Origin: an uncultured Chloroflexia bacterium
Lineage (GTDB): Bacteria; Chloroflexota; Limnocylindria; Limnocylindrales; CSP1-4
DNA length: 64,000 nucleotides
Direction of reading: 5' to 3'
Assembly: GCA_963768655.1 (NCBI GenBank)
Contig: CAVYIM010000007.1
Coordinates: 64,001-128,000, forward strand
Each line of letters starts with the position of its first letter. The first letter of the stretch is position 1. Under the pieces are notes generated by a model. The model saw only the letters and a program-made list of their open reading frames with translations. It had not been told where the DNA came from and ran no database searches. Positions 1 to 64,000 of this stretch are shown here, piece by piece. A program made the translations under genes and the position numbers.

Positions 1-1056
1 GGGACCTTGATATGGGAAGAATTCTCGGCCCTTCGACTTGAGAATGGTACCGGGCAGGACGTAGCCGCCTGCGAACGAGACCGGGTCGTATGCCCATGAT
101 CCGGTCGTGAGAGCCGGCGCTGGGAGCGCGCCAAGCTGCCAGTTCCTGCCGTCGCTCGAGGTCCAGATGCTCTGCTTGAGGTAGGCTGTCCCAAGTGCGA
201 CAAAGCCGCTGGAGCCGCCAGAGATCGGGCCGATCCCGCCCGCTCCGAAGACGCTCGGCATGTCGATCGGGGTCCACGACTTCGCGTCCGAAGACGACCA
301 CATCGTCTCGGGCGTGAGTCCGGGCGAGGTCGCGCCGCACATTCTGCCGCAGTCGACCTGCCCCCGAATCAGGAGGCTGTCTGGCCCCTCTTGGAACTGG
401 ATGACCTCGAACACGCAGTCGGCTCGCTCGGCGGCGTTGAGTCCTCTGTCATAGCTCTTGAACCAGGAGTTCCAGACGCTGATGTCGATGGTCGATCCGG
501 AGCTCCAGGTCAGCCCATCCGCCGAAACCCAGGGCGTCAGGGCACGGCTCTTCGGGTTCCATAGGAACTCGACGTAGCCGCCGCTCCAGGCTTCGAGTGT
601 GGCGTTGTAGACGCCACTCGCGACGGCAATCTCGGATCGGGGCGGCACCGCTGGCGAGTGGCCACCGGGAATTGCGATCCAGTCGAGGCCGGTCCAGGTG
701 GCGGTGGGAGTGGGGCCGACGCTTGGCAGCGGACCCGTGGGCGGGGGTGGCGTGGGTGTGGCGATCGGGATCGGGCTCGGAGTGGCGGTCGGCGCCGGTG
801 TGGCGGTCGGCGTGGCGAGATCCGGCGACAATAGGGCGGCCAGGCTCGGGGTAGAGGTCTCCGTCGAACCACTCGCGGTCGCCGATGGCGTCGCCGAGGC
901 GGAGAGCGACGGTGAAGCAGATGGGGATGCCGACGCGGTTGGCGACGGACTGGCCGCCGCGGTGCACGCCGCCGCGGTGAGGGCGATCAGCACCACCGCC
1001 GCCAGCCAGAAGCAACCCCGCCTGCTGCCGTGACCCAGATCAGATGCCCACTCCAT
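1..1056 (-). CDS. Lipoprotein with Ser/Thr/Pro linker and Asp-box (BNR)-like repeats; runs off the window start
   Basis: Manual translation, not in the ORF track: MEWASDLGHGSRRGCFWLAAVVLIALTAAAC (lipobox-like), S/P/T-rich linker, repeats WVSADGLTW, WSSSDAKSW, WTSSDGRNW; SD AAGGGGA upstream of ATG 1056. Confidence 0.75.
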   Translation of the reverse strand, partial: MEWASDLGHGSRRGCFWLAAVVLIALTAAACTAAASPSPTASASPSASPSLSASATPSATASGSTETSTPSLAALLSPDLATPTATPAPTATPSPIPIATPTPPPPTGPLPSVGPTPTATWTGLDWIAIPGGHSPAVPPRSEIAVASGVYNATLEAWSGGYVEFLWNPKSRALTPWVSADGLTWSSGSTIDISVWNSWFKSYDRGLNAAERADCVFEVIQFQEGPDSLLIRGQVDCGRMCGATSPGLTPETMWSSSDAKSWTPIDMPSVFGAGGIGPISGGSSGFVALGTAYLKQSIWTSSDGRNWQLGALPAPALTTGSWAYDPVSFAGGYVLPGTILKSKGREFFPYQGP

Positions 1057-1112
1057 GCCATCCCCTTGTGCTGCCGCGGTCTCATCGAACAGGGTTGGGA
1101 CGCCATCATGAT

Positions 1113-1940
1113 CTACCCCGTGACGGAGCAGTCGGTCGCGCCGTCATGTGCCGTCCGCTTGGACAGATCTGCCGTGGCCAGCTTCGATCGCACCCAGCCT
1201 GCCGCGATACCGAGCGCCCCTCGGCCCTCCCCGAGCTTGTCGAGCGCCGTCGACTTGGCCGGCTCGACGAGGTCGGCTACGAGCTCCGCTGTGCGCCGGG
1301 AGAGTGCCTCGGGGTCTGGAGGTTCGGCCGCTGGAACGCCGTCGAGGTCGGCCAGACGGTTCGCCGTATCCGCGATCCCCTCGGTGCTCCGGACCTGCTC
1401 GTCCCAGGCCGCTGCCACGTCGGGGAAGAGGGCGGCATGACCATCGAGGTAGCGGCCTTCGACGATCTCGCGCGCCCGCTGGGCGGCATCGAGCTCCCCG
1501 ACCTGTATGGCGAGCAGGCGGATCACGGTGGCGAACCGCTCGCGGTATGCCGGGCCGGCCCGACCCTTGGCGTCCTCCTTCGCTAGCAGAGCCAGCTGGG
1601 CAGCGAAGAGGGCATCGAGGAGTTGCCCGCGTTCCAGTAGCTCGTGCGCCGTGACGTTGATCCGCATCACCAGCTCGAACCGAAAGACCGTCTCGCGCAG
1701 GGCGGTCCGAACCGCGGCATCGACTACTTCCGGACGCTTGCCGCGCATGGCTGTCCGGGCCACGTGTGCCGCTTCCCGAGCCAGTCCGTCCAGCGGTGCC
1801 ACCGGTGGATCCGCCGCCAGGAGCGAGCCGACGTAGGACTCGATGTCACCGAAGCCATGGGCCCCTGCCAGCCAGCGCAGGACCAGCTGCGTTGGGGAGA
1901 GGGAGGCTTCGAGCCGCTCGACGCGCCGGCTCAGGCTCAT
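1113..1940 (-). CDS. Hypothetical helical protein of the element
   Basis: 275-aa ORF starting MSLSRRVERLE; ATGA overlap with the upstream gene at 1937-1940. Confidence 0.7.
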   Translation of the reverse strand: MSLSRRVERLEASLSPTQLVLRWLAGAHGFGDIESYVGSLLAADPPVAPLDGLAREAAHVARTAMRGKRPEVVDAAVRTALRETVFRFELVMRINVTAHELLERGQLLDALFAAQLALLAKEDAKGRAGPAYRERFATVIRLLAIQVGELDAAQRAREIVEGRYLDGHAALFPDVAAAWDEQVRSTEGIADTANRLADLDGVPAAEPPDPEALSRRTAELVADLVEPAKSTALDKLGEGRGALGIAAGWVRSKLATADLSKRTAHDGATDCSVTG

Positions 1941-2359
1941 CGCGGTTCCTCGGCCGGGAAGGCGGCCTCGCCGTCGGCAGCTCGCGCCTGGCCGAGGGCC
2001 GCTTCCAGAGCAGCCAGGCGGGCCTCGAGCTCACCGACTTCGAGGAGCCGGCTTGCTGCGGTGGCGGCTGCGATCAGGACCCGGCAGCGGGCGATCGAGT
2101 TCTCCAGCCCCAGAGCATCCAGAGTCGCGATCTCGAGGACCCGCTCGATCGAGTCGCTGGTCCGCAGACCCTCGAAGTCATAGGCGAGCGAGAGGGTCTT
2201 CTCCCGCCGCCGCCGCAGCCCGCCGAGCTTGCGGGCCTCGGCTGCCTCGACGCTGTGGTCGGGCGAGTGCATGAAGCAGTACTCCTCATCGCGCAGCGGC
2301 GCAGCCGGACAGCGCTTGCCGTCGGCAGTGGCGGCCCGGCAGACCCTCTTGGTTGTCAT
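1937..2359 (-). CDS. HGGxSTG-like / terminase-small-subunit-like protein
   Basis: MTTKRVCRAATADGKRC...YCFMH...ARKLGG Cys/His motif; C-terminal ELEARLAALE coiled coil; follows a ParB-MTase as in phage packaging modules. Confidence 0.55.
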   Translation of the reverse strand: MTTKRVCRAATADGKRCPAAPLRDEEYCFMHSPDHSVEAAEARKLGGLRRRREKTLSLAYDFEGLRTSDSIERVLEIATLDALGLENSIARCRVLIAAATAASRLLEVGELEARLAALEAALGQARAADGEAAFPAEEPR

Positions 2360-2392
2360 TGCTTGACTTTGCTTGTCATTGCTTGACTCGCA
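2353..2392. repeat. Four tandem 10-bp units forming two perfect 16-bp direct repeats
   Basis: TTGTCATTGC TTGACTTTGC TTGTCATTGC TTGACTCGCA; ttgtcattgcttgact at 2353-2368 and 2373-2388. Confidence 0.85.
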
Positions 2393-2481
2393 GCGGCAGT
2401 TGCTTACCCACGATCGCGTCATATGGTCGGGTTGGGGACGCGCCAACGGCCGCCACGTTCGCGGGCAGGTTGCGGGTCGGC

Positions 2482-3723
2482 TCATTCATCGATGCGCTCC
2501 GCCGCTTGGCCGCTGAAGCGCTCCCAGCGCCCCAGCACCACGTCGGCGTAGGTCGGGTCCAGCTCGATGCCGGCGCAGGTCCGGCCGGTCCGCTCGCAGG
2601 CGATCAGCGTCGAGCCTGATCCGAGGAAGGGATCCAGGACGAGGTCTCCAGCTGAGGAGCTGTTGGCGATTGCCCGCTCCATCAAGGCCAGGGGTTTCAT
2701 GGTCGGGTGGAGCGGTGCATCGGCGGGTCTGGCTATCTCCCAGACGTCGTCCTGATCCCGGTCCCCGCACCAGTGGCGACTCGCTCCTTCCCGCCAGCCA
2801 TACCAGATCGGCTCATAGCTTCGTTGGTAGTCGGCCCGGCCGATGACGAACCTATCCTTGTGCCAGATGAGGGTGTCGGACCAGTGACCTCCCTCCTCGG
2901 CGAGGATCCGCGATACGAGCGGCATCTCCTTGCTCGACATGCAGCAGTAGATCGCGCCGTCGACGCCGGCCAGCAACGTTCTCGCCCAGGCCCGCACGAA
3001 GGCTTCCCAGGCGGATGGGTCCAGGGAGTCGTTGGCGATGCGGCGTCTTCGAGACCCCCGCTGGTGGCCGCCGTGGTCGCCGAGCGACACGTTGTATGGA
3101 GGATCGGTGAAGGCCATGCCGGCACGCTTCCCGCGCAGCACGCTATCCACGTCCTCGGGCTTGGTCGCGTCCCCGACCAGGAGGCGATGCTCACCTGGAG
3201 CCCAGAGCTCTCCGGGTTTGGTCCGAGGTGCACGGGTCGCTTCTTCGAGCGCGGACTCGAGGTCGAAGTTCTCCGGGCGTTCGGCCTTCTCGCGGGTCAC
3301 CATGCTCCGCAGCAGGTCGGCGATCTCGTCCTCTCCGAACCCCGAGAGCGAGAGGTCGATCTCCGGGCTGGCTCGGAGGTCGGCCAGTAGCCGAGCCAGG
3401 AGTTGCTCGTCCCAGGAGCCGGAGATCCTGTTCAGGGCCAGGTTGAGCAGGTGGGCCTGCTCGGCCGAGAGGTCCAGGTACGTCACCGGGACCGTCGCGA
3501 GTCCAAGCCGCCGCGCGGCGAGCAGACGCTGGTGGCCGCCGATGACGGTCTTGTCCTCCCGGCGCGCGAGCACCGGCTGGACGAAACCGAACTGGCGGAG
3601 GCTGCGCTCCAGAGATTCCAGCTCCTCATCGGAGATCCTTCGGGGATTGGCCGGGTCCGGATGCAGGAGATCGATTGCGACCTCTTCGAGGGCGAGAGAG
3701 GGCAGGGGAGTGGGGACGCTCAT
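2482..3723 (-). CDS. ParB N-terminal domain fused to a beta-class (probably N6-adenine) DNA methyltransferase
   Basis: ParB motifs NPRRI, SLRQFGF, GGHQR; MTase motif IV DPPY before HPTMKP and motif I DPFLGSG. Confidence 0.92.
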   Translation of the reverse strand: MSVPTPLPSLALEEVAIDLLHPDPANPRRISDEELESLERSLRQFGFVQPVLARREDKTVIGGHQRLLAARRLGLATVPVTYLDLSAEQAHLLNLALNRISGSWDEQLLARLLADLRASPEIDLSLSGFGEDEIADLLRSMVTREKAERPENFDLESALEEATRAPRTKPGELWAPGEHRLLVGDATKPEDVDSVLRGKRAGMAFTDPPYNVSLGDHGGHQRGSRRRRIANDSLDPSAWEAFVRAWARTLLAGVDGAIYCCMSSKEMPLVSRILAEEGGHWSDTLIWHKDRFVIGRADYQRSYEPIWYGWREGASRHWCGDRDQDDVWEIARPADAPLHPTMKPLALMERAIANSSSAGDLVLDPFLGSGSTLIACERTGRTCAGIELDPTYADVVLGRWERFSGQAAERIDE

Positions 3724-5072
3724 CTTGGTTCTCCTTGGCGGGATCGAGTGGGACTGCCAGACACGGTTCCTCCAAGGAGGGAGTCGTCGTCCCAGAGGCT
3801 GGCCGCTCCTGGCTGCGAGGATGGCGTGGAACGCGAAGAGACCGGTTCTTCCCTAGAGGAGGAGATCGGTGTCTTCGGTGTCTTGGTCGGTGTCTTCGGA
3901 CTCTTCGGAGTCTTCGATGGAACCGGTGAAGGCACCGAAGGCACCGAAGGCTCCGATCTTTGGGCTGACGATCGGAGCGACCAGACCCACCCGCCCCCGA
4001 AGCCCTCCTTGGCGGTGCGGACGCCGGCCCGCTCCCGGGCGCGCCCGAGGTTGTCCTGGGAACTGATGTCGAAGCCCTGTGCCTCTAGGGCACGGTATGC
4101 GTCGGCTGCGGCCATCGAGCCGCCGTGGGAGCCCAGAAGCTCCCGCATCGCGTCGGCCAGCTCGGCCGTCTTGGAGCGCCCGACAGCCTCCTCGCGGGTC
4201 CGCCCGATGAGGTCCTCGGCCGTGCGCTCCGAGGTTCCTTCCCAGGCGATGTGGGACGGCTCGTAGGGACCATCGGCCACGATCCGGTATGCCAGAGACG
4301 GCGGTCGTCGGGCGACGTTGAGCTTGATCGGGGCCAGGATCAGAAGATCGGGGTCGCTGCTGTCGCGCCCCACGGCGAGGACGCTGCGGGCGAGTCCGGT
4401 GAAGCCGATCGAGCCACCGCCGCGATAGAGGGCGTCCTCGCCGGCGCGCTTGTTGAGATGACGGATGGCGACGACCGCGGCGTCGAGGCGGCCGGCCATC
4501 TGTGCCAGCGGCTCCAGGGCCCGGCGGACCCGGTGGTCGTCGTTGGTCTTGACGCCGTCCCCGAGGTAGGCGACGAGCGGATCGATGACGATGAGGCGAG
4601 CCCGCAGGTTGCTCGCAGTGGCTTCGAGCCGATCGATCTGGTCGGGCAGGACGAGCTCGCGCACCAGATGGAAGCGAGACGGGTCTCCGCCGGCGCGCAG
4701 CAGCCGAGGCAGGATGGTGTCCTCGGCGTCGTCCTCGGCCGTGATGTAGATGGTCGTGAAGGCGTCGCCCAGAGGTTCACCGCTAGGGGACGAGCCGCCG
4801 ACCGAGCCACGCGACGCAATGTCGAGCAGGATCGTCGACTTACCGAGCCCAGGGTCGCCATCGAGGATCGTGACCTTGCGCAGAGGGACGTAGCCGCGCC
4901 ACAGCCAGTCGATGGGCCGGGTCCGGACCTCTGAGAGATCGATCGTCGCGAGCGGTTCGGCGAGGGGCACGAGGGGCTTGATCGTGGGAACGCCGTCCTG
5001 GGCGCTCTCGCTGACACGCGCAAACACCTTGCGGGCTGCAGCACTGTCTCCGAGGCGCTCGAAGGTGCTCAT
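3720..5072 (-). CDS. RepA-like AAA (AAA_25-type) ATPase/helicase
   Basis: Walker A GDPGLGKS, Walker B LIVIDP, IRHLNK, GGSIG; likely start MSTFERL at 5072 overlapping the LSR stop; SD GGGAGG. Confidence 0.88.
   Translation of the reverse strand: MSTFERLGDSAAARKVFARVSESAQDGVPTIKPLVPLAEPLATIDLSEVRTRPIDWLWRGYVPLRKVTILDGDPGLGKSTILLDIASRGSVGGSSPSGEPLGDAFTTIYITAEDDAEDTILPRLLRAGGDPSRFHLVRELVLPDQIDRLEATASNLRARLIVIDPLVAYLGDGVKTNDDHRVRRALEPLAQMAGRLDAAVVAIRHLNKRAGEDALYRGGGSIGFTGLARSVLAVGRDSSDPDLLILAPIKLNVARRPPSLAYRIVADGPYEPSHIAWEGTSERTAEDLIGRTREEAVGRSKTAELADAMRELLGSHGGSMAAADAYRALEAQGFDISSQDNLGRARERAGVRTAKEGFGGGWVWSLRSSAQRSEPSVPSVPSPVPSKTPKSPKTPTKTPKTPISSSREEPVSSRSTPSSQPGAASLWDDDSLLGGTVSGSPTRSRQGEPR
3868..3954. 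repeat. Convergent 9-bp iteron-like repeats, candidate replication origin
   Basis: Five GGTGTCTTC-like copies (3868-3915) facing three GAAGGCWCC copies (3928-3954) in the opposite orientation. Confidence 0.7.
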
Positions 5073-6718
5073 CCCACCACTACCCTCCCGCGACCGACCG
5101 GCAGCTCGATCACGCGGCGCAGGACGGTGTAGTTGTGACTTGCAGGGATGCCCGTGCAAGTGGGAACTACACACGGGAAGCGATATGTCACGAGCGCCTT
5201 GGCGGTCTTGCGGCCGTCCTCACCGATGGTGGTGTGGACGACGATGCCGACCAGGAGCCGGACGATCTCCTGGCGCTGAGCGTCGGTCAGGCCTGCGTCC
5301 AGGCGGGCGCGGACCTCGGATAGGAGGTCATGGACCTCTTGGGGGACGACCTCGGCACGTGGCGCCTGCGGCGCTGTCACGCGGGCTTCTAGGGCGGTCC
5401 GCTCGGTGGCGATGCGGTCGAGTTCGGCATCAAGCTCGTCATCAGGCAGCCGGCCGCGGATGTTGAGGGCGATGGCCGCCTTGCGCTGGCTGTCGAGAGC
5501 ATCGAGCGCCCGAGCGAGCGTGATCGAGGTGGCCTCAGCAATAGCTGCCTGAGCGTCTCGCTCGGCGGGGCCATCGAGTCCATCGAGGGCATCACCAGGG
5601 TTTCGCAGCCAGGCCTCGATGTCGGCCCAGACGGCAGGTTCGATCGAGTCGGCCCGAACCGAGCAGCCCGGGCAGCGACCGGCGAGGACGCCGCGTTCGA
5701 CGAGCTGCCCGCCGCAGCGATACCAGCCGGCGTCGCGGCTCCACGAGCCGACGTAGGTGAGGCCGCAGATGCCGCAGCGCACGACACCCTTGAGCAGGTA
5801 GACGCGGTTGGTGTTCTTGGTGCAGCGGCGGTTGGCAGCCAGGGCATCCTGAGCGGCTTGCCAGAGAGTAGGGGAGACCAAGCCCTCGATCGGCGCCACG
5901 ATCACCTGCCGGTCCTTCTTCTTGGTGCGCCGGCCGTAGGAGAGCTGGCCCCGATAGATCGGGTTGGTGACCATGTTGCGGATCAGGCCGGCTCGCCAGA
6001 GGGCCTGAGTCCTCCTGCCCCGGACACCCCGACCATCGCGGGCATAGGCGGTCGGAACCCCGAGGGCGTTCAGTTCGCCCGCGACGCGCCGGCAGCTCCA
6101 GCCCGCCAGGGCGATCCACTCGTACATCCGGCGCACCACCCCTGCCGCCGATAGGTCAGCCCAGACGTTCGCCTCGTCGGGCACGAGGCTCGCCGACTCC
6201 TTGCGGCCCTCGGGGCGATATCCGTAGGCGACGATGCCGCCGCAGTACCTTCCCTCTCTCGCGGCCCGGTTCATGCCGTCGGCACTGCGTCGGGCGAACT
6301 CACGGCGGTAGTGGTCGGCTACGACGGCTTGGACGTCGTAGCCGAGGAGATCCGGCTGCCCTTCGACCACCGACACCAGGGCGATGCCCAGAGCATCCAG
6401 GCGGCGGCGGACGACCAGGAGATCCACCGCGTCGCGGCCGAGGCGGTCGACCTTGTAGACCCACAGCTCCTCGAAGCGCCCGGCGACGGCATCTTCGAGG
6501 AGGCGTCGACCATCAGGCCGTTCGGCGATCGGGATCGTGCCCGATACGCCGTCGTCGACGTAGCGGCCCACGAGCTCGACGCCGGGCTGGCGCTCCAGGT
6601 GACGGGCGATCTCGTCGGTCTGGGTGCGGATCGTCTCGCGCTCGCGCTGGTCCTCGCTGCTGACCCGCTCGTATGTCGCCACCCGCCGAACCGCCGGGAC
6701 CGCTGCAGCCATGCTCAT
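5069..6718 (-). CDS. Large serine recombinase (resolvase, recombinase and Zn-ribbon domains)
   Basis: YERVSS catalytic motif, DDGVSG, DRLGR, NPIYRG, CGICG...YRC...C, coiled coil; SD GGGAGG before ATG 6718. Confidence 0.95.
   Translation of the reverse strand: MSMAAAVPAVRRVATYERVSSEDQRERETIRTQTDEIARHLERQPGVELVGRYVDDGVSGTIPIAERPDGRRLLEDAVAGRFEELWVYKVDRLGRDAVDLLVVRRRLDALGIALVSVVEGQPDLLGYDVQAVVADHYRREFARRSADGMNRAAREGRYCGGIVAYGYRPEGRKESASLVPDEANVWADLSAAGVVRRMYEWIALAGWSCRRVAGELNALGVPTAYARDGRGVRGRRTQALWRAGLIRNMVTNPIYRGQLSYGRRTKKKDRQVIVAPIEGLVSPTLWQAAQDALAANRRCTKNTNRVYLLKGVVRCGICGLTYVGSWSRDAGWYRCGGQLVERGVLAGRCPGCSVRADSIEPAVWADIEAWLRNPGDALDGLDGPAERDAQAAIAEATSITLARALDALDSQRKAAIALNIRGRLPDDELDAELDRIATERTALEARVTAPQAPRAEVVPQEVHDLLSEVRARLDAGLTDAQRQEIVRLLVGIVVHTTIGEDGRKTAKALVTYRFPCVVPTCTGIPASHNYTVLRRVIELPVGRGRVVVG
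5127..5172. other. Candidate intact attP site inside the LSR 3' end
   Basis: GTGTAGTT-gtg-ACTTGCA-gggaTGcccg-TGCAAGT-ggg-AACTACAC, a 46-bp dyad centred on TG 5149-5150. Confidence 0.7.
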
Positions 6719-6906
6719 CGGACACCTCCCAAACCGCGCTCGGGAAGCTGCCGGGGGAGGCCAAGCACCACCCGCAGGGCAGCCGCCATCGCCTCGCGGT
6801 CCGGCGTCCATGAACGCTCTATCTCGGGCGGGTTAGCAAGGCGGCGCGGCCAGGGCGTGGGGTTCGCCGCGGCGGACGCCGCGGCGAAGCAGGCGGTGGC
6901 ATTCAT
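6715..6906 (-). CDS. Small 63-aa protein coupled to the LSR (possible directionality factor)
   Basis: MNATACF...GGVR; its stop overlaps the LSR ATG; function inferred from position only. Confidence 0.45.
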   Translation of the reverse strand: MNATACFAAASAAANPTPWPRRLANPPEIERSWTPDREAMAAALRVVLGLPRQLPERGLGGVR

Positions 6907-7022
6907 CGCCAACCGCTCGGCCTTCGTTTGCGCCCACTTGCCCGTCACGCCGCTTGGACCTCCGCTCGGCGAGTGCCAGCCCGCCAGCGCTCGCAGGCAC
7001 AGAGAATGACGGCCTGGCCTTG

Positions 7023-7775
7023 CTATAGCGGTGGTGCTAATTCGCGCGGGACCCTCACTGGCAGGCCCACCTGAGTCCATGTTCGGCGATTGGTGAGACA
7101 GACCGTGCGCTGGTAGTCCCTGAGCCGCTGGCGGTCGACGGCGTTGGCGCGACAGCCTGCCTTCAGGACCGCGTGCATGTCTGGGGCGGCCAGGGCGCCG
7201 TCGGATTCGCATTCCCAGCTCAGCCAGGTCCTCACGGCACGAAGATGGCTGAGGCCAGCGTCGCGCAGTCCAAGGACGACCACAGCGCGGGCCAGGATCT
7301 CCCGCGACATCGTCTTGCGCTTGTCGTCCTGGCGGCCCGTCAGGAAGGCTCTGAGGAAGACCGCCACATTTGGATCGTCGGCGATCTTTCCTAGACGGCG
7401 CCGGGCAGTGTCGCGGTCCCGGATGATCTCTCCGCTGCGAAGTCGCAGGTAGGGCCCGACGACATCGAACGAGATGCCCGAACGGCCCAGGGGCTTCTCA
7501 GACGCGTCATCGTCACGGACCCACCACTGGCCGTCGGCCTCCAGGTACTTGTGCCAAGGCGCCGCAGCGAGTACGTCCGCGGAGGGCTTTGAACCAACCG
7601 GGTCGTACGCTGGAGCAGCCATCTTGACCCAGCGAGCAAGCACGTCGGCCGGAGTCAGGGCCTCCATGTCGGCGAGAACGTCGCTGTACCAGGCGTGCCA
7701 CTCGTCGATCGGGTAGATGAGACGCGCGCGGCTCGGCATGCTCCACAGGCTAGCAGCGGCCGCTGGCCCGGCCAT
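7023..7775 (-). CDS. Hypothetical protein, possible regulator of the element
   Basis: 250-aa ORF with protein-like composition, co-oriented with the element; start uncertain. Confidence 0.6.
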   Translation of the reverse strand: MAGPAAAASLWSMPSRARLIYPIDEWHAWYSDVLADMEALTPADVLARWVKMAAPAYDPVGSKPSADVLAAAPWHKYLEADGQWWVRDDDASEKPLGRSGISFDVVGPYLRLRSGEIIRDRDTARRRLGKIADDPNVAVFLRAFLTGRQDDKRKTMSREILARAVVVLGLRDAGLSHLRAVRTWLSWECESDGALAAPDMHAVLKAGCRANAVDRQRLRDYQRTVCLTNRRTWTQVGLPVRVPRELAPPL

Positions 7776-8274
7776 CGGATGTCGTGGGTCGGGACGCCTG
7801 TGGCATCACCCTCGCTGGCTCGCTCACCGTCGTCCGGCATCGGCCCGGTCACAGAGCGGAGCCCGACCCGGTCGGACCATAGCGAACGCCGCTTATCTGC
7901 GGCTTATCTGGATACGTCCAATTCGTGTTGCGACCAGTCCTCCCGGATTCTAGACTGTGCCCCACGACCGCTCGCCCTTGGTGAGCCGGTCCCGCAGGCT
8001 CCCGTCGTCCTCCCCCTCGGATGCCGGGAGCCTCTTCTCGTCCCATGCCCTGTTCTGTCTGGCGCCTGGCGCTGGTCTCACGAGCGGTTGAGCCCGAGGG
8101 CCGGCTCGTGCGACACTAGGGCCAGCAAGAGAGGCTGGGTTTGCGGCGCCCACGTGGACGTAATGGGGGCCTTCCCTGATCCGAGGCTCAGTGTCGGCAA
8201 CGCCGAGGGCGAGGAGCTTCGCCGGCGGCTGCGCGGCAGCAACAGCAGTCGCTGAGCCGACCGGCGGGCGCGCT

Positions 8275-9210
8275 CTAGAGTCCGATCGCCGCCGCGACCT
8301 GAGGCCAGGCGTGGTCTTCGGTGCCTTCGAGGCGGCGCAGGTAGGTCGTCGTCGTGGCCAAGTTCGAATGATCGAGGTACGCCGATACCGCCTCGATCGA
8401 CTCGCCGGCGTCCCGACGGAGCTTCGCCGCGGTGTGGCGCAGGACGTGGATTCCTGTCGGCGCCAGACCGGCCGCCTGTAGGTACTTCCTGAACCGACTG
8501 TAGAAGGTCGAGCCAGTCACGCCTCGAACCCCGGCCCCGGCTTGCCAGAGCGACGCGCCCTTGTCCATCGATGCCAGTGACAGTCCGGCGTCGGTCAAGG
8601 TGGTGCACAGCGCCTCGTAGGCAGGGTGTGGGAGTTCGCGCCGACCTCTCTTGCCGCCCTTGCCTCGATAGCTGTAGAACACCGTCTCCGCCTCGACGCT
8701 GATGTCCCCAGCGGTCAGGCCGATTACCTCTGTGCGCCGTCGGCCGGTAAGGATGAAGGTCAGCAGGAGGGCCAGGTCACGCCGGCCTGCCACGGTGTCC
8801 GGGACAACCGCGAGGAGCCGCCGCACTTCCTCGGCTCCGTACCCGCGGGCAACCGACTGGACGGCTCGCGGCCGCTCGACCGCGTCGCAGGGGTTGGACA
8901 CGACCAGGCCCATCCGGATCAGGAAGCGGTAGAAGGACGACAGGCAGGCGATCCTGGCTCCCACCGTCGTGGCTGATGGTGTCCGCCCGGACTTGCCGAT
9001 GCCGTGGACGAAGGCCAGGACGTCGGCCGGCTTGACTCGGTCGGGCGTCTTGCCGAGGTCGGCGAAGAAGGGCCAGAGCATCCGGCTGTAGGACTCCACC
9101 GTCCGTCGGGAGCCTGAGCGGTTGCCCTTCTCTACCAGGAAGGCGTAGAGGGCCTGGTCCCAGGCGGAGGGGTCTCCGCTGGTTAGGGCGGGGAGGGGTT
9201 GAGCGGTCAT
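8275..9210 (-). CDS. Tyrosine recombinase / integrase (XerC/D-like)
   Basis: TGRRRTE, GKGGK, HVLRH, LDH, TTTTY catalytic set; N-terminal core-binding domain; no obvious IntI insertion. Confidence 0.95.
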   Translation of the reverse strand: MTAQPLPALTSGDPSAWDQALYAFLVEKGNRSGSRRTVESYSRMLWPFFADLGKTPDRVKPADVLAFVHGIGKSGRTPSATTVGARIACLSSFYRFLIRMGLVVSNPCDAVERPRAVQSVARGYGAEEVRRLLAVVPDTVAGRRDLALLLTFILTGRRRTEVIGLTAGDISVEAETVFYSYRGKGGKRGRRELPHPAYEALCTTLTDAGLSLASMDKGASLWQAGAGVRGVTGSTFYSRFRKYLQAAGLAPTGIHVLRHTAAKLRRDAGESIEAVSAYLDHSNLATTTTYLRRLEGTEDHAWPQVAAAIGL

Positions 9211-9231
9211 CGTGGGCGTCCTCGGGTGCGA

Positions 9232-9252
9232 GATGGATCACCCACATCCATC
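9232..9252. promoter_or_regulatory. 7-7-7 inverted repeat upstream of the tyrosine recombinase (core site or operator)
   Basis: GATGGAT-cacccac-ATCCATC. Confidence 0.45.
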
Positions 9253-9386
9253 ACTCAGCCGGCCGCGGAAAGCAACACCATCGCGGCATCGTCGCCGGCG
9301 GACTGCTGGCCCTTGCCCATGGTGGACGAGACAGCCGCCCGTCCTGCCAGAGCGCAGCAGCCATTCGGGTTCTTCGCCGGTCTGGC

Positions 9387-9506
9387 TCAGTGCGCCACCG
9401 TGGCGAGTTGCAACGCCACGACGGGCAGAACGATGAACACGAAGATCAGGACCGCTACGATCACCAGCACCCTGTGTCTGCTGGCGCAGCCCGTCACAGA
9501 TTGCAC
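9387..9506 (-). CDS. Small single-TM protein (39 aa)
   Basis: Manual translation (M)QSVTGCASRHRVLVIVAVLIFVFIVLPVVALQLATVAH; GGGGGTGA upstream of GTG. Confidence 0.4.
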   Translation of the reverse strand: MQSVTGCASRHRVLVIVAVLIFVFIVLPVVALQLATVAH

Positions 9507-9779
9507 GATCTCACCCCCAGAGTTCATACGAGCCGGAGCCAGTCCAGCATGGCCCGCCTCGCCTCGAACGACAAGCGCCCTGGGCCGCCTACTTGCGCTC
9601 GAAGACCCCGACAGGACAGCTCACCCCCAACCCGTGCGCAATACATGAAGCTTTCGGGTTGTGCTCCGGCGATTGCCTGGTCCGTCGCGGGTGTGCCAGT
9701 GCGTCACGAGTCCCCTTGACGGGGCCAGGCTAGGGCGCCATCTTCTCGGTGTTGGCTCTGCGAACGTTCGGGGGGAGAC

Positions 9780-10133
9780 ATGGGCATGTCGAGGAAGTTG
9801 CTGGTCGCGTTGCTCGCGGTGCTGGTGGTAGCCGCGGCATTCGGCGCGGGCTACTGGATCCGAGGCAACAATGGCTTGCACCCGGCCATCTACACCGCCG
9901 ACCGCTGCGACACCGGAGAGATTGGCGGATCATGCATCGTCGGTGGCACGACCTACGGCTTCGAGTCTCCACCAAGCTGGACCGACAGCGGGGGCGTCTT
10001 CCATGACAGCGGTTGGCCGACGTGCTTGCCGCAGATGAGCTCGGTCAAGGGCTTGCGGATCGCGGCTGACTGGCTGTACGTGGGACCCGGCGCTGAGGCA
10101 CACGTGTTCTGGGTGGACTGCCAGAACCGCTAG
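9780..10133 (+). CDS. Small secreted or membrane-anchored Cys-containing protein
   Basis: N-terminal hydrophobic segment, four Cys, SD GGGGGAG. Confidence 0.7.
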   Translation: MGMSRKLLVALLAVLVVAAAFGAGYWIRGNNGLHPAIYTADRCDTGEIGGSCIVGGTTYGFESPPSWTDSGGVFHDSGWPTCLPQMSSVKGLRIAADWLYVGPGAEAHVFWVDCQNR

Positions 10134-10160
10134 CTCCACACGGCCACGGGTGGCGAGTGC

Positions 10161-11003
10161 CTACTTACTGGCCGCTTGCGCAGGTTCCCACCGCCAGGCA
10201 GAGCCACGCTTCGTGACATGCCCAAGGCTCGGGAAGGGCGGGAAGTGGAACGCGAGTACCAGGGAGCGGTTGCTCGCTGCCCGGTCGAAGAGCCGTCGCT
10301 TGGTCGCGACTGCCGCCTCGGGATCGTAGTCCCAGACCGGATACCAGCCGGGATGCTCCAGGTGGATCGGATGCATCGCCGCATCGGAGAGGTACAGGAA
10401 CTCTTCGCTCCCGGAGCGAATGGCGACCGCCATATGGCCCGCGGTATGCCCAGCGGCGTCGATCGCGAGGATGCCGGGGACGATCTCGGTCTCGCCGCCG
10501 AGCAGCTCCACCTGGTCCCCTAGCGGCAGCAGGTTCGCCCGGGCCCACTCCCCGAAGAACGGCGCGAGGCCCGCCAGGATGGCCTCGTCGGTCCAGTAGT
10601 CCCACTCGTTGCGGAACATGACATAGCGCGCGTTCGGGAAGGCCAGGTAGCCATCCGCATCGACGTTGCCACCGATATGGTCTGGGTGGCCGTGAGTGAG
10701 GACCACGACGTCGATCTCACTGGGCTCGATCCCGGCACGTCGCAAGTTGCCGTTCAGTTTGCCAACGTTGGGCGTCATGTCGCCCGCTCCCGTGTCGATC
10801 AGGACAAGGTTCGAGTCCGTCCGGATGACGAGGCCGCTGTACGGGGATGGGATCCTGTCCGGCTGATGGCCGTGGGCTCTCAGCGCGTCCGCGACCTCAT
10901 CCGGTGGCGCGTTGACCACGTAGTCCGTCGCGTCGTAGTCCGTGTCACCGTCGCTGACGGCGATGCAGTCCATGGTCCCGATCTTGAACGTGTAGGCACC
11001 CAT
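10161..11003 (-). CDS. Metallo-beta-lactamase-fold hydrolase
   Basis: LIDTG, THGHPDHIGG, GHTAGH, AFHFPP. Confidence 0.93.
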   Translation of the reverse strand: MGAYTFKIGTMDCIAVSDGDTDYDATDYVVNAPPDEVADALRAHGHQPDRIPSPYSGLVIRTDSNLVLIDTGAGDMTPNVGKLNGNLRRAGIEPSEIDVVVLTHGHPDHIGGNVDADGYLAFPNARYVMFRNEWDYWTDEAILAGLAPFFGEWARANLLPLGDQVELLGGETEIVPGILAIDAAGHTAGHMAVAIRSGSEEFLYLSDAAMHPIHLEHPGWYPVWDYDPEAAVATKRRLFDRAASNRSLVLAFHFPPFPSLGHVTKRGSAWRWEPAQAASK

Positions 11004-11446
11004 GGCCGCTCCCTGACGTGCTGTCTCAGGTCACCGAGCGACGAACCTCTCGAGGCTGCGTCCGGCTTCGTCTGCACTAGTATTCGCTTTCAGCGGGCGA
11101 AATGCCGCTCTTTCCACCCGGTCGCTGACGCCGCGTAGCTCGGCGGTGGCTCGTGATCCTAGCCAGAGGGTAGCGTCGGCTTATCGCCGCGCAACAGGCT
11201 GGCTGTCGCCGGCTTGATGCGTGAGGCGAAGCTCGACCAGCGACACTCGACCGTCATCCTGACTGACCTCGCCGAACTGGCGAAGGTCCTCGTGTCGGCG
11301 GCGTGACCAAAGCAGTCACGTGACGTGACCGGCACCATCGCCCGCTCGTGTCGGGGCGATGGTCGGGGCGAGAGGACTTGAGGCCGAGATAACAAGCGAA
11401 CCCGCGGCGCAGAGGGAATGTGGCCGGCCCGGCCAGCGCGCGGCTC

Positions 11447-12094
11447 CTACTGAGAAACGACGAGCCAGAGCCGCAACGGCCCAAGAAAGACCCCCAGCAC
11501 CACGGCTCCGCAGAAGACGAACACGCCCAAGGCGATCAGGCCAGCCTTGAGACCCACGAGCTGCTGTGACTTCTTCGCTCTCGCCAGGGCCCGGCCGCCA
11601 ATGTTGGCCGCGGCTAGGGCGGCCACGAAGTAGACAGCCAGACCGACGCCGATAGCCGGGGCACTGCGCTCGCTGATGGCCGGGCCGATTCCTCGCGCCA
11701 CCCCGATCAGCCCCATCCACGGCGCCCACGACACGAACAGCTCTGCGAAGGCGAGGCTCCCCGCCCCTTTCACCGTGGCCGCCGCTCGGAACTCCTCGAT
11801 CGGGCGCCCACCTCTGGAGGCGATCCCATCGTGGAAGACGTAGCACAGGATGGCGTCGGTGATTCCCCGGATGTACTGAGCTCCGAAAATGAGGGACTTC
11901 CCGTCGAAAGCGAGCGGGGCTGACTCAGTCCATCGCGTGGTGGCCGTAGGCGCTGCGAATCTTGCGACCTCCCTCCCCTCCGAAGTGACACTGATGGTAA
12001 ATGGCCCTCCCGGCGCGGCCTCGAATGGCCGACGGGTGCCATCTTCGAGCGGGACCGACCATCGGTTGTGCATCAGGCGCATGTTGTTCTTCAC
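11447..12094 (-). CDS. Hypothetical membrane protein
   Basis: Three C-terminal hydrophobic segments. Confidence 0.6.
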   Translation of the reverse strand: MKNNMRLMHNRWSVPLEDGTRRPFEAAPGGPFTISVTSEGREVARFAAPTATTRWTESAPLAFDGKSLIFGAQYIRGITDAILCYVFHDGIASRGGRPIEEFRAAATVKGAGSLAFAELFVSWAPWMGLIGVARGIGPAISERSAPAIGVGLAVYFVAALAAANIGGRALARAKKSQQLVGLKAGLIALGVFVFCGAVVLGVFLGPLRLWLVVSQ

Positions 12095-12436
12095 CTAGTG
12101 GGCCGCATGAAGCGGTGTCGGGCTTCGTCAGCCGTGCTTATCATCCATTAGGCCAGTTCAGCGCGGAGAAGATACGGCTGACCGCCCCAACCAGTTGCCA
12201 GGACAGTGTGCTCTGAGGCCACGAATGAAGGCGGCCAGTTCAGGTCCGTCGGAGCCGCCCCGGGAGCTGAACGCCGGGAACACCTTCGGTCGCGATTACC
12301 GTCCTCTGGGCAGACAGCTGACCCCAGACGGCGTTGCCGCGTCTGGAATTGGACCTGCGACTCGATCCGCTGTCTTGTCGTGCGGCCAGCTTCTGTCCGG
12401 CACGTTGACCGAATGGCGTCGAGCCCCTAACAAGCC

Positions 12437-12924
12437 TCAGTGAGTCCCAATTGGCGTCGGCGCGATCGTGAATGTACCTGTGGTGCGCGTGGTGCCTTGT
12501 CCGTCCTCGATCGAGACGGTGTGCGATCCCAAGGCTTGCCCTCCGGGTACTGCGGTTGAGAAGACCTGCCAGCCCTCGTCCACGGGGATGTTGGTCGCGG
12601 CCGCCCCGTCGATCATGACGGTGATCCCATCCTGGTCGGAAAGCGGTTTTCCAGATCGACGGTCATCCATACCGTCGTTCCCTGCGGGAATGTGTTCGCG
12701 CGTCCAGTCAGGCCGGGAAGACCGTAGTCGTAGCCGGTGCCGAACCAGACCGTCCCAGGAGGAGGCGGTGATGGGGCGGGTGTTGTTGCGCTCTGCCATA
12801 CGGTGATGCCGACCAGCAGGGCAACAATCCATGCCAGGAGTGTCCAACGCAGGCCGGCCCGCCGCGAGCGAGTTGGATTGCTCGCCTTCGCCAGTTGGAC
12901 ACGAGACGCCTCGATGTGGCGCAA
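12437..12924 (-). pseudogene. Membrane-anchored protein split by a single-base deletion near 12650 (possible sequencing error)
   Basis: TM and PT linker ...WMTVDL continues in another frame as KPLSDQDGITVMIDG; the shift is in a GG/AAAA run. Confidence 0.55.
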
Positions 12925-13013
12925 ACCTTGAACCGCGACGCCAACGGTGCCCCCGAAGAGACTCGCCTTCCAGCCCAGGAGTGCGCAGACGAGGAGGAGG
13001 CAGGCGACCCCCC

Positions 13014-13040
13014 GTCGATGCCGGGCTAGAGGTCCGCTAG
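13014..13040 (+). pseudogene. Residual C-terminus (VDAGLEVR*) of an AAA_15/AAA_21-type ATPase gene
   Basis: GLEVR-stop one base before the DUF3226-like start, the usual arrangement of such pairs. Confidence 0.45.
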
Positions 13041-13041
13041 T

Positions 13042-13696
13042 GTGACGCCTCCGCTGCTATTCCAGCCATCCAAGCCGAAGCTCCTACTGGTCGACGGCCC
13101 CGATGATGTCCGCTTCTTCGATAGGTTAGCAGCGCATTGCGGCATCACGGATCTCGAAGTAGTTCCCACCTGGGGCAAGTCCAAACTGTCTACCCTGCTG
13201 TCCGCCGTAGCCCTGACTGCGGGTTTCCGCAGGGTCTCGTCACTCGGGATCGTCCAAGATGCCGACCAAGATCCCGAGGCGGCTTTTTCGCCGGGCCATC
13301 GGTGCGCTCCGGAGCGCCCATTTACCCGTTCCCAGGCAGGCCATGTCAACCGCATCGGCCCCCGGCCACCCATCCGTGACCGTACTTGTGTTGCCGGACA
13401 TCACCTCTCCCGGAGAGCTAGAGGACCTGCTGCTCGCGTCCGTGCACAACGATCCGGCCATGCCCTGCGTTGAGGCCTTCCTCCAGTGCATCGACAAGGA
13501 AGTCCCCGGTAGGAGTCCATTGGATGCCAAGTCCAAGCTCTACAGCTACATCGCCTCATCAGATGACCCAAGGTTGCGCGTTGGAGAGGCCGTCGACCAC
13601 GACCTGTTCCCGCTCGACTCTCCTGCGTTCGAGGCTACTCGGCAATTCCTCGCCCTTCTGAACATGTCAGGCTCGGCTCCGACCGTCTCCCAGTAG
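13042..13696 (+). pseudogene. DUF3226-like (TOPRIM-type) protein with an extra base at ~13284-13288
   Basis: LLLVDGPDD, LGIVQDAD, then in the shifted frame LPDITSPGELEDLLLASV and KSKLYSYIA; extra T in a T5 run. Confidence 0.75.
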
Positions 13697-13732
13697 CTCT
13701 CTCCGCATGCTCTAGCAAGCCGCTGCCCGCGA

Positions 13733-13759
13733 GCGACATTGGCGCACGCTGGCCCACGC
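13733..13759 (+). repeat. Intergenic 27-bp motif, copy A
   Basis: GCGACATTGGCGCACGCTGGCCCACGC, 24/27 identical to copy C. Confidence 0.75.
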
Positions 13760-13906
13760 TGGCATGGCCTGCCGGCCCTCGGCCTGGGGGGCAGTGGACG
13801 GCTCTCTGTCGACATCTATCCTCCTTCCCCGCTATCGCCGGGGCCATTCCCTACCGGTCCAGGTCGCTACAATCCCATGCAACCCGCAACTGAGGGATTC
13901 CTCGCC

Positions 13907-14260
13907 ATGGCGAACTGGGCTGGCGCTGTGTTTCTGGCAGCCTGCGGTTGCTACCTGGCCTCGTTGTTCTCGTCCGACCTAGCAGTAGACCTGCTCGGCA
14001 CCTCGTACCAAGCGCTACCCTCATTCATCCGTCGGCAGATGTGGCGCAACCCAACGCCCCGCGCGCGCAATGGCGCGTTAGCGCACTTCACCCGCGGCTT
14101 CGATCTCTGCCTGATTGCTCTCTGCCTCTTCGTCTTCGTCGGCACGCTGGTCTACGGTGGATCGCCCGCCGAGGAGAGAGTCGTATCAGCAGGCGGCCTC
14201 ATCGTCTTGCTCGGATGGGTCTGCTATCTGCTTCGCTTGCCGCGCGCAAGGGTTCGGTAG
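13907..14260 (+). CDS. Small 3-TM membrane protein (paralogue of 20645-21001)
   Basis: MANWAG...DLLGTSYQALP...RRQMWR...LPRARVR; TACAAT -10-like hexamer and GAGGGA SD upstream. Confidence 0.75.
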   Translation: MANWAGAVFLAACGCYLASLFSSDLAVDLLGTSYQALPSFIRRQMWRNPTPRARNGALAHFTRGFDLCLIALCLFVFVGTLVYGGSPAEERVVSAGGLIVLLGWVCYLLRLPRARVR

Positions 14261-14366
14261 CGGCCGAAGAGTTCTTGCCCGGACCGGGATGTGGTCTGGG
14301 CTTTCGGACGCGCGGCGGTCCCCACTCGGCGGACATAGCGGCATTTAGGCCCGGCCAGTCCCGCTG

Positions 14367-14393
14367 GCGACATAGACGAACACTCGCCCATGC
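14367..14393 (+). repeat. Intergenic 27-bp motif, copy B
   Basis: GCGACATAGACGAACACTCGCCCATGC, 22/27 identical to copy C. Confidence 0.65.
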
Positions 14394-14477
14394 TAGAGTC
14401 GCCGCGTCGGGCCGGCCCAGGTGGCCCAGGAGACTCAGCCCGCGCCGTGTATAGCGAACCGGGCGAGGGAACCTGTC

Positions 14478-14831
14478 GTGGATTCATGGACGCAGACTTG
14501 GCAATACGCAGCGCTCCTGGGCGTGACTCTGGCAATGGTCGCCTACGGGTCCGTCGCGGGCCTTGCTGCGCGCGGCCGGCTCTCGCCCACGCTGTCGCGA
14601 CCGGTCTCGTTGCTGGCATGGCGTCGGCGCCAGAGGACAGGCGTAAACCGCTCCGTGGCTCGTGTATGGGGGATCTTCCTCGGACTCTGGCAGGTCGTGC
14701 CGGGCTTCACGCTGTTGTCCTGGTGGCTCGACTGCCCCGGGGCAGTGCGTCTTGAGTGCGTCGCGTTCTTCGTCGTCGAGGCGGCCTGGTTCATGTACCT
14801 ACGCCAATTCATGGTTCCATCGCCGGCATGA
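14478..14831 (+). CDS. Small 3-TM membrane protein
   Basis: GAGGGA SD with GTG start; hydrophobic; ends AWFMYLRQF, similar to neighbours. Confidence 0.65.
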   Translation: MDSWTQTWQYAALLGVTLAMVAYGSVAGLAARGRLSPTLSRPVSLLAWRRRQRTGVNRSVARVWGIFLGLWQVVPGFTLLSWWLDCPGAVRLECVAFFVVEAAWFMYLRQFMVPSPA

Positions 14832-14883
14832 CACGGCCACCCAACTGAACCGCGGCCGGGCCCGGCCGAGGCCCCGCCCCCTG

Positions 14884-14910
14884 GTGACATTGGCGCACAC
14901 TCGCCCACGC
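14884..14910 (+). repeat. Intergenic 27-bp motif, copy C
   Basis: GTGACATTGGCGCACACTCGCCCACGC. Confidence 0.75.
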
Positions 14911-15308
14911 GAGGGCGACCTCGCCCAGACTTGAAACTGCCTGGCACCGATGTCTCGCTGCTAGCCTATGCGCGACCTTCATGCCCGCCGCAACGGAAGC
15001 CCAACATTGGTCGTGGCTCCATGACGCGGTGGGATACAGTCGACCGAAGAGAAAGGATGGGAATGACTTTCACCAAGGTGGCCTGGGTCGTCTGGGGTGT
15101 CTTCATTCTCTACTGGGCCGTCTCTGCCCGGCTCAGTCCCTCGCCTGCCGAGCGCCGCGAGGCATTGTCCGCGCGGTTGGTCTACTTGAGCTTGTTGGTA
15201 GTGGGCATTGCCCTGCTCGTGTTCGACCCGCCCTTCTACGGACCCCTGCTGTGGCGTTTCATCCCAGATGAGATCGGGGCCAATCTCATAGGTTTGGCCA
15301 TCTTGCTG

Positions 15309-16797
15309 GAGGTTGTCCCGAGTTCCGTGGAATTTGAGTTGAGGGGAGGGTCCTCCAGCCCGGAGCGTGAGCTGTCACGCTACGGGAGACCCGGAAAGTC
15401 GAACTGGAGGAACCCATGCCATCGTCCCACGTCCGGCCCCGCCCTGAGAAGCGATGCCGCCGACCTCGCCGTCTCGTTCACCAGCTTCCTGCTGAGCTGA
15501 CAGGGCGGCTCGAGGGCCATCTCGCCACGTTCGCGAGCCATCTGCGCGAGGGCCTGCTGGCCGCTTCGACCGCGGTCGGCCTCGAGGTCCTCGACGAGCT
15601 GATGGCGGCTGAGGTTGACGGCCTGGCCGGCCCACGCGGCCGCCACCGAGCGGATCGAGTTGCCTATCGCCATGGCAGTGAAGCCGGAACCGTGACCCTG
15701 GGCGGCCGCCGACTCCGCGTCGAGCGGCCACGTGTGCGAAGTGCCGATGGAGCAGCCGAGCTGCCGCTCGCGACCTACGAGGCCGCGAGAGCCAGCGATC
15801 TGCTCGCCGACGGGATCGTCGCCCGGATGCTCGCGGGGCTCTCGACTCGCGACTATCCGGTTGGCCTCGAGCCTGTTGGCGAGGCCATCGAGGAGGCCGC
15901 CGTCTCGACCAGCCACGCCGCCGTCAGCCGCCGCTTCCTCGCCGCCACGGCAGAGCGCCTGGCTGAGCTGCTCGGGCGCAGACTCGACGACCGCCGCTAC
16001 CTCGTGCTCATGCTCGATGGCTTTCGCCTGGGCGATCACCTGCTCGTAGGCGCGCTCGGGATCGACGCCGCCGGCCACAAGGTGCCCCTCGGCGTGGTCG
16101 AGGGCACGACCGAGAACAGCGCGGTGGTCAACGCGCTCCTGGCGGACTTGCGCGATCGCGGTCTGGACACAAGCGCAGGCGTCCTCTTCGTCGTCGACGG
16201 CGGCTCCGCCATCGGTTCGGCCATCCCCACCTTCTTGGGCAAAGGCGTGGCGATCCATCGCTGCCATCGCCACAAAGAGCGCAACGTTCTAGAGCACCTG
16301 CCCGAGATCGAACGACCGCTCGCCCAGCGCCGGCTTCGGGCCGCCTGGGCCGAGCGAGATCCGGACAGGGCGAAGGCGGCCCTCCACTCCCTGGCCCGCA
16401 GTCTGGCCCACAGCCGTCCGGGAGCCGCCGCGTCGCTGCGCGAGGGGCTCGACGACACGCTCACCCTGACGCGTCTGGGCATCAGCGGCTCGCTCTGGAG
16501 GACGCTCGAGTCGACCAACCCGATGGAATCGATGATCGAGATCGTCAAGACGCACGCCCGCCGGGTGAAGAACTGGGAGTCGGGCGAGATGGCGCTGCGC
16601 TGGGCCGCCGCTGGGATGCTCGCCGCAGAGGCTCAGTTCCGCCGAGTCTGTGGCTATCGGGAGCTGCCCATTCTTGCCGCTGCGCTGAAGCGCGAGCTCC
16701 ACATCGAAAGCGAGGCGAGCGCTACCAACCAACCGATATGATCAGCAACCTGGAGACCCGACCCTCACTGAAATTCCACGACGAGCGGGACATCCTC
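15309..16797 (+). mobile_element. IS256-family insertion sequence, copy 1 (1489 bp)
   Basis: Imperfect TIRs GAGGTTGTCCCG...GTGGAATTT / AAATTCCAC...CGGGACATCCTC; 8-bp TSD TCTTGCTG at 15301-15308 and 16798-16805. Confidence 0.95.
15416..16741 (+). CDS. IS256-family (mutator-type) DDE transposase
   Basis: GLSTR, LMLDG, VVDG, RCHRHKERN, STNPMES. Confidence 0.95.
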   Translation: MPSSHVRPRPEKRCRRPRRLVHQLPAELTGRLEGHLATFASHLREGLLAASTAVGLEVLDELMAAEVDGLAGPRGRHRADRVAYRHGSEAGTVTLGGRRLRVERPRVRSADGAAELPLATYEAARASDLLADGIVARMLAGLSTRDYPVGLEPVGEAIEEAAVSTSHAAVSRRFLAATAERLAELLGRRLDDRRYLVLMLDGFRLGDHLLVGALGIDAAGHKVPLGVVEGTTENSAVVNALLADLRDRGLDTSAGVLFVVDGGSAIGSAIPTFLGKGVAIHRCHRHKERNVLEHLPEIERPLAQRRLRAAWAERDPDRAKAALHSLARSLAHSRPGAAASLREGLDDTLTLTRLGISGSLWRTLESTNPMESMIEIVKTHARRVKNWESGEMALRWAAAGMLAAEAQFRRVCGYRELPILAAALKRELHIESEASATNQPI

Positions 16798-17444
16798 TCT
16801 TGCTGCTCGGCACAGGGTTTGCAGTCTGGGCGCGTCGACAGCTGGGGCAGTACTGGAGCGCCCGTGTTGCGCTTGCAGAAGGCCACCAGCTGATCCAGAC
16901 CGGCCCGTACCACCTTGTGCGCCACCCCATCTATCTCGGTGGCCTGGTGGGAGTCATGGGCACCGCGATCGTCATTGGAGAAATGAGAGGCCTGCTGTCG
17001 GTCGTCTTTGTGCTGGCTGTCGTCGTCCTCAAGATCAGAACAGAGGAAGCCTTCCTGGGTGAGCGGTTCGGTTCAGCCTACCGGCAGTATCGGGATGAAG
17101 TGAAGGCCCTCATTCCCTTTGTCTATTGAATGCTTGGTCGCCCAACAACCGTAGGAACACCGACACGAAAAGGCATCGGAGATTCCGCTGCGCCGGCAGA
17201 GCTAGCCAGGAATGCTGGGAGCCCCAGTGGACTTCAGTCAAGCACTCGCAGCGGCGTCTGGGATCTGGTCACCGGCCGCCCGCTTCGCTGCTATGCGCGG
17301 ATCATGTCGTTGGGACTTCCAGTGCGCCGTGCCGCGCTGTTCGTCCGACGATCCCGGCCTGGCCGCTCGGGCGGCTACGTCGGGGGCCCGCTCAGACCGG
17401 ACCCGTGGCGACCCACCATCTGCCGGGTCATACTGGCTAGCCGT

Positions 17445-17930
17445 ATGGATCAACTTGGCCAGTCTGCCCTCGTCGCCGCTGTCGTTGGCGCTGTCGTTGG
17501 CGGCTTGTCGGGCTTCCTTGTTGCGAGACTTCAGCGGACGTGGGACCTAGATGCTCGGCGGGCGGAGGATCGAAAGGCGCGCTTGAGAGCGGCAGCCGAT
17601 GTGATCTTTAGGTTCCTAGATAACGTCAACGAATGCCGGCGCACGACCGGCTCGCCTTCGGGTCCCTGGCCTCTCTCGCGGCCTATCGACCGTTTGTCCT
17701 CAGCTGACCGGTGGGCGGTGGCATCGGTTTTGTCCATCTTCCCAGACAGGCCGACATGGCCAGGGTTCTTCTATCCAGCGAATTACCTCCTTCAAGGAGA
17801 GGTCCCGTCAGCCACTGTCTCATGCGCTGAATTGGACGACATCGCGGCGTTCGCTAAGCGCAGGTTGCTGCTCCTGACGGTCGAGTTGGAACGTCTGGGC
17901 GACCCTAGTCTCCGCAACCTCGAAAGGTAG
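17445..17930 (+). CDS. Hypothetical protein with N-terminal TM
   Basis: MDQLGQSALVAAVVGAVVGGLSG..., followed by a charged helix. Confidence 0.6.
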   Translation: MDQLGQSALVAAVVGAVVGGLSGFLVARLQRTWDLDARRAEDRKARLRAAADVIFRFLDNVNECRRTTGSPSGPWPLSRPIDRLSSADRWAVASVLSIFPDRPTWPGFFYPANYLLQGEVPSATVSCAELDDIAAFAKRRLLLLTVELERLGDPSLRNLER

Positions 17931-18108
17931 GGAGCGTGGCCCATTCCCGCTGTGCGGGAGAAACCCAACACTGGCGCGCGCCGCGGTCGTCGTCTCTCTG
18001 GCCATTGCGTCACGATGTTCGCATCGTGAATGCTGGCGACGCGAGCCCTAGACACTCATGGCATACGTGGACCTCCGCCTTGATCTAGTCTCGTGACAGC
18101 GGCAAGAG

Positions 18109-19597
18109 GAGGATGTCCCGCTCGTCGTGGAATTTCAGTGAGGGTCGGGTCTCCAGGTTGCTGATCATATCGGTTGGTTGGTAGCGCTCGCCTCGCTTTC
18201 GATGTGGAGCTCGCGCTTCAGCGCAGCGGCAAGAATGGGCAGCTCCCGATAGCCACAGACTCGGCGGAACTGAGCCTCTGCGGCGAGCATCCCAGCGGCG
18301 GCCCAGCGCAGCGCCATCTCGCCCGACTCCCAGTTCTTCACCCGGCGGGCGTGCGTCTTGACGATCTCGATCATCGATTCCATCGGGTTGGTCGACTCGA
18401 GCGTCCTCCAGAGCGAGCCGCTGATGCCCAGACGCGTCAGGGTGAGCGTGTCGTCGAGCCCCTCGCGCAGCGACGCGGCGGCTCCCGGACGGCTGTGGGC
18501 CAGACTGCGGGCCAGGGAGTGGAGGGCCGCCTTCGCCCTGTCCGGATCTCGCTCGGCCCAGGCGGCCCGAAGCCGGCGCTGGGCGAGCGGTCGTTCGATC
18601 TCGGGCAGGTGCTCTAGAACGTTGCGCTCTTTGTGGCGATGGCAGCGATGGATCGCCACGCCTTTGCCCAAGAAGGTGGGGATGGCCGAACCGATGGCGG
18701 AGCCGCCGTCGACGACGAAGAGGACGCCTGCGCTTGTGTCCAGACCGCGATCGCGCAAGTCCGCCAGGAGCGCGTTGACCACCGCGCTGTTCTCGGTCGT
18801 GCCCTCGACCACGCCGAGGGGCACCTTGTGGCCGGCGGCGTCGATCCCGAGCGCGCCTACGAGCAGGTGATCGCCCAGGCGAAAGCCATCGAGCATGAGC
18901 ACGAGGTAGCGGCGGTCGTCGAGTCTGCGCCCGAGCAGCTCAGCCAGGCGCTCTGCCGTGGCGGCGAGGAAGCGGCGGCTGACGGCGGCGTGGCTGGTCG
19001 AGACGGCGGCCTCCTCGATGGCCTCGCCAACAGGCTCGAGGCCAACCGGATAGTCGCGAGTCGAGAGCCCCGCGAGCATCCGGGCGACGATCCCGTCGGC
19101 GAGCAGATCGCTGGCTCTCGCGGCCTCGTAGGTCGCGAGCGGCAGCTCGGCTGCTCCATCGGCACTTCGCACACGTGGCCGCTCGACGCGGAGTCGGCGG
19201 CCGCCCAGGGTCACGGTTCCGGCTTCACTGCCATGGCGATAGGCAACTCGATCCGCTCGGTGGCGGCCGCGTGGGCCGGCCAGGCCGTCAACCTCAGCCG
19301 CCATCAGCTCGTCGAGGACCTCGAGGCCGACCGCGGTCGAAGCGGCCAGCAGGCCCTCGCGCAGATGGCTCGCGAACGTGGCGAGATGGCCCTCGAGCCG
19401 CCCTGTCAGCTCAGCAGGAAGCTGGTGAACGAGACGGCGAGGTCGGCGGCATCGCTTCTCAGGGCGGGGCCGGACGTGGGACGATGGCATGGGTTCCTCC
19501 AGTTCGACTTTCCGGGTCTCCCGTAGCGTGACAGCTCACGCTCCGGGCTGGAGGACCCTCCCCTCAACTCAAATTCCACGGAACTCGGGACAACCTC
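18109..19597 (-). mobile_element. IS256-family insertion sequence, copy 2 (inverted)
   Basis: Same TIRs and identical transposase translation; TSD GGCAAGAG at 18101-18108 and 19598-19605. Confidence 0.95.
18165..19490 (-). CDS. IS256-family transposase
   Basis: Translation identical to 15416-16741. Confidence 0.95.
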   Translation of the reverse strand: MPSSHVRPRPEKRCRRPRRLVHQLPAELTGRLEGHLATFASHLREGLLAASTAVGLEVLDELMAAEVDGLAGPRGRHRADRVAYRHGSEAGTVTLGGRRLRVERPRVRSADGAAELPLATYEAARASDLLADGIVARMLAGLSTRDYPVGLEPVGEAIEEAAVSTSHAAVSRRFLAATAERLAELLGRRLDDRRYLVLMLDGFRLGDHLLVGALGIDAAGHKVPLGVVEGTTENSAVVNALLADLRDRGLDTSAGVLFVVDGGSAIGSAIPTFLGKGVAIHRCHRHKERNVLEHLPEIERPLAQRRLRAAWAERDPDRAKAALHSLARSLAHSRPGAAASLREGLDDTLTLTRLGISGSLWRTLESTNPMESMIEIVKTHARRVKNWESGEMALRWAAAGMLAAEAQFRRVCGYRELPILAAALKRELHIESEASATNQPI

Positions 19598-19652
19598 GGC
19601 AAGAGAAGTGGTGGACCGCTCACCGCAAGACACTACCCAAGGGGGAGGCCAG

Positions 19653-20606
19653 ATGTCGGTCGACATCCCGGCTCTAACTGCTGACCTGCAGGCCCAAGCC
19701 GCCAGCTCAGCCAATGAAATCGATCTCCGCATCCGGATCGAGCCCCTTATCGACATGGCTCGTGTTGGGCTGGGAGTAGCCACCGATCCGGAAAGGGAGA
19801 AGACCCTAGACGCCAGGAACAGCGTCGTTACGCTCCGAGGCCGGGCCGACACGATGTACGGCGGCCTCGTGATTGAGTACGAGCCGCCAGGCGCCCTGTC
19901 CACGGCCGGCGGCCTTGCCCACGCGGCCAAGCAGGCTCGGGAGTACATGCTGCTGTCGGCCTCGGTCTCGAGGCCCCACGAGCTTGACGCCCTGCGGCGT
20001 CACGCGGGCATCGTCTTTGACGGACGGCAGATCGGCTTCCTGCGCGCGACTGGACCCTCAGGCCCGGGCCCACTCCTGGTCCAGCTCGAAAAGATGATCC
20101 CGCTGGAGGGGCCATATCCGCTGAGCACCGGCTCGGTTAGCCAGCTCCTGCTCTACCTCCGGGCGCTCGGCAGGAAACGACTTGACGGCCGATCCCTGGC
20201 CGACACCTTTGGTCCGGAGGCGGGAAGCTCACCGCTGGCTCGGGATTTCGTCGCCCACCTGCTGTCTCGTATCGCGGACCCGGCGGCTCCACCGAAACCC
20301 CAGCTGCTTTATGCCGAGTGGATGCGCTCCTTCGGCGCCGTGTACGAGCAGGACACTAACAAGGCACGTCGCGATGCCGGACTCCTGGCGAAGCTGTACG
20401 GCGTTCCCCCAAGTACGGGCCTGCCGAGGCTCCTTTTCACCGTGCAGACGTACTACGCCCTGCTCATGAAGCTTCTGGCAGTCGAAGTGTTGTCGCTCCA
20501 GGCGGGATCACTGATTTCATCTGAAGCCTCCAAGGTCGCCAACGCCGGGCCCTCAGATCGCGCTCGAATCCTTGCCGACCTTGAGGCAGGCCGGCATGAT
20601 CCCTGA
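19653..20606 (+). pseudogene. N-terminal fragment of a Type IIG-like restriction-modification enzyme
   Basis: PD-(D/E)xK-like GRADTMYGGLVIEYE, IVFDG, and LFTVQTYYALLMKLLA; stops before any MTase motif; SD GGGGAGG. Confidence 0.7.
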
Positions 20607-20644
20607 TCCGTACCAGAACAACCCGTAGCTAAGGACATCTCATC

Positions 20645-21001
20645 ATGCCAACCTGGGCGCAGGCGTCTCTTGTCGCGGTGTGTGGTTTCTACTTGGCAGC
20701 GCTGTTCTCGTCCGATATGGCGATGGACCTCTTGGGCACTTCATACGAGGCGCTGCCCGGATTCGTCCGTCGGCAGATGTGGCGCACTGCCGAGCGGCGC
20801 GGGCAGTCCAATGGCATGGTCGGATCATTGAGTCGGGTCGTCGATCTATGTTTGGTGGGTCTGTGCGTGTCCATATTCGTCGTTGTGCTCGTCTACCCCG
20901 GATCGGAGGTCGGTGAGCAATTCGTGTCGGTGGCGTACCTGCTCGCTCAAGTCGGGTGGTTCTGGTATCTCGCTCGCCTGCCACGGTCGAGAGTTCGATA
21001 G
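20645..21001 (+). CDS. Small 3-TM membrane protein (paralogue of 13907-14260)
   Basis: Shared LFSSD..DLLGTSY.ALP.F.RRQMWR...DLCL...LVY.GS...GW..YL.RLPR.RVR. Confidence 0.8.
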   Translation: MPTWAQASLVAVCGFYLAALFSSDMAMDLLGTSYEALPGFVRRQMWRTAERRGQSNGMVGSLSRVVDLCLVGLCVSIFVVVLVYPGSEVGEQFVSVAYLLAQVGWFWYLARLPRSRVR

Positions 21002-21024
21002 GCGCCGAAGACAATGGAGTTGTC

Positions 21025-21801
21025 ATGACGGCCACGGTACGACTCTGGATCGAATCGCCTCTCTCTCTCGATCAATGTCGCGTGCGCCTGGGGGCTGGGC
21101 TTGGCGTTGGAGGAGCTTTCCCGGCAGGATCTGGGGGCCGTGCCAGTCCAGTGATTCGACTGAAGGAGAACACGGTCGAGGCAAGCGTGGTCGGCCCATC
21201 GTCTGGCTCCAGGCGGCAGAGTTGGGGGCGACCTCTGGAATTTAGGGGTCAGCTCGTTGCCAGAGGCACCGGGGCCGATCTCATCGGTCAGACCCACGGC
21301 GAAGGACGGTGGCCAGCGATTCTGTGCTGCCTGTGCCTGGGCTCGTGGCCGTTTCTGCAGACCATCGCGCTTATTGCTCCGGGCGATTGGATTGTGTTGA
21401 TCGTCTTACCTGTCGTTGGCGTCGTGTTCGAGGCGTATCCATACGCCCGGCTTCTCGCGCCGGAGAGAGCGGCGATCGCTCTCGTCCGGTGGCTTAGTCC
21501 CGCCTTGGATGCGTCTCACACGTCGACTGGCATGGTTGGGGACAGGCTCGAGAGCCTCGTTCGTCGCTGCGCCGGGACTGTCCGTTCAATTGAGTATGTA
21601 GCGACGGGCTCGATTGCTGCGGTGATCGCGTTCATCACGCCACCATGGTGGCCCAGGGGACTGGTGCTCACAAACCGGGGTGGCTTCGTCTTGATCGCGC
21701 TCCTCGTAGTCCTGTTGGGTGCGGTAGGAACGATCACCAGCCTGAGGTCAGCTCCGAGACCGGCGTCCGCGCAACCACCTATGCCGCCGTCGATGCCATA
21801 G
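21025..21801 (+). CDS. Hypothetical membrane protein
   Basis: About four TM segments; SD GGAG. Confidence 0.6.
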   Translation: MTATVRLWIESPLSLDQCRVRLGAGLGVGGAFPAGSGGRASPVIRLKENTVEASVVGPSSGSRRQSWGRPLEFRGQLVARGTGADLIGQTHGEGRWPAILCCLCLGSWPFLQTIALIAPGDWIVLIVLPVVGVVFEAYPYARLLAPERAAIALVRWLSPALDASHTSTGMVGDRLESLVRRCAGTVRSIEYVATGSIAAVIAFITPPWWPRGLVLTNRGGFVLIALLVVLLGAVGTITSLRSAPRPASAQPPMPPSMP

Positions 21802-21862
21802 GCGAGCCTGTCGATCAAGTTCGGCTCGAGCTCCGCGGGCACCCTCGCCCGGACCTACGACC

Positions 21863-22122
21863 TAGTGTCCCGAGCCGCTGCAGGGTAACTGGTTTGCAGC
21901 TACGATTCGGCTATGCCGAACCATCCAGCTCCGCCGTTGGTCATCAGCGAGTCTGAACGAGCATCCCTACTGGCCCTGATACGAGCGGGAACGACCGAGC
22001 AGCGACTCGCGATGCGGGCCCGGATCGTGCTTGCGGCAGCGGCCGGCACCGCGAACGAGCGGATTGCGGCCGAGCCATCAGGGTCCGACGCGGCTGCACC
22101 TGAGCCAAGCCCTTGGCCATAA
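21863..22122 (+). mobile_element. IS630-family remnant (left end plus truncated transposase N-terminus)
   Basis: TAGTGTCC-type end; ISESERASLLALIR...RARIVLAAAAG..NERIA helix-turn-helix start, then premature stop. Confidence 0.7.
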
Positions 22123-22163
22123 CACGTTGTCGAAAACAGCTTCATCTGAGGTTGTGAGAGAAG

Positions 22164-22367
22164 ATGAGCGCGTGGGATGTTGTTGACTACTGCGGGATAG
22201 CAGTATGGTTGGTGTGGATGTTGTGGTTCTGGAGGACACTGGCGAAGACGTTCCTCAACCCTCGCTACCCGTCTCAGCTTGGTGTGAAGGCTGCGGTGCC
22301 GGTAATTCTTGCGGCTCTTGCTTTGGCGGCTGTGTCAGGTCTGCTGCTGATGGCACAGGGCGGGTGA
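22164..22367 (+). CDS. Small 2-TM protein
   Basis: 67 aa, two hydrophobic stretches. Confidence 0.55.
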   Translation: MSAWDVVDYCGIAVWLVWMLWFWRTLAKTFLNPRYPSQLGVKAAVPVILAALALAAVSGLLLMAQGG

Positions 22368-22571
22368 CCAGTTCTCCGTCGAAGCGCGCTGTTGACGAAG
22401 CCGGAACTCTAGAGGTGTTGTCGCGAGAACGGCGGCGTGGGACCCGCTTGTCCGCCGTCAGTAATCTTGGACACCCTCGATCTGCGCAGCTCTTGCCTGT
22501 CGCGGTCGGAGGCCGAACCCGATGGCAGAGTTCGCGTGTCCGATCCGGGAGTCGGGTTCAGGGGCCGCCCA

Positions 22572-22907
22572 TCAGGGTTTGAACAGTTCGGCCGTGGAAA
22601 TGGCGTAATGCCCGCCGTCGGCGCTGCCGCCGGCGATCAAGACTGTGCCATCGGGCAGCAGGGTTGCTGTCTGATCACCTCGGGGCGTGTTCATCGAGCC
22701 GATCAGGTGAATGCCGGTGGTGGGGTCGTACAGCCCGGCGGAGGCGGCAGAATCGTTGGTATTCTCGTTAGGGCTTCCATCGGTCTCGATGGCGCAGGTG
22801 TGGTAGCGGCCGGCGCTCACAGCGGTGAAGGTGCCGGCGGGTGGGGTGGCCTCGCTGTAGGTGTTGTCACCCCAGCAGGCCAGGGTTCCGTCGGTCCTCC
22901 GCGATCT
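22572..22907 (-). pseudogene. Relic of an RCC1-like repeat fused in frame to a kelch repeat
   Basis: TDGTLACWGDNTY...FTAVSAGRYHTCAI (RCC1) then LYDPTTG..GSMNTPR..QTATLLPDGTVLIAGG..AELF (kelch); upstream in-frame TAG and no proper start. Confidence 0.7.
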
Positions 22908-23212
22908 CTACCATCCCGTGTGCAGTGGAACGCCGAAGATCGAGGTCTGGGCGACGAAACGGCTCCACGAGGTCTAGCGGTGCACGCACGCGTCGCGCCG
23001 ACTCAATAGCCTGACTCCGCCCAGCTCCGCCGGTTACCGACGATCTCGGCCCGGTGCCAGCCAGTTCGCACGTCCGGTCGGGATCCGTGCTCGGTACTCT
23101 TGGGCACTATCGAGCTTCGCTCTGGCCCGGGATGCTACCGGGGCAGGGAGCCCGCCCGTCGTACATGGAAGCTGACAAGGCGCTTCCCGCGACAAGGATG
23201 GGGGGTAGAGAA

Positions 23213-24331
23213 ATGGACGGCGTCCAAGCCTGCGCGCGATGCGGCACAGCACTCACGCCGGGCATTGCCTTCTGCGGGGCCTGCGGTCTGGCCGTCGGAC
23301 GTGCCGCGGTCCCACCCACGGCTCCACCGACGGCCCCACCTCAGTGGGCGCAGGCACCCGGTCCGCCGCCGTGGGCGCAATCGCCGGTCCCACCCGTGGG
23401 CCCACCGGCACCGCCGCCGTGGGCTCAGGCACCCGCGCCGAAGCCCACGTATGTGCACCAAAGGTTCGTGGGTTGGTGGGTCCGGCTCTCGCGCCGAGGG
23501 AAGATCGGGACGAGCGTAGCCGTCGTGATGGCCATCCTCGTACTGGCAGCCATAGGAGGCAGTTCGGGAGCGAGCGGAGGAGCCGGCGGCTCTCCCAACC
23601 CGTCCGCCGGTGGGACCCCAGGAAACGTGGGCGCCGTTACGAGCGCCTCTACGCCGTCGCCTTTGCCGACGCCAACGGTTGTGCCTACTGCGACTCCCTT
23701 GCCGACGGCCGTGCCGGTGCCGACGGCCGTGCCGAAGCCGACACCCACTCCGTCACCTACGGCCGTGCCGACGCTCGGCCTCGACTTCAACCCCATCAGT
23801 CTTTCCGGGCGGGGAAACAAGGTTCCGAAGTTCACGATCCCCGAAGACGCGGCTGGAATCGCCACTATCACCAACCACGGCAGTGCCAACTTCGTGGTCT
23901 GGTCAATCGCTGCGGATGGCTCGCAGCTCGACCTCCTTGTGAACACGATCGGCAGCTACTCCGGAACCGTGCTCTTCGACACGGGCGCGAATGAGCACTC
24001 GGTTGCCTTCAGCGTCGAGTCGGATGGTTCGTGGACGATAGCAATCAAGCCTCTTCAGCTCGCTCGGTCGTGGGATGGAGTGTCGAAGTTGACCGGTCGC
24101 GGCGATGATGTAGTTCAGCTCCAGCAGGAGATAGCGGGCCTTGCGACGGCGACGATCACGTACTCGGGCTCCGGCAACTTCGCCGTCTGGGCGTACAGCG
24201 ATAGCGGCGCCGACTTGCTGGTAAACGAGATCGGCAAGTACAGCGGCGACACACAGTTGCCGGCCGGAACCGTTTTGCTGGCGATCAGCGCCTCTGGGAC
24301 GTGGACGGTCACCCCGGACCTCAGCGAATAG
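23213..24331 (+). CDS. Zinc-ribbon, Pro-rich, single-TM protein with duplicated extracellular beta domain
   Basis: CARCG..FCGACG; TM; PT linker; two NF.VW...DLLVN.IG.YSG repeats. Confidence 0.85.
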   Translation: MDGVQACARCGTALTPGIAFCGACGLAVGRAAVPPTAPPTAPPQWAQAPGPPPWAQSPVPPVGPPAPPPWAQAPAPKPTYVHQRFVGWWVRLSRRGKIGTSVAVVMAILVLAAIGGSSGASGGAGGSPNPSAGGTPGNVGAVTSASTPSPLPTPTVVPTATPLPTAVPVPTAVPKPTPTPSPTAVPTLGLDFNPISLSGRGNKVPKFTIPEDAAGIATITNHGSANFVVWSIAADGSQLDLLVNTIGSYSGTVLFDTGANEHSVAFSVESDGSWTIAIKPLQLARSWDGVSKLTGRGDDVVQLQQEIAGLATATITYSGSGNFAVWAYSDSGADLLVNEIGKYSGDTQLPAGTVLLAISASGTWTVTPDLSE

Positions 24332-24696
24332 CGAACGCAGAGGCCGGGGCAAGGCCACTTGAATCGAGGGTCTACTAGAGGATTGCCCGTCGGACCACGA
24401 CCGAAGCCGTCGCTATGAGCAGCTCGTGTCGATTGTGACAAACGGTCGGCTGGCTGCCCTTGTTGGGCGTTCTCTGACGATCTGTCAGCTCCTGCTCCAG
24501 TCGGCAAGTAGGACTGGAAACGAGGCGAGGTGTCCGCCCGACCGGGCGGATGACGGCTGAAACGGGTTCGCGCGTCCCAGATGGCGCCTGGCTGGCCGCC
24601 ACAGCGTCGGGTTCGCGGCCGTCCTAGTGCCGACCTGGTGGCCCACGCCCCATAGGCATGTGCGTCACCAGTGGAGCCCGTTCATGCAGAATCGTT

Positions 24697-24720
24697 TCGG
24701 CAACCTCATCGGCAACCTCA
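24697..24720. promoter_or_regulatory. Perfect tandem 12-bp direct repeat upstream of the esterase/DUF2156 operon
   Basis: TCGGCAACCTCA twice, ending 38 bp before GTG 24759. Confidence 0.45.
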
Positions 24721-24758
24721 GGTGCAACGAACGGGTTGGATCCTTGAGGGAGGGCGCA

Positions 24759-26411
24759 GTGCGAAAAGGCGTGTTCTCCAGTGCAGCGGGCCGGCTAGCC
24801 GCACTCCGCGTCCTGGTTGGGCCACTCTCTTCCCTGCGCAAACACGTCCGCCTTGCAGTTGCCGTCGCGGCGGCTGCCTTCATGCTTCTCGCGGTCAACG
24901 TCTCGGGCTTTGTGCAGGGCTCGGATGCGAGCCTCGTGATCATGGGATTCGACCCAGATCGAGCCCAGCTCATTACCTCTCTGCTCGTGGGCGCTGGCGC
25001 GGCCGCCTTGGCTTACCTGTGCAGCGATCTGTTCGTGACCGCAGTGCTTCTCGGCCTCTTCGCGGCGACCATCTTGTACGCAGACACCTTTGCCCAGGAG
25101 ACGACCTCGGCACTTGCTTCCACTGGAGCTGACGGCATCTTCGATCCGGGTGGCTGGCTCTTGACCCTGGTGACGCTCGTGACTACAGCGGTGGTCGTCG
25201 GCTGGTCGGCCGCGACACTGTCAGGCCCAATTCGGCGGCACCTCATAGCGGCAGGCCAGGTTCTCGTTGGAGCCGTCAGAGAGCGGAGGATCGACCTGCG
25301 AGCGCTGGCCGGGCCGATTGTGGTGGCGGTCATTGCGACTCTGCTCGCGGTCTCAGTCCCCACTCTGGGAGACATGCTCAACTACACGCCCGACTCGCAC
25401 ATGTTGACCGGCGGACAGCCCCTGGAGGGCCTCGCGGGTGGCGACGGTTCCACGCCGTCGGCCACTGCAGGACCTGGCGACATGAACGGCATGGGTACGC
25501 CCTCGCCCTCACCCTCTCAGACGCCCACGAGTGGACCGGACCTGACCCCGAGCGCTTCGGCCTCTGTGGCTGCGAACTCAGGGCCTCGCCCGTGGCTGGC
25601 TTGGAGGCCGTCCGGGCCAGGCCGGGTGGAGACCGACGGGCTGCCCGCCCCATGGGTCGGCGGGCACACCCTCGACATCTCGGTGTACCTTCCGCCCGGA
25701 TACCAGACCAGCGGTCAACGACGCTACCCGGTGGAGTACGAACCGCTCGACTCGTTCGCGAGGTGGAATCAGGCATTTGGCGTCAAGGCGGAGCTCGACG
25801 TGCTCACAGATCAAGGCACGATCCCCGCCTCGCTCGTGGTGTTCATCGACACTTCAGGTGGTCCGTACCAGGACAGCGAATGCGCCAACTCCACGGACGG
25901 CGAAGAGTGGATGGGTCGGTTCCTCGGAGAGACCGTTCCGACGTACATCGACGCCCACTATCGGACGATCACCGAGCCCGCCGCCCGAACCCTGCTCGGG
26001 TTCTCGCAGGGCGGCTACTGCGCAGCCATGCTGATCCTCGACTACCCCAACGTCTTCGGCAATGCCGTCTCGATTTCGGGCTACTTCCACGCCGGGCTCG
26101 GGAGCGCGAACGCTTGGCGTCCCTTCGGCCACGATCAGAGCGTCCTGGATCAGTACTCGCCGGCGTTGGTGGCGCCGCAGTTGTCGGCCAGTACGATAAG
26201 CAGCCTGTACTTCGTCATCGACTTCGATCCTGCTCAACCCCTCTACGGGCCGGAGGGGAAGGCCTTCGTGGCAGTCCTACAGAGGTCCGGATACGCGTAC
26301 GCGGTTATCGATTCTCCGCAGCACCACAGCTGGACTCAAGTCCGGTACGGGCTGAGTCCGACCCTGGCACTCGTTGCCAGCCGGCAAGCGGGGGAGGCGG
26401 TATTCTCCTGA
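24759..26411 (+). CDS. Membrane-anchored alpha/beta-hydrolase (PF00756 esterase-like), copy 1
   Basis: Multi-TM N-domain (MGFDPDRA), PT linker, VYLPPGY..RRYPV, GFSQGG nucleophile elbow, HHSW; SD GAGGGAGG. Confidence 0.88.
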   Translation: MRKGVFSSAAGRLAALRVLVGPLSSLRKHVRLAVAVAAAAFMLLAVNVSGFVQGSDASLVIMGFDPDRAQLITSLLVGAGAAALAYLCSDLFVTAVLLGLFAATILYADTFAQETTSALASTGADGIFDPGGWLLTLVTLVTTAVVVGWSAATLSGPIRRHLIAAGQVLVGAVRERRIDLRALAGPIVVAVIATLLAVSVPTLGDMLNYTPDSHMLTGGQPLEGLAGGDGSTPSATAGPGDMNGMGTPSPSPSQTPTSGPDLTPSASASVAANSGPRPWLAWRPSGPGRVETDGLPAPWVGGHTLDISVYLPPGYQTSGQRRYPVEYEPLDSFARWNQAFGVKAELDVLTDQGTIPASLVVFIDTSGGPYQDSECANSTDGEEWMGRFLGETVPTYIDAHYRTITEPAARTLLGFSQGGYCAAMLILDYPNVFGNAVSISGYFHAGLGSANAWRPFGHDQSVLDQYSPALVAPQLSASTISSLYFVIDFDPAQPLYGPEGKAFVAVLQRSGYAYAVIDSPQHHSWTQVRYGLSPTLALVASRQAGEAVFS

Positions 26412-26531
26412 GCTGCCGGCGCGGAACAACCAGCGTAGGTCAGGCGTCTCCTAGGTGGACGAGGCTCTGACGCTCCAGGGCGATCCTTCATCCGTACTCA
26501 CCCGGTGCCTCTCTCGAAGCGGGGAGTGGGA

Positions 26532-28268
26532 ATGACCCTGGTTGAGCCGCAGAAACGAACGGCTCGAGTGGCGCGAGCGGCCCTCAGCTGGGGCGTCGCC
26601 ATTCCTGCGCTTATCCTCGCCCTCCTCTCCATCGTCTCACTCGCATACTTCTTAGGGTTCCTGCGGCCCCTTGCCCGAGGAGTCGACGCGGTCTGGCCAA
26701 TCGATGCAGGCGACGCCAGCCCGAGCTTCGCGCTTCTGTCCGCCGTCGGCCTGGGAGCCCTGAGCGTCGGGCTCCTGAAAGGCAAAGCCGTTGCCTGGTG
26801 GCTGGCGGTTGCCACCCTGGTCGTTGCCCTGCTGTGCCAGGCTGCGACTCTCGCGCACCCGCTCGGTGTCGTCGTCGTGGGCGGCCTGTTGTCTGTTCTC
26901 GTCGCCGACAACCGTCACTACGAAGTCGAGACCTCTGCCAGCTGGCGCCGGCGCGCTCTAGCCCTGATGGTGGCGGCGGGTGTGCTCGTCGGCCTGGAGA
27001 CCTCACTCGTCATCGCTGCCACGGGCTCATGGCCTGGTCCCCTTGGCCTCCTCAGCGACGCGACGGCAGCCTTGGGCAATGCCTTTGGGATCAGTGACGC
27101 CACGGCGGGTGATCTGCTCAGGGTCACCAGCCACAATGTGCTTCTGGCGCTGCTCATCGTGGCTGCCCGCCTGCCGATCGTCCTGGCCGCGATCGGGGTC
27201 CTTTCCCCTGCTCCGGAGCATGCGCCCGACCCCTCGACCCGGGCTCGGGCGCGGGAGATAGGTAGGCGGTTCGGCTGCGGGGCGCTACTGCCGTTCCAAC
27301 TCGGCGACGACAAGTTCGTCTTCGTTCCGGCCGACGCCGACGGCATGGTCGTCTATGGCGTCGCGGCCGGTACGGCAGTGGTCCTGGGCGACCCGATCGG
27401 TCCCGCCCAGGAGACTTCCAAGGTTCTGGCCGCCTTCCTCGCTCGATGCCACAGAGTCGGCAGGACGCTGGTCTTCTATCAGGCCAGCGGCCCCGGCAGC
27501 GGTGCCCTGGCCCAGGCCGGGTTTCGCGTGTTCCGTGTCGGCCAGGAGGCGGTGGTGGAGCTGGGCACCTTCGATCTAAGTGGCCCACGGCGGGCCAATC
27601 TGCGACACACGATCACGCGCTGCCGCAGAGCCGGCGTCTCGATTCGCTGGTTCGCCTCGGGCATCGACCCGGCTGTCGATCCGGGGCTCGGTGCCCAGCT
27701 TGCGGCGCTAGATGAGAGATGGCGCCTGGAAGTTGGACCCGAGCTCGGGTTCACGATCAGCCAGTTCGACGCGGCCAACTTGCGCTGGCAGCCAGTCGCG
27801 GTCGCGGTCTCGGAGACCGGCCACCCGCTCGGTTTTGCGACGTTCAGGCGCACGGGCACAGATGGCGGTTGGGTCGTGGACCTCATGCGCCGGGCTGGCG
27901 ACTCTCCGCCCGGTGTCGTCGAGTGGTGCATCGCCGAGGCGGCGTCGGCCTTCCGGGCCGGCGGCTCGAAGACCCTGTCGCTGGGACTCGCACCGCTGGC
28001 CGGGCTCGAAGCGGACGGGGTGGCCGAGGAGCGGCTTCTGCGTCTCGGCGCGTGGGTGGTCCGTCGCTGGTACGACGTGCGCGGGTTGGCGTTCTTCAAA
28101 GGCAAGTTCGACCCGATCTGGGTGCCCCGCTACGGCGCCATCAGACACCGACGCGATATCGTCGGCTTCGTTGTTGCCCTGTTGCTAGTACATGTGAGGC
28201 CAGTATCGATGTTGCCGCGATGGCGCCGCCCGGTCCCCCTGGCCGCGAGCGGCTCTTCTGCCCGATGA
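26532..28268 (+). CDS. Aminoacyl-lipid synthase, MprF/LysX-type (DUF2156 / LPG_synthase_C), without a full flippase domain
   Basis: GDDKFVF, LGDPIG, GQEAVV, F.LSG.RRANLRH, DLMRR, LSLGLAPL, GLAFFKGKFDP.W.PRY. Confidence 0.92.
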   Translation: MTLVEPQKRTARVARAALSWGVAIPALILALLSIVSLAYFLGFLRPLARGVDAVWPIDAGDASPSFALLSAVGLGALSVGLLKGKAVAWWLAVATLVVALLCQAATLAHPLGVVVVGGLLSVLVADNRHYEVETSASWRRRALALMVAAGVLVGLETSLVIAATGSWPGPLGLLSDATAALGNAFGISDATAGDLLRVTSHNVLLALLIVAARLPIVLAAIGVLSPAPEHAPDPSTRARAREIGRRFGCGALLPFQLGDDKFVFVPADADGMVVYGVAAGTAVVLGDPIGPAQETSKVLAAFLARCHRVGRTLVFYQASGPGSGALAQAGFRVFRVGQEAVVELGTFDLSGPRRANLRHTITRCRRAGVSIRWFASGIDPAVDPGLGAQLAALDERWRLEVGPELGFTISQFDAANLRWQPVAVAVSETGHPLGFATFRRTGTDGGWVVDLMRRAGDSPPGVVEWCIAEAASAFRAGGSKTLSLGLAPLAGLEADGVAEERLLRLGAWVVRRWYDVRGLAFFKGKFDPIWVPRYGAIRHRRDIVGFVVALLLVHVRPVSMLPRWRRPVPLAASGSSAR

Positions 28269-29896
28269 CCCGCCTGGCGTCTTTGCGCGCGCTGAGCGGC
28301 CTGCGGACCCCCCTCCTCAGCGCGTCCGTCGCGGCCGTCATGATCGTGGCGTCGGTCGTCTCCGGAGCCAGAGATTCATCGAACACCACTCTCGAGCTCA
28401 TGGGTTTCGATCCGGATCGCGCCGAGCTGATCAGCTCGCTGCTGATAGGGGGAGTAGCCGCGGCCGCAGCCACCTTCGCCACCGGGAGAGGCGGCCAGGC
28501 GACGCTGCTGGGCCTCGGTGGTTTCGTCGCTCTGTTCGGCCACACCTTTCTTCGCGAGACCGGCGATGCCCTGGCATCGCCCGCATTCGAAGGCTACTTC
28601 GATCTCAGCGGCTGGCTCTTGACCCTGCTGACCCTGCTGACTGTCGGCCTGATCTCGGGCTGGATCGGGGCCGTGCTTGCTCTGTCGCTTCGCCCGGGGT
28701 TGATCGAGGCCGGCTCTGCCGTGCGCGACGCCATCGCGAGCCGGCAACTCGACCGTCGTCGGCTGCGACTGCCTCTCGCCGCGGCCCTTGTGCTGGTCCT
28801 GTTGATCATCACCGTGCCGGTCTTCGGTGACATGGTCAACTACACGCCCGATGCGAGAATGCTTGACGGCGGACCCCCGGCGGCGGGACTCGTTCCGGGT
28901 GGGCAGGTCGACTCCCCGACGCCAACGGCCAGCTCGCCCCAGCCGACGGGGACCGGCCTGGGTTCGACGCCACAGCCGACGGGGACCGGCCTGGGTTCGA
29001 CGCCACAGCCGACGGGGACCGGCCTGGGTTCGACGCCACAGCCAACTCCCTCGCCGGTCGACCCGCAGCCATGGTTGGCCTGGTTGCCATCGGGCGGCGG
29101 CTCGGTCACGTGGCCGGCTATGCGGGCTCCCTGGACGGGTGGCCCGATTACGAACGACGTGGCCATCTACACGCCACCGGGGTACGAGCGAGGAGGTAGC
29201 CGGCGCTATCCCGTCCTATACGAGACGCCCTTCGGATACGGCAGCTGGGATTCGGCCATCAACATCAGGGGGATTCTTGACGCACTGATCGACAAGGGGG
29301 CGATTCCGCCGATGATCGTCGTCTTCGTGAACTCGGGCGACGGGCCGTATCCCGACACAGAGTGCGCCAACTCGGTCGACGGCGCGGAGTGGATGGATAC
29401 GTTCATCAGTCAGACGCTTGTGTCGTACGTCGACACGCACTACTCGACAATCGCCCAGGCTAGCGCACGAGCCATAACCGGCTTCTCGCAGGGCGGCTAC
29501 TGCGCCGCCATCCTGGCGCTCCGCCATCCGACCGTTTTCGGTACCGCCATCCCGATGTCAGGTTACTACTGGGCAGGAGCGGCCGGCTCCAATTCGAGGC
29601 TTCCATTCGGCGGGAACGCCGCTGCCTTGAGGGCCGCCTCGCCAATGGTCGTCGCTACCGAGCTGCCAGCGGCGGAGCGTGCTTCGCTCTTCTTCATCGT
29701 GGGTGCCGAGGCCAGCCAGCCCTTCTACGGTCCCCAGGCCACCGCGTTTGAGAACCTGCTGGCCGCCCAGGGCTACTCCTACGTGGTGCAAGACGCCAAC
29801 GTTAAGCACGGCTGGGTTCAGGCGCGGCACCTGTTCCCAGGTGCAGTGGAGGCTTGGGCCGCGCATATGGTCGCTGCCGGGGTGTTCGCGTCGTAG
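28265..29896 (+). CDS. Membrane-anchored alpha/beta-hydrolase (esterase-like), copy 2
   Basis: Paralogue of 24759-26411; GFSQGG, KHGW; ATGA overlap with the DUF2156 gene. Confidence 0.88.
   Translation: MTRLASLRALSGLRTPLLSASVAAVMIVASVVSGARDSSNTTLELMGFDPDRAELISSLLIGGVAAAAATFATGRGGQATLLGLGGFVALFGHTFLRETGDALASPAFEGYFDLSGWLLTLLTLLTVGLISGWIGAVLALSLRPGLIEAGSAVRDAIASRQLDRRRLRLPLAAALVLVLLIITVPVFGDMVNYTPDARMLDGGPPAAGLVPGGQVDSPTPTASSPQPTGTGLGSTPQPTGTGLGSTPQPTGTGLGSTPQPTPSPVDPQPWLAWLPSGGGSVTWPAMRAPWTGGPITNDVAIYTPPGYERGGSRRYPVLYETPFGYGSWDSAINIRGILDALIDKGAIPPMIVVFVNSGDGPYPDTECANSVDGAEWMDTFISQTLVSYVDTHYSTIAQASARAITGFSQGGYCAAILALRHPTVFGTAIPMSGYYWAGAAGSNSRLPFGGNAAALRAASPMVVATELPAAERASLFFIVGAEASQPFYGPQATAFENLLAAQGYSYVVQDANVKHGWVQARHLFPGAVEAWAAHMVAAGVFAS
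28940..29043 (+). repeat. Three 33-bp coding tandem repeats (QPTGTGLGSTP)
   Basis: Perfect repeats in the esterase linker. Confidence 0.9.
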
Positions 29897-30142
29897 GTCG
29901 ACCACGGCGCGATGCGGGTCCACATTCAAGCTGAAGCCGGCACGATCCAGCGATCGTGGCGATCGTCGTGGCGGCGACCAGCCACCCGGCTTGGGTCGGT
30001 GCCGATGCGCCTAGCCATGCCCCGCCTGCGTGGGTAGGATGAACTCGCTTGTCGGCGATCGGGTATTGGCCCTCGCAACGAGCGACGGATCCGGAACATG
30101 GAGGCCTCGACTGTGTCCGGTAGCGAGAGGGAGCTTGGTTCG

Positions 30143-32758
30143 ATGAAGTCACCCGTGTCAATTGCGGTCGGCTCCCGTCGGGCCTCACCGAGTCCGCGCC
30201 GACCATTCGCGCGGCTCTTGGTCCTCGCTCCGGCGGCGCTCCTGCTGTCGGGGCTTTCTACGGTCCCGGCCGGTCCGCCAGCAAGACCTGCCGTGGCGGC
30301 AGCACCCGCGGCAACGCCAGCGACGACGGTGGTACAGCCGCACTCCGTCGTCGCCAGCGGTGACTGGCCTCAGTTCCACAACGATGCTACCCACGACGGC
30401 TACAACAGCGCCGAGACGACTCTCTCTGCGTCGGATGTCGCCGGCTTGGGCGTGGCCTGGACCGGTACGACCGGGAGCCCGATCACGTCGTCGCCGGCGG
30501 TCTCGAACGGCGTTGTCTATGTCGGTTCCCTCGACGACAAGCTCTACGCCTACGCGGTCGGCTGTAACAAGGATGGCGGGTCGTGCGCACCGCTCTGGAC
30601 GGCCACCACCGGCGGCCTGGTCGTGTCCTCGCCGGCGGTCTCGAACGGCGTCGTCTATGTCGGTTCCTACGATGACAAACTCTATGCGTACGCTGTCGGC
30701 TGCGGCGGGTCCTGCACGCCGGTCTGGACCGCAACGACCGGGGGCAGCATCAACTCCTCGCCTGCCGTGACAGACGGCGTCGTGTACGTCGGGTCATGGG
30801 ACGGCAAGCTGTATGCGTACGCGGTCGGTTGCGCGAGCGGTGGCGACATCTGCACGCCGCTCTGGACGGCGACTACAGACGGCCGCATCGCCTCGTCGCC
30901 CGTGGTTTCGAACGGCGTAGTCTACGTCGGCTCGGAGGACGGCAGACTCTACGCGTACGCGGTCGATTGTGCCAGTGGTGGCGGATCGTGCGCGCCGCTG
31001 TGGACCGCGACGATCGACGCCCCCTTCAGTTTCGGGATCGCTTCCTCGCCCGCTGTCTCGAACGGCGTCGTCTACATCGGCTCCTACCGTGGCCAGCTGC
31101 ATGCCTTCGCGGTCGGCTGTGCCTCCGACGGCGGGTCCTGCACGCCCCTTTGGTCGAGCGCCGGGATTGGCCGTGTCGTCTCATCGCCCGCGGTGGCCAA
31201 TGGCATCGTCTACGTTGGTTCCCGCGACGGCAAGCTGTATGCGTACGCGGTGGGCTGCGCCAGCGGTGGTGGGACTTGCTCCCCGCTCTGGACGGGCCTC
31301 ACCGGCGCCCCGGTCGATTCCTCCCCTGCGGTCGCTAACGGCGTCGTCTACGTCGGCTCCACCAATGGCGATGCCAAGTTGTATGCGTACGCGACCGGCT
31401 GTGCGAGCGGAGGCGGGGCGTGCACGCCGCTCTGGACGGCCGCGACCGGTGCCGGCATCGAATCATCGCCGGCTGTCTCAAACGGTGTCGTCTACGTCGG
31501 GTCCGGCGACAAGGATCTCTATGCGTACGGTTTGACCTACCCCGCCGCCACCTATACGCCCATCAGCCCGCGTCGCGTTCTCGACTCCCGGCCCACCGGG
31601 TCGGGTCACACCAACATCGGTCTGGCGGGTAAGTTCACCGCGGGTACCGTCCGTAAGTTCACCGTCGCCGGAGCGGAGTATGTCGGGGGTGGGAGCGCTG
31701 CGGCCATCCCGACCAATGCCGTGGCGGTGACAGGCAACCTCACGGTCGTGGGTGAGACCGCGCCAGGCGTCATCGATCTGGGACCGACCGTGACCGCGAC
31801 CGGGTCGACCGCCACTCTGGACTTTGCCAAGGGCGACATCCGGGCCAACAACGTGACGATCGGTCTGGCCCCCGATGGCTCACTGGAGGCCGTCTATCGC
31901 AGCAGCACCGCCGCTGCCACTACCGATCTCATCTTCGATGTCACAGGCTACTTTGTCCCCGGCAGCGGTGGTGCTACCTATCACAGCTTGGCTCCGGGTC
32001 GAGTCCTCGATACCAGACCGTCCGGTGGTGGAGTGACCCACATCGGCGGCCTGTCCAAGCTGTCCAACAGGACCGTCAAGAGCTTCCCGGTGGCCGGCGT
32101 GAAGGCCCTGGGCTGGTCATCCGCCCTCGTACCCTCTAGCGCCACCGGCGTGACCGGCAACCTGACCGTGACCGGGGCCACGAGTGCCGGCTTTGTCTCT
32201 CTAGGTCCGACCATGACAAGCTCACCCTCCACCTCTAGCGTCAACGTCACGGCCGGCTCGACCGTGGCCAACGGGGTCAGCGTAGCCCTGTCGTTCGGGA
32301 GGCTAGCGGCCGTCTGGGATGGCACCGCAGGCTCATCGGCCAATGTCATCTTCGATGTCACGGGCTACTTCACGGCTGGCTCGGGTGGTCTGTCCTACTA
32401 CGCCATCGCACCGGTCCGGGTTCTCGACTCCTCCAAGTCCATCGGTCTGTCCGGTACCTTCGCCAGCGGCACGGCGAGACTCTTCACCATCGGCGGTACT
32501 GGCGGTGTCCCAACTGGTGCCGCCGGTATCAGCGGCAACCTGACCGTGCTCAACCCATCATCCGCGGGCTGGGCTCTCGTATCACCTGAGATCGTCGCCA
32601 CGCCGACCACCTCTACCCTCAACGTCGCCTCCGGACACAGTGAGGCCAACGGCTTCGACGTCGCTCTCGGAGCCTCGGGTCACGTCGCTCTCGAGTGGGC
32701 CGGCACTACCGGCTCCAGCGCCAACATCGCTCTCGATATCACCGGCTACTGGAAGTAG
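30143..32758 (+). CDS. Secreted PQQ-like/BamB-type beta-propeller protein with three C-terminal surface repeats
   Basis: Eight SSPAV.NGVVYVGS.D.KLYAY blades; three P.RVLD....GNLTV...DVTGY domains; N-terminal signal-like segment. Confidence 0.9.
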   Translation: MKSPVSIAVGSRRASPSPRRPFARLLVLAPAALLLSGLSTVPAGPPARPAVAAAPAATPATTVVQPHSVVASGDWPQFHNDATHDGYNSAETTLSASDVAGLGVAWTGTTGSPITSSPAVSNGVVYVGSLDDKLYAYAVGCNKDGGSCAPLWTATTGGLVVSSPAVSNGVVYVGSYDDKLYAYAVGCGGSCTPVWTATTGGSINSSPAVTDGVVYVGSWDGKLYAYAVGCASGGDICTPLWTATTDGRIASSPVVSNGVVYVGSEDGRLYAYAVDCASGGGSCAPLWTATIDAPFSFGIASSPAVSNGVVYIGSYRGQLHAFAVGCASDGGSCTPLWSSAGIGRVVSSPAVANGIVYVGSRDGKLYAYAVGCASGGGTCSPLWTGLTGAPVDSSPAVANGVVYVGSTNGDAKLYAYATGCASGGGACTPLWTAATGAGIESSPAVSNGVVYVGSGDKDLYAYGLTYPAATYTPISPRRVLDSRPTGSGHTNIGLAGKFTAGTVRKFTVAGAEYVGGGSAAAIPTNAVAVTGNLTVVGETAPGVIDLGPTVTATGSTATLDFAKGDIRANNVTIGLAPDGSLEAVYRSSTAAATTDLIFDVTGYFVPGSGGATYHSLAPGRVLDTRPSGGGVTHIGGLSKLSNRTVKSFPVAGVKALGWSSALVPSSATGVTGNLTVTGATSAGFVSLGPTMTSSPSTSSVNVTAGSTVANGVSVALSFGRLAAVWDGTAGSSANVIFDVTGYFTAGSGGLSYYAIAPVRVLDSSKSIGLSGTFASGTARLFTIGGTGGVPTGAAGISGNLTVLNPSSAGWALVSPEIVATPTTSTLNVASGHSEANGFDVALGASGHVALEWAGTTGSSANIALDITGYWK

Positions 32759-32876
32759 GGAGCAGGAGCACGGGCTGAGGGCACGAACAGGTCATCGTGC
32801 GTGTCATCGTGCGCGTGACCGAAATGGCCGATGAGCCTGCGCTCGGCGCGGCCGCGGCATCCGCCGGAAGCTCCCG

Positions 32877-33894
32877 TCAGCGGGACGGTCTACGACACTG
32901 CAGGGCGGTCATTCCGGCCGTTCGAGCACGGACGCCGGGTTGCTCGGCGAGCTTCAATTCAGCGGCATCTTCGAAGCCGGCTCGAAATCAGCAGATCACG
33001 GGTCCGCGCCACGGTCCAAGGCGACCAGGATGGGTCGGTCAGGGTTCGGACGAACATCCAGCCGAGTCGCCCTCGATCCGCGACGCCCGCCTCTGGCTCG
33101 AAGTCACCAACGATGAGGAACCGCCCGCCCGGGACGAGGGCATCGCGGACAACGCGGAAGACCGCCTCTGAGTAGACCGCTACGTTGCATTGGAGCACGC
33201 TATCGAAGCAACCCGGAAGTGGGTCTCTCGTGAAGTCGGCGGCATGGAAACCTACCCGGTTGCTGAGGCCGGCCTCACCAACGATCTCCCGACCGCTGAC
33301 GCAGACGTTGGCGATGTCCACGACGGTCACGCTCAGGTCCGGCCAGCGGCGAGCCAGGGCAATCGCGACCACGCCTGATCCGCCACCGAGATCCATCAGA
33401 CGCCGGACGCCCGACAGATCGAGAGTGGCGGCCACTCTGTCGGCCTGATCCTGGTGGACCTCCAGGAGCATCCGCGTGTAGCGCCGAGCCCGGTCCGGGT
33501 CCGCTGCCATCCGCTCCACGTATCCTCCGGCCGCAATTGGCGCGTCCGGAGCTCGCAGCGAAGCGGGCAGGTCAATCATGGCCTCGAAGCGCTCGCGGGC
33601 CTCTTCGGCCAAGAAGCGCCATGTTTCGGGACTGTAGCCGCCGATGACGGAGTCCCGGGCAAGCTGCGAAGGACGCCACGACGCTCTCGACTCATCCACG
33701 AACCCGACCGAATGAAGAAAATCGAGCCACGCGGCACAGCGCGCTCTGGGGATTCCGAGGGCCTCGCCGACCGCCGTGGTGTCGAGAGGCTCCGACTCGA
33801 GCAGCCAGAAGAGCCCTAGCTCCAGAGCAGCCCCGAGCGCCGCGCCAACGAGCGGTTGGTCGAGCAGAGCAAGAACCTCATCAGTCGACGCCAC
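32877..33894 (-). CDS. SAM-dependent O-methyltransferase (Methyltransf_2) with an extra base near 32985
   Basis: ELGLF dimerisation motif, MDLGGGSG, LVPGG; the natural-looking C-terminus RAGFEDA... is in the next frame. Confidence 0.88.
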
Positions 33895-33999
33895 GACGAC
33901 CTCCCCGGCACATGCTATCGCCCGAGAAGCGCCCTCGATGCAGCCATCGTGTTGCCGCCGTTCGACGCCGGCGCGTCAGTGGTTCTTGGCTCCGCGCGA

Positions 34000-35148
34000 T
34001 CACCCGCCGGCCGCGACTCCCCGGGCCAGGAGCTCGTCGTAGCGCACAGGATCCACGTTCCCCCCGCTCAGGATGGACACCACGCGCCCGCTCGCCGGCA
34101 GTTCGTCCTCGTGGAACAGCCAGGCGGCGAGGGTAGTGGCGCCGGACGGTTCTAGTACCAGCCGCGCTTCCCGCGACGCGCGGACCATGGCCCGGGCGAT
34201 CTCATCCTCGGTCACGGTTACGATGCCGTCGAGATAGTGGCGCAGCAGCTCGAACGGTATGCGCCCGATGTGGGTAGTCCGCTGGCCGTCGGCGATCGTC
34301 CGTCCGACCATGTCCGCCGGCCAGATCACAATTCGGCCCTGCTCGAGCGAGTCACGGGCGTCCGCGGCCAGAGCCGGTTCGACGCCGACCACGACGGCGT
34401 CCGGCCGAAGCGACTTCACCGCTACGGCCACGCCGCTGGCGATCCCGCCTCCGCCAACCGGGACCAGCACGGTGAATGGTGCCGGTTCGGTCCGGCGGCC
34501 CCTCGGAGTCGTGGGTTTGCGCTCGTCGAGGGAGGCGAGCTGCTCGACGATCTCGAGTCCGATGGTTCCCTGGCCGGTGATCGTGGCCGCGTCGTCGTAC
34601 GGCGCGACCAGCGACAGACCGTCGACCCGCGCCAGTTCGGCGGCCCGCTCCGCACGCTCCTCACTCGATGGACCCACGAAGACGATCTCGGCGCCGTCCT
34701 CTTGGACACGCTCGACCTTGATCCGTGGCGCATCCGAGGGCATCACGATCACTGCGCGGACCCCGAGGAGTCGAGCGGCGCGCGCCACGCCTTGGGCGTG
34801 GTTGCCGCTCGAGTGCGCCACAACGCCGGCGGCGCGGCGTTCCGCCGACAGCGCGGCGATGTTGTAGTAGGCGCCACGCAGCTTGAACGCGCCGATCGGC
34901 TGGAGAGACTCCGGTTTCAGCCAAGCGCGGGTGCGCCCAAGTGGGTCGCCGTCCTCGGGCCGCCCGAAGGGCAGCAGCGGCGTGCGCACGACTACGCCCC
35001 GGATCACTTCGGCGGCGCCGCGGATGGCGGCCAGGGTGACCAGCGCCGCCTCGTCGAGCCGTGCGTCCGATCGAGGGTCCGGGATTGGTGAGACGGTCGG
35101 CGGCTCCGGCGCCACGGGCGGGAGCTGAGTCGGTCTTCGTGGAGGCAT
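34000..35148 (-). CDS. PLP-dependent threonine/serine dehydratase family
   Basis: KPESLQPIGAFKLRG, SSGNHAQG, VGGGG, EPSGA, SGGN. Confidence 0.93.
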   Translation of the reverse strand: MPPRRPTQLPPVAPEPPTVSPIPDPRSDARLDEAALVTLAAIRGAAEVIRGVVVRTPLLPFGRPEDGDPLGRTRAWLKPESLQPIGAFKLRGAYYNIAALSAERRAAGVVAHSSGNHAQGVARAARLLGVRAVIVMPSDAPRIKVERVQEDGAEIVFVGPSSEERAERAAELARVDGLSLVAPYDDAATITGQGTIGLEIVEQLASLDERKPTTPRGRRTEPAPFTVLVPVGGGGIASGVAVAVKSLRPDAVVVGVEPALAADARDSLEQGRIVIWPADMVGRTIADGQRTTHIGRIPFELLRHYLDGIVTVTEDEIARAMVRASREARLVLEPSGATTLAAWLFHEDELPASGRVVSILSGGNVDPVRYDELLARGVAAGG

Positions 35149-35419
35149 GTCCAGGCCACTATAGTGCCGGCAACCCTCTCGACCGCCGCCAGCCGGCCCT
35201 CGGGAAGCCGATCGAGCGAAGTAGCGGCGCTCCAGAAGCAGCCTCGCCTCGTGGCCTCAGCCCCGCGCCACTCGACCAGCCGGCACGTCAATCGCAGTTC
35301 GTCTGTTTCAGCCCATACTTGGCCAGTCCCGGGTCGAACGACAGCCGCGTGGGATGAGACAGACTGGCACCGACCTTCACCTCGGGTTACGTAGCGGATC
35401 AGGACAGGAGCGGTCTCCA

Positions 35420-35527
35420 ATGACACTCGCCATCCTCGGCGTGCCAACCCACATCGCACTCATCGCGGTGGTCATCATCGTGGTCGTCGTGGCGGCGGCA
35501 TGGTGGTTGATCGACCGTCGCAAGTAG
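35420..35527 (+). CDS. 35-aa single-TM small protein
   Basis: MTLAILGVPTHIALIAVVIIVVVVAAAWWLIDRRK; SD AGGAG. Confidence 0.6.
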   Translation: MTLAILGVPTHIALIAVVIIVVVVAAAWWLIDRRK

Positions 35528-35565
35528 GTCACGCCGAGCGTTGTGCCGATCGCTCCGAGCCGGGC

Positions 35566-35655
35566 TACCTCGATCGACCATTTGTGCCCGCCGTCACGGA
35601 CGGCAAGACCGGTGCGATCCGCTTCTTCGGCCGTGTGGTCGATCCGTCCTCTTGG
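35566..35655 (+). pseudogene. Serpin C-terminal relic
   Basis: YLDRPFVPAVTDGKTGAIRFFGRVVDPS resembles the serpin terminal signature. Confidence 0.6.
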
Positions 35656-35882
35656 CGGACCCCGTCGCTATTCAGCCAGAGCGGCCATCGAAGCTACTGC
35701 CGAGTGCCAGAGTGCGAGCCCTGCCCAACTTCCGGCTGGTGACTGGCCGATCGCGCCTGGCGCAGCTCACGAGCAGGACGCTGGAGCCAGGTCGGTTCGG
35801 TACAATCGTCGAGTCACGGCGACGGTGCCCTTGAGCCCCGGGGTCGACAGGCTCGAACATAACGAGCGGGAAGGGGACCGCA

Positions 35883-37055
35883 ATGAAGAGGAAGTCGGGC
35901 CAGGACCAGTTGGACCGCAAGTCCCCATCCGACCCAGCCAGCACCCCGGGGTCCGCAGAGCACCCGTCCCTCGGTCTCGAGCTGGAAGGGCTTCCGAATC
36001 GGCGCGGGCCCGTCCGCCGTGGCCTTTCCGGGCCGCCGGCGATGATCGCCCTGGTGGCTGTCGTCGCCCTGGCCGCGGCGGCGTTGGGCCTGCCGTTTGT
36101 CCTGTCTCACTCTGGTGATGCGCCCGTCCCGAGCGCGCGCGCAGCCATGTCCGCTGCCCCGACGACGGGCGTGCCGACCACGGTCGCCGACGATGCCAGC
36201 TTCCCAGTGGCCGGCCCCACCGACACGCCGACCGCGCTGCCCAGCGACACGCCGACCGCGCTGCCCAGCGACACGCCGACGGCGGACCCCACCTCGGCTC
36301 CTGGCGGAGGCGGCGGCGGCTGGTGGAAAGCCATAACGGTTGATGCGCAGAGCCAGGCCTACGGCGGGGATCAGGCGGACTGGGTCGAGGTGATCACCCC
36401 GAAGCCAACGCAATGCACGCTGATGGTCTACTTCAGCGGCGATCTCCGGGGCAGTTACGGCGGCTTTGGCACTCCGAGCAGTCAACCGCGCTACCGTACC
36501 TACGGGATCGCGGACGACTTCTCGGGGACCCTCTATGTGGAGGTGACTTGCTGGAGCGATGGCCTGATAGGCGCCGCGCACACGTGGAGGCTCCCGGTAA
36601 CCGTGAGCCCCGGGCCCAGACCAGCCCCGTCTTCTCCCCCTGCATGGACGCTGACCGCTTCTGCCTCCAATGCCAAGCCCGGCGGATGGGTGAAGTTCGA
36701 GTTCACCGCGAGCGTCGACGCCATCTGTAATGTGAGCTACGTCCTATCGGATCTAAGCGCTGGCAGCGGGACCCAGGTGGATGCGAGCGCCGGCAAGGTG
36801 ACCTCGGACGATATGTACATCTCTCCCGGCGTCGCGCCCGGCCACGGTGAGTTCACCCTAACCTGCACCGATATGGACGGTAACTCCAAGACGGCGACCG
36901 GAACATTCGAGGTACTGTCCGCGTCGGCGACACCGACACCGTCCCTTGGTCCGACGGCCCCGACGACCGAGGCTCCGACGGAGGCGCCGACTGCGAAATC
37001 GACGGCTCGTCCGACCGAGGCTCCGACTGCCGGTCAGACACCGACACAGTCCTGA
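35883..37055 (+). CDS. Single-TM surface protein with PT linkers and Cys-paired beta domains
   Basis: TM at ~aa 54-73; 24-bp DTPTALPS repeats at 36221-36280; SD AAGGGGA. Confidence 0.8.
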   Translation: MKRKSGQDQLDRKSPSDPASTPGSAEHPSLGLELEGLPNRRGPVRRGLSGPPAMIALVAVVALAAAALGLPFVLSHSGDAPVPSARAAMSAAPTTGVPTTVADDASFPVAGPTDTPTALPSDTPTALPSDTPTADPTSAPGGGGGGWWKAITVDAQSQAYGGDQADWVEVITPKPTQCTLMVYFSGDLRGSYGGFGTPSSQPRYRTYGIADDFSGTLYVEVTCWSDGLIGAAHTWRLPVTVSPGPRPAPSSPPAWTLTASASNAKPGGWVKFEFTASVDAICNVSYVLSDLSAGSGTQVDASAGKVTSDDMYISPGVAPGHGEFTLTCTDMDGNSKTATGTFEVLSASATPTPSLGPTAPTTEAPTEAPTAKSTARPTEAPTAGQTPTQS

Positions 37056-37234
37056 ACACGACCGAGAAGACAGGACCAGAGACCGGGCTCGGGCTCGCCG
37101 AGATCGATGGTGTCAGCGTGTTGAGTGAGCACCGCTCGTTTGTTCGGCGGTCAGCCGGCAGCCGGCACTCCGATCCAAGACCAAGCGTTCCGGGCAGTGG
37201 ATCCTCGACCTGCGACCGTTGACTGTCGCGTATG

Positions 37235-37255
37235 ATAATCCGGTGGTCGGTTTAT
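37235..37255. promoter_or_regulatory. Probable TetR operator
   Basis: ATAATCCG-gtggt-CGGTTTAT imperfect palindrome overlapping TATGATAAT, just before the SD. Confidence 0.55.
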
Positions 37256-37268
37256 TATTGGAGGATCG

Positions 37269-37952
37269 ATGGCGCGGACTCTGAACCCGGTGGCACACGC
37301 GGTCCGGCGCGACGCGTTCCTCGACGCCGCGCAGCGCCTGATCCAGTCCAAGGGTTACGACCAGATGAGCGTTCAGGACGTGCTCCAGGAGATCCACGCG
37401 TCCAAGGGCGCTTTCTACCACTACTTCGATTCCAAGGAAGCGCTCCTCGCGGCCGTCGTCGACCGCATGGTGGAAACGACGACCGCCGCCGCGGGGCCGG
37501 TGGCGATGGATCCGGACGTGCCCGCCCTGGAGAAACTCAGCCGCCTGTTCGCTTCAATCGCCGAGTGGAAGGGCGAACGGACCGATCTCATGATGGAGCT
37601 GGTCCGCGTGTGGTTCTCCGACGCCAACTCCATCGTTCGAGATCAGCTCCGACGCGGCGTCCAGGCCAGGTTGACGCCGCTTCTGGCGGCGATCCTGCGA
37701 CAGGGGACGGCCGAAGGGACGTTCTCCACGGGCTCTCCGGAACATTCCGCGGACGTTTTCGTTTCGCTCGTCCTGGGTCTCAACGACAAGGCCACTCAGC
37801 TATTCCTGGCACGTCGCGCCGGCACCGTCTCGTTCGAAGATGTGGAGCTCACCCTCGGTGCCTACGCGGAAGCTTTCGAGAGGATCCTCGGGCTCTCCCC
37901 CGGGTCCTGGCCACTCAACGATCCACGAGCCCTTCATGCCTGGTTCGATTGA
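37269..37952 (+). CDS. TetR/AcrR family regulator
   Basis: GYDQMSVQDV...SKGAFYHYFDSKEALL helix-turn-helix. Confidence 0.95.
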   Translation: MARTLNPVAHAVRRDAFLDAAQRLIQSKGYDQMSVQDVLQEIHASKGAFYHYFDSKEALLAAVVDRMVETTTAAAGPVAMDPDVPALEKLSRLFASIAEWKGERTDLMMELVRVWFSDANSIVRDQLRRGVQARLTPLLAAILRQGTAEGTFSTGSPEHSADVFVSLVLGLNDKATQLFLARRAGTVSFEDVELTLGAYAEAFERILGLSPGSWPLNDPRALHAWFD

Positions 37953-37977
37953 CGCTGGATCCCTCAAAGGAGCATCC

Positions 37978-38893
37978 ATGGCAGCCATCATCAAGACCGA
38001 GAAGCTGACGAAGTCGTACGGAATCCCATCGCGGGATCGTCGACGTCGACCTCGAGGTCCAGCAGGGTGAGGTCTTCGGCTTCCTCGGTCCGAATGGCGC
38101 CGGCAAGACGACGACAATTCGCCTTCTGCTCGACCTGATCCGGCCGACCGGCGGCAAGGCTTTCGTATTCGGCATCGAGACGACTGTTGATCCGATCTCG
38201 ATCCACCGGCGGGTCGGCTACCTCCCGGGCGAGTTCACCCTTTACGACAAGCTCACCGGTGGTGAGACGCTCGAGTACTTCGCCAACCTTCGCGGCGGCC
38301 TCGATCGGGCCTACCAGGCGTCGCTGATCGAACGCTTCGACCTCGATCCGTCTCGCAAGTTCAAGGAATACTCGAAGGGCAACAAGCAGAAGGTGGGCCT
38401 GGTGGCCGCCCTGCAGCACAAGCCCGAGCTGCTGATCCTGGACGAGCCCACAGCGGGCCTCGACCCGCTGGTCCAGCAGACCTTCTTCACGGTCCTCCGC
38501 GAATCCGTGGCGGACGGCCACACCGTCTTCCTTTCGAGCCACGTGCTTTCGGAGGCCGAGAAGGCCTGCGACCGGGTGGCGATCATTCGCGAAGGGCGCA
38601 TCGTGATGGTCGATCGCGTCGATGCGCTGCGCGACCTGGCCGCGCATCAGGTCGAGCTTCGTTTCACCGGCCCTGTGCCCGCGGCCGAGTTCGAGGCGCT
38701 GTCCGGTGTGAGCAACGTCGTCGCTGAGGACCACGTGCTGCGAATGCACGTCACCGGGCCCATCGCCCCCGTCGTGAAGGCGGCGGCCCGCTTCGACATC
38801 ACCGACTTCGTGAGCCGAGAGCCGAGCCTCGAGGAAACCTTCCTGGCGCTGTACGGCCATACTGCCGTCGAGGTCGCCAATCATGGCAACTGA
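37978..38893 (+). CDS. ABC exporter ATP-binding subunit with an extra base at ~38022-38027 (probable sequencing error)
   Basis: MAAIIKTEKLTKSYG, then in the shifted frame GFLGPNGAGKTT, YSKGNKQK, LILDEPT, SSH; SD AAGGAG. Confidence 0.9.
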
Positions 38894-40565
38894 AGTCGGA
38901 CGAGCCCCCGTCGCGGCGCCCTGGCACATCTCCCTTCGGAGCCGTTTCTACGGCCTGGGCAGCATCTATGCGAAGACGATGCGCGACTCGCGGCTCGCGT
39001 TCATCGTCGCCGCCGGGCTGATGGGCGGGATCATGCTCGTTGTCAGTGCGGCCATCACGAAGGCCTATCCCACCGCGGAGTCTCGCGTCGAGCTGGCCAG
39101 TCTGGCCACGAGCGTCAGCGGCGTGGCGTCCGGGATCGCCGGCAAGGCAGTCAACATAGGGTCCATGGGCGGCTACGTCCAGTGGAAGTACGGCCCGCTC
39201 TTCCTTTTCGTGGCAGCCATCTGGTCGATGCTGGCGCTATCGAGCACGCTGGCAGGCGAGGCGCACGGCGGCAGCCTGGAGTTCGTGGCAGCGTCGCCGT
39301 TCGGCAAGCGCCGCATCGCGCTGGAGAAAGTTGGGGCTCACCTCACCGCCATGACTCTGGCCATGGTGATCCTGGGGTTCGCCGCCTGGCTCGCCGGCGC
39401 CGCATTCGCGACCCTGCCTGAAGACGCCATTCCGGTCCAGGCGGCGGTCGGCTACGCCCTGTGGGTGGGGCTCGCGGGTCTCTTCTTCGGCGGGCTGGCG
39501 TTCGCCCTGGCCCAGTTCTTCGGGCGGGCGGTGGGAGCCGGCGTGGCCGGCTTCGCTCTGATCGCGGGCTGGCTCCTCCAGGGCTATGCCGCGACGGTGC
39601 CCGCGTTCACGCCGTTCGCGCTTCTGACGCCCCTGGCTTGGACTGCGGACCATCTGCCGCTGGCAGGCCAGTACAACTGGCCGTCGCTGATCCCGACGGC
39701 TATCGCCGCCGCCGCGCTGCTGGCGATCGGCGTCGAGGCGTTTGCGCGGCGGGACATCGGGGCCCATCAGGCTGTTCGAACGCCGCGACTGCCGCGTCCG
39801 CTCCGCGGCCTTCATGGCCCGATCGGACGCTCGATCGGCGAACGGCTGCCGCTGGCGCTGGCCTGGAGCCTGGGCCTGGGCGTCGTCACTCTGGCGATGG
39901 CGGCAATAAGCAAGGCGCTTGCCGACGACGTCGCGAAGTCGCCCGACCTGCTCAAGACATTCAGCCAGATCTTCCCCGGCTTCGGCATCACGACCGCGGG
40001 CGGCTTCCTGCAGTTGATGATCCAGCTCGAGTACATAGTGGTCGGCTTCGCGGCCGCGACGCTGGTTTCCGGCTGGGCCTCGGACGAGACCTCAGGCCGG
40101 TTCGAGATGCTCCTGTCTACGCCGCTCGCCCGGCCTCGTTGGGCGATCCTCAGCGGGCTCGGGGTATATGGCTCGATCATCGTCATGACCGCGATCATGG
40201 CCGCCTGCGTCGGCATCGGCGCGGCCGCGGCCGGGAGCGATGCGCTGACACCCATGGCCGGCACGATTGTCCTGGGACTGTACGCGGCTGCGCTGGCCGG
40301 GGTCGGGTTCGCCGTCGGTGGATGGAGGACATCCATCGCCGCGGAGACAGTGGCCATTGTCGTCGTGGCGACGTACCTGATCGACCTGCTGGCGCCCGCT
40401 CTCAGCCTGCCGGACTGGTTCCATCAGCTCGCCCTGACGTCGCACCTGGGCCAGCCGATGGTCGGCTCGTGGGACCTCACCGGCGTCGTCGCCTGCCTCG
40501 TACTGGCCGCGGTCGGCCTGCTCATCGGCGGATGGGGTCTGCGTAGTCGCGACGTGGGCCGCTGA
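38883..40565 (+). CDS. ABC-2 type exporter permease (about 12 TM, internally duplicated)
   Basis: LAGEAHGGSLE and WASDETSGRFEMLLSTP repeats; overlaps the ATPase gene. Confidence 0.9.
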   Translation: MATEVGRAPVAAPWHISLRSRFYGLGSIYAKTMRDSRLAFIVAAGLMGGIMLVVSAAITKAYPTAESRVELASLATSVSGVASGIAGKAVNIGSMGGYVQWKYGPLFLFVAAIWSMLALSSTLAGEAHGGSLEFVAASPFGKRRIALEKVGAHLTAMTLAMVILGFAAWLAGAAFATLPEDAIPVQAAVGYALWVGLAGLFFGGLAFALAQFFGRAVGAGVAGFALIAGWLLQGYAATVPAFTPFALLTPLAWTADHLPLAGQYNWPSLIPTAIAAAALLAIGVEAFARRDIGAHQAVRTPRLPRPLRGLHGPIGRSIGERLPLALAWSLGLGVVTLAMAAISKALADDVAKSPDLLKTFSQIFPGFGITTAGGFLQLMIQLEYIVVGFAAATLVSGWASDETSGRFEMLLSTPLARPRWAILSGLGVYGSIIVMTAIMAACVGIGAAAAGSDALTPMAGTIVLGLYAAALAGVGFAVGGWRTSIAAETVAIVVVATYLIDLLAPALSLPDWFHQLALTSHLGQPMVGSWDLTGVVACLVLAAVGLLIGGWGLRSRDVGR

Positions 40566-40705
40566 CGCCCTGGGAATCCTGGAGACTCCAGCCCCTATCA
40601 AGTCCGCGTGCGGACCGCCGACCCTTTTGATCGCGGCGGCTCTCGACGCACGCCCGGAGCGTTGCTACCGTTGGGCAACAGCGCTAGATGATGAGGAGGG
40701 ACATC

Positions 40706-42127
40706 ATGGCCACGTTCGATGCCGACGGTCCGCACGAGAGCGGAGCGCCTCCGCTTCCGGAGACTCCACCCGCGCCATTGGTTGGGGCGGCGGAGCGCCC
40801 CGCGAGGAGCCGCCGAGTACGCCTGCGACTGGCCTTGCCGGTGCTGGCGGTCGCGGCGCTCCTGGCTGTCGGTCTTGGCGCCCTCAACTGGCCGGGCTCA
40901 GGTCCGAACATTGCGCCCGTCACCGTCGGCCCCGACGGGATTCCCAACCAGATCGACGGTCAGCGCGTCTACCGCACCCAGGATCTGGTGGACTGGCTGA
41001 ACCTCAGCGACAGCTTCCTCTTGGGGGCGCCTGTTGCAGCGTTCCCCTGCTGGGGCGGTGAGGTGGTTTCGACCGGCCCGGTTGGGCCGGCCGAGCAAGC
41101 CTCACTCGACCTCTACTGGCAGTGCGGCGGAGCCCTCCTGGGCGGGACCAGCGGACCCGAGGTGATGGTCGCGCCCCGAGGCTCGGGCGTCCTCGCACCC
41201 TGGAACGATGAACTCGCCGTTGTTCGCGTTCACACTCACGACCCCGAAGCCGCCGAGTGTGACGCTTCGATCCGAGACTCGTGCAAATCGGCGATCGTGG
41301 TCGAACAGGTCGTCTGGCCGACCGTGCCGTCTGAGGTCGATGGCCAGCACGTCTATCGCGCGGCGGACTCGGCCCAGTTCGACAAGCTCAAGGGTAGTTT
41401 CCTTCTGGGTGGTGTCGTCGTCGACTCACCGTTTGGCGGCCCATCCACCCTCTTGACGGAGCCGTCGGATCAATCCTGTGAAGTCCCCGCCAAACCTACG
41501 GCCGATCAGCTACTCCTGCCTGATCAGGCGTACTTGCCTGGTTGCCCCGCTGTGTCCATCGACGGTGAAGAGATCGCGCCAGCCAGCAAGATCGAGCCAA
41601 CCGCGAACCAGATCGCGGTCGTCCGCGCCCACGTGAACGATGCTCTTGCCGCCGGGTGCTCGACGGACGTCAGGTCGGACTGCGAGCGGGCGATCGTGGT
41701 CGAGCAGGCGGTGTGGTCGTACGACCCCTACGCGGCCCCGTACGCGATCCCCGAGGTCACGGCCAGTCCGGTGGGGCCGGTGGGAGCCGACGGCATACCG
41801 ACGACGATCGAAGGCCAGCGGGTCTATCGCAGTGACAGCCTCCCGACAGACGCCTCGTTCCTGCTCGGAGGCCAGCTGACTCAGAACGGGTCGTGTCCGA
41901 GCAGCCAGCCGGCAGCCACATCTGGCGGAGGCGCGGCACCGGCCTGCTCCGCCTGGAAGGTCGGCGGCGTGGCGGTAAGGACGGTGATCGAGATCCCGCC
42001 GGACGTCGTTGGCAGACTCGTGGTGGTTGATGTGGCGCGATCCCAGGTCTTCGATTGCGCGGAGACGTCGTCGTGCAGCCCGCAGCCGGTCCTGGTCGTG
42101 ACCGCGATCTCATGGAGCGGGCCGTAG
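40706..42127 (+). CDS. Single-TM protein with three copies of an unassigned Cys-containing domain
   Basis: (D/E)GQ(R/H)VYR...SFLLG three times; SD GAGGAGG. Confidence 0.8.
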   Translation: MATFDADGPHESGAPPLPETPPAPLVGAAERPARSRRVRLRLALPVLAVAALLAVGLGALNWPGSGPNIAPVTVGPDGIPNQIDGQRVYRTQDLVDWLNLSDSFLLGAPVAAFPCWGGEVVSTGPVGPAEQASLDLYWQCGGALLGGTSGPEVMVAPRGSGVLAPWNDELAVVRVHTHDPEAAECDASIRDSCKSAIVVEQVVWPTVPSEVDGQHVYRAADSAQFDKLKGSFLLGGVVVDSPFGGPSTLLTEPSDQSCEVPAKPTADQLLLPDQAYLPGCPAVSIDGEEIAPASKIEPTANQIAVVRAHVNDALAAGCSTDVRSDCERAIVVEQAVWSYDPYAAPYAIPEVTASPVGPVGADGIPTTIEGQRVYRSDSLPTDASFLLGGQLTQNGSCPSSQPAATSGGGAAPACSAWKVGGVAVRTVIEIPPDVVGRLVVVDVARSQVFDCAETSSCSPQPVLVVTAISWSGP

Positions 42128-42303
42128 CCGGCGCCGAGGCGGCTCATTCAACCGACCACTGGATCGACGCACACCCGACCGACGCCAGCGGCGTGACCTG
42201 GATGGGGGCGCGGACCAGCCTCGAATCGATTTGGCTGCCGCAGGGGCGAGCCGCAGCCCGAGTTACGCCCGACTCCACGCCCCAGGATGGGCGTACGATC
42301 GCC

Positions 42304-45012
42304 TCAGTCGGAGGTGACCTGGACCATGGCCCGGTCGACGGCTTCGAGCAGAGCGTCGGACGTGAACGGTTTGACGAGCAACTCGACGTTCGGTTCGAGG
42401 ACCCGGTCGTGGACGATGACCTTGTCCGCGTGGCCCGACATGTACAACACCCGCATTCCGGGTTGGGCGGCGACGAGGTTTCGGGCCACCTCGCGGCCGC
42501 TCATGCCGGGCATCACCACGTCCGTGAGAAGCAGCTGCACCGGCCCCTCGCTTGACTTCTCGATGGCCGTGGCGCCGTCGGGCGCGGTCAGGACCCGGTA
42601 GCCTGCCGTCTCCAGGACGCGGCTCGCGAATCGCCTGACGCCACTGTCGTCTTCGACCACAAGGATCGTGCCTGTCCTGGCGCCGGCGGCTGACGCGGCG
42701 CGCGATGGCTCGAGCCCGGGCTCGGCCTTCGCCGCGGCAAGTGGCAGTTGGACGGTGAATGTCGATCCGTGGCCCAGCTCGCTGTGAGCCGTGACCGTCC
42801 CGCCGGACCCGCGAACGATGCCGTAGACAGTGGCCAGGCCCAGACCGGTGCCCTTGTCGGGGCCCTTCGTTGTGAAGAATGGCTCGAAGAGGTGCCCAAT
42901 GGTCTCGGCATCCATGCCCATCCCGGTATCGGTCACGGACATGGTCACCATTGGGCCGGTCTCCTCAGCCCGAGCGGGTGCGGTCGCCCCGGCGTCCTCG
43001 CTGACGGCGATCTCGATCGTCAACGTGCCGCCGTCGGGCATTGCGTCGCTGGCATTCAATGCCAGGTTGAGGATCACCTGCTCGATCTGGCCCGGGTCCG
43101 CCATGACGCAGCATGCTCCGCTCGGGGCGACCGTGAGGAGCGTTACGTCCTCGCCGATGAGGCGCTCGAGCATCGGTTCCAGCCGCCCGACGATGGCACC
43201 CAGGTCCACGACCTTCGGCTGCAGGACGCTTCGTCGGGCGAATGTCAGGAGCTGGCGGGTCAGGCCGGCGGCGCGGTCGGACGCCTGCTCTATCTGCTCC
43301 AGGTCTTCGCGCGGCCCCTCGCCGGGCGGCAGATCTGCCAGGGCCAGGCTGGCGCTGCCGCGGATGGCAGTCAGGAGGTTGTTGAAGTCGTGGGCGATGC
43401 CGCCCGCGAGCTGACCGATGCCCTCCATCTTCTGGGCCTGGCGCAGCTGCTCCTCCAGGGCGATCCGTGCAGCCTCGGCGCGGCGCCGTTCCGTGATGTC
43501 GCGGGCGCTGCTGAGGATGGCTTTGCGGCCGCCCAAGTCGAGCACCGTGGCGCTCAACTCGACCGGCACGACCGTTCCGTCCTTCCGCACGTGGCCCGTT
43601 TCGAAGAAGGACGAACCCTGGCTCAGCAACGCTTCTGTGCGCTCGTGAACGCGAGCGGCGAACTCCGGCGCGTCGATCTCGGCCGGGGACATCGTCAGGA
43701 GCTCATCGCGGCTGTAGCCGAGCCGTTCACAGGCCGTGCGATTGACGTCGATGAACTTGCCGTCGATGTCGTGGAGGAAGACTGCGTCACTGGCGAAGTC
43801 GAACAGTTTGCGGAAGCGCTCTTCCGACTGTCTCAATGCCTGCTCCGCCGCGTGCCTTTCGGTGATGTCCTGGTCGGCCGTGACGGTTCCGGTGATCTCG
43901 CCGCTGCTCGAGCGGAGAGGAGCCTTGGTCACGATATGACGCCGCACCGTCCCGTCTGCAAGGTATCTGTCCGCCTCGTAGACCTCGGGCCTGCCGCCTT
44001 CCATTGCGCGGCGGTCGTGTTCGGCGTGGATGGCGGCTTCGGGCTGCCCCAGCTCGCGGTTGGTCTTGCCGATGACCTCCTCGCGCGGACGTCCGTAGTT
44101 GCCGACAGCGTAGGCGGTGTTGCAGAGCGTTACGCGACCGTCCCTGTCCTTGGCGACGATCGGACTTGGTATCGCCTCGAGCAGCTCCTGGACGAAGCGA
44201 GCTTGCTCGCGGAGGAACTCCTCGCCCTCGTGCTTGGGCGTGATGTCGCGGATCGATGCGACAACCCCGACGATCTGCCCGCCGGCGTCGCGGTGCGGCC
44301 GGTACAAGCCCCGGGCCCAGCCCCTGCGACCGCCACGCGAGCTTATCAGCTCGAACTCGCGCCATTGCGACTCGCCCGTCTCCATGACCCGGGTGAGGAT
44401 CCCCTCGAGGCCGGCCGCGACGGCTTCCGGATACACCTCACTCGGCCGCCGGCCGAGGACCTGGGCGGCCGTCAGGCCCAGCGCCTCCTCCATTGCCGGG
44501 TTCCAGACGGTGACGCGCAGATCACGGCCGTATACGACCAGCCCGTCGCCGGAGCTGGCGATGATCGTCTCCACGAAGGCACTCCGCTCGCGCAGCGCGG
44601 CTTCGGCGCGGCGGGCCTCAGTGACGTCCTCGATCAGTGCCGTCAGCCAGTTTGGGTCGACGCGCGAGAGGCGGATCAGGACGGATCGGTCGGACGCCGG
44701 GTCGTGTCCTTCGAACTCAACGGGCTGCCCGCTGACGGCGACCTCGCCCAGGCGATCGATCAGTTCCTGCCGAAGCCCGAGGCGGACCTCTGAGGCGCGC
44801 CTGCCGATCACCTAATCGGCCTTCTGGCCGATTAGGCTCTCGAATGCCGGATTGACATCGACAATGCGATAGTCGGCCGGCCTGCCGGCCTCATCGAAGA
44901 CGATCTCCCCAATGGCTGCCGCATTCGGCATCTGCTCGAAGAGCAGCCGGTGGAAGTTGGCCGACGCAGGCCCGGTGCCGTGGTGGACCTGACCGCCATC
45001 CCCGTCCCTCAC
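42304..45012 (-). CDS. Multi-PAS hybrid sensor histidine kinase/receiver, with an in-frame TAG at 44812-44814
   Basis: Four PAS domains, GGIAHDFNN H-box, FEPFFTTK, GTGLGL, receiver LLTDVVMPG; first PAS split by the stop; start uncertain. Confidence 0.9.
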
Positions 45013-45381
45013 GGGTGCAACCCGTCCGACCCACTGTCCCAGGGGGTTGTCGAAAAGTGCCGGTCCGTACTTCGCACCTTGCCGTCGATACCCCGGAAGC
45101 GGAAGGCGGAGTGGGGCATCGACCCGGCGCGGCCGGAGTCCGTCGCGCTTAACCGCCCTCCGGCTCGATGGGTGCCAGGGTCCTCGCCCCCTGATGCGGG
45201 ACGCGGCCACTCCCAACCCCACAGCGCTGCCCAGAGTTGTCCACGGCAGTCCATGACGCTCATCTTCGCACCGGAGGTTGGGCGAGTCCATGCGACGTTC
45301 AGGTGAGTGAGACAGGCCTCATACCTACCCACACGATTGGGGCAGTGACAGCGACGGCCAAACAGCTGCTAGCCTTCTCTC

Positions 45382-46377
45382 ATGAATCGCCGACGTGTCG
45401 TTGGCATCGGCTTGGGCGGGCTCGCCGGCGCCGGCTACGCAACCGGACCGTTCCTGTTCAAGGCCACCGTTCATCCTGCCGGCGTAGATTGGATCGCCAT
45501 GCTGATGTGGCGGTTCGCACTGGCCGCGCTGGTGAGCTGGGCGTGGCTGCTGTCCCAGCCGCGAGCGCGGGCGGCCCTTCGGGAGCTCGACGGCCGCACC
45601 ATCGCCCGGCTGTTGTTGACGGGCGCAGTCTTCGTCGTCGATGCGAGCCTTTACTTCGCGGCCGTCGAGCGAATCGACATCTCGCTGGTGGCCCTCATCG
45701 CGAGTGCCTACCCGGCTCTCGTGGCGGTCGTGTCTCTTCGCCTCGGCTACAGGTTCTCGGGCACGCGGGCCTGGGGATCGCTTGCCCTGGTCATATCCGG
45801 GACGATCCTGACCATCGGCGCGATCAATGCCAACACCAACCAGGTCGGGATCATCCTCGCTCTCCTGGCTCCGGTCGCCTACACGGCCTACATCGTGCTG
45901 GCGGCCCGGATGGCCGGCGAGCGGCCGGGCCAGACGGCGGACATGCGGTCTCGGGGTAGGGGAGCCGAAGTCCCACCACCGGTTGCCGGGGCGATCATGA
46001 CGACCGGCTCCTGGATCGCCACGCTGGCGCTCGGCCTCCTAGCTCGTGAGCCGCTGCTGCCAACCCAGATCCCCCGGGCCGCGTGGCCGGGCCTGATCGG
46101 TATAGGTGTCTTTTCCGCCGCGGTCGCCATCCAGGCGTTCTACGCGTCCGCCGCCCGGATCGGGGCCGCCCGCGCCTCGCTGATGACCACAGTCCAGCCC
46201 GTTGTGGTGATACTTCTCGGGGTCTTCTTCCTGAGTGAGGCATTCACCGCGGTGCGAGCGGCGGGGGCGGCCATCGTGCTGGCGGGCGTCGTGCTGGCCC
46301 AGTTCGCCAGGGCCCCAGAGCCTGGGCCGGCCGCGCTAGAGCGAGGCGGTGAAGGGGTAGGGCACGTCTCGGGTTAG
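45382..46377 (+). CDS. EamA/DMT family transporter
   Basis: About ten TM segments, two EamA repeats. Confidence 0.9.
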   Translation: MNRRRVVGIGLGGLAGAGYATGPFLFKATVHPAGVDWIAMLMWRFALAALVSWAWLLSQPRARAALRELDGRTIARLLLTGAVFVVDASLYFAAVERIDISLVALIASAYPALVAVVSLRLGYRFSGTRAWGSLALVISGTILTIGAINANTNQVGIILALLAPVAYTAYIVLAARMAGERPGQTADMRSRGRGAEVPPPVAGAIMTTGSWIATLALGLLAREPLLPTQIPRAAWPGLIGIGVFSAAVAIQAFYASAARIGAARASLMTTVQPVVVILLGVFFLSEAFTAVRAAGAAIVLAGVVLAQFARAPEPGPAALERGGEGVGHVSG

Positions 46378-46452
46378 CTGGGAGATCGAGCCGATCGGGG
46401 ACTCGTGCCACCTGACTTTGACCCACGGCCCGGGGAGCGGCGCGGGACTCCG

Positions 46453-47940
46453 CTATGCGCAGGGAGCGGGCGTGATCCCTTCCATGCCGTAGTAGCGGCT
46501 GTCGGCACCGAAGAGGTAGACGGACAGCCCGGCGACCATGGATAGCTTCAGCCGACTGGTCCAGGTGCCCTTCGTCAACGAGGACGCGGGATGGTAGTTG
46601 TAGGGCGGGCCCAGGACGCACTGCGAGATGGTGGTGGCCGCGACGTGCTGGGCCAGCGAGACGTAGTTGCGGGCCGTCTTGAGCGGGAAGTTGGTCTGGA
46701 CCGTCTTGCCGGCAACGGCCAGGACGCTCGTGATGTAGCCGATGCCGGCGGCGCTGGTCAGCTTCTTGGCCAGGGCGATCAGTACGTCCTGCTGGCGGCG
46801 AGAACGCGTGTAGTCGTTGTCGCCGGAACCTTCGCGAGAACGCACGTACTTGAGCGTGGTGGCCCCGTCCATGCACTGGTAGCCCGCCGGAATAAACGTG
46901 CCGGTCGAGGGATCGTTGATGGCCCGCGGATTAGTGACGCAAACGCCGTTGGCGGCGTCCACTAGCTTGCCGAAGCCCGCGATGTCGACGATCACGTAGT
47001 AGTCGACCTTCAAACCCACGAGCCAGCCCACTTCTTTGGCGAGGGCGGTGGCGGGGGGATCGGGTGCGTGGATCGCGCCTTGGGCGACGAGGTTGGCGAA
47101 GTCGTTGATCTTGGTGTTGACGCCGGCGCTGCCGCCCCAGTAGAAGTCGAAGTTGGACGTGTCGCGGGGGATGCTGAGGATGGCGGCCTTGTACGTTTGG
47201 GTATCGACGCTCGCGATGAGGATCGAGTCGTTCATAGCATGGTGTCGTCCGGCCAGGAAATCGAGGCCGGTGAGCAGGACCGTGATCCGGTGAGAGGGGG
47301 CCGCGGTAGGGCTGGGGCTCGGCGTGGGTTCGGGCGAGCCGGTCGAGGCGGGAGTCCAGGCCGCCGCAGGCGAGGGACTGGCGGTGGCCGGGGCAGTTGC
47401 CAGGCCGGTCGGGGCCGGGGTCGGCTCGTCGGGTATCAGCTGGTTGGAGGCGACCTCGTTGTCGAAGTTGTACGCCCCCACCGCCAGGTCGGCCGCGAAG
47501 CCGTGGACCCCCACGACCGCGACGAGTAGGATGGCGACCACCACGACGTCAACTGTGCTCGGTCGGCGCCCGGAGCCTGCGACGGCGTAGGCGTGGATGA
47601 TCGACGCCATGCGCCACAGGCCCATGAGACCGACGCCGGCGGCGAAACTCAGGGCGAAGGAATCGTCGAGGAAGCTGGCCCCGAAGTAGTCCAGGCCGTT
47701 GGCGAGCAGCAGGACCAGCCACGCGGCGGCAAGCACGACCGGGACCGCGAAGATCGCGGCGGAGATTGGCCGGCGACTGTAGAGCTGCCCGAGCCCCGGC
47801 CAAACGCACGACAGCACAGCCGCGAGCAGCCGTGATCGTCCCGCAGCCCGGCTGGCCGGAGCGCCCTCGGGCAGGCGTTCTGGCCTCGAGGCCGGGTCAG
47901 TTTGAGCCGACTCAGGCGCTGGCTTTCCGGGGTCGCTCAT
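46453..47940 (-). CDS. LCP (LytR-CpsA-Psr) family glycopolymer transferase
   Basis: NDSILI, SIPRD, KIN, YVRSR..DNDYTRSRRQQ; three to four N-terminal TM segments. Confidence 0.93.
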   Translation of the reverse strand: MSDPGKPAPESAQTDPASRPERLPEGAPASRAAGRSRLLAAVLSCVWPGLGQLYSRRPISAAIFAVPVVLAAAWLVLLLANGLDYFGASFLDDSFALSFAAGVGLMGLWRMASIIHAYAVAGSGRRPSTVDVVVVAILLVAVVGVHGFAADLAVGAYNFDNEVASNQLIPDEPTPAPTGLATAPATASPSPAAAWTPASTGSPEPTPSPSPTAAPSHRITVLLTGLDFLAGRHHAMNDSILIASVDTQTYKAAILSIPRDTSNFDFYWGGSAGVNTKINDFANLVAQGAIHAPDPPATALAKEVGWLVGLKVDYYVIVDIAGFGKLVDAANGVCVTNPRAINDPSTGTFIPAGYQCMDGATTLKYVRSREGSGDNDYTRSRRQQDVLIALAKKLTSAAGIGYITSVLAVAGKTVQTNFPLKTARNYVSLAQHVAATTISQCVLGPPYNYHPASSLTKGTWTSRLKLSMVAGLSVYLFGADSRYYGMEGITPAPCA

Positions 47941-48120
47941 CCGCCTTGAAACCTCTGTCCGGCGACCGCCACGTTGTTGTCGACTGAGATCCTACGCCGC
48001 CGCTACGGGATCCTCGTGAACCCTAGAGCGGCGCGGCCCGGTGGGACGTCAAACGGTCGGACGGTGTGACTCGATAGCGCCTCCTGTCGGACCCCGGTCG
48101 AATTGTCGCCTGCCTGGGTG

Positions 48121-51100
48121 GGTGGTAACCTGCCGGCCTGGGTTGCCAACCCGACGCCCCCGCGCGAACCCCCTGTCACGGGAGACTGACACATGCGACA
48201 ACTCGCTGCGGCAGTTCTCGAGGTCCCGCTTGCGGCCTTGGGCTATCTGTCCCGCTACGTCAGCCGCCGCTCCCTCTTCACCCAGCTGGCGATCGCCGGC
48301 GTAGCCGTCGCCCTCGTGGTGAGCGGTCTCCTGGTCGGCCTGCCGACCAGGACCACCGAGGCCAAGGAGCCCACGCCCTACGACCCGGCCTCGCCCACCG
48401 TGTCTCTCGCCAGCGTGGCCGAGGTAGGTGTCGAAGCGCCCTACGTCCTGGCGTTCACCGAGCCGATGAACCAGGGCAGCGTCGCCGACTCGCTGACCAT
48501 CACGCCGGCCGCCCCGGTGCGCCTGGCCTGGGATGCCGCGGGCGAGACGCTCTCGATCGCCCCGGCCACCTACTGGGCGCCCTTCACGAGCTACGTCATC
48601 AGCGTCGCGGGCTCGGCCATGGATGAGTCGGGCATGCAGCTGGGCTCGCCCGTGACCGCCGGGTTCACCACCGGCGCCCTGACCTCGGGCCAGATCACCG
48701 CGACCGCCGTGAGCGGTGCCAACGTAGCGCCCACTTCGAACTTCCAGATCACCTTCTCCAGTCCGGTCAAGCTCGCCACCGTCCAGGCTCGCCTCTCCAT
48801 CAGCCCGGTCGTGACCGGCACGATCAGCGGCGACGATCCCACCGACGTCAGCTCCCAGGTCTTCACCTTCACGCCCGACGACATCCTGGCGGGCGGCACC
48901 ACCTATACCGTCAGCTTCGATAGCTCCAACGCCACCGACTCCGCCGGCGTGGCCCTCCTGCCGGTGGATCCGCTCACGGTCCAGACCCTGGCCGCACCGG
49001 AAGTCATCAAGTTCCGGCCGGTGAACGGCAGCTCGACGGCCGATCCCAACCAGGTCCTCTCCGTGCGCTTCTCCGTGCCGATGAACCGGGCCTCGACCGC
49101 CGCCGCCTTCTCGGTCCTGGACAACGGCAAGCGAGTTCGCGGGGCCATCAGCTGGGCCGAGAACAACACCGTCCTCGTCCTCGATCCGAACGTCAAGCTG
49201 ACGCTCAATTCGACCGTCACCATGCACGTCGCCACGACGGCTCGCTCGGCTACCGGACAGCGACTGGCCGCGGCGGCCAGCGCCAGCTTCAAGGTCGTGC
49301 GGCCGACGGTCCACAAGATCACCCCGGTCAAGGTCAAGAGCCCGCCTGCCCTGACGACCGCACCCTGGCATGCCGCCGAACTCTACATGCTGGCCCTGAT
49401 GAACTGCACTCGGACCGGCGGCTGGGTCACCGCCAGCGGCTCCTGCAGCTCCGTCTCGCACAATGTCCTCCCGGCCCAGGATCCGCTCGGGTTCGACGAA
49501 GGCATCGCCAGCAGGGTGTCGCGGCCGTACGCGAGGTACCTGGCCGACCGGAACGCGCTTTCCCACTATCTGCTTGGTAGCCCCCACTCGCGACTGGCCG
49601 CTGCAGGTTATGGCAGCGGCACCTGGGGCGAGAACATCGCCTCGCCCTCGAATCCAAGACAGTCGGGCATGATCGCTGTCGAGCTCTTCTTCCAGAACGA
49701 GTACCGCTGTCAGCACAGCCGGTGTGAATTCACCCACTACGCCAACGTCATGAATGGGAGCTTCAACAGGGTCGGCATCGGCGTCTGGGTGACCAAGGGA
49801 CACACCCGCGTCGTGATCGACTTCTACGGCTGATCGGCAGCGGCCGGTCCGGCGGTGCCTTCTGGTCGCGCTGCGGCGCCCTGCCAGGGGCAGCGAGACG
49901 TCCGCGCGGGCAGAGACTACGCCGCCACCGGACGCGTCGCGATACCGCAGCCTGCCCGGGACAGCGAGGCCGACCGGGTCCGGCGCCACCCCGCCCCCAC
50001 GTGGCCAGGATCTTGCCGAACCCGCCGATTTGCCGACTTTTCGGACATGGTGGTAACCTGCCGGCCTGGGTTGCCAACCCGACGCCCCCGCGCGAACCCC
50101 CTGTCACGGGAGACTGACACATGCGACAACTCGCTGCGGCAGTTCTCGAGGTCCCGCTTGCGGCCTTGGGCTATCTGTCCCGCTACGTCAGCCGCCGCTC
50201 CCTCTTCACCCAGCTGGCGATCGCCGGCGTAGCCGTCGCCCTCGTGGTGAGCGGTCTCCTGGTCGGCCTGCCGACCAGGACCACCGAGGCCAAGGAGCCC
50301 ACGCCCTACGACCCGGCCTCGCCCACCGTGTCTCTCGCCAGCGTGGCCGAGGTAGGTGTCGAAGCGCCCTACGTCCTGGCGTTCACCGAGCCGATGAACC
50401 AGGGCAGCGTCGCCGACTCGCTGACCATCACGCCGGCCGCCCCGGTGCGCCTGGCCTGGGATGCCGCGGGCGAGACGCTCTCGATCGCCCCGGCCACCTA
50501 CTGGGCGCCCTTCACGAGCTACGTCATCAGCGTCGCGGGCTCGGCCATGGATGAGTCGGGCATGCAGCTGGGCTCGCCCGTGACCGCCGGGTTCACCACC
50601 GGCGCCCTGACCTCGGGCCAGATCACCGCGACCGCCGTGAGCGGTGCCAACGTAGCGCCCACTTCGAACTTCCAGATCACCTTCTCCAGTCCGGTCAAGC
50701 TCGCCACCGTCCAGGCTCGCCTCTCCATCAGCCCGGTCGTGACCGGCACGATCAGCGGCGACGATCCCACCGACGTCAGCTCCCAGGTCTTCACCTTCAC
50801 GCCCGACGACATCCTGGCGGGCGGCACCACCTATACCGTCAGCTTCGATAGCTCCAACGCCACCGACTCCGCCGGCGTGGCCCTCCTGCCGGTGGATCCG
50901 CTCACGGTCCAGACCCTGGCCGCACCGGAAGTCATCAAGTTCCGGCCGGTGAACGGCAGCTCGACGGCCGATCCCAACCAGGTCCTCTCCGTGCGCTTCT
51001 CCGTGCCGATGAACCGGGCCTCGACCGCCGCCGCCTTCTCGGTCCTGGACAACGGCAAGCGAGTTCGCGGGGCCATCAGCTGGGCCGAGAACAACACCGT

Positions 51101-51238
51101 CCTCGTCCTCGATCCGAACGTCAAGCTGACGCTCAATTCGACCGTCACCATGCACGTCGCCACGACGGCTCGCTCGGCTACCGGACAGCGACTGGCCGCG
51201 GCGGCCAGCGCCAGCTTCAAGGTCGTGCGGCCGACGGT
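48121..51238 (+). repeat. 1190-bp direct repeat (48121-49310 and 50049-51238)
   Basis: Offset 1928 bp; covers the upstream region and the first ~372 codons, whose translations are identical; not checked base by base. Confidence 0.9.
48193..49833 (+). CDS. Membrane-anchored Ig-like (Big_5-type) x3 plus CAP/SCP domain protein, copy 1
   Basis: FTEPMN, FSSPV, FSVPMN Ig repeats; CAP motifs GENIA, HYANVM, VGIGVW. Confidence 0.88.
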   Translation: MRQLAAAVLEVPLAALGYLSRYVSRRSLFTQLAIAGVAVALVVSGLLVGLPTRTTEAKEPTPYDPASPTVSLASVAEVGVEAPYVLAFTEPMNQGSVADSLTITPAAPVRLAWDAAGETLSIAPATYWAPFTSYVISVAGSAMDESGMQLGSPVTAGFTTGALTSGQITATAVSGANVAPTSNFQITFSSPVKLATVQARLSISPVVTGTISGDDPTDVSSQVFTFTPDDILAGGTTYTVSFDSSNATDSAGVALLPVDPLTVQTLAAPEVIKFRPVNGSSTADPNQVLSVRFSVPMNRASTAAAFSVLDNGKRVRGAISWAENNTVLVLDPNVKLTLNSTVTMHVATTARSATGQRLAAAASASFKVVRPTVHKITPVKVKSPPALTTAPWHAAELYMLALMNCTRTGGWVTASGSCSSVSHNVLPAQDPLGFDEGIASRVSRPYARYLADRNALSHYLLGSPHSRLAAAGYGSGTWGENIASPSNPRQSGMIAVELFFQNEYRCQHSRCEFTHYANVMNGSFNRVGIGVWVTKGHTRVVIDFYG

Positions 51239-51755
51239 TTACCGGATCAGCTGGTCGGGTGGAGTCGCCTCGAAGACCGCGCCATGGCATCCGATGGAGC
51301 TCTATTACCTGAAGCTGATGAACTGCACTCGGACGGGCGGCTGGGTCACCGCCAGCGGCTCCTGCAGCTCCGTCACGCACCACGTGATGCCGGCCCAGGA
51401 TCCGCTCTCGTACAACGCCGGAATCTCCAACGCGGTCTCGCGACCTTACTCGAAAGCCCTTGCGGACCGCGGCTTACTGACCCACTACCTCAACGGCACG
51501 ACGGTTCACTCGCGGCTGACCGCTGCGGGCTTCCCCAGCGGCTCGTGGGGCGAGAACCTGTCGTCGCCGATCTCATCCGGGGCCGCCGGGATGATTCACA
51601 CCGAGCTCTACTTCCAGAGTGAATACCGCTGCCAGCGCGGCCAGTGTGAGTTTGCGCACTACTACAACATCATGGACCCGTACTTCCACAGTGCCGGTAT
51701 CGGCATATGGGTCTCCCATGGTCACGTCAGGCTGACGATCGACTTCTACGGCTGA
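50121..51755 (+). CDS. Ig-like x3 plus CAP/SCP domain protein, copy 2
   Basis: Identical N-terminal part; divergent CAP domain (GENLS, HYYNIM). Confidence 0.88.
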   Translation: MRQLAAAVLEVPLAALGYLSRYVSRRSLFTQLAIAGVAVALVVSGLLVGLPTRTTEAKEPTPYDPASPTVSLASVAEVGVEAPYVLAFTEPMNQGSVADSLTITPAAPVRLAWDAAGETLSIAPATYWAPFTSYVISVAGSAMDESGMQLGSPVTAGFTTGALTSGQITATAVSGANVAPTSNFQITFSSPVKLATVQARLSISPVVTGTISGDDPTDVSSQVFTFTPDDILAGGTTYTVSFDSSNATDSAGVALLPVDPLTVQTLAAPEVIKFRPVNGSSTADPNQVLSVRFSVPMNRASTAAAFSVLDNGKRVRGAISWAENNTVLVLDPNVKLTLNSTVTMHVATTARSATGQRLAAAASASFKVVRPTVYRISWSGGVASKTAPWHPMELYYLKLMNCTRTGGWVTASGSCSSVTHHVMPAQDPLSYNAGISNAVSRPYSKALADRGLLTHYLNGTTVHSRLTAAGFPSGSWGENLSSPISSGAAGMIHTELYFQSEYRCQRGQCEFAHYYNIMDPYFHSAGIGIWVSHGHVRLTIDFYG

Positions 51756-51911
51756 CGGCCGTCCGGCCGGGGAGGGCCCCGTCCGGCGGCGGCGCCACCG
51801 CCGCGGTACCGGCGGCTGAGCAGGCGCAGTACGTCAGGTCCGTGGACGGCGGGGCTCGCAACGCCGATAACTCCCGTGAGTGCCGCTCGCCGGGCGGCCA
51901 GTGGGTGACGC

Positions 51912-52385
51912 ATGCTCCGCGACGTCGTGGTCCACCTTCATAACGAACAGCCGATTCTGGCCGACCTCGTGGCGGAGCCGACCGCGACCGATACGTGCCT
52001 GATATGCACGAACCTGCGAACCACCAACGGCCAGACGCCGGTATTCGTCGAGCGCGGCGACTCGACGTTCGTCTTTCCGCTGGCCCACATCAAATTCGTG
52101 GAGATCCGCGCGGCGTCGGCCGTGGAGGGCGAAGCCGCGGCACCGCCACAGGTCGCCGCCGAGCAGCCCAGAGCGGGCAGGGGCGGCAGGAGCGGCAAGA
52201 GTGGCAAGCCCGCTGTGCCCGGGGATGAGGCTGCCGACTATGCGGCGTCGCCGCTGCAGCGACTGGCGTGGGTCAGCGGCGATGCGGGCGCCCCTCCTGC
52301 GGAGCCGGCATCGGAGGTGACCGAGGGGTCTGAAATGGCCGAGGTGGACGAAGGAGAGCTCCTGCGGCGCGTCCGCGAGGTCTGA
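51912..52385 (+). CDS. Hypothetical protein
   Basis: Ordered N-terminal ~65 aa, low-complexity linker, C-terminal ELLRRVREV. Confidence 0.75.
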   Translation: MLRDVVVHLHNEQPILADLVAEPTATDTCLICTNLRTTNGQTPVFVERGDSTFVFPLAHIKFVEIRAASAVEGEAAAPPQVAAEQPRAGRGGRSGKSGKPAVPGDEAADYAASPLQRLAWVSGDAGAPPAEPASEVTEGSEMAEVDEGELLRRVREV

Positions 52386-52468
52386 GGTTGCCTTCTCGAC
52401 TCTCGCGATTCGCGCCCGCACCGAGCAGCGGAACGGCCGGGTAATTGCCTGATGCTAGACTCCCGCCG

Positions 52469-54943
52469 ATGAGCGGCAACCTTGTGATCGTCGAATCGCC
52501 CGCCAAGGCGAAGACGATAGAACGCTATCTGGGCCCGGGCTACACGGTTCTGGCGTCGTACGGACACGTCCGGGACCTGCCGGAAAACCCCGGCAAGAAC
52601 CAGCTCGGCGTCGACGTCGAGCACGACTTCGCGCCCGTGTACGAGGTCGTGGCGGACCGCAGGAAGCAACTGGCGGCGATCCAGAAGGAGGCCTTGCGCG
52701 CCGACCTGATCTACCTCGCCACCGACCTCGACCGCGAAGGCGAGGCCATCGCCTGGCACGTATCCGAGGCGGCCGGGCTGGCTCCGGAGAGGACCCGCCG
52801 AGTGACTTTCTCCGAGATCACCGAGGCGGCCATCAAGAAGGCTTTCGCGGAACCGCGCTCCATCGACATAAACCTGGTGGACGCGCAGCAGGCGCGCCGA
52901 GTGGTCGACCGCCTGGTCGGCTACACGCTGAGCCCGCTGCTGTGGCGAAAGGTCAGGGCAGGGCTTTCGGCCGGCCGCGTCCAGTCAGTCGCGGTTCGGC
53001 TGGTCGTGGATCGCGAGCGCGAGATCCGCGCCTTCCTGGCCCGCGAGTACTGGACCCTCAAGGTGACTCTCCTCGCGCCCGATGGATCGCCGTTCGAGGC
53101 GGATCTGGCCCGCATCGGCGGCAAGAAGCCCGACATCGGCGACGGCGAGACGGCGGAGCGCCATGCCGCGGCGATCCGGTCCAGCCACCCGATCGTGACC
53201 GAGGTTTCGGTCAAGCAGGCCAACCGCAACCCGGCGCCGCCGTTCACCACCTCGAGCCTGCAGCAGGAGGCGAGCCGCAAGCTCGGCTTCTCGCCCAAGC
53301 GGACGATGAGTGCCGCCCAGCGCCTGTACGAAGGCGTTGCTACTGACGAGGGCCAGGTCGGCCTCATCACCTACATGCGAACCGATTCGGTAGCGCTCTC
53401 AAGCCAGGCTATGGCCGAGGCGGCGCGCGTCGTCGAGTCCCGCTTTGGCGAGCCTTACACCACGCCCAGGGGCCGCGCCTTCAAGACCAGGACGCGCAAT
53501 GCCCAGGAAGCCCACGAGGCGATCCGGCCGACTTCCTTCTGGCGTGACCCGGAGGCCGCGGCCAGGTTCCTCAAGAGCGACGAAGCACGCCTGTACAGGC
53601 TGATCTGGCAACGCGCGCTGGCCAGTCAGATGGCCGCCAAGGAGCAGGAGACGACGACCGCCGAACTCGCGGCCGACGAGTATGACCTCCGAGCGACTGC
53701 CACTAGGACCACCTTCGACGGCTTCTCACGCGTATACACCGAGGGCCAGGACGATTCCGAGGAAGAGAAGGAGTGCAGTCTGCCGCCGCTGCGCGAGCGG
53801 GACGTGACGACCGTCCGGGGAGTGGACAGCCAGCAGCACTTCACCGAGCCGCCGCCACGCTACACGGAGGCAACACTCATCAAGGCCCTGGAGGACCACG
53901 GCATCGGCCGACCGTCCACTTACGCGGCCACGATCTCGACGATCGTGGATCGCGGCTACGTCAAGGTGAAGGAGCGCCGGCTCCATCCCGAGCCGGTGGG
54001 CGAGATAGTGACGGACCTGCTCGTCTGCCACTTCGGCGAGTTCGTGGACCTCGAGTTCACGGCTCGCATGGAGGAGGAGCTCGACGACGTCGCCAGCGGC
54101 AAACGAGCCTGGGTTCCGGTGGTGCGGGAGTTCTATTCGCCATTCCGGACCCGCATCGAGGAGAAGACCAAGGAGTTGCGGCGGGCGGATTTCACGACGC
54201 GGCCGTCCGAAGAGGTGTGCTCGCAGGGCCACCCGATGGTGATCAGGCTCGGCCGATACGGCGAGTTCCTGGCCTGTTCGATGTACCCGGAACACAAGGA
54301 GACCCGCGAGCTCCCCGGGGCCGACGGTCGAGCGCCGGGCACGCCGGCTGTCGGGTCCGACGGGGCGCCGGCCGAACCGGCGCCGGTCGAAGCCTGCCCC
54401 AAGTGCGGGGAGGCCGAAGGCGGCGTGCTCGTGCAGCGTCGCGGCCGTTTCGGGCCGTTCATGGGCTGCTCGCGGTACCCCGACTGCGACTACATCAAGA
54501 AGGATGGTCCGCCGCCACCTGATCCTCTGGGCTTCGACGTGACGTGCCCAACCTGCCATCAGGGGAAGCTCGCGACGAGGCGGGCGCGCCGCACGGGCTC
54601 GCTCTTCTGGGGCTGCTCGCGCTACCCGAAGTGCGACTACACGACCTCGCACGAGCCTCTCGGCGCCGTCCACGACGCCGATGGTGGACCGGTGGCCAGG
54701 GCCGGCGACGGGGCCCTGTGTCTCGTGTGCGGCGCGGCCGTGGAGCTGCCACCCGGCAAGGATCTCGCGGGCAAGCGGCTGCCGGGCGGCGAGCCGAATC
54801 CCGCGGCGCTGGCCCGGCCGAACTCCAACGGCGCGCCCCGACGATCCCGGGCCAGATCCGCGAGGAGTGGCGGGGCGTCCCGTGCCTCTTCCACGCGCAG
54901 AACCGCGGGGAAACGCGCCTCCGGCGCCCGCGACGACGGATGA
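52469..54943 (+). CDS. topA: DNA topoisomerase I
   Basis: [37 protein letters not shown]-terminal Zn ribbons. Confidence 0.98.
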
Positions 54944-56046
54944 CCTCGGGCGCGGGTCCGGGCGCTGACGGGGCCGCGGCGGCGGTCGAGAGGTTCCTGC
55001 AGGCGCTCCGGGCACGGGGTTCATCGGTGCACACCATCCGCTCCTACCGGACGGCTCTGGAAGGCTACACGAGCTGGCTGTCGACCAACGGCTTCGACTG
55101 GCGGTCCCCATCCCGAGCCGCTCTGCGGGCCTTCCTGGGGTCGCTGTCGGAAGGGCACGGCCGGCGCACCGTGGCACAGCGGTTGGCCGCGTTGCGGTCG
55201 TTCTATCGCTTTGCGACGCGCGAGGAGCTGGTCGCCGGGAACCCGCTGGCGGCCCTGCCGACGCCACGGCAACCGCGCCGGCTGCCGGCCGTTCTCTCGA
55301 TTGCCGATACCGAGCGGCTGATCGAAACAGCGAGCGAGGAAGGGGACTGGGCGCCTGCCGGAACGGCGCGCGCGGTGCTGGAGCGCGCCCTGGCATTACG
55401 GGACGTGGCGATCGTGGAGACGGCCTATGCAGCCGGCCTGCGGATCGGGGAGCTGGCCGCGCTCAGCATAGGTTCGGTGGACCTGCGCCGCGGCGAGGTG
55501 CGCGTGACCGGCAAGGGCCGAAAAGAGCGCATCTCGCTGTTAGGGCGCCCCGCGCGGGCGGCGCTGGCGGCCTACATCGACGCCGGGCGGCCGGCGCTCG
55601 CCAGACGGGCGGCGCCGGCGGTAGACGGCACGCCCCGGGGCGCGGCCACCAGAGCCGGCCGTGTGGCCAGCAGCGCTGGCGGCGCCCGTGAAGCGGCAGG
55701 GCCGGACACCGGCGTCCTCTTCCTGAACCACCGAGGTGCGGCGTTGGGCGCGCGCGGCATGCGCTGGCGGCTGGACCGGCTGCGCGTCGCTGCCGGCTTG
55801 CCGGAGGGGGTCTCGCCCCACACGCTCCGCCACAGCTTCGCCACGCACCTGCTCGACGGCGGCGCGGATCTGCGAGTGGTCCAGGAGCTGCTCGGCCATG
55901 AGAGTCTGGCGACCACGCAGATCTACACGCATGTTTCGCCGGCGCGCTTGCGGGCCGCGTACACTGCCTCCCATCCGCGGGCGCGGCTGCAGGACGCGAA
56001 CGGAGCAGCCGACGCCGGCCCTTCGTCGGATGGCACCGCGGAGTAG
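54940..56046 (+). CDS. xerC: Chromosomal tyrosine recombinase XerC
   Basis: [31 protein letters not shown]...TQIYTH; ATGA overlap with topA. Confidence 0.88.
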
Positions 56047-56125
56047 CGGCTGGGTTGCCCTGGCCGGGCCGCCGGCTCGTCAAAGTGGCAACCCATCCGC
56101 CGCGCGACATACGGAGGCAAGCTGG

Positions 56126-57385
56126 ATGCCCGGGCGAGTCCCTGGAAACGCAACCGACGCCGAGATCGACACGCCGGGACACGCTTCCGTCGTCGACCTC
56201 GCGCCGGATGCGCGCGCCTGGGACGCGTTCGTCTCGCGCTCGAACCCCGGCTCGTACCTGCAGACCTCGGCCTGGGCCGAGGTGAAGGCGCCGAACGGCT
56301 GGAAGCCGCTGCGCTTCATGGGCTCGAGCGTGGTGAGCCGTCCGGATGCCTGCCAGCCGCCGGCCGACCCTGACGCACCCGAGCATGAAGACGCGACCGC
56401 TGACGAGCAGCCGCGGCGCGAGACGGCGTTCGGCGTGCAGATGCTCCTTCGCCGGCCGCGGCTCTTTCCATGGGCCTTCGCCTACGCCCCTCGCGGGCCC
56501 GTTCTCGAGGCCTGGGATCCGGCGACGCTCGGAGCGTTCACCACGGGCCTGCGACGGGCTCTCGTTGCCGCTCCGCAGCGAGTCTCGCACGTTCGCATCG
56601 AGCCGGAGATCGAGCTCAACGGGCCATGGGACGTGGACGGCGAGCTGCGCCACGCGCTGCGCCACTCCGGCTGGCGTCCCGGCACGCCGGTCCAGCCGCC
56701 CCGGACGCGCCAGATAGACCTGCGGTCGGACGAGGCGGCGCTGTGGGGCGACCTGCGCAAGAAGTGGCGCCAGTACGTCAACAAGGCGCGCAAGAACGAG
56801 ATCCGGGTCGTCGACGCCGCGGTCGATCGCCTGCCGGAGTTCTACTCGATCTACCAGGAAACGGCCAGGCGGGCCGGCTTCATCATCCGAACTTACGACT
56901 CGTATCTGACGGTCTGGCAGGCCTTCGCCAGGCTCGGCATGGCCCGCCTGCTGATGGCCGAAACCAGCGAAGGGCAAGGGCTGGCGACGCTCTTTCTGCT
57001 GCGCGTAGGCGATCGTGTCATCGAGCCGTACGGCGGGATGACAGCGCAAGGTGCCGAGAGCCGCGCGAACTACCTGCTCAAGTGGGAGGCGATCCGGACG
57101 TCGCGGGAGCGGGGTGCCGCTATCTATGACATGTGGGGCCTCTCGCACGAGGGGATCGAGCAGTTCAAGAGCGGTTTTGGCGGTCGGGAGATCCGCTACG
57201 TAGGAGCCTGGGACCTTGTCTTGGACCCCGCCGGAAGACTGGCCTTCGACAGCGCGCAGGTCTGGCAGGACCGCATCGGACGGCTCCGCCACGGCATCCG
57301 CCGCGTTCGAGGCGGCCGCAGGGAAGCGGCCGGCCTGGGAGGCGCCGACGAGGCCGGCGGCGCGGGCGCGGAGGGTGGGGCGTGA
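56126..57385 (+). CDS. FemAB/FemX-family peptidoglycan bridge aminoacyltransferase
   Basis: YLQT..WAEVK, YAPRGP, ANYLLKW, YDMWG, FKSGFGG; SD GGAGG. Confidence 0.92.
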   Translation: MPGRVPGNATDAEIDTPGHASVVDLAPDARAWDAFVSRSNPGSYLQTSAWAEVKAPNGWKPLRFMGSSVVSRPDACQPPADPDAPEHEDATADEQPRRETAFGVQMLLRRPRLFPWAFAYAPRGPVLEAWDPATLGAFTTGLRRALVAAPQRVSHVRIEPEIELNGPWDVDGELRHALRHSGWRPGTPVQPPRTRQIDLRSDEAALWGDLRKKWRQYVNKARKNEIRVVDAAVDRLPEFYSIYQETARRAGFIIRTYDSYLTVWQAFARLGMARLLMAETSEGQGLATLFLLRVGDRVIEPYGGMTAQGAESRANYLLKWEAIRTSRERGAAIYDMWGLSHEGIEQFKSGFGGREIRYVGAWDLVLDPAGRLAFDSAQVWQDRIGRLRHGIRRVRGGRREAAGLGGADEAGGAGAEGGA

Positions 57386-59058
57386 CGTCCGGCGCGGCCG
57401 CGGAGCGGACCCTGGCGGAGATGATCGAAGCGGCCGAGCCGAAGGCGGCTCGCCGGCTGGGCGAGCTGATAGAACGACTCGAGGGCGAGGGCAGGCTGCG
57501 AACCGTTCGCGCCGCTGAAGTGCCGTCGAATGAGGCCCCGGCGGTCCCCGTTGCGTCCGGCTCGCTGCCGATTCTGGGCGTCACCTTCGATTCCAGGCGG
57601 GTCAGGGCCGGCTGCGTGTTCGTGGCGGTTCCAGGCGAGCACGTCGACGGGCACGACTACGTGGCTGCCGCCGTTGCCCTCGGGGCCGCGGCCGTGGTCG
57701 TGGAGCGGCCCGTCGAAGGTCTGCCGGCGCCGCAGATCGTGGTCGATCGCAGCCGGGCCGCCCTGGCCGTCGCCGCCGCGTGGTGGTACGGCGACCCCAG
57801 CCGCGAGATGGGCGTGGTCGGCATTACCGGCACGGATGGCAAGACGACGACCTCGTTCCTGGCGTTGGCTGTGCTGGAGGCGGCTGGGATTTCCACCGGC
57901 CTGCTGACCACCGCCGAGCTGAAAGTCGGCGAGCTTCGGACGGCGAATCCGGAGCACGTGACGACGCCGGAAGCGCCAGATCTCCAGCGCACGCTGAGGG
58001 CCATGGTCGATGCCGGGAATCGGGCCGCCGTCGTCGAAACCACGTCGCACGGGCTGGCCCTCGATCGTGTCGGCGGAGTCGCCTACGACGTCGCCATCTT
58101 CACCAACCTGACCCACGAGCACCTCGAGCTGCACGGCACCTTCGAGGCGTACCGTGAAGCGAAGCTGAGCCTCTTCCGGCGGCTGGGTGCGGAGCATCCG
58201 GCGCGCAAGCGCCTCGCGCTCCCGTGGCCGGCGACGGCGATCGTCAACCACGACGACCCCTCCGCATCTCTCTTCGAGGCGACTGCGGCCCCGAGCGGAG
58301 CCGCGCTGGTCACGTACGGCTTCTCGCCCGAGGCGGACGTCCGGGCCGTCGTCGTCGAAGAAGACGCCCGCCAGCTGAGAGTCAACGTCGAGACGCCGCG
58401 CTGGAGCGGCGAGGTCACCCTGGCGCTGGTGGGCCGCTTCAACGTCCACAACGCCCTGGCCGCGATCGCTCTCGGCGAGGCGTTCGAGCTGGAGCCGGCC
58501 GCGATTCGGAGCGGCCTGGCCGGCGTTCGGGGAGTTCCTGGACGCATGGAGAGAGTGGACTGTGGACAGCCGTTCGGCGTTCTGGTCGACTACGCCCATT
58601 CGCCCGCCTCGCTGCAAACGGTCCTGGATCAGCTTGCGCCGTTGACGTCCGGCGGTGGCGGGCTTATCGCCGTCTTCGGGTCGGCCGGGGAGCGCGACGT
58701 CCAGAAGCGGCCGATGATGGGCCGTATCGCGGGCGAGCGCTGTCGCCTCGTTGTCGTCACCGACGAGGATCCACGGGGCGAAGATCGAGAGGCGATTCTC
58801 GATGAGATCGCCGCGGGCGCGGAGGCCGCGGGCAAGCGTCGCGGCGACGACCTGCTCTGCATCGCGGACCGCCGCGACGCGATCGCCGCCGCCTTCGGGC
58901 GGGCCAGGCCGGGCGACGTCGTTCTGCTGGCCGGGAAGGGTCACGAGCAATCGATCATCATGAGCGACGGACCCCGAGCCTGGGATGAGCGAACCGAGGC
59001 GGTCGCGGCACTGAGGCTGATGGGGTTCCGCCGTCACGGGCGCGATGAAAGAGATTAG
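57382..59058 (+). CDS. murE: UDP-MurNAc-tripeptide synthetase
   Basis: FDSR, DGHDY, GITGTDGKTT, TTPE, ETTSH, DYAH, EDPR, AGKGHE. Confidence 0.95.
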   Translation: MTSGAAAERTLAEMIEAAEPKAARRLGELIERLEGEGRLRTVRAAEVPSNEAPAVPVASGSLPILGVTFDSRRVRAGCVFVAVPGEHVDGHDYVAAAVALGAAAVVVERPVEGLPAPQIVVDRSRAALAVAAAWWYGDPSREMGVVGITGTDGKTTTSFLALAVLEAAGISTGLLTTAELKVGELRTANPEHVTTPEAPDLQRTLRAMVDAGNRAAVVETTSHGLALDRVGGVAYDVAIFTNLTHEHLELHGTFEAYREAKLSLFRRLGAEHPARKRLALPWPATAIVNHDDPSASLFEATAAPSGAALVTYGFSPEADVRAVVVEEDARQLRVNVETPRWSGEVTLALVGRFNVHNALAAIALGEAFELEPAAIRSGLAGVRGVPGRMERVDCGQPFGVLVDYAHSPASLQTVLDQLAPLTSGGGGLIAVFGSAGERDVQKRPMMGRIAGERCRLVVVTDEDPRGEDREAILDEIAAGAEAAGKRRGDDLLCIADRRDAIAAAFGRARPGDVVLLAGKGHEQSIIMSDGPRAWDERTEAVAALRLMGFRRHGRDERD

Positions 59059-59094
59059 CGGGGGCCCCAAGGCACCCACGGAGGCCGCGAGCAG

Positions 59095-59802
59095 ATGAGA
59101 TCCTGCCTGATCCAGATCGTCATCACGGTCGTGGTCGTCTTCTGCCTTGTGTGGTTTGGCCTCCCACTCGGCGTCAGCGCGCTTGCCACAGCCGCCCTCA
59201 ATGCAACCGGCTTCAGCGGCACCGGCACCAAGGTCGAGGTGTCGGCCAATCCTCCCTTCATGCTGCTCACCGGACATGCCGACACTATCCGGATTCGGTC
59301 CAGCGACGCACGGATGGGCGATCTCGATGCCGCCGGCGTCGACGTGACGCTCGGCTCTGTCGATCTGCTCAGCCGCAACATCGGCACCGTCACGGGCACG
59401 ATGAGTGGAGTCCGCGTCGCCGCTCCCAACGGCGATCCGGTCCCGATCGATCAAGTCACGCTGCAGGGATCGGCCATCGCGACCAATGCCACCGCCACCT
59501 TGACGATCGCGGAGGCCGAGGCCCTGGTCCAGTCGCAACTGAAAGCCCAGACGGGCATCGTTGCCACGGTTGTCCTCAAGAGCCCGAACCTCGTGACGGT
59601 CACGGCCGGAGGCAAGTCGCAGGCCGGCCGCCTGGTAACCAGCAACGGCGCCCTGCTACTCGTGCCCAACGGCAACACTCTGCCTACCGTCACGCTCATT
59701 GCCCCGGGCACCGCCAACCCGTTGCGCGTGACGTCCGTGAGCATCGGCTCGGCCAATCTGACTCTTGGCGGCACCATCGATATCCAAAATCTGCTCAGCT
59801 AG
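59095..59802 (+). CDS. DUF2993/LmeA-like membrane-anchored protein
   Basis: N-terminal TM, beta-rich body, PPFMLLTG.AD motif. Confidence 0.6.
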   Translation: MRSCLIQIVITVVVVFCLVWFGLPLGVSALATAALNATGFSGTGTKVEVSANPPFMLLTGHADTIRIRSSDARMGDLDAAGVDVTLGSVDLLSRNIGTVTGTMSGVRVAAPNGDPVPIDQVTLQGSAIATNATATLTIAEAEALVQSQLKAQTGIVATVVLKSPNLVTVTAGGKSQAGRLVTSNGALLLVPNGNTLPTVTLIAPGTANPLRVTSVSIGSANLTLGGTIDIQNLLS

Positions 59803-59856
59803 AACAGTCGGGGTTGAAGGTCTGGATCTTCGGATCTGGCTGGTAGACTCAAGCAA

Positions 59857-62125
<2,269 letters not shown>

Positions 62126-62312
62126 GGGTTCTCCGCGGCCCGCCCGCACCGGGGCGATGACGCCGAGGCCCATGTCAGGTAAACTCCGCCGTCGGCCCTG
62201 TATGCAGGGTATGCTTTCTCATACTCGATCGCGGACAGGACCGTCGCGCCCCGGCGCCACCTCCCGGCCGGCCCAGTGGCCCCGCGCCGGAGCACAAGGA
62301 GTAGTCAGACCA

Positions 62313-62513
62313 ATGGGTGTTCCCAAGAGGAAAGTCTCGCACGCCCGACAGGGCGACCGCCGCGCGCACCTCGCGGTTTCCGTGCCTCACCTCGAACCGT
62401 GCCCGCACTGCCATCAGCCCAAGCAGGTCCATCACGCCTGCCCCAACTGCGGTTACTACGCCGGCCGGCCCACGGTCGAGATCAAGCAGGAAAAGCCGCA
62501 GCAGTCCGCCTGA
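62313..62513 (+). CDS. rpmF: 50S ribosomal protein L32 (Zn-binding type)
   Basis: MGVPKRKVS...CPHC...CPNCGYY; SD AAGGAG. Confidence 0.97.
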   Translation: MGVPKRKVSHARQGDRRAHLAVSVPHLEPCPHCHQPKQVHHACPNCGYYAGRPTVEIKQEKPQQSA

Positions 62514-62517
62514 GCCG

Positions 62518-63564
62518 GTGGACCTGAGCACGGTTCGAACGGTCGACACAGGCGCCGTCCGCGTCGTCGTAGACGCCATGGGCGGCGACTACGCGCCCCT
62601 CGAGATCGTCAGCGGGACCCTGTCCTGGGCCCGCAAGCATCCGACCGACACGATCCTGCTGGTCGGCGTCCCGGAGGCAATCGAGCGGGCAGCCGGCGGA
62701 CCGCTGCCCTCCAACGTCCAGCTAGTGGCGGCCGGCCAGGTCGTCGAGATGGACGAGTCGCCGGCGCTCGCCCTCAAGAACAAGAGAGACTCCTCGATCA
62801 TGGTCGCCATGGACCTGATCAAGCAGGGCAAAGGGGACGCCCTGGTCACGGCCGGTCATTCGGGCGCCGGCATGGCCGCGGCGGTCCTGAGACTGGGCCG
62901 CCTGGCGGGTGTGGACCGGCCGGCCCTGGCAGTTCAGATGGTCACCGAGACCGGACCGTTCGTGCTGCTCGACATCGGGGCCAACGTCGACGCCACCGGC
63001 CACAACCTGTACCAGTACGCGCACATGGGCTCGATCTATGCCGAGCGGGTCCTTGGTGTGGCGAGTCCGCGCGTGGCCTTGCTTTCGATCGGCGAGGAAA
63101 GGGGCAAGGGCGACCAGGCGATCCAGCAGGCCACCCAGCTGCTGGACGAGGATGGCAGCCTGAACTTCGTGGGCAACGTCGAGGGCCGGGACCTGGTCAA
63201 GCACAAGGCCGATGTGGTGGTCAGCGACGCCGTCGTGGGCAACGTCACCATGAAGTTCTTTGAGGGGCTCGCGACCTTCATCTTCGATTTGTGGCGACAA
63301 GAGTTCAAACGCGGTATCCGCGGACCGCTCGGCTACGTCTTCATGCGCTCTGGCGTACATCGCATCCGCGATACCTTCGACTACGAGCGGCTGGGCGCCT
63401 CGCCGTTGCTGGGAGTCAAGGGCATGGTCCTGATCACGCACGGAAGCGCCAAGCGGCGCATGATCGAATTCGCAGTGGAAGCGGGCGCGACTGCGGCCCG
63501 GGCCCGGATTCCCGAGCTCATCGCCGGCGCGTTCCGCGGCCAGGCCCGAAAGCCGCAGGCTTGA
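62518..63564 (+). CDS. plsX: Phosphate acyltransferase PlsX
   Basis: VDAMGGDYAP, DRPAL, LLDIGANVD, GNVEG, HGS; follows rpmF. Confidence 0.96.
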   Translation: MDLSTVRTVDTGAVRVVVDAMGGDYAPLEIVSGTLSWARKHPTDTILLVGVPEAIERAAGGPLPSNVQLVAAGQVVEMDESPALALKNKRDSSIMVAMDLIKQGKGDALVTAGHSGAGMAAAVLRLGRLAGVDRPALAVQMVTETGPFVLLDIGANVDATGHNLYQYAHMGSIYAERVLGVASPRVALLSIGEERGKGDQAIQQATQLLDEDGSLNFVGNVEGRDLVKHKADVVVSDAVVGNVTMKFFEGLATFIFDLWRQEFKRGIRGPLGYVFMRSGVHRIRDTFDYERLGASPLLGVKGMVLITHGSAKRRMIEFAVEAGATAARARIPELIAGAFRGQARKPQA

Positions 63565-63575
63565 TCGGAGACGAC

Positions 63576-63950
63576 ATGGAAGGCCACGCTCACGACACTG
63601 CCGGCCCGAGTCCCGCGCCGGCTGCGCACAAGGCGCCGAGCGACCCGCTCACGGTCAGCCACGAAGTCATCGTCGAGATGGTTCGCGTCGCGGCGCTCGA
63701 AGTTCCAGGAGTGCTGAAGGTGAGCCGCGGCGGGCGCCTGGCCCGGCTGTCCGGCTCGCCTGTGCGGGCCCGTTTCGGCGAGGGACGCGTGTCTGTCCGC
63801 GTCTGGATCGTGGCCCGACCCGGTCATGCGCTCGCACCGCTGGCGGCCCAGGTGCGGCAGGCCGTCGGAGCGACGATCGAGCGCCTGCTCGGCCTCGAGC
63901 TGGGCGAAGTCACAGTGGTCGTCGACGGGGTCGGGGGCTGGGGCTCGTGA
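63576..63950 (+). CDS. Asp23/Gls24 family protein
   Basis: VSHEVI...AALEVPGV...VTVVVDGV; SD GGAG. Confidence 0.85.
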   Translation: MEGHAHDTAGPSPAPAAHKAPSDPLTVSHEVIVEMVRVAALEVPGVLKVSRGGRLARLSGSPVRARFGEGRVSVRVWIVARPGHALAPLAAQVRQAVGATIERLLGLELGEVTVVVDGVGGWGS

Positions 63951-64000
63951 CCCGCTCCGCGCGCGACGCGGGGCCCCGAAGCGGTGTCAGAGCGGGCAAG

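Follow-up and report, generated by a model that had tools for sequence, protein, structure and literature searches.

The locus raised the question of why a palindrome resembling the attachment site of a large serine recombinase (LSR) lies inside the reading frame of that recombinase and stands uncut in a bacterial chromosome. The window is the whole stretch of 64,000 nucleotides analyzed here; positions upstream of it are numbered on its contig, C7. The features on which the argument draws are as follows, in window coordinates.

1-1056, minus strand: conserved module ORF of no family, running off the left end of the window; conserved in relatives
1113-1940, minus strand: 275-aa conserved module ORF of no family; conserved in relatives
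1937-2485, minus strand: 182-aa ORF with a weak DUF5763 match, kept beside the methyltransferase (MTase) gene in relatives
2482-3723, minus strand: ParB_N and N6_N4 DNA methyltransferase, from domain and PHROG matches
3720-5072, minus strand: AAA_25 (RepA/DnaB-like) ATPase of 450 aa, from Pfam and PHROG matches; its ATG overlaps the LSR stop
5069-6811, minus strand: large serine recombinase LSR#2, from Pfam and PHROG matches; the longest ORF has 580 aa, and the database form has 549 aa with a start at 6718
5069-5149, minus strand: LSR tail, IPASHNYTVLRRVIELPVGRGRVVVG plus stop, the 26 codons beyond the crossover, on the rep-side arm
5127-5172, no strand: attP-type site, with rep-side arm 5127-5148, central TG 5149-5150 and LSR-side arm 5151-5172, from half-site scans and homology breaks at the center
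5149-5157, no strand: 9-bp core TGCCCGTGC, common to attP, attL, attR and the comM attB (Cys-Pro-Cys codons, plus strand)
5149-5179, no strand: 31-bp stretch identical to C7:35531-35561, an attL-type junction in comM that lies 33,618 bp upstream, outside the window
7023-7775, minus strand: 250-aa ORF upstream of the LSR, of no family in domain and PHROG scans
8275-9210, minus strand: tyrosine recombinase, a companion of the LSR in either island and in relatives
33918-35799, no strand: 1.9-kb PALP enzyme gene segment with 98.6% identity to first-island positions C7:61145-63023; possible site of homologous recombination
48115-48412, no strand: right limit of the inserted block, where host synteny with comM-intact relatives restarts

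The dyad has inverted arms at 5127-5147 and 5152-5172, each of 21 nt and complementary at 17/21 positions, around the 4-nt spacer ATGC. Its perfect blocks, GTGTAGTT/AACTACAC and ACTTGCA/TGCAAGT, are both centered on 5149.5, which gives T5149-G5150 as the central dinucleotide, and it falls within the final 27 codons of the LSR frame. Our recount of the arms confirmed the 46-bp dyad that the sequence-only reading had described in this position. It was the sole inverted repeat in the window with at least 17/21 complementary positions and a spacer of at most 6 nt, against a chance expectation of 0.32 per window (mean of 100 dinucleotide shuffles). The half-site pattern GTGTAGTTNNNACYTBCA (at most one mismatch) occurred twice in the window, where 0.01 were expected. 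The full 3.37-Mb assembly has exactly three copies, of which the one outside the window is at the comM junction; this count fits an attL and an attP with the attR missing. A length of 46 bp, imperfect inverted arms and a location inside the 3' end of a recombinase gene agree with an attP of about 40-50 bp near its recombinase. By this form and by the homology breakpoints at its center, described below, 5127-5172 is an attP-type attachment site of an LSR clade found in Chloroflexota, as had been proposed. Where in the 9-bp core the 2-bp cut falls is predicted from the center and symmetry of the dyad alone.

LSR#2 showed the domain order PF00239 Resolvase (3e-22), PF07508 Recombinase (4.8e-18) and PF13408 Zn_ribbon_recom (1.3e-10), and it matched PHROG 95, an integrase, at 1.3e-83. 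R18, V19, S21, D23 and Q24 were invariant across 26 sequences; the motif in the window is YERVSSEDQ, and its conserved serine is presumably the catalytic nucleophile. From the layout of the dyad we infer that a dimer of the LSR would occupy both half-sites (outer block GTGTAGTT, inner block ACTTGCA), with strand exchange at the central TG. The ORF ends ...FPCVVPTCTG/IPASHNYTVLRRVIELPVGRGRVVVG and the stop, with the slash at the crossover. Because the site lies within the gene's own 3' end, integration would split the LSR gene after codon 554. The LSR body would remain at the comM-5' end of the island and read on into comM antisense, and the conserved tail of 26-35 aa, with its coupled replication-type gene, would go to the comM-3' end. 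Among 90 database homologues sorted by pattern, 27 carried a tail of the NYT..RRVI type and 39 a comM-antisense tail. The tail had a pN/pS of 0.48, a value drawn from only 15 codons in 9 related sequences, and the AlphaFold2 model predicted a beta strand at 530-539 with a pLDDT of about 75.

The target of the site was revealed by a paralogous LSR (LSR#1) on the same contig, 33.6 kb upstream. The 31 identical bases shared by the two loci begin exactly at TG. To the right of the start of this repeat, the two loci match at 124/150 positions ungapped and are 73% identical over 1.7 kb; to the left of TG they match at 40/120, and the upstream copy there is comM. The interrupted comM product ends ...LVAAMNPCPC/KWELHTGICR and a stop, with ChlI and Mg_chelatase domains up to C7:35545 and Mg_chelatase_C missing. 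In the relative G012, comM is intact (529 aa) and has ...AACCCG TG CCCGTGC GGCCATGCC... at the place of the junction, so that its target codons read AAC CCG TGC CCG TGC GGC. The sequence-only reading had named comM (yifB) as the target and had equated the core with the Cys-Pro-Cys codons of the NPCPCG motif; both points are borne out by the comM 5' part joined at TG to the paralogous LSR arm and by the intact gene of G012. Whether the host gene is intact had been suggested as a check, and it is already occupied 33.6 kb upstream. Searches of the assembly for its 3' part gave no match to PF13335 and nothing significant by tblastn or blastn with the C-terminal part of G012 comM plus 300 nt beyond.

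The same comM split was seen in relatives. We examined the 3' context of 14 LSR loci. The comM 5' part abuts the LSR 3' end at the core in seven of them, and a further two show comM antisense over 17-18 nt; three have the attP form and a conserved tail, one is of neither type and one is cut by a contig end. The 3' flanks of LSR homologues, proposed earlier as a test, thus break at TG with comM beyond in several genomes. On the other side, a junction of the rep-side arm with comM 3' (attR-type) was present in 5/5 genomes tested; its core was exactly TGCCCGTGCGG in G139, G006:C19, G052:C119 and G081:C4, and TGTCGCTGCGGC in G105. The metagenome contigs X3 record 5 and X4 record 9, at about 92% identity to the rep side, follow the window as far as 5157 and from there continue into comM 3', where 29/30 letters, compared by eye, equal those of G012. 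Two 100%-identical metagenome contigs (X1, 151 nt each) leave 5149 uncovered. Overall, attL was found in the genome itself and at 7 further loci, and attR in the 5 genomes and the metagenome contigs. As expected of a serine integrase, attB differs from attP, the two share the short 9-bp core, and the breakpoints fall at this core. Excision would call for a directionality factor, for which no candidate was found. In G139, which is singly integrated, both junctions lie on one contig 34.6 kb apart, with the LSR and the rep and MTase genes at opposite ends, which is the separation that had been anticipated. The anticipated change of LSR tail was also seen: integrated homologues read TCTG/TDSWPP... 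(the paralogue on C7) and TRTG/RGSWPP... (G006:C8). Judged from these junctions, elements of this LSR clade integrate into comM at the codons of the NPCPCG motif.

Why the site is uncut follows from the wider layout. The host sequence is syntenic with four comM-intact relatives up to C7:35539 and again from window 48115-48412 onward, which leaves an inserted block of about 76.6 kb in comM. The order runs from the comM 5' part through LSR#1, a tyrosine recombinase, cargo, the conserved module ORFs, the DUF5763-like ORF, the ParB-MTase gene, AAA_25 and the tail to the attP-type junction, and then through LSR#2, a tyrosine recombinase and cargo. LSR#1 and LSR#2 are 73% identical in DNA, and the tyrosine recombinases 78%. 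On this gene order, the site stands intact in the chromosome as the internal junction of two different islands stacked head-to-tail in comM. The sequence-only reading was right that the site is uncut; what it took for an unrecombined site is a junction of stacked islands whose host gene is occupied upstream. It follows that the rep-side and LSR-side arms may stem from different elements. C7 yielded no further AAA_25, MTase or DUF5763 module; since the second island has no MTase/replication end of its own, two complete elements are unsupported here. Neither comM 3' nor dprA occurs anywhere in the assembly, not even stranded on another contig; together with the outer right junction they are, on this comparison, lost by deletion. 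An 11-kb part of the inserted block, window 37,177-48,115, is without explanation.

The same order was found in an independent genome, on contig G227:C68 (63,981 bp), where attP and attL lie 34.4 kb apart. Vertical inheritance of an ancient, fixed array was rejected as the sole explanation, as attP and attL positions do not cluster on the LSR tree: the attP state needs 5 changes for 6 attP rows, against a mean of 5.6 in shuffles, of which 182/500 were as low, and LSR#1 (attL) of G000 groups with the attP-state LSR of G227 (SH-aLRT 94). This was a quick tree of 31/32 rows, from which L087 (215 aa) was dropped. A reading of the attP-type copies as free plasmids was also rejected as unneeded, given that in the genomes examined every attP-type LSR (6/6 genomes) comes with another, diverged LSR; the pair is contiguous in two of the six, and a free circle may yet exist in the other four. 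For the site, its core, its target, the tandem layout and its recurrence, together with the proposed integration scheme as a whole, we estimate a probability of about 0.85.

The competing readings of the site itself fared poorly. A misassembly, in which a free circular element with a true attP was misjoined to an integrated relative, could be imagined in a nine-contig assembly of 88.6% completeness whose two LSR regions have a 31-bp identical stretch in common. It would require two wrong joins between LSRs only 73% identical in DNA, and it sits badly with the loss of comM 3' and dprA from the entire assembly and with the same order on one contig of G227; we regard it as very improbable. The dyad folds as RNA at -28.4 kcal/mol (z = -5.5) and might instead be a hairpin between LSR and rep acting in attenuation, processing or stability, or a chance palindrome. 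However, the dyad lacks a T-run and coincides with no terminator-like site, and the attP sites of relatives keep the half-site motifs but have non-complementary inner arms. In many genomes homology breaks exactly at the dyad center, and these breakpoints contradict chance and a hairpin in place of an attachment site, a reading that we would call extremely improbable. A hairpin may have a role alongside that of attachment site.

How the stacked islands came together is a separate matter. To our knowledge, the serine integrases of phiC31, Bxb1 and A118 pair attP with neither attL nor attR; canonical serine integrases being limited to attP x attB, a tandem array needs another route. It is quite possible, if short of even odds, that the array grew by site-specific accretion, the attP of the second element having recombined with attL or attR of the resident island. 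The site would then be a hybrid with its rep-side arm from island 1 and its LSR-side arm from island 2, and the tail of LSR#2 and the AAA_25 gene would be foreign to LSR#2. The attL-attP unit of 33.6 kb is close to the size of a single element (34.6 kb in G139, 34.4 kb in G227), the LSR-side arms are identical over 31 bp so that either enzyme could use either site, and LSR lineages exchange first and second position between genomes. Yet this route needs the very pairing that is not known from those three integrases, and no intermediate was seen. A cointegrate formed by homologous recombination through the shared PALP segment requires no forbidden pairing: a circular second element would have recombined into the resident island, or the two would have fused ahead of integration, and the second element's native attP would be left intact, with LSR#2, tail and AAA_25 belonging together. 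Direct PALP copies (C7:61145-63023 and window 33918-35799) flank the attP 36.8 kb apart, an element-like distance, and they are far more alike than the LSRs (73% nt) or the tyrosine recombinases (78% nt). The segment may, however, just as well be a cargo gene of recent exchange; past the second copy the expected module is missing, and G227 has the same layout. We consider this route conceivable, with the odds against it.

The sequence-only reading had also proposed that formation of attP acts as an on-switch for the genes behind it. As it had noted, the LSR stop overlaps the rep start, the ATGA lying at 5069-5072 and the next ORF carrying an AAA_25 domain; G139 and G105 show such an overlap as well (ATGA or GTGA). 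Beyond the tail, the window and G227 have AAA_25, G139 and G105 have Prim-Pol, and G006 and G081 have a 224-aa ORF without recognizable replication function. From the crossover to the AAA_25 start there are 77 nt in the window, all of them LSR tail codons. A consensus scan of 3500-9600, insensitive in a genome of 68% G+C, gave no promoter-like site, and the one terminator-like site there is at 3708-3721 (plus strand). An on-switch thus fits the architecture, in which the tail is conserved, a Prim-Pol/AAA_25 gene is coupled to it and space for a separate promoter is lacking. That joining the LSR and the replication genes in one unit, by excision or in an array, would turn the latter on is close to an even call, slightly on the unfavorable side. 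The 182-aa ORF, included in that proposal as TerS-like, had only a sub-threshold DUF5763 match and no PHROG, and the label was dropped. Virion structural and packaging genes (capsid, tail, portal, terminase) were not found among 55 window and island ORFs searched by Pfam and 10 by PHROGs, which falls short of proof as many of the ORFs have no family. The island cargo consists of metabolic and envelope genes.

A broader reading, in which attP within the ORF is a two-state switch throughout the clade, is doubtful when its parts are taken jointly. Under it, only the circular or tandem-junction form would encode the full LSR, whose beta-strand tail completes the C-terminal sheet, and only this form would place the coupled Prim-Pol/AAA_25 operon behind the LSR promoter. 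Integration would give a comM-antisense peptide, alter LSR activity or direction and silence replication, and tandem stacking would lock one island permanently on in the chromosome. Such a lock, if true, might explain the recurrent arrays and the loss of comM 3' and dprA.

The natural breakpoints provide an attP/attB/attL/attR set for a serine-integrase clade of uncultured Chloroflexota, and att sets of this kind are raw material for integrase tools. An attachment site in the integrase's own frame implies two alternative C-termini according to the state of the element, with a link between replication genes and integrase that exists only where the site is joined. Tandem arrays that recur with their internal attP intact are informative on the accretion of islands at comM, and they caution analysis pipelines that an intact attP is no proof of an unintegrated element. 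The disabling of both comM and dprA in this strain connects islands of this kind with loss of natural-transformation genes.

In the open-access literature searched in full text, we found no description of an attP inside a serine-integrase gene, nor, in the portion of that text covered, of replication genes whose coupling to the integrase depends on the joined site. [quoted passage not shown] 2022 (PMC10083194). In those elements, as here, the LSR is inserted in the coding sequence of this host gene family; in the portion of the paper available there is no mention of an attP in the LSR ORF, a conserved tail, replication-gene coupling or tandem arrays, and 'C-terminal' and 'tandem' have no occurrence in its main text. 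The serine recombinase of phage WO in Wolbachia (sr1WO) integrates into a magnesium chelatase gene whose pieces flank the prophage (PMC9203015), and the split of the host gene around the element is like that seen here. As far as the account of it extends, sr1WO belongs to tailed prophages of Alphaproteobacteria, whereas here the ORFs scanned held no phage structural genes and the hosts are Chloroflexota. LSR targeting of the comM/yifB gene family is therefore already published, on the available text of the two papers (PMC10083194, PMC9203015). The insertion described here likewise lies inside a comM/Mg-chelatase-like coding sequence.

When Tn916-type elements excise, genes at one end come to lie behind a promoter from the opposite end. 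The likeness lies in circularization-dependent joining, which is proposed here; Tn916 differs in its recombinase, a tyrosine recombinase, and in the function of the genes, which serve conjugation. In mycobacteriophage BPs and its relatives, immunity depends on integration, with attP in the repressor gene and a tyrosine integrase (PMC4557955, PMC3694055). As described in the parts of these papers at hand, the likeness is an attP in a coding gene, a C-terminus altered by integration and expression set by the state of the element, the last being a proposal here. At our site, the gene that is split is the serine recombinase itself rather than a repressor gene with a tyrosine integrase, and the downstream genes are of replication type. 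The resemblance concerns a possible mode of working, not membership. In the composite SCC/SCCmec islands at rlmH, elements with Ccr serine recombinases stack head-to-tail, with attachment-type sequences at the internal junctions. Our islands resemble them in that elements of one family are stacked at one site; they differ in host gene and recombinase clade, and in that the internal junction is a complete two-armed attP dyad inside the recombinase ORF.

A repeat search of the window revealed, in the gene of a large serine recombinase (LSR), two inverted arms of 21 nt each (5127-5147 and 5152-5172) that were 81% complementary and separated by a 4-nt spacer. The plus strand of 5127-5172 reads GTGTAGTT GTG ACTTGCA GGGA TG CCCG TGCAAGT GGG AACTACAC; the shared midpoint of the two perfect blocks, 5149.5, makes T5149-G5150 the central dinucleotide. 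One inverted repeat of this quality was observed against 0.32 expected per 64 kb, and the half-site pattern had exactly three copies in the 3.37-Mb assembly. The dyad lies inside the minus-strand ORF 5069..6811 (LSR#2; Resolvase, Recombinase and Zn_ribbon_recom domains), whose TGA and the ATG of the next gene, for a 450-aa AAA_25 protein, overlap (ATGA); a ParB_N plus N6_N4 methyltransferase and three more ORFs come next on the same strand. The ORF and domain reading and the repeat search thus confirmed what the sequence-only reading had described: a dyad in the LSR 3' end, centred on TG, with the stop overlapping the rep start.

A short-word BLAST search of 5101-5200 against the same genome (G000) returned one strong second match, in which 31 bases were identical, the first of them being the T of the central TG (5149-5179 of the window and 35531-35561 of contig C7, on which the window occupies 64001-128000). 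To the right of the upstream repeat lies a paralogous LSR (LSR#1; 69% aa identity, 73% nt identity over 1.7 kb, 124 of 150 positions matching ungapped). To the left, similarity to the window falls to 40 of 120 positions, and the sequence is comM (yifB) on the plus strand, with ChlI and Mg_chelatase domains; its truncated product ends in ...FQLVAAMNPCPC, then KWELHTGICR and a stop. C7:35531 is therefore an attL-type junction of the comM 5' part with the LSR-side arm, and at the window site this LSR-side arm has another left arm as its partner. In G012, the closest relative with an uninterrupted comM (529 aa), the junction place reads AAC CCG TGC CCG TGC GGC. As had been predicted, the shared core TGCCCGTGC (5149-5157) corresponds to the Cys-Pro-Cys codons.

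Natural breakpoints in many genomes supported both the proposed attP identity and the comM target. Every one of the 31 genomes searched, G000 and 30 relatives, has comM, and its frame was open for at least 514 codons in at least 11 of the 18 genomes of the genus; in three genomes (G006, G005 and G011) it matched onward into the junction peptide. LSR homologues (E <= 1e-40) occurred in 11 of the 201 genomes of the family. At half of the 14 LSR loci (L002, L023, L024, L025, L026, L027 and L030), the comM 5' part and the 3' end of the LSR meet at the core, and two (L028 and L029) have 17-18 nt of comM antisense, after which other sequence follows or the contig stops. The attP type is represented by three loci (L033, L034 and L001, which is the one in the window), L031 is in neither state, and L032 is cut by a contig end.

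The reciprocal junction, in which the rep-side arm adjoins the comM 3' part, was found in all five genomes tested. It reads ...GTGTAGTTCA(G/A)ACCTTCACGGA joined to TGCCCGTGCGG... in G139, G006:C19 and G052:C119; G081:C4 has this core behind a different arm, and in G105 arm and core have both diverged (GTGTAGTCCGGACTCGCACCCG joined to TGTCGCTGCGGC). Both junctions lie on one contig of G139, 34.6 kb apart. Metagenome contigs about 92% identical to the rep side of the window match it to 5157 and continue into comM 3', where 29 of 30 letters, compared by eye, equal the G012 sequence. At these attR loci (L036-L040: G139, G006:C19, G081:C4, G105 and G052:C119), the comM 3' fragment has an open frame of 167-243 codons continuing upstream into the rep-side arm (e.g. 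...HGCPCG...), so the island end could supply a new N-terminus to the comM C-terminal fragment.

A scan of representative genomes added 43 loci, in records with the titles Candidatus Limnocylindrales, Dehalococcoidia and other Chloroflexota; nine of them duplicate records that had entered the counts above. By pattern, 23 were attL-type, four attP-type, two ended at the core, one lacked a C-terminal match and 13 were 'other'; by eye, L070 of these 13 was attP-type and five were comM antisense with stops. Among 90 database homologues of the LSR C-terminus, the pattern assigned 27 to an NYT..RRVI tail and 39 to a comM-antisense tail; the remaining 24 were read by eye as four attP variants, 19 comM-like and one unclear. 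Some attP-type tails begin TGSW, TGSH or TGSY before NYT (P0007, P0013, P0023, P0072 and other proteins; L038), resembling the comM-antisense tail, so their rep-side arm mimics attB over some 10 further bases. Core length thus varies among the att sites of this LSR clade.

The uncut site, which had been noted as 'unrecombined', is explained by tandem islands in comM. Synteny with G012 extends as far as C7:35539 and returns at C7:112115 (window 48115); three further relatives agree with this break, with matches back by window 48412, which gives an inserted block of about 76.6 kb. The first unit, from attL to the window site, spans 33,618 bp; it starts with LSR#1 and a tyrosine recombinase and ends with conserved module ORFs, a DUF5763-like ORF, the ParB-methyltransferase, AAA_25 and the tail. 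Beyond the window site follow LSR#2, a 250-aa ORF, another tyrosine recombinase gene with 78% nt identity to that of the first unit, and further cargo. The tyrosine recombinase genes found with the LSRs are:

8275-9210, minus strand, tyrosine recombinase
C7:39213-40184, minus strand, tyrosine recombinase

Both islands, the genomes G006 and G227 and the loci L048 and L049 all combine the LSR with such a recombinase, which in each case lies upstream of it and on its strand; dimer resolution and a second integration system are candidate roles.

No second methyltransferase or AAA_25 module was found on C7 and no fourth half-site in the genome, so the right end of the second island appears to have been lost with a deletion. 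Neither the comM 3' part nor the host gene after it was found anywhere in the whole assembly (88.6% complete). In relatives, G012 among them, the gene after comM is dprA, and no PF02481 match was present in that same 88.6%-complete assembly; with comM truncated, two natural-transformation genes are thus disabled at one locus (C7:35540 / window ~48115).

The same order was found in an independent genome on one 63,981-bp contig (G227:C68): Tyr-recombinase B, LSR-B, AAA_25, ParB-methyltransferase, DUF5763-like ORF, two conserved module ORFs, cargo, Tyr-recombinase A, LSR-A, attL and comM 5'. Its LSR genes are:

G227:C68 14479-16197, LSR-B, in the attP state
G227:C68 48943-50619, LSR-A

AAA_25 and the ParB-methyltransferase were 77% and 84% identical (aa) to those of the window, and attP and attL lie 34.4 kb apart. 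A second, diverged LSR was also present in all six genomes with an attP-type LSR. Since attP and attL positions are interspersed on a quick LSR tree, such arrays were apparently assembled more than once.

Two paths to the array are possible. Accretion by attP x attL or attP x attR recombination fits the unit sizes, but the canonical pairing rule of serine integrases excludes both combinations. Homologous recombination through a 1.9-kb, 98.6%-identical PALP segment, two direct copies of which flank attP 36.8 kb apart, would leave a native attP.

The 26-35 LSR residues past the crossover are conserved (I(P/R)..(N/D)YT..RRVIELPVGR). Because the outer half-site, read on the other strand, supplies the NYT codons, this conservation is partly a DNA-site constraint; pN/pS was 0.51 over the twelve codons after NYT and 0.48 over all 15, a weak measure from nine related sequences. 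An AlphaFold2 model (26-sequence alignment, mean pLDDT 76.4, pTM 0.42) gave two strands (490-498, 504-515), a linker of low confidence across the crossover codons (518-528) and a further strand formed by the tail (530-539; pLDDT ~75). The tail stop overlaps the next start as ATGA in the window and GTGA in G139 and G105. The gene that follows encodes AAA_25 in two cases (window, G227) and Prim-Pol in two others (G139, G105); in G006 and G081 it is a 224-aa ORF without assigned function; the AAA_25 protein groups with ATPase parts of primase/helicases (PHROGs). In the window only 77 nt, all LSR tail codons, separate the crossover from the AAA_25 start, which leaves a singly integrated element little room for its own promoter of the coupled genes. 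Judged from this gene arrangement, attP formation would plausibly act as a regulatory on-switch for them, at odds we place slightly short of even.

Additional features of the islands and the genome were as follows:

15416-16741, plus strand, Mutator-family (IS256-like) transposase, 441 aa
18165-19490, minus strand, inverted copy of the same transposase
48193-49833, Big_5 (bacterial Ig-like) gene
50121-51755, tandem Big_5 paralogue

A 266-aa ORF without family (17130-17930) lies between the transposase copies in a composite-transposon-like arrangement, and a third, partial copy lies in the first island (C7:58444-59348; 99.8% over 905 nt). About 11 kb (37177-48115) separate the last island-module homology from the return of host synteny; this segment, which the relatives examined lack at this place, contains four ORFs without family, a PAS/HisKA/HATPase/receiver hybrid kinase, an EamA transporter and a LytR_cpsA_psr protein. 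Three relatives each have a single region that corresponds to both Big_5 copies, which suggests that the gene was duplicated locally in this genome. Elsewhere, G000 has further relatives of the module. A ParB-methyltransferase copy (87% aa) adjoins a DUF5763-like ORF (C8 ~9660-11620), and its match falls into two pieces that overlap (query 10-190 and 188-412), possibly through a frame shift; an AAA_25 paralogue (39% aa) lies beside weak LSR and methyltransferase matches (C4 ~536600-542000).

Published studies already describe LSR targeting of comM/yifB (PMC10083194) and the integration of phage WO sr1WO into the Wolbachia magnesium chelatase gene (PMC9203015). We found no description, in the main texts of the open-access literature, of a serine integrase whose ORF contains the attP and has a conserved tail. 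In its possible way of working, the nearest analogies include integration-dependent immunity and the circularisation-dependent expression of Tn916. For the stacking of islands, the nearest analogy is the SCC composite islands.
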